IMG/VR virus record: IMGVR_UViG_2737471838_000003
Span: 1 to 36,968 of that record
From: a virus
Taxonomy: Duplodnaviria; Heunggongvirae; Uroviricota; Caudoviricetes
Length of the DNA: 36,968 bases
Reading direction: 5' to 3' (one strand)
How positions within the stretch are numbered: the first letter of the stretch is position 1; every line of letters begins with the position of its first letter. The position numbers were made by a program, and so were the translations under genes. The notes under the pieces are model-generated. The model made no database searches. It was not told the origin of the DNA and worked only from the letters and a program-made list of their open reading frames with translations. Below, piece after piece: positions 1-36,968 of this stretch.

Positions 1-21
1 CTACGATAACCCACTCTTTTG

Positions 22-67
22 TTGCCCCATTTTTGCCCCTTTTGCAGCGTTTTGCCCCATTTTTGCC
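22..67. repeat. 16-bp direct repeat ttgccccatttttgcc present twice (22-37 and 52-67)
   Basis: Identical 16-mers read directly in the first 70 nt, in the flank downstream of the adhesin gene; function unknown. Confidence 0.5.
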
Positions 68-246
68 ACCGAAAAATGCGAGAATTTCTCAATCTGTAGC
101 CTGCAAATTGCGCCCATGAATTCTTTCCAAGAGAATCAGTTTCGGCTGGAAATCATTCAATACTCACACTAAAACAAAAAGCCCGCTTATGGTGGACTGC
201 AGGCTTTTAGATTCCGTGATTTAAAAACAATAGTTATAGAAACAAA

Positions 247-1455
247 TTACCAGCCTACAGCAATACCCCCTCCGATTACTGCTCCATCAGTATTATTCCA
301 TGAAGACGATGCACGAATATTGGTGTTTTCATTAAGTTTGTATTGAACACCAACAGCTACTGCATTACCGTTTCTATAGTTACCAACCCCAACGCCGGCA
401 CTAAATGTCTGGTTATTCACATACGGGATATTGGTCATTGCTGCTACGGAAGCAATACCTGCATTAGCTTTTTTAGCATTAGCTTCTATCTTATCATTCA
501 GCTGCTTAAATGTTGAATTTATCTTCCCATTAATTTGGTTAAATTTTGTATCAGTATATGCGAATGATTCTTGTTTTGCTGATTGTATGTTTTTATTAAT
601 AACACCGTTATTTTTCGTAACTTCCTGATCAGTGTATGCCATTGATTCGCTTTTGGCATTATTAATATTCTGATTTATCACAGCATTATTTTTGGTAACC
701 TGCTGATCTGTATATGCCAGTGATTCATTCTTGGCATTATTGATGTTTTGATTAATTACGGTATTATTTTTAGCTATCTCATTCCCAGTATAATCTTTCA
801 GTTGCTTAACGTTAACACCATCAGTATCCTCAGTACCTGCGGCAACATGGGTCAATTGTCGATTAGTATTACCCGTCCCAAAAGATACACTATACTCTCT
901 GTCAGTTGTACTTCCCCCGCCGATGGCAACACTATTATTATGTTCAGCCACACTCTGTGAGCCTAGTGAGATGGCATTTTCTGCATTAGATGTAGCCCCT
1001 ACACCAATAGCTAATGTATCTCCTGCAGTCGCCTGGGCGGAGGAACCAAATGCAACACTGTTTTCCCCGGTTGCTTTAGACGCAGCACCTACACTTGTAG
1101 AATTAGCGACTGCCTCACTACCCGCACCATTTGCTATAGCTGAATCACCGTTTACTTTACTAAATGAACCAATGGCTACCGAGTTATTTCCAACAACATT
1201 TGCATTTGCGCCAATAGCTGACGATGAGTTACCTTGAGATGAAGAATATGAACCAATTGCAGTATTATAGGCTCCTTCGGTTTTTGAAACAGCGCCAATT
1301 GTTGTAGAAGAAGAACCTGAAGCATTTGCATATGCACCAATAGCTGTCGCATTACTATCAGTTGCCTGGCTATTATCACCGGCATTATAAGAATTATATG
1401 CATAAGAATTTGCTGAAACTGTAAATATAACAGAGGCTACAAATAGTTTTTTCAT
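247..1455 (-). CDS. YadA-like trimeric autotransporter adhesin, Eib-family-like (prophage-borne)
   Basis: Likely start is MKKLFVASVIFTVSANSYA (classic signal peptide) at 1455 rather than the ORF-track start at 1497, though no clear SD precedes it. Repeated head motifs (NSVAIG, SVAIG, TAIG), a repetitive coiled-coil stalk and a C-terminal anchor ending in aromatic W (GIASVAAMTNIPY...GGGIAVGW). Position beyond the tail fibre genes matches where Eib genes sit in prophages. Confidence 0.75.
   Translation of the reverse strand: MKKLFVASVIFTVSANSYAYNSYNAGDNSQATDSNATAIGAYANASGSSSTTIGAVSKTEGAYNTAIGSYSSSQGNSSSAIGANANVVGNNSVAIGSFSKVNGDSAIANGAGSEAVANSTSVGAASKATGENSVAFGSSAQATAGDTLAIGVGATSNAENAISLGSQSVAEHNNSVAIGGGSTTDREYSVSFGTGNTNRQLTHVAAGTEDTDGVNVKQLKDYTGNEIAKNNTVINQNINNAKNESLAYTDQQVTKNNAVINQNINNAKSESMAYTDQEVTKNNGVINKNIQSAKQESFAYTDTKFNQINGKINSTFKQLNDKIEANAKKANAGIASVAAMTNIPYVNNQTFSAGVGVGNYRNGNAVAVGVQYKLNENTNIRASSSWNNTDGAVIGGGIAVGW
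550..771 (-). repeat. Three tandem ~66-bp repeats encoding 22-aa stalk repeats (KNNxVINQNINNAKxESxAYTDQxVT) inside the adhesin gene
   Basis: Three near-identical peptide units in the translation; near-identical nucleotide units visible around 590-790. Confidence 0.6.
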
Positions 1456-2030
1456 AGAAATGACGTATGTTAAATAGATTGAAAAGATAAGATTCAAATC
1501 AATTAAATGACGCTTTAAAAATAAGCGGCAGGATTTTATTCATCTGATAAAAATAGCGCAAGCGTTGTCTTATATGGAATATTCAGATAAGTCTTATCAA
1601 AAAAAGCGGTATAACAAATACATAACATTGCAGCCATTATAAATACATTATAAAAATGACAGAGATATTTAATTAAATCCAAAGCATTTTTTCAATATGG
1701 ATTTCGAAGAACTTGTTATAGTACATTAATCAATCAATTATTGGTATTTCGCTCACTGTTCATATAGTTTTAATACATCAATGCATAAGAACATTTTCTC
1801 ATTCATAAAAGCGATAAAAACTGTTGTACCTTATATTGTTAATGTTTGGTAACAAAGACAAATCCGACAAGGCATTGATCATCCCCTATGATACCCATAG
1901 AAAGAATTATCTGAAATATAATAACAATATAAAGTATATTATTGCTAATGAAACTATATGATAGCTTCACATTCAGCAATACCTGCTCAACCTTATCTCT
2001 GGAAATGAACATTGCTAACTTTCCTACTCC

Positions 2031-2250
2031 TTAATCGTTCTCCCAGAGCGCATCATCCACACCGACAATCCCCTCAGGCATCAGCCAGGTGACATTTTCC
2101 GCTAATGGGCTGGTTCAGAGATAAATAGTGCGTCCCCGGAAGCCAAGTCAAAGAGCATTTTTCCCCTGTGACCTTCAACGGCTACTTACTGTTTAAAAAC
2201 AGCTACGATGCCAGCATAGATACTCTTGAATACGATGTACTACGTTTTTT
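2031..2250 (-). pseudogene. Remnant of a second tail fibre assembly (tfa) gene, broken by frameshift and stops
   Basis: Minus-strand translation gives MLFDLASGDALFISEPAH-stop in one frame and ENVTWLMPEGIVGVDDALWEND-stop in another; ASGDALFISE and ENxTWL match the middle of lambda Tfa as I recall it. No intact ORF. Confidence 0.4.
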
Positions 2251-2251
2251 C

Positions 2252-2818
2252 TTATTCTGGACTGAACTCCCTAACCTGCTTCAAATCCAGGAGATTGCTC
2301 AGTTCCTCTTTCATTTCACGCTGATGACGATAAATCTCATTATTGCGATCAACCTGCGCCTGCGCCATAGCTGCAGCCAGCTCCTCCAGTTCCGTCATCG
2401 ACAGTTTCACCTGCTGATTATCAGCATCACTCCATGTCATAACGTCCCACTGCCCTGAGTCAGCCCCTGCAGCCATTACCACCGGGTAAAGGCGGGCCAG
2501 CGAGTCGGGGCCGCCATTCCAGGTGTGTCCGTTCCATTCGAATGTGAACGGCTGCGCTTCCTGTTCTGTGCGCCAGGCTTCGATTTCCCACTTTTTGGCA
2601 TCTCTGGCTGCGGCAATAACTTCAGGCGTGACTGTGAACGGGGCGATTTCACCCCATCTGCCACTCTGCAGTTCCTGCCAGATTTGCCGGCCAGTTTCTG
2701 CTGTATCATTTGCCGAAGCTGTGTATGGAAGTGGCATTTCCATACCTGAAAACTCGACCATGCAGTCAACATCTCCGGTTTCAAGATACCTTTGTTCGCT
2801 GATTTTTTTTATTTTCAT
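2252..2818 (-). CDS. tfa: Tail fibre assembly / chaperone protein (Tfa-like)
   Basis: ATG at 2818 overlaps the stf stop (TGATG) with an AAGGA SD 7 nt upstream; classic stf-tfa synteny. Sequence similarity to lambda Tfa is weak, so the call rests mainly on position. Confidence 0.6.
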   Translation of the reverse strand: MKIKKISEQRYLETGDVDCMVEFSGMEMPLPYTASANDTAETGRQIWQELQSGRWGEIAPFTVTPEVIAAARDAKKWEIEAWRTEQEAQPFTFEWNGHTWNGGPDSLARLYPVVMAAGADSGQWDVMTWSDADNQQVKLSMTELEELAAAMAQAQVDRNNEIYRHQREMKEELSNLLDLKQVREFSPE

Positions 2819-5307
2819 CACATCGTCCTTATAAAAGCAGCAATAATAAACTCACCTTCTCCGGTGTAATCCGGGGTTCCGGATAATGCACGGTAAACAC
2901 CCGGCAATGTGTGCTTCTCTGTACCAGAAAGCCCAATCTTCGGCGACGATAATGCCCCCTCCGGAACACTGAATACCACGGGAGTAAGGACGGAGCCCGG
3001 GTAATATTGCCCTCGTACGACGCTAGCTGTTTTAGTGCTGCCACGGCTATTAAAGGCTGCCAGTGTTATGCTTCCAGCATACGGATCACCATAATTATCG
3101 TTTGTGGTCATGCTCAGGATTTTGGCAATATCATACAGGTCAATATTTATTTTCACCCATTCACTCAGTGAAGGGCCATGTATGGCATCGTATGTTGCCC
3201 GATACAGTTCACCGTTCATCCCGTAAAAAACAGCCATCTTCAGCATCAGCGGGACAGTAAGGTTATTCCGCATCTCATCAGCGAAAAATAAATCAATCAC
3301 ACCTGTAAACTGTACTTCCGGTATAATTTCGCAGTCAGCGCTGACCGTATACCGCCCCGGTGTGGCATTTGAGATCCAGTCAAGAAGCACTTCCTTCGAC
3401 GAAAAGCTGAGAACGTCACCTTTTGTGAAGATATGCCCGAATCCCAGACTTCCTGCAACAGCGGCCCGCCCCTGCGTTCTGTCATAAATGCCTGACTGAA
3501 GCCCATAATTTCCGCCTGCTGCTGAGTTTCCACTATTTCCATTGATACCCAGAACGTCACACATCTCTTCGGCTGTGGATTGTGACAACAGCTGTTTCCC
3601 TTTTTCAGAAACAGGAGCCAGAGAACACTGCCCGTTACCGCTAAAACTGGGAAACCCATCTTCACCAGATGGAAGACTGCCTAACGCAGTCAGAACGGGA
3701 TTTAAAGGCTGTTTTCCGGCCAGCATCTTCATTATCGTTACGGAAAACGCCGGGTCATTACCCAGCGCCTCCGCCAGTTCGTTCAGCGTGTCCAGGGTTT
3801 CAGGAGATGAACCCACAAGAGCAGCAAGCAATTTGCGGACAAACGCCGCATTCACTGTTTCCAGACCTGAAGCATCGTCCGGTGGTGTCGGTGTCATAGG
3901 GGTACCGGTGAAGACCGGACTATCCAGTGACGCTTTTGTCTTCACCTCATTCATGACGTTACTGACTGCAAGGGATGTGGCGGCCTCTGTCTGCGAAGTG
4001 CTGTCAGTACGGTTACTGAGCTTGACAACTCCCTTTGTGGTCGTACTGGCATCTTCCAGGCCCACAGCAGATGCAATCTCCTCTGCCCGTTTTGCCGCAT
4101 TTTCTGCGCGTGTTGCTGCAGACTCAGCAGAACTTTTGCTCTGCACTGCCGCTGTCGCACTGCCAGCTGCCTCTGTCGCCTTCGCGGATGCCGTCGTGGC
4201 ACTGCCCTGCGCCTCTGACGCCAGCCTTGCCGCCTCATCTTTTGAAGCTGACGCCGATGATGCTGATGACGCCGCCGAACTGGCGGACGATACGGCTGCC
4301 GTTTTTGAGGATTCTGCGCTGGCTTCCGACGCTTTCGCGTTCGTCTCTGATGTCTTCGCTGCGGAAGCAGATCTCTCTGCTGCACTGGCCTGTTCAGCGG
4401 CTTCACCAGCCTTCGTTGTGGCTGCTGAAGCGGACGATGCAGCGCTTTCTGCCGATTTTCCGGCGGCGGTGGCACTGGCTGAGGCCTCCTCCGCTTTAAC
4501 TGACGCCTCACGGGACGATGATGCAGCGGCAGTTTCTGAGCCTTCCGCTGCAGAAGCGCTCTGTGCCGCTGCCGTTTCAGAAGACCTTGCGTTCGTCTCG
4601 GACGTTTTTGCCGCCTTCGCGGAATTGCCTGCCGCCGTTGCCGAGGACGCTGCACCACTGGCGCTCAAGGCGGCGTTCGTTTCTGATGATTTTGCCGCCT
4701 CTTTTGAAGCCGACGCATCCCTGGCTGAGGTGGCAGCTTCTGACGCTTTCGTGGTCGCGGTGGATGCAGAAGTGGCGGCTGATTGTTGTGACGCTGCCGC
4801 ATTCGTTTCTGACATTTTCGCCGCACCGGCACTGGTGGCCGCCGCGCGTTTTGAGGACTCTGCAGCAGCGGCACTTTTTGATGCCTCAGTGGCCTTTGCT
4901 GATGCCGTTTCTGCGCCGGAAGACGCTTCCTGAGCCGACGTCGCAGCCTGTCCGGCGGACGTGCTGGCGGCGCGTGCTGAGTCCGCAGCATCAGTCGCAT
5001 GGGTTGCCGCCTCACGGGCTGATGTACCGGCATCGCTGGCTGATTTTTTCGCAGCTGCCGTATTCTGTGCCACTGAGGACGCGTTACGCGCCACCTCTTC
5101 CACCATCAGCTCAAAACGGCGCAGTGCCTCCGGACGGGCATCATCCTCCGTCATGGCACCGAGAAAATCATTCAGCGTACCGGGTTGAGAATCTTCATAC
5201 ACGGTGATGGTCCCGGCATGTGACGGCGGAAAACCGTCAACCAGCAGGATGACAGCGTACTGGCCATACTCAACATCCATACTGTAACGCCCGGCTTCAG
5301 CCCCCAC
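2818..5307 (-). CDS. stf: Side tail fibre protein, Stf-like, N-terminally truncated by deletion (likely pseudogene)
   Basis: From GRYSMDVEYGQY onward matches the lambda Stf N-region and Ala/Ser/Thr-rich repeat region, with a divergent C-terminal receptor-binding part. About 45 N-terminal residues are missing; the ORF opens at a GTG inside the J fusion junction. Confidence 0.8.
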   Translation of the reverse strand: MGAEAGRYSMDVEYGQYAVILLVDGFPPSHAGTITVYEDSQPGTLNDFLGAMTEDDARPEALRRFELMVEEVARNASSVAQNTAAAKKSASDAGTSAREAATHATDAADSARAASTSAGQAATSAQEASSGAETASAKATEASKSAAAAESSKRAAATSAGAAKMSETNAAASQQSAATSASTATTKASEAATSARDASASKEAAKSSETNAALSASGAASSATAAGNSAKAAKTSETNARSSETAAAQSASAAEGSETAAASSSREASVKAEEASASATAAGKSAESAASSASAATTKAGEAAEQASAAERSASAAKTSETNAKASEASAESSKTAAVSSASSAASSASSASASKDEAARLASEAQGSATTASAKATEAAGSATAAVQSKSSAESAATRAENAAKRAEEIASAVGLEDASTTTKGVVKLSNRTDSTSQTEAATSLAVSNVMNEVKTKASLDSPVFTGTPMTPTPPDDASGLETVNAAFVRKLLAALVGSSPETLDTLNELAEALGNDPAFSVTIMKMLAGKQPLNPVLTALGSLPSGEDGFPSFSGNGQCSLAPVSEKGKQLLSQSTAEEMCDVLGINGNSGNSAAGGNYGLQSGIYDRTQGRAAVAGSLGFGHIFTKGDVLSFSSKEVLLDWISNATPGRYTVSADCEIIPEVQFTGVIDLFFADEMRNNLTVPLMLKMAVFYGMNGELYRATYDAIHGPSLSEWVKINIDLYDIAKILSMTTNDNYGDPYAGSITLAAFNSRGSTKTASVVRGQYYPGSVLTPVVFSVPEGALSSPKIGLSGTEKHTLPGVYRALSGTPDYTGEGEFIIAAFIRTM

Positions 5308-6980
5308 ACGCTGTATCCGGCAACGCCGTCAGGAACACGGCTCACTTTTACCTTCACGCCGTCGGTGACGGACTGGACCTCCACGCTGACCGGATTGCCA
5401 CTTCCGTCAACCAGGCTTATCAGCGTGGTACCGGAGGATGGCAGCGTGATTTCACGGTCGAGCGTCAGCGTCCGGGTCTGGCTGTTCACCGCCAGCACGC
5501 GCCCGCCGGTGCTGATACCCGCATAGTCATCATCGCAGATTTCAATGACATCCCCCGGTACATGGCGAAGCCCTTCCGCACCCACGCTGAAGTCCACGGT
5601 CTGCGTTTCCAGCAGTTCCGTTTTAATCAGCCACAGCCCGGCGCGGTGCGCCTGCCCCCGACTGGTACAGCCAAAGGCATCCATCTTCGTGACGTTACGA
5701 CCGTAACGGGCAATGGCCTGCGTGTCCTCCACAAGCTCTGTCGCCGTCTCCCAGCCGTTATCCGGGTCAATCCAGTTCACCTCAACGGCATTATGGCGGT
5801 CCTTCAGGGCGCTGAAGCTGTAGCGGAACGGCGCGCCATCATCCGGCATCACCACATTACTGCGGTTATAGGTCCACACCTTATCTGATGGTCGGTCCTG
5901 CACGAACGTCAGCGTCTGCCCGTTCCATATCGGCATACAGCGCATCGCCGAGCAGAAATCACTGAGCACATCCCACGCCTTGCGCTGTGTGGTCAGCCAG
6001 GCATTACAGGTGATGCGCGGCTCCGTGCCGCCAAAGCCGTCCGGCACCGACTGGTCGCAATTCTGGCCGATGACATACAGCGCCCATTTATCCACATCCG
6101 CCGCACCAAGACGTTTCCCCATGCCGTAGCGCGGATGGGTCAGCATATCCCACAGACACCAGGCCATGTTGTTGCTGTATGCCGGTTTAAACGTTCCGTC
6201 CCAGATACCGCTGTATTGCCGCGTCTGCGGGTTATAGTTCGACGGCACCTGCAGAATACGCCCGCGCAGATGATAATTACGGCTCACCTGCTGGCTGCCG
6301 AACTGCTCCGAGTCCACCTGCACACCGACCAGTGCCGTGTTCGGGTAGCACTGTTTCACATCGATGATTTCGGTGTATGACGACCAGAGCGTTTTGTTCT
6401 GCAGCTGGTCTGTGGTGCTGTCCGGCGTCATCCTGCGCATCCGTATACTGAACGGGCGCGGCGGCAGGTTACCCACCACCACCGAGGCCAGATACTGCGA
6501 GGTGGTTTTGCCCTTAATGGTGATGTCTTTTTCCGTCACCCAGCCACCATTACGCTGTATCTGAACCAGCAGGCGGACTTCCGACGGATTCCTGTCCCCC
6601 TTTGAGGTGGTTTCCACCAGTGCCTGCACGCCGAAGGTAACACGCAGTCGGTCAATGTTTGCCGACGTGATGGTCCGGGTGATCGGCGTGTCGTATTTCA
6701 CTTCCGTACCCAGCACCGTCTCGGAGCCGGAGGATTCAAATCCCTCCGGCGGTGTCTGCTCCTGCTCACCGGCCCGGAACACCACCGTGACGCCGGAGAT
6801 GTTGGTATTCCCCTCACTGTCCAGCACTGGCGTACTGTTCAGCAGCACGCTTTTTAATCCATCCACCGGACCTTCAATCGGCCCTTCGCTGATGGCGTCT
6901 ATCACGCTCAGCATCTGGGATGATTTCAGGTTGTCCTTCGCTTCGCGCGGGGTATGCCCCTTACTGCTGCCTTTACCCAT
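5172..6980 (-). CDS. J: Tail tip host-specificity protein J, N-terminal half only, C-terminally truncated (likely pseudogene)
   Basis: MGKGSSKGHTPREAKDNLKS... is collinear with lambda gpJ for about 555 aa, then the last 45 codons are out-of-frame read-through into stf sequence. Confidence 0.85.
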   Translation of the reverse strand: MGKGSSKGHTPREAKDNLKSSQMLSVIDAISEGPIEGPVDGLKSVLLNSTPVLDSEGNTNISGVTVVFRAGEQEQTPPEGFESSGSETVLGTEVKYDTPITRTITSANIDRLRVTFGVQALVETTSKGDRNPSEVRLLVQIQRNGGWVTEKDITIKGKTTSQYLASVVVGNLPPRPFSIRMRRMTPDSTTDQLQNKTLWSSYTEIIDVKQCYPNTALVGVQVDSEQFGSQQVSRNYHLRGRILQVPSNYNPQTRQYSGIWDGTFKPAYSNNMAWCLWDMLTHPRYGMGKRLGAADVDKWALYVIGQNCDQSVPDGFGGTEPRITCNAWLTTQRKAWDVLSDFCSAMRCMPIWNGQTLTFVQDRPSDKVWTYNRSNVVMPDDGAPFRYSFSALKDRHNAVEVNWIDPDNGWETATELVEDTQAIARYGRNVTKMDAFGCTSRGQAHRAGLWLIKTELLETQTVDFSVGAEGLRHVPGDVIEICDDDYAGISTGGRVLAVNSQTRTLTLDREITLPSSGTTLISLVDGSGNPVSVEVQSVTDGVKVKVSRVPDGVAGYSVWGLKPGVTVWMLSMASTLSSCWLTVFRRHMPGPSPCMKILNPVR

Positions 6981-7040
6981 TCCTCACGCTCCAGAAACGA
7001 CAAAACCGCCCTGAGGCGGTTTCACATAAAACGTTTTTCA

Positions 7041-7712
7041 TCAACGACCAATCACCACAACCTGACCACCGTCCCCCTCGTCTGCCGTGCTGATCTCCTG
7101 AGAAGCCACCCGCGACCCCACGCGCATTTCACCGTACAGAACAGGCAGAACATTGCCCTGGGCAACCATGTTATCCAGTGAGGAGAAATAGGTGTTCTGC
7201 TTACCGTTATCCGTTGTCTGTGTACGGGGAGTTCTGGCTTTCGGTGCCAGCATCTGCGCCACACCACCAAGTACCATACTGGCACCGAGAGAAAACAGGA
7301 TACCGGTCATACCACCGGCCCCAATGGCTGCCCCCCATGCTGCAAGAGTGGCTCCGGCAGTAAAGAATGATCCGGCAATGGCGGCAGCCCCCAGAACAAT
7401 CTGGAATACGCCCCCTGACTTGGCCCCGGCGACTCTGGGAACAATATGAATCACAGCGCCGTCAGGCAGAACCTCATGTAACTGCGCCGTCAATCCGGAC
7501 GTGCTGACGTCCCGCCCGGAAATCCGTACCTGATACCAGCCGTCGCTCAGTTTCTGACGAAACGCCGGGAGCTGTGTGGCCAGCGCCCGAATGGCTTCAG
7601 CCCCCGTTTTCACACGAAGGTCGATGCGGCGGCCAAATCGTTGTAAATCCCCGTAAAGGCAGATGCGCGCCATGCCCGGTGACGCCAGAGGGAGTGTGTG
7701 CGTCGCTGCCAT
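7041..7712 (-). CDS. I: Tail assembly protein I
   Basis: 223 aa, near-identical to lambda gpI as recalled (MAATHTLPLASPGMARICLYGDLQRFGRRIDLRVKTGAEAIRALATQ...). Confidence 0.9.
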   Translation of the reverse strand: MAATHTLPLASPGMARICLYGDLQRFGRRIDLRVKTGAEAIRALATQLPAFRQKLSDGWYQVRISGRDVSTSGLTAQLHEVLPDGAVIHIVPRVAGAKSGGVFQIVLGAAAIAGSFFTAGATLAAWGAAIGAGGMTGILFSLGASMVLGGVAQMLAPKARTPRTQTTDNGKQNTYFSSLDNMVAQGNVLPVLYGEMRVGSRVASQEISTADEGDGGQVVVIGR

Positions 7713-8353
7713 TTGTCGGTATACCTCTCTCGTTTGCTCAGTTGTTCAGGAATATGGTGCAGCAGCTCGCCGTCACCACAGTAAATGGCGGCATGATTCG
7801 GCACCGATGAACCAAAACAGCACAGCAGCACATCGCCCGGTTGTGCTGATGACAACGGCACCTGATACAGCCCTGTGGCCTCCAGATTATCCAGATAGAG
7901 ATTCTGACCGTGACGCCACCAGTCATCCCCGCGATGAAAATTCGGCATCTCAATCCCCGCCAGATGATAAGCATCCCGGAACAGCGTGTAACAGTCCGTC
8001 ACCCCGTGCTCAAAGCGCCGCCCGGTGAGATGCGGCACACAGCGGAACTTATGAATCGCCCCCCGGCAGACCAGCAACCACGGCAAATCACTCTGCACCT
8101 GCAGCCGCCGGTCAGCCTCACTCAGCCAGGGCAGACCACCGGGGTGGCTGTGGACCAGCGCCACAATCTCACCCTGCATTTCTGCCTGCAGCCAGCCCTC
8201 CGGAGCCATCCGGAAATAATCCTCCGGCTCACCGGAAATATTCACGCAGGGAAAATATCTTTCCCCCTCCGGCGTTCTCACCACGAAGCCGCACGACTCC
8301 GCTGGCGCACATCGCCGGGCGTGCGCCAGAATCGCTGATTCTGTCTCTGTCAT
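7610..8353 (-). CDS. K: Tail assembly protein K (JAB/MPN plus NlpC/P60 domains)
   Basis: Start at MTETESAILAHARRCAP (ATG at 8353); HSHPGG JAB motif; overlaps the start of I as in lambda. Confidence 0.9.
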   Translation of the reverse strand: MTETESAILAHARRCAPAESCGFVVRTPEGERYFPCVNISGEPEDYFRMAPEGWLQAEMQGEIVALVHSHPGGLPWLSEADRRLQVQSDLPWLLVCRGAIHKFRCVPHLTGRRFEHGVTDCYTLFRDAYHLAGIEMPNFHRGDDWWRHGQNLYLDNLEATGLYQVPLSSAQPGDVLLCCFGSSVPNHAAIYCGDGELLHHIPEQLSKRERYTDKWQRRTHSLWRHRAWRASAFTGIYNDLAAASTFV

Positions 8354-8357
8354 GGGA

Positions 8358-9056
8358 TTACTGCGAAAGTTTGTTAATGGAAAGGAAGCCGCCAAAGTTG
8401 CCGACGTTATTGCGAAACTTACAGCCACTCAGGCATTTGCTGCATTTATCCTTCGTGATATCGGACGTCGGCTGGTCATATTCATCCGCGACAGCCGGAC
8501 CGCTATAACCGCACTCGTCACCGCGATAGGTCCAGGTGCAGGTGTTGGCCAGCATGATACGTCCCGGAAAAACAGCGCCATCCGTTTCCGTCGGCGTGGA
8601 CAGTACAAAGGAGGCACTGACCGCGCTCAGTTCGCTGCACTGCTCGATGCGCCAGCGGCTGATCACCTCCTGCTCCGGATCGGCGTCACTGTTTCCGTTG
8701 ACGAAGTTCACCGCATCCAGAAAACGGGCGTAAACCTTACGCCGGACCACCGTTCCGCCGACCAGACTCTGCAGATCTTCCGCCATCCCGGTGACCATAC
8801 CGTACAGGTTAGAAACCGTCAGCGTGGGGCGCGTACTGATGCCTTTGCCATTCAGTTCAAAACCACTCCCCTGAATGGGATACGGCTGATACTGTCGCCC
8901 CTGCCAGGTGACCGGCTCACCTTTTTCGTTCTGCTCATTACAGAAAAAATAACGTTCTCCACCGACCTCTGTCAGATCGATTTCCCAGAACACCACGCTG
9001 GCCGACTGCTCCGCACGGGTGCATTCATTCAGTGTTTCCTGCCGGATATCCTGCAT
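8358..9056 (-). CDS. L: Minor tail protein L
   Basis: 232 aa; MQDIRQETLNECTRAEQSASVVFWEIDLTEVGGERYFFCNEQNEKGEPVTWQGRQYQPYPIQGSGFELNGKG matches lambda gpL. Confidence 0.9.
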   Translation of the reverse strand: MQDIRQETLNECTRAEQSASVVFWEIDLTEVGGERYFFCNEQNEKGEPVTWQGRQYQPYPIQGSGFELNGKGISTRPTLTVSNLYGMVTGMAEDLQSLVGGTVVRRKVYARFLDAVNFVNGNSDADPEQEVISRWRIEQCSELSAVSASFVLSTPTETDGAVFPGRIMLANTCTWTYRGDECGYSGPAVADEYDQPTSDITKDKCSKCLSGCKFRNNVGNFGGFLSINKLSQ

Positions 9057-9385
9057 CAGTTCACCACCTGTTCAAACTCTGCGCTGAACTCAACACGCAG
9101 CATACTGACCCGCGACGACCATTTTGCGCAGGTCACCTTTATCTGCCGCCACTCATAAGGCGGCGTCCACAGAAAGGATTTCCAGCCACCGTGCTCAGCC
9201 AGAAACGACTCCAGCGCCGTGGCCTCCCAACGGGGAACAGAAAGCGTCACGCTGTACGTTTTCAGGTCGGCATTCAGCCCGGCAGGCGCTCGCTGGGAAT
9301 AGCCATCACCAAAGCGCACCTTTCTTACAGAAGGGGCCGAAGCCACATCCATACCGGGTTTCACTTTCCAGCGGAAGGTTTTCAT
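9056..9385 (-). CDS. M: Minor tail protein M
   Basis: 109 aa; MKTFRWKVKPGMDVASAPSVRKVRFGDGYSQRAPAGLNADLKTYSVTL... matches lambda gpM; adjacent to L. Confidence 0.9.
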   Translation of the reverse strand: MKTFRWKVKPGMDVASAPSVRKVRFGDGYSQRAPAGLNADLKTYSVTLSVPRWEATALESFLAEHGGWKSFLWTPPYEWRQIKVTCAKWSSRVSMLRVEFSAEFEQVVN

Positions 9386-26459: not shown

Positions 26460-27206
26460 CTACCTCACTGCGCCAGCCTGACCAACATTCGGGCGCCAGC
26501 TCTCCCAGTTAAAATTCACCCAGCGCCCGCCGTTCATGGTCATGCGATCCATAATTCGCTCGCCGAGCAATGTTTTCATGGCCTCATAGTTCAGGTTTGT
26601 CAGCATCCCCACGCTGCGCATCGACGCTGTCCGGCGATCAACAATCTGATGCAGCACCACCTGCTCGTTTTTTGTCTCGCGCTGAATGCCAATTTCATCA
26701 AGAACCAGCAGATCCACTTCGCACAGTTCCCGCAAAAATTTTTTGCCTGATTGCCCGTCGTCATAGCTGGCGTGTAGAGCACTCATGACATCAGCCACGG
26801 TAACCACAATCACTGTCTGGCCATCTTTCAGCAAGCGATTCCCGATAGCCGCCGCCAGATGGTTTTTTCCGGTACCAGGTTTTCCGCTGAACGCAAAATT
26901 TGTACACCCGGCCATCAGTTCATCAGCGATAGATTTCGCCTGGCTCAACGCGTATCGCTGACCGTCGTTCTGCACCAGGTAATTCGCAAACGAGCATTTA
27001 CAGTGCAACGGCTGGATGCCTGAGCGATTCAGAATTTTTTCCACCCGCAACTGGCGATTCAGGCGGTTGATCTCCTCGCTACGTTTCTGGCCTTCAGCAA
27101 GTTGCCACTCGCGCCACTCCGCTACCGTTCTGAATGGGGCGGTTACATGTGGCGGGGCTAGTCTGCGGATACGTTCAAGAACGCCGCCTGTCGCAATATT
27201 TTTCAT
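26460..27206 (-). CDS. DnaC-like replicative helicase loader (phage replication protein, YdaV-like)
   Basis: 248 aa; FSGKPGTGKNHLAAAIGNRL (Walker A), LLVLDEIG (Walker B), and overall collinearity with E. coli DnaC (MKNIATGG...RSGIQPLHCKCSFANY...). Confidence 0.9.
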   Translation of the reverse strand: MKNIATGGVLERIRRLAPPHVTAPFRTVAEWREWQLAEGQKRSEEINRLNRQLRVEKILNRSGIQPLHCKCSFANYLVQNDGQRYALSQAKSIADELMAGCTNFAFSGKPGTGKNHLAAAIGNRLLKDGQTVIVVTVADVMSALHASYDDGQSGKKFLRELCEVDLLVLDEIGIQRETKNEQVVLHQIVDRRTASMRSVGMLTNLNYEAMKTLLGERIMDRMTMNGGRWVNFNWESWRPNVGQAGAVR

Positions 27207-27212
27207 GGTCTG

Positions 27213-28001
27213 TTACCCCCTGAAGCCTGGCGGGATCGCACTGTCCGGCAACGAGACGGTGTTAACCTGTCGGAGCAACGTCTCAGGCCGAACACCTTTC
27301 GGCGCGAACAGGCCCTGGTATTCATTGGCGATGCTGTGTCGAATCACCTGCTCAGGTGTAAAACCCTGCTGACGGAATTTTTCCAGTTCCCGTATCGCCC
27401 CGTTAGCGCCCTGCTCCGTTCGAATCGGTTTTCGCAATGCCTGTCTGAACCGGACCCACTCATGCCAGAGTGTTTCCGGCAACCAATCGGGCAGCTCAAT
27501 AGTCTCCGGCTCGAATTTTTTAGACGCTCGTTTTTGGCGAGGGGGATTTAGGGGGAGATCAGTATTTAGATCTTCCTCTTCCTTTTCCTCTGGTAACGCT
27601 TTTTGATCCGTTTGTGTAACGCTGGCAGCGTTACCTTGTCGTTTCAGTTCGCGTATTTTGGTTACTCGCTCGTTTGTAACCGCCCGTTTTTTAGAGCTTT
27701 TTCCGTTATGACGTTCAAAGTTAGGTAGAGAAAGCCCACCGTCATTTTCGACCAGCCATCCAACCTGAATTAACGCATCAGCAAAACCAGACATAAAAGT
27801 GATGCGATCTATTGCACTTTTTGTAACGCCGCGAGCGTTACAATCTGCATTACCGTCTATCATTTGTTGATCCGCCCATGCCCAGAAGCGAATAACCTTC
27901 CCTAATGCGGCATCTGGATCAATATTCAGAATCTCAGCAAGCCTGAATATTTCCGGCTTATCCGGCGTAATAACCTCGAGCTTTATCCAGTTTGAAGCCA
28001 T
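27213..28001 (-). CDS. Replication initiation protein (lambda O functional analogue, YdaU-like)
   Basis: 262 aa immediately upstream of and coupled to the DnaC-like gene, downstream of the cro/YdaT-like genes; AAGGTG SD. Confidence 0.7.
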   Translation of the reverse strand: MASNWIKLEVITPDKPEIFRLAEILNIDPDAALGKVIRFWAWADQQMIDGNADCNARGVTKSAIDRITFMSGFADALIQVGWLVENDGGLSLPNFERHNGKSSKKRAVTNERVTKIRELKRQGNAASVTQTDQKALPEEKEEEDLNTDLPLNPPRQKRASKKFEPETIELPDWLPETLWHEWVRFRQALRKPIRTEQGANGAIRELEKFRQQGFTPEQVIRHSIANEYQGLFAPKGVRPETLLRQVNTVSLPDSAIPPGFRG

Positions 28002-28078
28002 TTGTTTTCACCTTGTAACGCTTGCAGCGTTACATTTAACTGATACCGAACAAAACAATCCGGCACGATTAATTTCAA

Positions 28079-28501
28079 TCAATGCACTACGACAGAATCG
28101 CCAGGCGACCCGCCGCCGCTGAAATGCGCTTTACGGTAAACGGCCTGGACTGCATCATCATGCGCATCAATTGCTGTACTCAATGCTTCCTGCGCGGCCA
28201 GTAATGCACGGCGTTCCAGGGTATCGAAGATGCTGAGTCGGTGGCGCAGCTCGCGCGGAAGGATTGCCAGAATTGCAGGGACCAGTTTCTGAATTTTTTC
28301 CCTTTGCGCTTCCGTTTCACCTTTTAACCAACGGTGATAGATGTTCTGCTGATTATTCCAGTCCTTGCCTGGTACCAGGGGCAATTCGCAGCCTCCCAGG
28401 CGCAGATATTCTTCAGTAATGGCACTGGCAACCCATGCCTGCCCTTTTTCAGATGCCAGGGCTAACAACACTGATTCGATGTGCTCATGCCTGATTTTCA
28501 T
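28079..28501 (-). CDS. YdaT-like protein (cII-position regulator of Rac-type prophages)
   Basis: 140 aa; MKIRHEHIESVLLALASEKGQAWVASAITEEYLRLGG... resembles Rac YdaT as recalled; ATGA overlap with the cro-like gene. Confidence 0.65.
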   Translation of the reverse strand: MKIRHEHIESVLLALASEKGQAWVASAITEEYLRLGGCELPLVPGKDWNNQQNIYHRWLKGETEAQREKIQKLVPAILAILPRELRHRLSIFDTLERRALLAAQEALSTAIDAHDDAVQAVYRKAHFSGGGSPGDSVVVH

Positions 28502-28740
28502 GAATCAACCGCTCCTATGCTGTTTTCGCTATGCTTACCGTCTGGGGGGAATACATCGTCAAGTCCACAATGAGCGCCAAGCCGATTAAGGGTTGAAACA
28601 ATTCTTCTGCACTCCTCTAGCCCAGGGGTACGAAAATTTGCTTCGTAATTTGCCAGTCGGCTTTGTATCCACCCTAACTGAACAGCGAGTTGTCTTTGAG
28701 ACAGCCCAAGCTGTTTTCGATATGTTGAAATTTTGTTCAT
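28498..28740 (-). CDS. Cro-like HTH regulator (XRE family)
   Basis: 80 aa with an HTH (LGLSQRQLAVQLGWIQSRLANYE); GGAGG SD; divergent from the repressor gene across a 96-bp operator region. Confidence 0.65.
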   Translation of the reverse strand: MNKISTYRKQLGLSQRQLAVQLGWIQSRLANYEANFRTPGLEECRRIVSTLNRLGAHCGLDDVFPPDGKHSENSIGAVDS

Positions 28741-28836
28741 TGAAAACCTCCGATGACAATTTTAAACACATCTTGTGTTATATGGTCAAGCTGTTTTGTG
28801 TTTTGCGTAAATCACGATTCGTGATACAAGAATGCA
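28741..28836. promoter_or_regulatory. Immunity-region intergenic with two palindromic operator candidates (aacaca tct tgtgtt at 28765-28779; atcacga t tcgtgat at 28811-28825) and divergent promoters
   Basis: Palindromes read directly from sequence between divergent cro-like and CI-like genes; the repressor ATG has no SD, consistent with a leaderless or weakly initiated transcript. Confidence 0.55.
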
Positions 28837-29256
28837 ATGGAGAAAGAAAACGAAAAAATTGCCGCTAGTAGGCTCAATGACAAAATTGCAATGCGTCTTA
28901 AAGAGCGCAGGCAGAAGCTTGGTTTATCTCAAGGAAAACTTGCTGAAATCTGCGGATGGACGCAATCGCGCATAGGTAACTATGAGGCGGGCAGCAGAAA
29001 TGTTGGAGTGCATGACGCTGTCGTATTGGGAAAGGCACTTGGCATATCTCCTCCTGAGCTCCTCTTTGGAGAACAGGAATCTTCTGAATTGTGGTTAAAT
29101 GAATCCCAACGAAAACTTCTTGAGTTGTTTAACCAGCTACCGGGCTCAGAACAACAACGAATGATTGAGCTATTTGAGGTCCGGCTAAAAGAAATCGATG
29201 AGTATGTAGAAAAATATTTGAGAGGCAGACTTAAAGATAATCCCCCACCGGAGTAA
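28837..29256 (+). CDS. CI-like prophage repressor (XRE-family HTH, RacR-like, no peptidase domain)
   Basis: 139 aa; HTH LGLSQGKLAEICGWTQSRIGNYEAG; divergent from the cro-like gene; followed by a terminator. Confidence 0.7.
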   Translation: MEKENEKIAASRLNDKIAMRLKERRQKLGLSQGKLAEICGWTQSRIGNYEAGSRNVGVHDAVVLGKALGISPPELLFGEQESSELWLNESQRKLLELFNQLPGSEQQRMIELFEVRLKEIDEYVEKYLRGRLKDNPPPE

Positions 29257-29286
29257 TGATCTTGCTATCACAGTAATATGCCAATC

Positions 29287-29311
29287 AGCCCGCTATCAGC
29301 GGGCTTTTTTG
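29287..29311 (+). terminator. Rho-independent terminator after the repressor gene (agcccgc tatca gcgggct then T6)
   Basis: 7-bp perfect stem, 5-nt loop, tttttt on the plus strand. Confidence 0.65.
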
Positions 29312-29341
29312 TACCATCATCATATTACACCACCACAAAAC

Positions 29342-29370
29342 ACACATCGTGTTGACACATGAGAACACAT
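29342..29370 (+). promoter_or_regulatory. Candidate sigma70 promoter (TTGACA, 17-nt spacer, TTTAAT) overlapping an aacaca t tgtgtt palindrome
   Basis: Consensus -35 hexamer and near-consensus -10 with 17-nt spacing; palindrome resembles the operator half-sites in the immunity region. Confidence 0.45.
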
Positions 29371-29560
29371 TGTGTTTAATAAGCATATCCAAACAACGCC
29401 CCACCAGAGAACGGCAGGACAATACCTCGAGTTATCCAGCCACTGAACAGGGCTAAGTAGCCAGCCTGAGGCATACGAACATGACGGCAGTTGTTGATTG
29501 ATACAAAGCGCAGTAGATAAAACGTTCCGCCACCCGGCGTTAAGGGGAAATGAGGTCAAC

Positions 29561-29716
29561 ATGGATACTATCGATCTTGGTAACAACGAATCTCTGGTAT
29601 GTGGCGTGTTCCCCAACCAGGATGGAACATTCACCGCCATGACATATACCAAAAGCAAAACGTTTAAAACCGAAGGTGGCGCGCGTCGCTGGTTGGTCAA
29701 AACATTAACGGAGTGA
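29561..29716 (+). CDS. Small Rac-type early protein (YdaF-like, 51 aa)
   Basis: MDTIDLGNNESLVCGVFPNQDGTFTAMTYTKSKTFKTEGGARRWLVKTLTE with a GAGG SD 6 nt upstream; the longer ORF-track version starts at a TTG. Confidence 0.5.
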   Translation: MDTIDLGNNESLVCGVFPNQDGTFTAMTYTKSKTFKTEGGARRWLVKTLTE

Positions 29717-29717
29717 C

Positions 29718-30227
29718 TTATTCGAAGCGCTTAGTGCAAGGGTTCCATGTTTCAAGTATTAGTTCCTCATAGTCGGAATCGAGTTGAAAATGGGAGTTAG
29801 TGCCTAATGAGCACTTTCTAACAAAACGAATTATTCCCGTTCTAACAAGCAAGGCTGTACTTTGATTTTCAGGACAAAGCGCAAGTAGGTCATTGAACTG
29901 GAGGAATGATTCAATAATACGAATTTGTTCTACATTTAGCGAATTCAGATTTTTTAGCATTTTGCGCTTTTTTACGAAATCCCGAATCAGCTAGAACAGG
30001 CTCATGAAAAGGATAACTACTCTATCAAAGATTAAAGTAGAGACAAAAGCCATGCTAAAGCAGAATAGTTGCATGGAATATGGAATGGCACTTTTCTTTT
30101 CCAGGTACTCTGACAAGTTTTCTGGTACCAACATTAATATCAGAAAAAATATAACTATAGTAATCATAAACCGACTAACTGATTTTTCGGCAAAGAATTT
30201 TGCCAATGTTAAAAGACTTTCTAACAT
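29718..30227 (-). pseudogene. SieB-like superinfection-exclusion membrane protein gene interrupted by an in-frame TAG (29991-29993)
   Basis: Two minus-strand ORFs (30227-29994 and 29960-29718) are in the same frame, separated by one amber codon plus 10 sense codons; hydrophobic TM segments in the upstream part; position next to kilR matches sieB in Rac. Identity is by synteny only. Confidence 0.4.
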
Positions 30228-30667
30228 TTCAATAACTCTCAACTGTAAGGGTATTGAAATGTTAACACAAGCTCTCGCTGTAGGGGTATAGCAGAGACCA
30301 CCGAAGCCCGGAGGTGGTGAAATAAAACCGGGCACAACACGAAGGCGCATTTCCGATATCCATAAAGAGTCGGTCTTGTCTGTTAAATTTAAATGGTGGG
30401 AGTGCGCCTCCGGTTGTGAATAACAACACTGCTGTGTGTAGTCTTGGCGGCATCAGTTTTTTCTTGAAGTTCGACTGATGTCCGCCCTTTTTAAAGTGAA
30501 TTTTGTGATGCGGTGAATGCGGCTAAGCGCACGCGGCACAGTTAAAAGTCATGTTAGTCCTTATTGGTTTGGGTGGGAAAGCCGACTGTAATTGTTAACT
30601 GGTTGCAGTCACCTGGAGGCACCAGGCACCGCATCAACAAAGTTCATTTGTAAAAATGGAGATAATT

Positions 30668-30889
30668 ATGATTGCACATCACTTCGGAACTGATGAAATA
30701 CCACGTCAGTGTGTGACTCCTGGTGATTATGTTCTTCATGAAGGCCGGACATATATCGCCTCGGCAAACAATATTAAAAAGCGAAAACTTTATATTCGTA
30801 ACCTGACTACAAAAACATGCATTTCTGACTGCATGATTAAAGTCTTCCTCGGTCGTGATGGTTTACCTGTAAAGGCGGAGTCATGGTGA
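30668..30889 (+). CDS. kilR: KilR-like killing protein (FtsZ inhibitor of Rac prophage)
   Basis: 73 aa from [46 protein letters not shown]... with a GGAGA SD; matches Rac KilR as recalled. Confidence 0.7.
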
Positions 30890-31059
30890 TGACTAAGAAA
30901 ATAAAATGTGCTTACCACCTTTGCAATAAAGGAATTGAAGAAAGCAAAAGCATTAAAAGACCACTTCATTTCATGCGTGGAGTTATCCCAACGACGGAAA
31001 TGAAAAAATATTGTAGTGAAAATTGTGCCGAAAAAGACCAGATGGCACACGAACTTTAA
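30889..31059 (+). CDS. ydaE: YdaE-like small Cys-rich zinc-binding protein (56 aa); not in the ORF track
   Basis: Manual translation [59 protein letters not shown] overlaps the kilR stop. Confidence 0.65.
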   Translation: MTKKIKCAYHLCNKGIEESKSIKRPLHFMRGVIPTTEMKKYCSENCAEKDQMAHEL

Positions 31060-31132
31060 TTAACTGACTATGCGAAACTGAATTTATGCCAGCAATGGCA
31101 GGGATTCGCTCAACCTTAATTAAGGAGAAAAA

Positions 31133-31408
31133 ATGATTACCAATTATGAAGTCACTGTTGTAACTACCGATGACATTGTTCACGAGGTTAATCTGGAAGG
31201 AAAGCGTATTGGCTACGTGATTAAAACAGAAAATAAAGAAACCCCATTCACTGTGGTTGATATTGACGGCCCATCAGGCAACGTAAAAACACTTGATGAA
31301 GGTGTCACAAAAATGAGTCTGGTTCACATCGGAAAGAATCTGCCCGCAGAAAAAAAAGCCGGATTTCTGGCAACTCTGATTGCAATGAAATTAAAAGGTG
31401 AAATCTGA
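31133..31408 (+). CDS. racC: RacC-like protein
   Basis: 91 aa; MITNYEVTVVTTDDIVHEVNLEGKRIGYVIKTENKETPFTVVDIDGPSGNVKTLDEGV...; AAGGAG SD; immediately upstream of recE. Confidence 0.7.
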   Translation: MITNYEVTVVTTDDIVHEVNLEGKRIGYVIKTENKETPFTVVDIDGPSGNVKTLDEGVTKMSLVHIGKNLPAEKKAGFLATLIAMKLKGEI

Positions 31409-31506
31409 AAAAAGAAAGCCTGCACAACGTGCAGGCCTGAGTGAAGAACCTGGGACATTTATTCATCACTCGCAGTAATTTTAATCTGAGTTGAGGTTAA
31501 AAAACA

Positions 31507-34158
31507 ATGAGCACAAAACCACTCTTCCTTTTACGGAAAGCGAAAAAATCATCCGGTGAACCTGACGTCGTCCTGTGGGCAAGCGACGATTTTGAATCAA
31601 CCTGTGCCACTCTGGACTACCTGATCGTTAAGTCAGGTAAAAAACTGAGCAACTATTTTAAAGCTGTTGCCACAAATTTTCCTGTCGTTAATGACCTTCC
31701 CCCTGAAGGTGAGATCGATTTTACCTGGAGTGAACGCTATCAACTCAGCAAAGACTCCATGACCTGGGAACTAAAACCGGGAGCAGCGCCAGACGACGTT
31801 CACCATCAGGAGGATGCACCGGAAACCGAAGAACCGACGGGAGGCCAGGAAGAAAACGCGCAGGCAGACGCCCACGAGGATTGCCAGGATTGCGAAGTCT
31901 CTGTAGCCACTTTGCGGTTCACACAGCGTCTTCTGCACATTTTTACGTATGCAGCCGGGGATCGAAAATACCTGCATCATGCCACCCGTGAACAACGCAA
32001 ACACATTACTGCTCTTGAGATGGATCAGGAAAACAGCTATGTCCAGAATCTGCTGTTGGCCATACGCAGCATGGCAGAACCGACAACTCTGGATAATGCC
32101 GCCCTGCTCCGCCTGACTGATGCAATTAAGGCAGTGTTCTCTATCACGAAAAAACATCAGCCCTATGAATTTAAGAATTTCATTTCAGCCTGGCTGGATA
32201 CCGAACACATTGATCGCGGTCTTCTGACAAAAGAATGGCGAAAAGGGAATCGTGTTTCACGCATCACTCGCACGGCTTCCGGTGCTAATGCTGGCGGCGG
32301 GAACCTCACCGATCGCGGCGAAGGTTTCGTCCACGATCTGACGTCACTGGCGCGCGATGTAGCCACTGGCGTACTGGCCCGTTCAATGGACGTGGACATC
32401 TATAACCTTCATCCGGCACACGCTAAACGCATTGAGGAAATTATCGCTGAAAATAAACCACCCTTTTCTGTTTTCCGCGACAAATTCATCACCATGCCTG
32501 GCGGGCTGGATTATTCCCGCGCCATCGTGGTTGCGTCCGTGAAAGAAGCACCAATTGGGATCGAGGTCATCCCCGCACACGTCACTGAATATCTGAACAA
32601 AGTACTGACTGAAACCGATCATGCCAACCCTGATCCGGAAATCGTGGATATTACCTGCGGTCGCTCCTCGGCCCCGATGCCGCAGCGAGTAACAGAAGAA
32701 GGAAAACAGGACGATGAAGAAAAACCACAACCATCTGGCGCAATGGCAGATGAACAGGCAACGGCTGAAACAGTGGAACCGAATGCAACTGAACATCATC
32801 AGAACACGCAGCCGCTGGATGCTCAGTCACAGGTAAATTCTGTTGATGCGAAATATCAGGAACTGCGGGCAGAACTCCATGAAGCCCGGAAAAACATTCC
32901 ATCAAAAAATCCTGTCGATGCCGATAAATTGCTTGCTGCATCACGTGGTGAATTTGTTGACGGAATTAGCGACCCGAACGATCCGAAATGGGTTAAGGGG
33001 ATCCAGACTCGCGATTCTGTGTACCAGAACCAGCCAGAAACGGAAAAAATCAGCCCGGATGCGAAACAACCTGAGCCAGTAGTGCAACAGGAACCGGAAA
33101 TAGTCTGCAATGCCTGCGGTCAGACTGGCGGGGATAACTGCCCTGACTGTGGTGCGGTGATGGGCGACGCAACATACCAGGAAACATTCGGTGAAGAGAA
33201 TCAGGTTGAAGCTAAGGAAAAAGATCCGGAGGAAATGGAAGGCGCTGAACATCCGCACAATGAGAATGCTGGCAGCGATCCGCATCGCGATTGCAGTGAT
33301 GAAACTGGCGAAGTCGCAGATCCCGTAATCGTAGAAGACATAGAGCCAGGTATTTATTACGGAATTTCGAATGAGAATTACCACGCAGGTCCCGGTGTCA
33401 GTAAGTCTCAGCTCGATGACATTGCTGATACTCCGGCACTGTATTTGTGGCGTAAAAATGCCCCCGTGGACACTACAAAGACAAAAACGCTCGATTTAGG
33501 AACCGCTTTCCACTGCCGGGTACTTGAACCGGAAGAATTCAGTAACCGCTTTATCGTAGCACCTGAATTTAACCGCCGTACAAACGCCGGAAAAGAAGAA
33601 GAGAAAGCGTTTCTGATGGAATGCGCAAGCACAGGAAAAACGGTTATCACTGCGGAAGAAGGCCGGAAAATTGAACTCATGTATCAAAGCGTTATGGCTT
33701 TGCCGCTGGGGCAATGGCTTGTTGAAAGCGCCGGACACGCTGAATCATCAATTTACTGGGAAGATCCGGAAACAGGAATTTTGTGTCGGTGCCGTCCGGA
33801 CAAAATTATTCCTGAATTTCACTGGATCATGGACGTGAAAACCACAGCGGATATTCAACGATTCAAAACGGCTTATTACGACTACCGCTATCACGTTCAG
33901 GATGCATTCTACAGTGACGGTTATGAAGCACAGTTTGGTGTGCAGCCAACTTTCGTTTTTCTGGTTGCCAGCACAACTGTTGAATGCGGACGTTATCCGG
34001 TTGAGATTTTCATGATGGGCGAAGAAGCAAAACTGGCAGGCCAGCAGGAATATCACCGCAATCTGCGGACCCTGGCTGACTGCCTAAATACCGATGAATG
34101 GCCAGCAATTAAGACGTTATCACTGCCCCGCTGGGCTAAGGAGTATGCAAATGACTAA
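31507..34158 (+). CDS. recE: Exodeoxyribonuclease VIII (RecE)
   Basis: 883 aa; the N-terminus [48 protein letters not shown] and the C-terminal nuclease domain match E. coli RecE; the middle is divergent and acidic. Confidence 0.9.
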
Positions 34159-34984
34159 GCAACCACCTATCGCAAAAGCCGATCTGCAAAAAACTCAGGG
34201 AAACCGTGCACCAGCAGCAGTTAACGATAAGGATGTGCTGTGCGTGATTAACAGCCCGGCAATGAAAGCGCAACTGGCAGCAGCTCTGCCACGTCACATG
34301 ACAGCGGAACGCATGATCCGCATTGCTACAACAGAAATCCGTAAAGTACCGGAACTAAGAAACTGTGACTCGACGAGTTTTATCGGTGCCATCGTACAGT
34401 GTTCACAGCTCGGACTTGAGCCAGGTAGCGCCCTCGGTCATGCATATCTGCTACCGTTCGGCAACGGAAAAGCAAAAAACGGTAAGAAGAACGTACAGCT
34501 GATCATCGGTTATCGCGGCATGATCGACCTTGCCCGTCGATCAGGTCAAATCATCAGTCTGTCAGCTCGTGTTGTCCGTGAATGTGATGAATTCAGCTAT
34601 GAACTTGGCCTTGATGAAAAACTGGTTCATCGTCCCGGTGAAAACGAAGATGCCCCTATAACCCATGTCTATGCTGTTGCAAAACTGAAAGACGGAGGAG
34701 TGCAGTTTGAAGTCATGACCCGCAAACAAGTAGAAAAAGTTCGCGACACACACAGCAAGGCGGCAAAAAACGCAGCGTCAAAAGGGGCGTCGTCCATCTG
34801 GGATGAACACTTTGAAGACATGGCCAAAAAGACAGTGATACGAAAACTGTTCAAGTATCTGCCGGTATCTATTGAAATCCAGCGTGCAGTATCGATGGAT
34901 GGAAAAGAGGTGGAAACAATTAATCCAGACGACATATCGGTTATAGCCGGGGAATACAGTGTAATCGATAATCCAGAAGAATAA
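34151..34984 (+). CDS. recT: Recombinase RecT (single-strand annealing protein)
   Basis: Start [24 protein letters not shown]... at 34151, overlapping the recE stop; collinear with E. coli RecT. Confidence 0.9.
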
Positions 34985-35028
34985 TCCAGCCTGGCGGTGT
35001 AATGCACCGCCAACGTGAGATAGTTTTT

Positions 35029-35235
35029 ATGACAAAAACTTTGAGATATGACGATGTTAAACCATGTCCGTTTTGTGGTTGTCCATCAGTAACGGTGAAA
35101 GACATTTCAGGATATTACCGGGCAAAATGCAACGGATGCGAATCCCGAACTGGCTATGGTGGAAGTGAATAAGAAGCGCTCGAAAGATGGAATAAACGAA
35201 CCACTGAAAATATTAATGGAGGCGTTCATGTATAA
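35029..35235 (+). pseudogene. RalR/Lar-like Cys4 small protein gene cut short by an in-frame TAA at 35170-35172
   Basis: ORF MTKTLRYDDVKPCPFCGCPSVTVKDISGYYRAKCNGCESRTGYGGSE-stop, then the same frame continues EALERWNKRTTENINGGVHV-stop; Rac RalR/Lar as recalled reads ...GYGGSEKEALERWNKR... uninterrupted. Confidence 0.55.
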
Positions 35236-35416
35236 AATTACCGCTACAATTGAAAAGGAAGGTGGCACTCCTACTAACTGGACAAGATATTCAAAATCTA
35301 AACTAACGAAATCAGAATGCGAAAAAATGCTCTCAGGTAAAAAAGAAGCAGGCGTTTCCAGAGAGCAGAAAGTAAAACTGATAAATTTTAATTGCGAGAA
35401 ACTTCAGTCCTCGTGA
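35228..35416 (+). CDS. Small Rac-type protein (YdaC-like)
   Basis: 62 aa from MYKITATIEKEGGTPTNWTRYSKSKLTKSECEKMLSGKK... with a GGAGG SD 5 nt upstream. Confidence 0.5.
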   Translation: MYKITATIEKEGGTPTNWTRYSKSKLTKSECEKMLSGKKEAGVSREQKVKLINFNCEKLQSS

Positions 35417-35515
35417 ATTGCATTGTATTCAAATTAAAACTTCATAGCTGATTATTAATAATCAACATCAGGCGTCAATTTCAGTCTAACATTGGCGCCT
35501 GCCAGAGGTGATGCG

Positions 35516-35731
35516 ATGGCACAAGTAATCTTTAATGAAGAGTGGATGGTTGAATACGGCCTGATGCTTCGCACTGGTCTGGGGGCCAGACAAATTGAAG
35601 CATACCGCCAGAACTGTTGGGTGGAGGGCTTCCACTTCAAACGAGTATCTCCTTTAGGTAAGCCAGACAGCAAACGAGGGATTATCTGGTACAACTATCC
35701 AAAGATAAATCAGTTTATCAAAGACTCATGA
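35516..35731 (+). CDS. xis: Excisionase (Xis-like)
   Basis: 71 aa from [44 protein letters not shown]...; GAGGTG SD; immediately upstream of and overlapping the integrase start. Confidence 0.65.
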
Positions 35732-35732
35732 T

Positions 35733-36968
35733 ATGTCTAAATTACCAACAGGTGTCGAGATTAGAGGTAGAAACATTCGCATCTGGTTCATGTTTCGAGG
35801 AAAACGATGTCGGGAAACATTAAAAGGCTGGGAGATTACAAACAGTAATATTAAAAAGGCCGGAAATTTAAGAGCGCTGATAGTTCATGAAATAAACTCC
35901 GGTGAATTTGAGTATTTAAGACGTTTTCCCCAGTCCAGCACTGGGGCAAAAATGGTGACAACGAGAGTCATAAAAACGTTCGGGGAGCTTTGTGATATCT
36001 GGACAAAAATTAAAGAGACAGAGTTAACAACAAACACAATGAAGAAAACGAAATCACAATTAAAAACACTCAGAATAATAATTTGTGAAAGTACCCCGAT
36101 ATCATATATTCGTTATAGCGATATCTTAAACTACCGGAATGAACTGCTGCATGGAGAAACGCTTTACCTGGATAATCCAAGATCCAACAAAAAAGGAAGA
36201 ACCGTGCGCACAGTTGATAACTATATCGCCCTGCTCTGTTCGCTGTTACGTTTTGCGTATCAGTCGGGATTTATATCAACCAAACCATTTGAAGGAGTAA
36301 AAAAATTACAGCGAAACAGAATAAAGCCTGACCCGTTATCTAAAACAGAATTCAATGCATTAATGGAAAGTGAAAAAGGACAGAGCCAAAACTTGTGGAA
36401 ATTTGCCGTTTACTCCGGGCTTCGTCACGGGGAACTGGCAGCTCTGGCGTGGGAGGATGTGGATTTCGAGAAGGGAATTGTGAATGTCAGAAGAAACCTG
36501 ACGATACTTGATATGTTCGGTCCCCCAAAAACAAATGCCGGGATCCGGACGGTAACATTACTACAGCCAGCTCTTGAAGCACTGAAGGAGCAATACAAAC
36601 TGACCGGGCATCATCGCAAAAGCGAAATCACTTTTTATCATCGGGAGTACGGCAGAACCGAAAAGCAAAAACTGCATTTTGTTTTCATGCCCAGGATGTG
36701 TAACGGAAAACAGAAACCTTATTACTCGGTAAGCAGTTTGGGTGCGAGATGGAATGCAGCAGTAAAACGTGCTGGTATTCGCCGCCGTAATCCGTACCAT
36801 ACGCGACATACTTTTGCCTGCTGGCTGTTGACGGCAGGAGCGAACCCGGCATTTATAGCCAGCCAGATGGGGCATGAAACTGCGCAGATGGTGTATGAAA
36901 TTTACGGTATGTGGATTGATGACATGAACGACGAACAGGTAGCTATGTTGAATGCGCGGTTATCGTAG
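35733..36968 (+). CDS. int: Tyrosine-type site-specific integrase (Rac IntR-like)
   Basis: 411 aa ending at the window edge with a TAG stop; C-terminal catalytic region with R...HxxR...Y context (…NPYHTRHTFACWLLTAGANPAFIASQMGHETAQMVYEIYGMW…). Confidence 0.9.
   Translation: MSKLPTGVEIRGRNIRIWFMFRGKRCRETLKGWEITNSNIKKAGNLRALIVHEINSGEFEYLRRFPQSSTGAKMVTTRVIKTFGELCDIWTKIKETELTTNTMKKTKSQLKTLRIIICESTPISYIRYSDILNYRNELLHGETLYLDNPRSNKKGRTVRTVDNYIALLCSLLRFAYQSGFISTKPFEGVKKLQRNRIKPDPLSKTEFNALMESEKGQSQNLWKFAVYSGLRHGELAALAWEDVDFEKGIVNVRRNLTILDMFGPPKTNAGIRTVTLLQPALEALKEQYKLTGHHRKSEITFYHREYGRTEKQKLHFVFMPRMCNGKQKPYYSVSSLGARWNAAVKRAGIRRRNPYHTRHTFACWLLTAGANPAFIASQMGHETAQMVYEIYGMWIDDMNDEQVAMLNARLS

Follow-up and report, generated by a model that had tools for sequence, protein, structure and literature searches.

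The window analysed here, i.e., the whole 36,968-nucleotide stretch of DNA, carries a defective Rac-type E. coli prophage inserted in ttcA, whose final ORF before attR encodes a short YadA-like trimeric autotransporter adhesin (TAA). The gene order at this end is stf, tfa, adhesin, attR, the lambdoid tail-fibre-end position (cf. the P-EibA record). The tail-fibre genes that the initial annotation had placed next to the adhesin gene lie directly upstream of it, and bor, also named there, is present in the same prophage. The features are as follows:

168..208, minus strand: probable intrinsic terminator, ~40 nt past the stop codon (folding)
247..1455, minus strand: complete ORF of the short YadA-like TAA (402 aa plus stop)
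250..414, minus strand: YadA-type membrane anchor, aa ~347-402, with four beta-strands and a terminal Trp (Pfam, AF2, Foldseek)
481..558, minus strand: degenerate fourth stalk unit, aa 300-325, YTDTKFNQINGKINSTFKQLNDKIEA (36-40 of 78 bases match the other units)
559..792, minus strand: three tandem 78-bp/26-aa stalk units, aa 222-299 (TRF, unit comparison)
559-636 (plus-strand numbering): unit U3, beginning at residue 274 (protein register)
637-714 (plus-strand numbering): unit U2, beginning at residue 248 (protein register)
715-792 (plus-strand numbering): unit U1, beginning at Tyr222 (protein register)
793..855, minus strand: neck/connector, aa ~201-221, LTHVAAGTEDTDGVNVKQLKD (Pfam YadA_stalk PF05662)
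853..1398, minus strand: left-handed parallel beta-roll head, aa ~20-201 (Pfam YadA_head, AF2, Foldseek)
1399..1455, minus strand: predicted signal peptide, aa 1-19, MKKLFVASVIFTVSANSYA, cleaved after SYA (sequence reading)
1456..1548, minus strand: conserved ~93-bp upstream leader, common to the asrA-island copies (homology limit)
1511-1527: small hairpin inside the upstream leader (consensus scan)
1549..2251, no strand: AT-rich non-coding spacer (27-39% GC) containing a tfa remnant (composition)
2252-2821: tail-fibre-assembly gene tfa, upstream of the adhesin gene
2818-5307: tail-fibre gene stf, upstream of the adhesin gene
15316-15609: bor

The adhesin ORF is identical to RefSeq CDS WP_077779486.1, a "YadA-like family protein". 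Both the homologues and the RefSeq call begin with MKK or MKN, so the ATG at 1455 was taken as the start and a TTG at 1497 (416 aa) was dropped. As had been proposed initially, the product is a 402-aa protein with a signal peptide, which was read from the sequence: by eye, the N-terminus (MKKLFVASVIFTVSANSYA, then YN) has a Sec-type n/h/c layout; MKK leads into a hydrophobic core of 12 residues, and the predicted cleavage site lies between S-Y-A and Y. The signal feature is kept in homologues, and its "ANSYA" end recurs in those from Proteus; AF2 pLDDT was <50 at aa 1-21. The head consists of ~13 turns of a 14-residue repeat, "NSxAIGxxSxAxG". Pfam searches matched YadA_head (PF05658) to six stretches (6.4e-17), YadA_stalk/neck (PF05662) to aa 200-241 (1.9e-7), and YadA_anchor (PF03895) to aa 347-401 (9.5e-8; 32.4 bits versus a cut-off of 22.7), all above gathering scores, which bears out the earlier reading of a YadA-like head and of a C-terminal anchor ending in Trp (...GIAVGW). 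An AF2 monomer model (pLDDT 76) showed beta-roll strands at aa 23-201, an uninterrupted single helix at 216-341 (126 residues), and anchor strands at 351-360, 363-375, 378-387, and 392-400. Foldseek returned BoaA, BpaC, and YadA as the top matches to the head and Hia, AtaA, and YadA as matches to the anchor (TMt 0.64-0.86). Among sequence matches in the PDB the YadA head (1p9h) was best (6.5e-22), accompanied by BpaC, SadA, AtaA, and the YadA anchor, and alignments to solved structures showed the neck to be near-identical to those of YadA, BpaC, and SadA. The protein thus combines a predicted signal peptide, a passenger made of head, neck, and coiled-coil stalk, and a four-strand anchor with an aromatic end, all features expected of a TAA, and the product of 247-1455 is very probably a functional short YadA-type TAA, encoded by a moron that sits where the defective prophage ends at attR.

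The adhesin ORF has a GC content of 39%, versus 55-60% in the tail genes, and is parted from the tail-fibre module by the spacer at 1549..2251; the matching place in C41, A2, and ZYB62 bears an annotated remnant of a tfa pseudogene. The hairpin at 1511-1527 may insulate the adhesin gene against read-through from the late operon. Downstream, the element at 168..208 comprises a 10-bp stem (AAAAGCCUGC...GCGGGCUUUU) enclosing a 12-nt loop and followed by UGUUUU, and judging from this arrangement it is a probable terminator, although the z-score of the whole 91-nt fold was unremarkable. The consensus scan for promoters and terminators overlooked it because of the 12-nt loop, and the hits of that scan did not outnumber those in shuffled sequence. 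Reading of the sequence upstream of the ORF revealed no convincing -35/-10 or Shine-Dalgarno elements, and the 27% GC region there suggests H-NS silencing, making expression of the adhesin putative.

The stalk had been described initially as built of 22-aa repeats encoded by ~66-bp DNA repeats, but the period is 26 aa/78 bp according to both TRF (period 78, score 221, span 595-792) and self-BLAST (offset 78, 76.5% identity over 145 bp, E 2e-23). The span first given, 550-771, was roughly right with the unit length wrong, the three units occupying 559-792 and the degenerate fourth 481-558. Each of the three opens with YT[G/D], while the fourth runs into the pre-anchor coiled coil and lies within the continuous AF2 helix. 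The hydrophobic period of the stalk is 3.70 residues, with almost no power at 3.5. Pairwise DNA identities of the three units are 57/78, 54/78, and 50/78, and since the units are just 64-73% identical, the 3-unit allele of the window is a poor substrate for slippage. Variation in repeat number between strains, which had been anticipated, was indeed found: the alleles are 402, 428, or 454 aa long at the uspF prophage locus, 428 or 454 aa in the asrA island, and 403, 429, or 455 aa on IncF plasmids. Three lineages show, independently of one another, alleles of three, four, or five units, and every length change is in frame. The 454-aa allele was found at the uspF locus of JNEC-KY180, one of the strains in Kotaka et al. 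2026 (PMC13534694). The additional units, of types E and M, consist of the 5' part of unit B joined to the 3' part of unit A and, from this sequence pattern, look like unequal-crossover hybrids. In 5-unit genomes, megablast reported a "second place"; a second gene copy was rejected from the rule by which the tool joins places, the repeat region presumably causing the 3' end of one gene to be registered separately. The 3-, 4-, and 5-module alleles constitute a natural series with which to probe stalk length against adhesin function.

Copies 94-100% identical to the gene were found in 29 of the 5426 complete E. coli genomes in which prevalence was counted, and relatives on IncF plasmids were 81-83% and those in Proteus 51-54% identical. 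In a large word-indexed protein search the best matches reached 52-54% and no close E. coli relative appeared, and an exact-sequence look-up matched neither allele. The closest relatives all bear the label "YadA-like family proteins" with no specific name. Searching the literature for this particular prophage TAA turned up nothing relevant. The same ORF occurs free of phage genes in an IS-rich island beside asrA and on IncF plasmids. The prophage and island copies share DNA over 229-1548 of the window only, and across prophage, island, and plasmid copies homology is restricted to that interval or to the ORF alone; one island allele (L006) is frameshifted. Between the three lineages dN/dS is 0.06-0.07, with dS reaching 1.6-1.8. 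A dN/dS of ~0.07 indicates long-term selection on the protein and a working product. The gene belongs to an uncharacterised lineage of its own, on which purifying selection acts strongly and which is mobile among prophage, island, and plasmid.

The initial annotation had called the protein Eib-like and predicted that it binds immunoglobulin Fc. Membership of the Eib family proper, with a stalk that binds IgG/IgA Fc and hence confers serum resistance, would agree with the prophage slot, which is that of eibA/C/D/E (past the tail-fibre and tfa genes, with stem-loops on both sides), with an overall size near that of EibA (392 aa), with weak matches to the EibD fragment 2xqh (3.8e-5 in sequence, rank 7 in fold), and with a Tyr that aligns with EibD Y388. 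The Eibs (EibA, C, D, E, F, G, and H) are likewise short TAA morons downstream of lambdoid tail-fibre genes with stem-loop flanks, they too have a YadA-like head and, in the stalk, a right-handed segment (here predicted), and a role in serum resistance is plausible for both. However, we gauged membership by an identity of at least ~50% and by the Fc-binding residues (RID-Y387/388 of EibD and D391 of EibG), and global identity to EibA/C/D/E is 22-31%, compared with 53-88% among those four; in a BLASTP alignment with EibE, identity was 26% and gaps made up 21%. At the DNA level the P-EibA and P-EibC loci showed no homology, and orf-156, orf-60, and eaa do not flank the adhesin gene as they do eib loci. 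The ~100-aa N-terminal domain and the saddle insert of Eibs appear as gaps in the alignment, in keeping with a modelled head that starts at aa ~23 and a helix that is unbroken. The adhesin also lacks the conserved Fc-binding stalk segment, with weak alignment there, and the Asp of RID-Y is replaced by Ala ("MAY"), which in so weakly aligned a region is suggestive rather than decisive. This Asp is essential in EibG, where D391A loses Fc binding, and <50% identity was used to exclude the Cla proteins from the Eibs (PMC13534694); Cla proteins are nearer the Eibs than the adhesin is, yet are already without IgG binding (PMC13534694). Considering these differences, we regard a true Eib as very unlikely, and Eib-style IgG-Fc binding is not expected. 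"Eib-like" is valid solely for position and general architecture: the TAA and its cargo slot beside the tail-fibre genes stood up to analysis, whereas the Eib assignment failed and left the Fc-binding prediction unsupported. Labelling each short prophage TAA "Eib" would lead to false antibody-binding predictions.

Since the gene comes straight after stf and tfa, its product might instead be a structural or host-range part of the phage, e.g., an accessory tail fibre whose coiled coil resembles that of a TAA, and over aa 268-390 it is indeed 37-43% identical to "tail proteins" from lytic phages of Proteus, Cronobacter, and Salmonella. A predicted Sec signal peptide together with a full four-strand anchor ending in an aromatic residue argues against such a part, as do the presence of the same ORF, free of phage genes, on IncF plasmids and in the asrA/IS island, a GC content of 39% versus ~58% in the tail module, and the 700-bp AT-rich spacer and hairpin that separate the gene from the tail operon, leaving this explanation the slimmest chance. 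Alternatively, the gene could be a silent, H-NS-repressed hitch-hiker that is functionless in its present host and intact by chance or through recent acquisition. Its unrecognised promoter and Shine-Dalgarno sequence, 27% GC upstream DNA, defective host prophage, rarity in E. coli, and one frameshifted allele would all fit, but dN/dS of ~0.07 over three lineages at dS of up to 1.6-1.8 and length changes that are all in frame would not, so that we think it very improbable as well. The eib genes, too, are reportedly silent in K-12 until activated, yet functional, which likewise speaks against a functionless hitch-hiker. A functional short YadA-type TAA is the reading that we prefer.

Comparison with named adhesins helps to place this TAA. 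YadA of Yersinia, the prototype of the short "lollipop" TAA, has in common with it a signal peptide, an NSVAIG-S beta-roll head, a neck, a stalk with YxD-type motifs and non-heptad periodicity, and a 4-strand anchor. In contrast to YadA, its head is longer (~13 turns), its stalk is made of 26-aa modules, and its gene is borne by prophage, island, or IncF plasmid in Escherichia rather than by pYV. NCBIfam YadA_autotrans was the best family match, but because it scored 110.8 bits against a cut-off of 750 (NF033478, an exception model), the adhesin is not a YadA orthologue. The Saa protein of STEC, an autoagglutinating adhesin, is reported to have 37-aa stalk repeats whose in-frame copy number varies the length of the protein; variable in-frame repeats are found here alike, with a unit of 26 aa as against 37 aa for Saa. 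The Yal proteins are EibG-like BLAST matches without saddle or N-terminal domain that are nearer Saa and YadA (Kotaka et al. 2026, PMC13534694), where they form two clades near Saa of "function-unknown adhesin-like" proteins (PMC13534694). The adhesin, which in the AF2 model is also without saddle and N-terminal domain, fits that description and may belong to the second of these clades; Cla, in contrast, has the saddle. Identity with YalA was rejected because the sole TAA on pKY178, the presumptive YalA, is just 37% identical (E 2e-81); it has analogous YTD stalk repeats in 30-aa units (15+15), and the plasmid-lineage adhesin gene is absent from pKY178. A TAA on an IncI1 plasmid (H75) was 37.6% identical to the adhesin. 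The closest relatives outside Escherichia are the YadA-like proteins of P. columbae and P. penneri (51-54% over the full length), which share the ANSYA signal end, a near-identical pre-anchor and anchor, and the low GC of the E. coli gene. They differ in that the stalk units of P. columbae are 41 aa long (26+15) and the P. penneri copy is frameshifted.

How the protein would reach the surface and trimerise we infer from the pathway established for other TAAs. The 19-aa leader would direct export by Sec, and three C-terminal 4-strand segments would then form a 12-strand outer-membrane barrel, aided by BAM. The passengers, threaded outward, would give a lollipop whose ~13-turn beta-roll head and neck sit on a trimeric coiled-coil stalk of ~126 residues. 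In its upper part this stalk would be made of the 26-residue "YTD..." modules, whose 3.7-residue period fits hendecad plus pentadecad packing, and such packing would produce a right-handed supercoil, as in the upper stalks of YadA and EibD. Unequal recombination between the 78-bp units would add or remove whole in-frame modules, each shifting the reach of the head by ~3.9 nm, while leaving the gene on. Analogy with YadA, Saa, Eib, and Cla leads us to infer adhesion or autoaggregation as the likeliest role, perhaps joined by complement/serum resistance; prophage-borne outer-membrane proteins (Bor, Lom, and Eib) can alter serum survival and adherence of E. coli. More tentatively, and with appreciable doubt, the gene could represent a short-TAA lineage in its own right that probably originated in Morganellaceae (Proteus-like) and moves through Escherichia as a near-bare ORF cassette, its 26-residue right-handed modules tuning reach, perhaps to match the depth of O-antigen or capsule, and its ligand or activity being unlike that of Eib (IgG Fc) and YadA (collagen). 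Its biology is otherwise standard for TAAs, and the gene is an ordinary addition to a known adhesin type. The lineage is rare, and its carriers were mostly livestock, wildlife, and LEE-negative STEC isolates.

The gene examined here was read from the window as an intact ORF:

247..1455, - strand: adhesin ORF, 402 codons plus stop

RefSeq holds an identical gene (WP_077779486.1, "YadA-like family protein") in E. coli C41 and ZYB62. A longer ORF opening at a TTG at 1497 was set aside in favor of the ATG at 1455, which yields the conserved MKK... leader and is also the RefSeq start. Judged from the sequence by eye, residues 1-19 (MKKLFVASVIFTVSANSYA) are arranged like a Sec signal peptide (charged, hydrophobic, small-x-small), and their end, ANSYA, recurs in Proteus homologues; AlphaFold2 confidence was <50 across residues 1-21. 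In Pfam searches, all three domains of trimeric autotransporter adhesins (TAAs) exceeded gathering scores:

six stretches: YadA_head repeats (6.4e-17)
aa 200-241: neck model YadA_stalk
aa 347-401: YadA_anchor

Among solved structures, the top sequence match was the collagen-binding head of YadA (1p9h, 6.5e-22), followed by BpaC, SadA, BoaA, AtaA, and the YadA anchor, while the EibD structure (2xqh) matched weakly (3.8e-5). An AlphaFold2 monomer, modeled from a 24-sequence alignment (mean pLDDT 76), comprised a beta-roll (aa 23-201), a low-confidence neck, an unbroken helix (216-341), and four beta-strands (351-400). Foldseek against the PDB ranked the BoaA, BpaC, and YadA heads first, EibD seventh, and then the Hia, AtaA, and YadA anchors. 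Since these results agree with one another, with ~13 "NSxAIGxxSxAxG" head turns in perfect 14-residue register and with a C-terminal Trp, assignment of the protein to the TAAs is secure.

The initial annotation described 22-aa stalk units encoded by 66-bp repeats; however, the period proved to be 78 bp (26 aa), both by Tandem Repeats Finder (period 78, score 221, span 595-792) and when the region was BLASTed on itself (offset 78, 76.5% identity over 145 bp, E 2e-23). The units, in + strand coordinates, are:

715-792: stalk unit 1, from Tyr222, YTGNEIAKNNTVINQNINNAKNESLA
637-714: stalk unit 2, from Tyr248, YTDQQVTKNNAVINQNINNAKSESMA
559-636: stalk unit 3, from Tyr274, YTDQEVTKNNGVINKNIQSAKQESFA
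481-558: degenerate fourth unit, from Tyr300

Across the repeats, the hydrophobic moment was strongest at a period of 3.70 residues and nearly absent at 3.5; the 3.70-residue period equals seven helical turns per 26 residues, i.e., a hendecad plus a pentadecad. We infer a coiled coil with the YxD motif, predicted to be right-handed. Right-handed YxD coiled coils are known from the upper stalks of YadA and EibD. A Proteus columbae homologue (51% identity; L018 4995-6377, GC near that of its flanks) has three stalk units of 41 aa (26+15), and the sole TAA of plasmid pKY178, presumptively the plasmid-borne YalA (PMC13534694), has units of 30 aa (15+15), every one likewise beginning YTD.

Repeat number had been predicted to vary among strains, and allele lengths indeed differ by whole 26-aa units in three lineages. 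Of 5426 complete E. coli genomes, 29 carried the gene by megablast, chromosomally in every case, and tblastn gave local matches of 66-83% identity on E. coli and E. albertii IncF plasmids, whose copies are 81-83% identical to the adhesin by global protein alignment. The alleles are:

prophage lineage, uspF-ompN prophage end: 402, 428, and 454 aa
island lineage, IS-rich island beside asrA (~90% DNA, 94% aa identity): 428 and 454 aa, plus one frameshifted copy
plasmid lineage, IncF plasmids: 403, 429, and 455 aa

Among the fetched alleles of all three lineages, each step equals exactly one 26-aa unit. The extra units of the prophage lineage (types E and M) join the 5' part of unit 2 to the 3' end of unit 1, hybrids that unequal crossing-over or slippage between adjacent units would produce. 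The window allele is the shortest form, and its units are just 64-73% identical to one another, making it a relatively poor substrate for further change. Since all length changes are in frame, they represent length polymorphism, not phase variation. The asrA-island allele of GPEC349-628 (L006 3001-4355; also in GPEC1176), at 1355 bp versus 1365 bp, is frameshifted into two annotated ORFs, a case of natural inactivation.

Set against the annotated ZYB62 and C41 chromosomes, the window proved to be a Rac-type lambdoid prophage in ttcA, with the following features:

35733-36968: intR, with recET, kilR, and ydaT upstream
15316-15609: bor (Lambda_Bor, 1.3e-30)
2818-5307, - strand: tail fibre (phage_tail_N)
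2252-2821: DUF4376 assembly protein

Some 86-130 bp to the left of window position 1, an imperfect 43-bp copy (81% identical) of the 5' region of ttcA marks attR, which makes the adhesin gene the final ORF of the prophage. The tail fibre, the DUF4376 protein, and a tfa remnant precede it, bearing out the proposal of prophage cargo beside tail-fibre genes, and bor is present as the initial annotation held. The prophage is defective: the tape-measure ORF (9382-11877) is followed directly by a truncated terminase large-subunit ORF (11928-13412), and the portal, protease, decoration, and capsid genes of the near-identical C41 prophage are missing. In the ZYB62 prophage a still larger deletion places the terminase gene directly against the tail-fibre gene. 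GC content is 39% in the adhesin ORF and 27-39% in the 700-bp upstream spacer, versus 55-60% in the tail genes. Folding placed a hairpin with a U-tract 3' of the stop codon (~168-208); a small hairpin also lies upstream of the gene (1511-1527). Homology between prophage and island copies is limited to window 229-1548, and that between prophage and plasmid copies to the ORF; therefore, the gene travels as a very compact cassette. Outside Escherichia, the gene is most similar to Proteus genes of low GC (51-54% identity), which hints at a possible origin in the Morganellaceae; the Proteus penneri ATCC 33519 copy is frameshifted. In strains A17, EC11, and JNEC-KY180, the cassette and its DUF4376/tfa-remnant leader lie beside uspF behind a different tail module (baseplate J/gp47-type), so the element's right end was either kept or swapped among the unrelated prophages occupying the ttcA site.

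The protein had been called Eib-like, which holds for position and architecture (a moron after tail-fibre genes, with hairpins on both sides) but not for family membership. Compared with EibA, EibC, EibD, and EibE from the original ECOR-9 prophage records, it showed 22-31% global identity, versus 53-88% among the four Eibs, and BLASTP against EibE gave 26% identity with 21% gaps. In a multiple alignment, both the Eib N-terminal domain (NTD; ~100 residues) and the 33-residue saddle are gaps in the window protein. The conserved Eib stalk segment RTDRIDYAVGAIDGRVTRN aligns weakly with KSESMAYT----DQEVTKN, Ala facing the Asp that precedes Tyr388; the equivalent Asp of EibG, D391, is needed for IgG-Fc binding (2026 study, PMC13534694). 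A true Eib is thus very improbable. ClaA and ClaB possess the saddle, share <50% similarity with Eibs and bind no IgG, and relatives lacking both saddle and NTD, of unknown function, were named "Yal" (PMC13534694). JNEC-KY180, a strain of that study, carries a 454-aa allele at the same uspF locus. The pKY178 TAA is nearer to the window protein than any Eib (37% identity, E 2e-81), yet at that identity it is clearly a different protein, and we rejected equating the two; the window protein is a likely, though putative, member of the second Yal clade.

Between the three lineages, Nei-Gojobori estimates put dN/dS at 0.06-0.07 (dS up to 1.6-1.8), with constraint on head and stalk/anchor alike and relaxation confined to the signal peptide, which speaks against a remnant in decay. 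Neither a convincing promoter nor a convincing Shine-Dalgarno sequence turned up in the DNA preceding the gene, whose AT-richness is suggestive of silencing by H-NS, so that expression is putative; nevertheless, a silent hitch-hiker seems very unlikely. That a gene lying behind tail-fibre genes and encoding a signal peptide and YadA anchor specifies a phage structural protein is scarcely credible. Very probably, the product is a working YadA-type TAA, which would be exported via Sec and then BAM and would display its beta-roll head on a modular stalk of varying length. Adhesion or autoaggregation would be its likely role, perhaps together with complement resistance; PMC13534694 describes complement protection by many TAAs, including EibG, ClaA, and ClaB. 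That bor and the adhesin may give one prophage two serum-resistance factors is reasonable as a hypothesis. Already auto-annotated, the adhesin is an ordinary representative of a well-known protein class; its lineage is uncharacterised.

Several other features were observed. The early region of the prophage carries a second cargo module, an IetAS anti-phage defence pair (22487-26000, - strand), and a further ORF and a tRNA gene were found:

22487-24742, - strand: IetS, S8 peptidase, 751 aa (PADLOC, E 1e-270)
24780-26000, - strand: IetA, AAA ATPase, 406 aa (PADLOC, E 2e-131)
5172-6980, - strand: 602-aa ORF with J-protein domains FNIII-A_GpJ and Phage-tail_3
17687-17762, - strand: prophage-borne tRNA-Arg, anticodon TCT, between lysis and late-regulation genes

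The full-length gpJ gene of C41, at 3399 bp, greatly exceeds the J-domain ORF in length. The latter runs into the start of the 829-aa tail-fibre ORF (2818-5307), the middle of which is long, Ala/Ser-rich, and of low complexity. "Tail proteins" of lytic phages (records H33-H59; Proteus Privateer and J3S, Cronobacter vB_CsaP_009, Salmonella FSL SP-058/076) are 37-47% identical to adhesin aa ~268-390 (stalk end and most of the anchor); virion proteins thus also make use of TAA stalk/anchor-like modules. Finally, a gene annotated "YadA-like family protein" on a plasmid of E. coli JNE132847 (NZ_AP028095.1, 5245-5631; 99.7% megablast match) matches only the 3' 387 bp of the IncF-lineage gene (stalk end and anchor), which suggests that another passenger has been joined to this anchor by recent passenger/anchor domain shuffling.

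Follow-up and report, generated by a model that had tools for sequence, protein, structure and literature searches.

A deletion scar between J and stf in a Rac-type Escherichia coli prophage undergoing decay

In the window, the whole 36,968-nucleotide stretch of DNA analyzed here, a lambda-type tip attachment gene (J) runs into a side tail fiber gene (stf). What is this join, what is left of the two genes, and how did it arise? The window is a Rac-site prophage extending from uspF to intR/ttcA in the draft assembly GCA_032660865.1. The genes that mark a lambdoid prophage at the Rac site (ttcA) were found: intR by ttcA, xisR, recE/recT, kilR, ydaT/ydaV, and the uspF/ompN boundary. Positions 18001–36968 were 100% identical to DNA of strain ZYB62 annotated with the Rac early-region genes, and positions 1–5299 were 100% identical to C41 and ZYB62 DNA just past uspF. 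In the identical ZYB62 DNA, ralR is a pseudogene with an internal stop. The prophage still has Nu1, the 5' part of terminase A, H-M-L-K-I, a stump of J (J'), and a remnant of stf (stf'). The features around the join are as follows.

5294..5299, minus strand: deletion junction, one retained TGAAGC copy (three-way alignments with PhiR34_1 and C41, BLAST coordinates, simulation)
5172..6980, minus strand: J' pseudogene ORF, 602 codons, J residues 1–562 plus 40 out-of-frame codons (translation, Pfam, lambda alignment)
2818..5299, minus strand: stf' remnant, side tail fiber gene without its first ~45 codons and start codon (translation, Pfam, lambda alignment)
2252..2818, minus strand: intact DUF4376 gene directly downstream of stf' (C41/ZYB62 annotation of identical DNA, Pfam DUF4376)

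The window was aligned with phage PhiR34_1 and strain C41. J homology gave way to stf homology at 5294–5299, inside the interval 5270–5340 to which the sequence-only reading had assigned the junction. BLAST analysis indicated that J homology to PhiR34_1 ran from window position 7200 to 5294 (99.0%) and stf homology from 5302 to 4031 (89%). For C41, window positions 1–5299 were 100% identical on the stf side, and positions 5294–11930 matched the J-to-H side. In the three-way alignments, the only sequence common to both parents at the join was GCTTCA on the plus strand (window 5299–5294, TGAAGC on the coding strand), and a single copy was left. This word gives the exact form of the short shared motif (ctgaagc/gaagcc) proposed earlier. 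The retained hexamer corresponds to J nt 1682–1687 and stf nt 132–137. Simulation of 200,000 random deletions in a reconstructed ancestor gave a probability of 0.002 for a microhomology of at least 6 bp, indicating that the 6-bp microhomology at the J/stf join is unlikely by chance. The flanks are separated in relatives, one copy of the word was kept, and there is no mobile-element end, as in microhomology-associated (illegitimate) deletions. As far as sequence can tell, these data confirmed the J/stf scar as a genuine deletion event within an E. coli prophage of the Rac type that is in decay.

The J' frame starts at 6980 and ends with a stop codon at 5172–5174, 40 codons past the join. Alignment with lambda J indicated that 548 of residues 1–562 are identical (98%) and that the sequences diverge beyond. 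This puts the break at residue 562, and the earlier estimate of about residue 555 was slightly short. Translation indicated that the 40-codon tail is stf DNA read out of frame. The stretch beginning PGVTVWMLSMAS had been correctly assigned to this out-of-frame part, but GYSVWGLK, assigned likewise, still belongs to J (lambda counterpart EYSVWELK). Two Pfam domains were found in J', PF24801 (FNIII-A_GpJ; residues 86–207, E = 1.5e-41) and PF13550 (Phage-tail_3, hub; residues 330–498, E = 3.7e-43). Together with the 98% lambda identity, they identified the N-terminal part as that of a lambda-type tip attachment protein J. The Pfam search of J' found none of the four domains Ig_J, Ig_J_second, Phage_Tail_Tip, and Ig_GpJ_C (PF24421, PF24489, PF09327, and PF12421), which are all present in the intact J of C41. 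J' thus lacks the two Ig-like, the tail-tip fiber, and the C-terminal receptor-binding domains of a lambda-type J. The loss of the receptor-binding part had been proposed before, and the Pfam domains and the lambda alignment agreed on it. Judged from its predicted protein, J' is a truncated pseudogene of the tip attachment protein J family and no working member.

The stf' frame is open for 829 codons, and its DNA was 100% identical to the 870-aa stf of ZYB62. The match of Stf' to the Pfam domain phage_tail_N (PF08400) begins at profile position 44 of 134, whereas that of intact ZYB62 Stf covers 1–134. Stf' is thus without the first third of its N-terminal domain, and a complete PF08400 domain with its own start codon was not found. 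Stf' and lambda orf-401 shared 79% identity across 306 aligned residues, and the alignment begins at lambda residue 45 (codon 45/46), close to the residue 46 suggested at first. Alignments, translation, and Pfam all supported the view that a truncated J is fused out of frame to a 5'-truncated stf. Both are predicted to be dead genes, neither of which can work.

The same locus was compared in the sister strains C41, ZYB62, and A2. All three have an intact J and/or stf. Their J-to-stf interval is a 58-bp spacer, or IS3 in C41, and contains no lom. An ancestor rebuilt from ZYB62 and C41 DNA had an open J (1132 aa) and an open stf (870 aa), and the loss from it to the window was exactly 1907 bp. 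As lom is missing from the closest relatives, the loss amounts to about 1907 bp, whereas a lambda or PhiR34_1 layout would imply roughly 2.7 kb. The sequence-only reading had counted lom among the deleted DNA, which is probably wrong; a lom in the deleted segment fits the lambda and Qin-type layouts only. The frame follows from the length of the loss. As 1907 leaves a remainder of 2 on division by 3, the J frame enters stf for 40 codons and then stops; base J nt 1687 is codon position 1 in J and codon position 2 in stf. A deletion adjacent to IS3 was rejected, as no IS end is present at the junction, both breakpoints are away from the C41 insertion point (by 131 bp and 1712 bp), and the 100% identical ZYB62 has no IS3.

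The locus carries further damage. Another deletion was found in the window.

11929..11930, minus strand: other deletion junction, 2-bp overlap TA, joining terminase large subunit nt ~1485 to tape-measure gene H nt 13

This terminase–H deletion removed 8357 bp (portal to T) relative to C41. ZYB62 has an independent terminase–J deletion at a 4-bp CCAC, and C41 has its IS3 insertion. These separate lesions showed routine prophage decay. The ZYB62 fusion affects the same prophage with 100% identical flanks and is likewise a short-microhomology deletion. Unlike the window's scar, it runs from terminase nt ~1180 to J nt ~1936, is in frame, and is annotated as an 879-aa protein; ZYB62 also retains the stf 5' end missing from the window. 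Derivation of the window from ZYB62, or the reverse, was ruled out, as each retains DNA missing in the other.

The J stump was then compared with J alleles from the Rac and Qin sites. Mismatch maps, and an alignment of the window with the C41 Rac-site J, the C41 Qin-site J, and PhiR34_1, gave two features.

5294..6896, minus strand: Qin-type J patch, J nt 85–1687, 1603 bp (mismatch maps)
6889..6896, minus strand: crossover interval, J nt 85–92 (four-sequence alignment)

Over its 1603 bp, the patch had no mismatches to the J of the C41 Qin-site prophage or to PhiR34_1. It differed from the C41 Rac-site J at 56 sites. The allele is Rac-type upstream of the crossover interval and Qin-type downstream of it. 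In the next 5 kb beyond the patch, there were no mismatches to the Rac-site allele except one private SNP. The other edge of the patch is flush with the deletion junction. From these matches, the J side of the junction is not the resident allele. Because the patch is identical to a Qin-site J, a simple intramolecular deletion is not the sole mechanism that fits.

We consider it most probable, at roughly 60%, that the scar arose in two steps, an earlier exchange that brought in Qin-type J and then a deletion of ~1907 bp by microhomology at the Rac site. The ancestor, between uspF and ttcA, would have had the 1132-aa J, the 58-bp spacer, and the 870-aa stf. The Qin-type allele of the surviving J may have entered first, by an ordinary exchange of homologous DNA with another lambdoid prophage or a phage. 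Short-homology illegitimate recombination would later have removed ~1907 bp between the TGAAGC copies and kept one hexamer, possibly by replication slippage or by end-joining or annealing at the microhomology. There was presumably no selection for J or stf, since the prophage is also without the portal-to-T genes. In favor of the two-step reading, the breakpoints map cleanly, with 99–100% identity on each side and only 6 bases in common. Against it, the junction is known from a single draft assembly, and a foreign allele ending exactly at the junction would be a coincidence of two independent events. The exact J mosaic, including an intermediate with intact J–stf, was not found in 5426 complete E. 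coli genomes (best match, 98.9%), which also counts against two steps.

The same patch could have been made in one step, a less probable reading. In homology-facilitated illegitimate recombination (HFIR), one end is homologous, the opposite end is joined at a 3–10 bp microhomology, and a deletion accompanies the insertion of kb-scale DNA (PMC3240628). The window has a donor-type tract (5294–6896) with one homologous and one microhomology boundary and with recipient DNA lost, a pattern that fits this description. A break in the resident J–stf region would have been repaired by HFIR, or by an equivalent one-ended break repair, on a template from the J of a co-resident Qin-site prophage or of an incoming PhiR34_1-like phage. 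Homologous exchange near J nt 85–92 would have been followed by joining of the strand end at J nt 1687 to the resident stf at TGAAGC, so that about 3.5 kb of resident DNA gave way to 1.6 kb of donor J with a net loss of 1907 bp. The exact match of the patch and its end at the junction argue for one step, and RecE and RecT are encoded by the prophage itself. Along about 30 kb, the flanking DNA was 100% identical to that of ZYB62, which means that all events were very recent. The missing intermediate is also in its favor, as weak negative evidence. However, HFIR has been detected in E. coli but was reported to be very inefficient there (PMC3240628), and plain deletions are frequent in the lineage, the terminase–H and ZYB62 deletions having the resident allele on both sides. 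The end sequence would be the same under both models, and a donor J in the source genome is only presumed. HFIR was also defined experimentally for incoming linear DNA, whereas the donor and single-event origin here are inferred. On this less probable reading, the scar would be a natural, sequence-resolved one-step HFIR between co-resident lambdoid prophages, in which broken Rac-site tail genes were patched from a Qin-site J and the gap was closed at the 6-bp microhomology.

The single draft assembly could also suggest a contig that misjoins the J of one prophage to the stf of another. E. coli genomes have multiple copies of J and stf (median, 4 places per genome), and the allele of the J segment is that of another type of prophage. 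We consider such an artefact very improbable. The joins share only 6 bp (J/stf), 8 bp (allele switch), and 2 bp (terminase–H); graph assemblers need k-mer-length overlaps, so reads must span the joins. An assembler path-switch between two prophages was rejected as the main reading on these overlaps. In addition, the junction lies deep within the 264-kb contig JAVAEG010000006.1, around positions 97188–97193, with unique chromosomal flanks, and the sister strains show that such deletions do occur at the locus. A functional rearrangement, with production and use of a J–Stf hybrid or of an Stf that restarts with a shortened N terminus, can hardly be right. It is favored by the long stf' frame, in which window position 5202 was called as the start of a 794-aa product. 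The reading frame excluded an in-frame J–Stf fusion, and a restarted Stf' would be without one third of its N-terminal domain. The portal through tail tube and T genes are lost, so there is no particle to carry such a protein. The exact J' protein was found on one contig only. A 401-bp junction query gave no place with at least 80% coverage in the 5426 complete genomes, and an exact junction 33-mer had no match in metagenome contigs or viral contigs.

The scar is real but of an ordinary kind. Decay through deletions and IS insertions is established for the cryptic Rac prophage of E. coli K-12 and for defective lambdoid prophages generally. The window resembles K-12 Rac in its chromosomal site and in intR by ttcA, xisR, ralR, recET, kilR, ydaT/ydaV, and stf. 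In both, internal deletions took structural genes and left truncated tail genes; the window's breakpoints are different and private to its lineage. Alone, the scar carries little weight; it adds another private deletion that inactivates genes of a cryptic Rac-type prophage. For annotation, J and stf here should be marked as pseudogenes. The source of the window, ZYB62, and C41 are near-identical, with different independent prophage damage and almost no point mutations between them. The three-strain comparison is a small natural snapshot of how quickly structural decay proceeds compared with substitution. The foreign J patch, which stops right at the junction, may be a case of HFIR-like inter-prophage repair in the field. 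If the one-step reading were true, prophage cross-talk, possibly aided by the prophage's own RecET, would drive decay as well as mosaicism.

In lambda, lom lies between J and stf, unlike in the closest relatives of the window prophage. Lambda stf is seen as two ORFs, orf-401 and orf-314. The stf defect of laboratory lambda comes from a frameshift dividing the gene into these two, not from an N-terminal deletion.

The genes around the junction lie on the minus strand, where two open frames overlap:

6980 to 5172, minus strand: J', the truncated J pseudogene ORF, 602 codons with a lambda J-like start
5307 to 2818, minus strand: open frame of stf', the 5'-truncated gene, reading as a side tail fibre

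BLASTN against the reference phage PhiR34_1 matched window 7200-5294 to J (99.0%) and window 5302-4031 to stf (89%), two blocks that are 2.7 kb apart in that phage. Three-way alignments with PhiR34_1 and with E. coli C41 showed that TGAAGC was the sole sequence common to both parents at the breakpoints; one copy is kept in the window, at 5299-5294. J' matched lambda J residues 1-562 at 548 of 562 positions and was unrelated beyond. The sequence-only reading had correctly seen the truncation, but its break at about residue 555 fell 7 residues short, as the identity continues through residue 562. The stretch GYSVWGLK still belongs to J and shows two allelic Glu-to-Gly changes; the out-of-frame stf reading begins at PGVTVW. 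The stf frame could be aligned to lambda Stf, starting at residue 45 of the latter. The base that opens a codon in J (nt 1687) is the second of its codon in stf, which puts the fusion out of frame. J' stops after 40 junk codons past the junction. The junction, the truncation of J and its out-of-frame fusion to a 5'-truncated stf, all proposed earlier, were thus borne out by alignments, BLASTN and translation.

Pfam analysis detected only FNIII-A_GpJ and Phage-tail_3 in J'. Intact C41 J additionally has Ig_J, Ig_J_second, Phage_Tail_Tip and the C-terminal receptor-binding domain Ig_GpJ_C, confirming that J' has lost its receptor-binding part, as had been suggested. The match of Stf' to the N-terminal tail-fibre domain begins at profile position 44 of 134, and Stf' lacks its own start codon. 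J' and stf' are both pseudogenes. The scar is not a functional J-Stf fusion, nor is it a new system.

The exact J' protein was found in one contig only, JAVAEG010000006.1 (264 kb) of the NCBI draft assembly GCA_032660865.1, which is 100% identical to window 1-16980. The window covers an entire Rac-site lambdoid prophage, with one end just beyond uspF and ompN and, at the other, intR adjoining ttcA. The early region holds xisR, recE, recT, kilR and ydaT/ydaV. The same prophage occupies the same site in three complete genomes of sister strains:

C41 (locus L002): head and tail module complete, J intact (1132 aa), an IS3 separating J from stf
A2 (locus L005): intact J; structural module full-length, with several genes annotated as frameshifted
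ZYB62 (locus L003): same flanks as the window (100% identity), with a separate deletion running from terminase A into the C-terminal part of J

C41 stf and its flank are 100% identical to window 1-5299, the 5' half of C41 J through H matches window 5294-11930, and C41 terminase A and beyond matches window 11929 onward. The window therefore carries two deletions, the J-stf junction and the following one:

11929-11930: terminase-to-H junction, 2-bp overlap (TA), 8357 bp lost relative to C41

Here the terminase large subunit keeps 494 codons and meets the tape-measure gene H at nt 13. The genes for portal, protease, decoration, capsid, FI, FII, Z, U, V, G and T are gone; with portal through tail tube and T lost, the prophage cannot build particles. 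The ZYB62 deletion lies at a 4-bp CCAC microhomology and joins terminase A (nt ~1180) in frame to the C-terminal part of J (from nt ~1936; L003 6989-9628, junction at 8449-8452); the 879-aa product bears the annotation 'terminase gpA endonuclease subunit'. The window and ZYB62 each retain DNA missing from the other, so their deletions are independent. The IS3-family element inside the 58-bp J-stf spacer of C41 (L002 6939-8116) is a third, independent lesion. C41 stf is annotated as two CDS, with DNA identical to the single 870-aa CDS of ZYB62.

In an ancestor rebuilt from window, ZYB62 and C41 DNA, both J (1132 aa) and stf (870 aa) were open. Relative to it, the window lacks 1907 bp (2 mod 3). 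Microhomology of at least 6 bp occurred at a frequency of 0.002 in 200,000 simulated random deletions on this ancestor. Lom had been listed among the deleted genes, which is probably wrong, since all three relatives lack it at this site: in A2 and ZYB62, only a 58-bp spacer separates J from stf. These Rac-site relatives thus differ from lambda and Qin-type prophages, whose layout is J-lom-stf.

Of the 57 mismatches to C41 in window 5294-11930, every one falls in 5317-7044 and none in 7045-11930. Window 5294-6896 (J nt 85-1687) is 100% identical to J of the C41 Qin-site prophage (L006) and likewise to PhiR34_1 J, marking the J DNA beside the junction as a foreign patch. It stops exactly at the junction. 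The allele switches within the 8-bp interval 6889-6896, and window 6897-7400 is the Rac-site allele except for one private SNP at 7044. This SNP sits between J and I, 64 bp upstream of the J start codon, and its base occurs in none of the five references compared (C41 Rac-site, C41 Qin-site, PhiR34_1, A2 and lambda). Outside the patch, the tail region carries the Rac-site allele. The exact J mosaic was not found in 5426 complete E. coli genomes, the best match being 98.9% over 6760-7040.

We favor an origin in two steps (probability about 0.6). Homologous exchange would have put the Qin-type allele into part of the resident J, and a later short-homology deletion would have taken out everything from J nt 1688 through stf nt 131. 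The final sequence is the same if both happened at once by homology-facilitated illegitimate recombination (HFIR): a break repaired from a Qin-type J, resolved by homology near J nt 85-92 at one end and joined illegitimately at TGAAGC at the other. HFIR is described as combining one homologous end, a 3-10 bp microhomology and a coupled deletion, and has been observed in E. coli, though with low efficiency (PMC3240628). The one-step origin would account for the patch ending at the junction, a mere coincidence if there were two steps. The events were also very recent, the flanks showing 0 mismatches to ZYB62 across about 30 kb, and a mosaic J with intact J-stf, the expected intermediate, was not found among complete E. 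coli genomes. Still, HFIR is rare and the lineage demonstrably acquires plain deletions often, which makes the one-step origin the less probable of the two and the two-step origin our preference. Any other origin of the scar is very improbable.

The junction rests on one draft assembly, and an assembly artefact would be the obvious concern. However, the overlaps at the three joins in this region are just 6, 8 and 2 bp, too little for an assembler to cross from one path to another, and the contig itself is long and its flanks are unique. From these sequence features, a real junction is by far likelier, and an artefact highly unlikely. Its breakpoints are private to one isolate. Decay of cryptic Rac-type prophages is a well-known process, and the scar is an ordinary case of it. 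The initial interpretation was mostly right, with three amendments: residue 562, lom probably outside the loss, and the foreign J allele.

Other genes were also observed. The uspF end of the prophage carries a gene for a YadA-like protein (247-1455, minus strand), past stf, the DUF4376 gene and a tail fibre assembly remnant. Downstream of the lysis genes, at about 16.4-17.7 kb, is a tRNA-Arg gene; the adjoining regulator gene is annotated as AraC family (477 nt) in C41 versus an HTH protein (744 nt) in ZYB62. In the early region, an S8 peptidase gene (22487-24742, minus strand) matched the PADLOC IetS model (E = 1e-270) and an AAA ATPase gene (24780-25949, minus strand) matched the IetA model (E = 2e-131). 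Judged by these matches, the pair looks like an ietAS anti-phage defence system carried by the Rac-site prophage.
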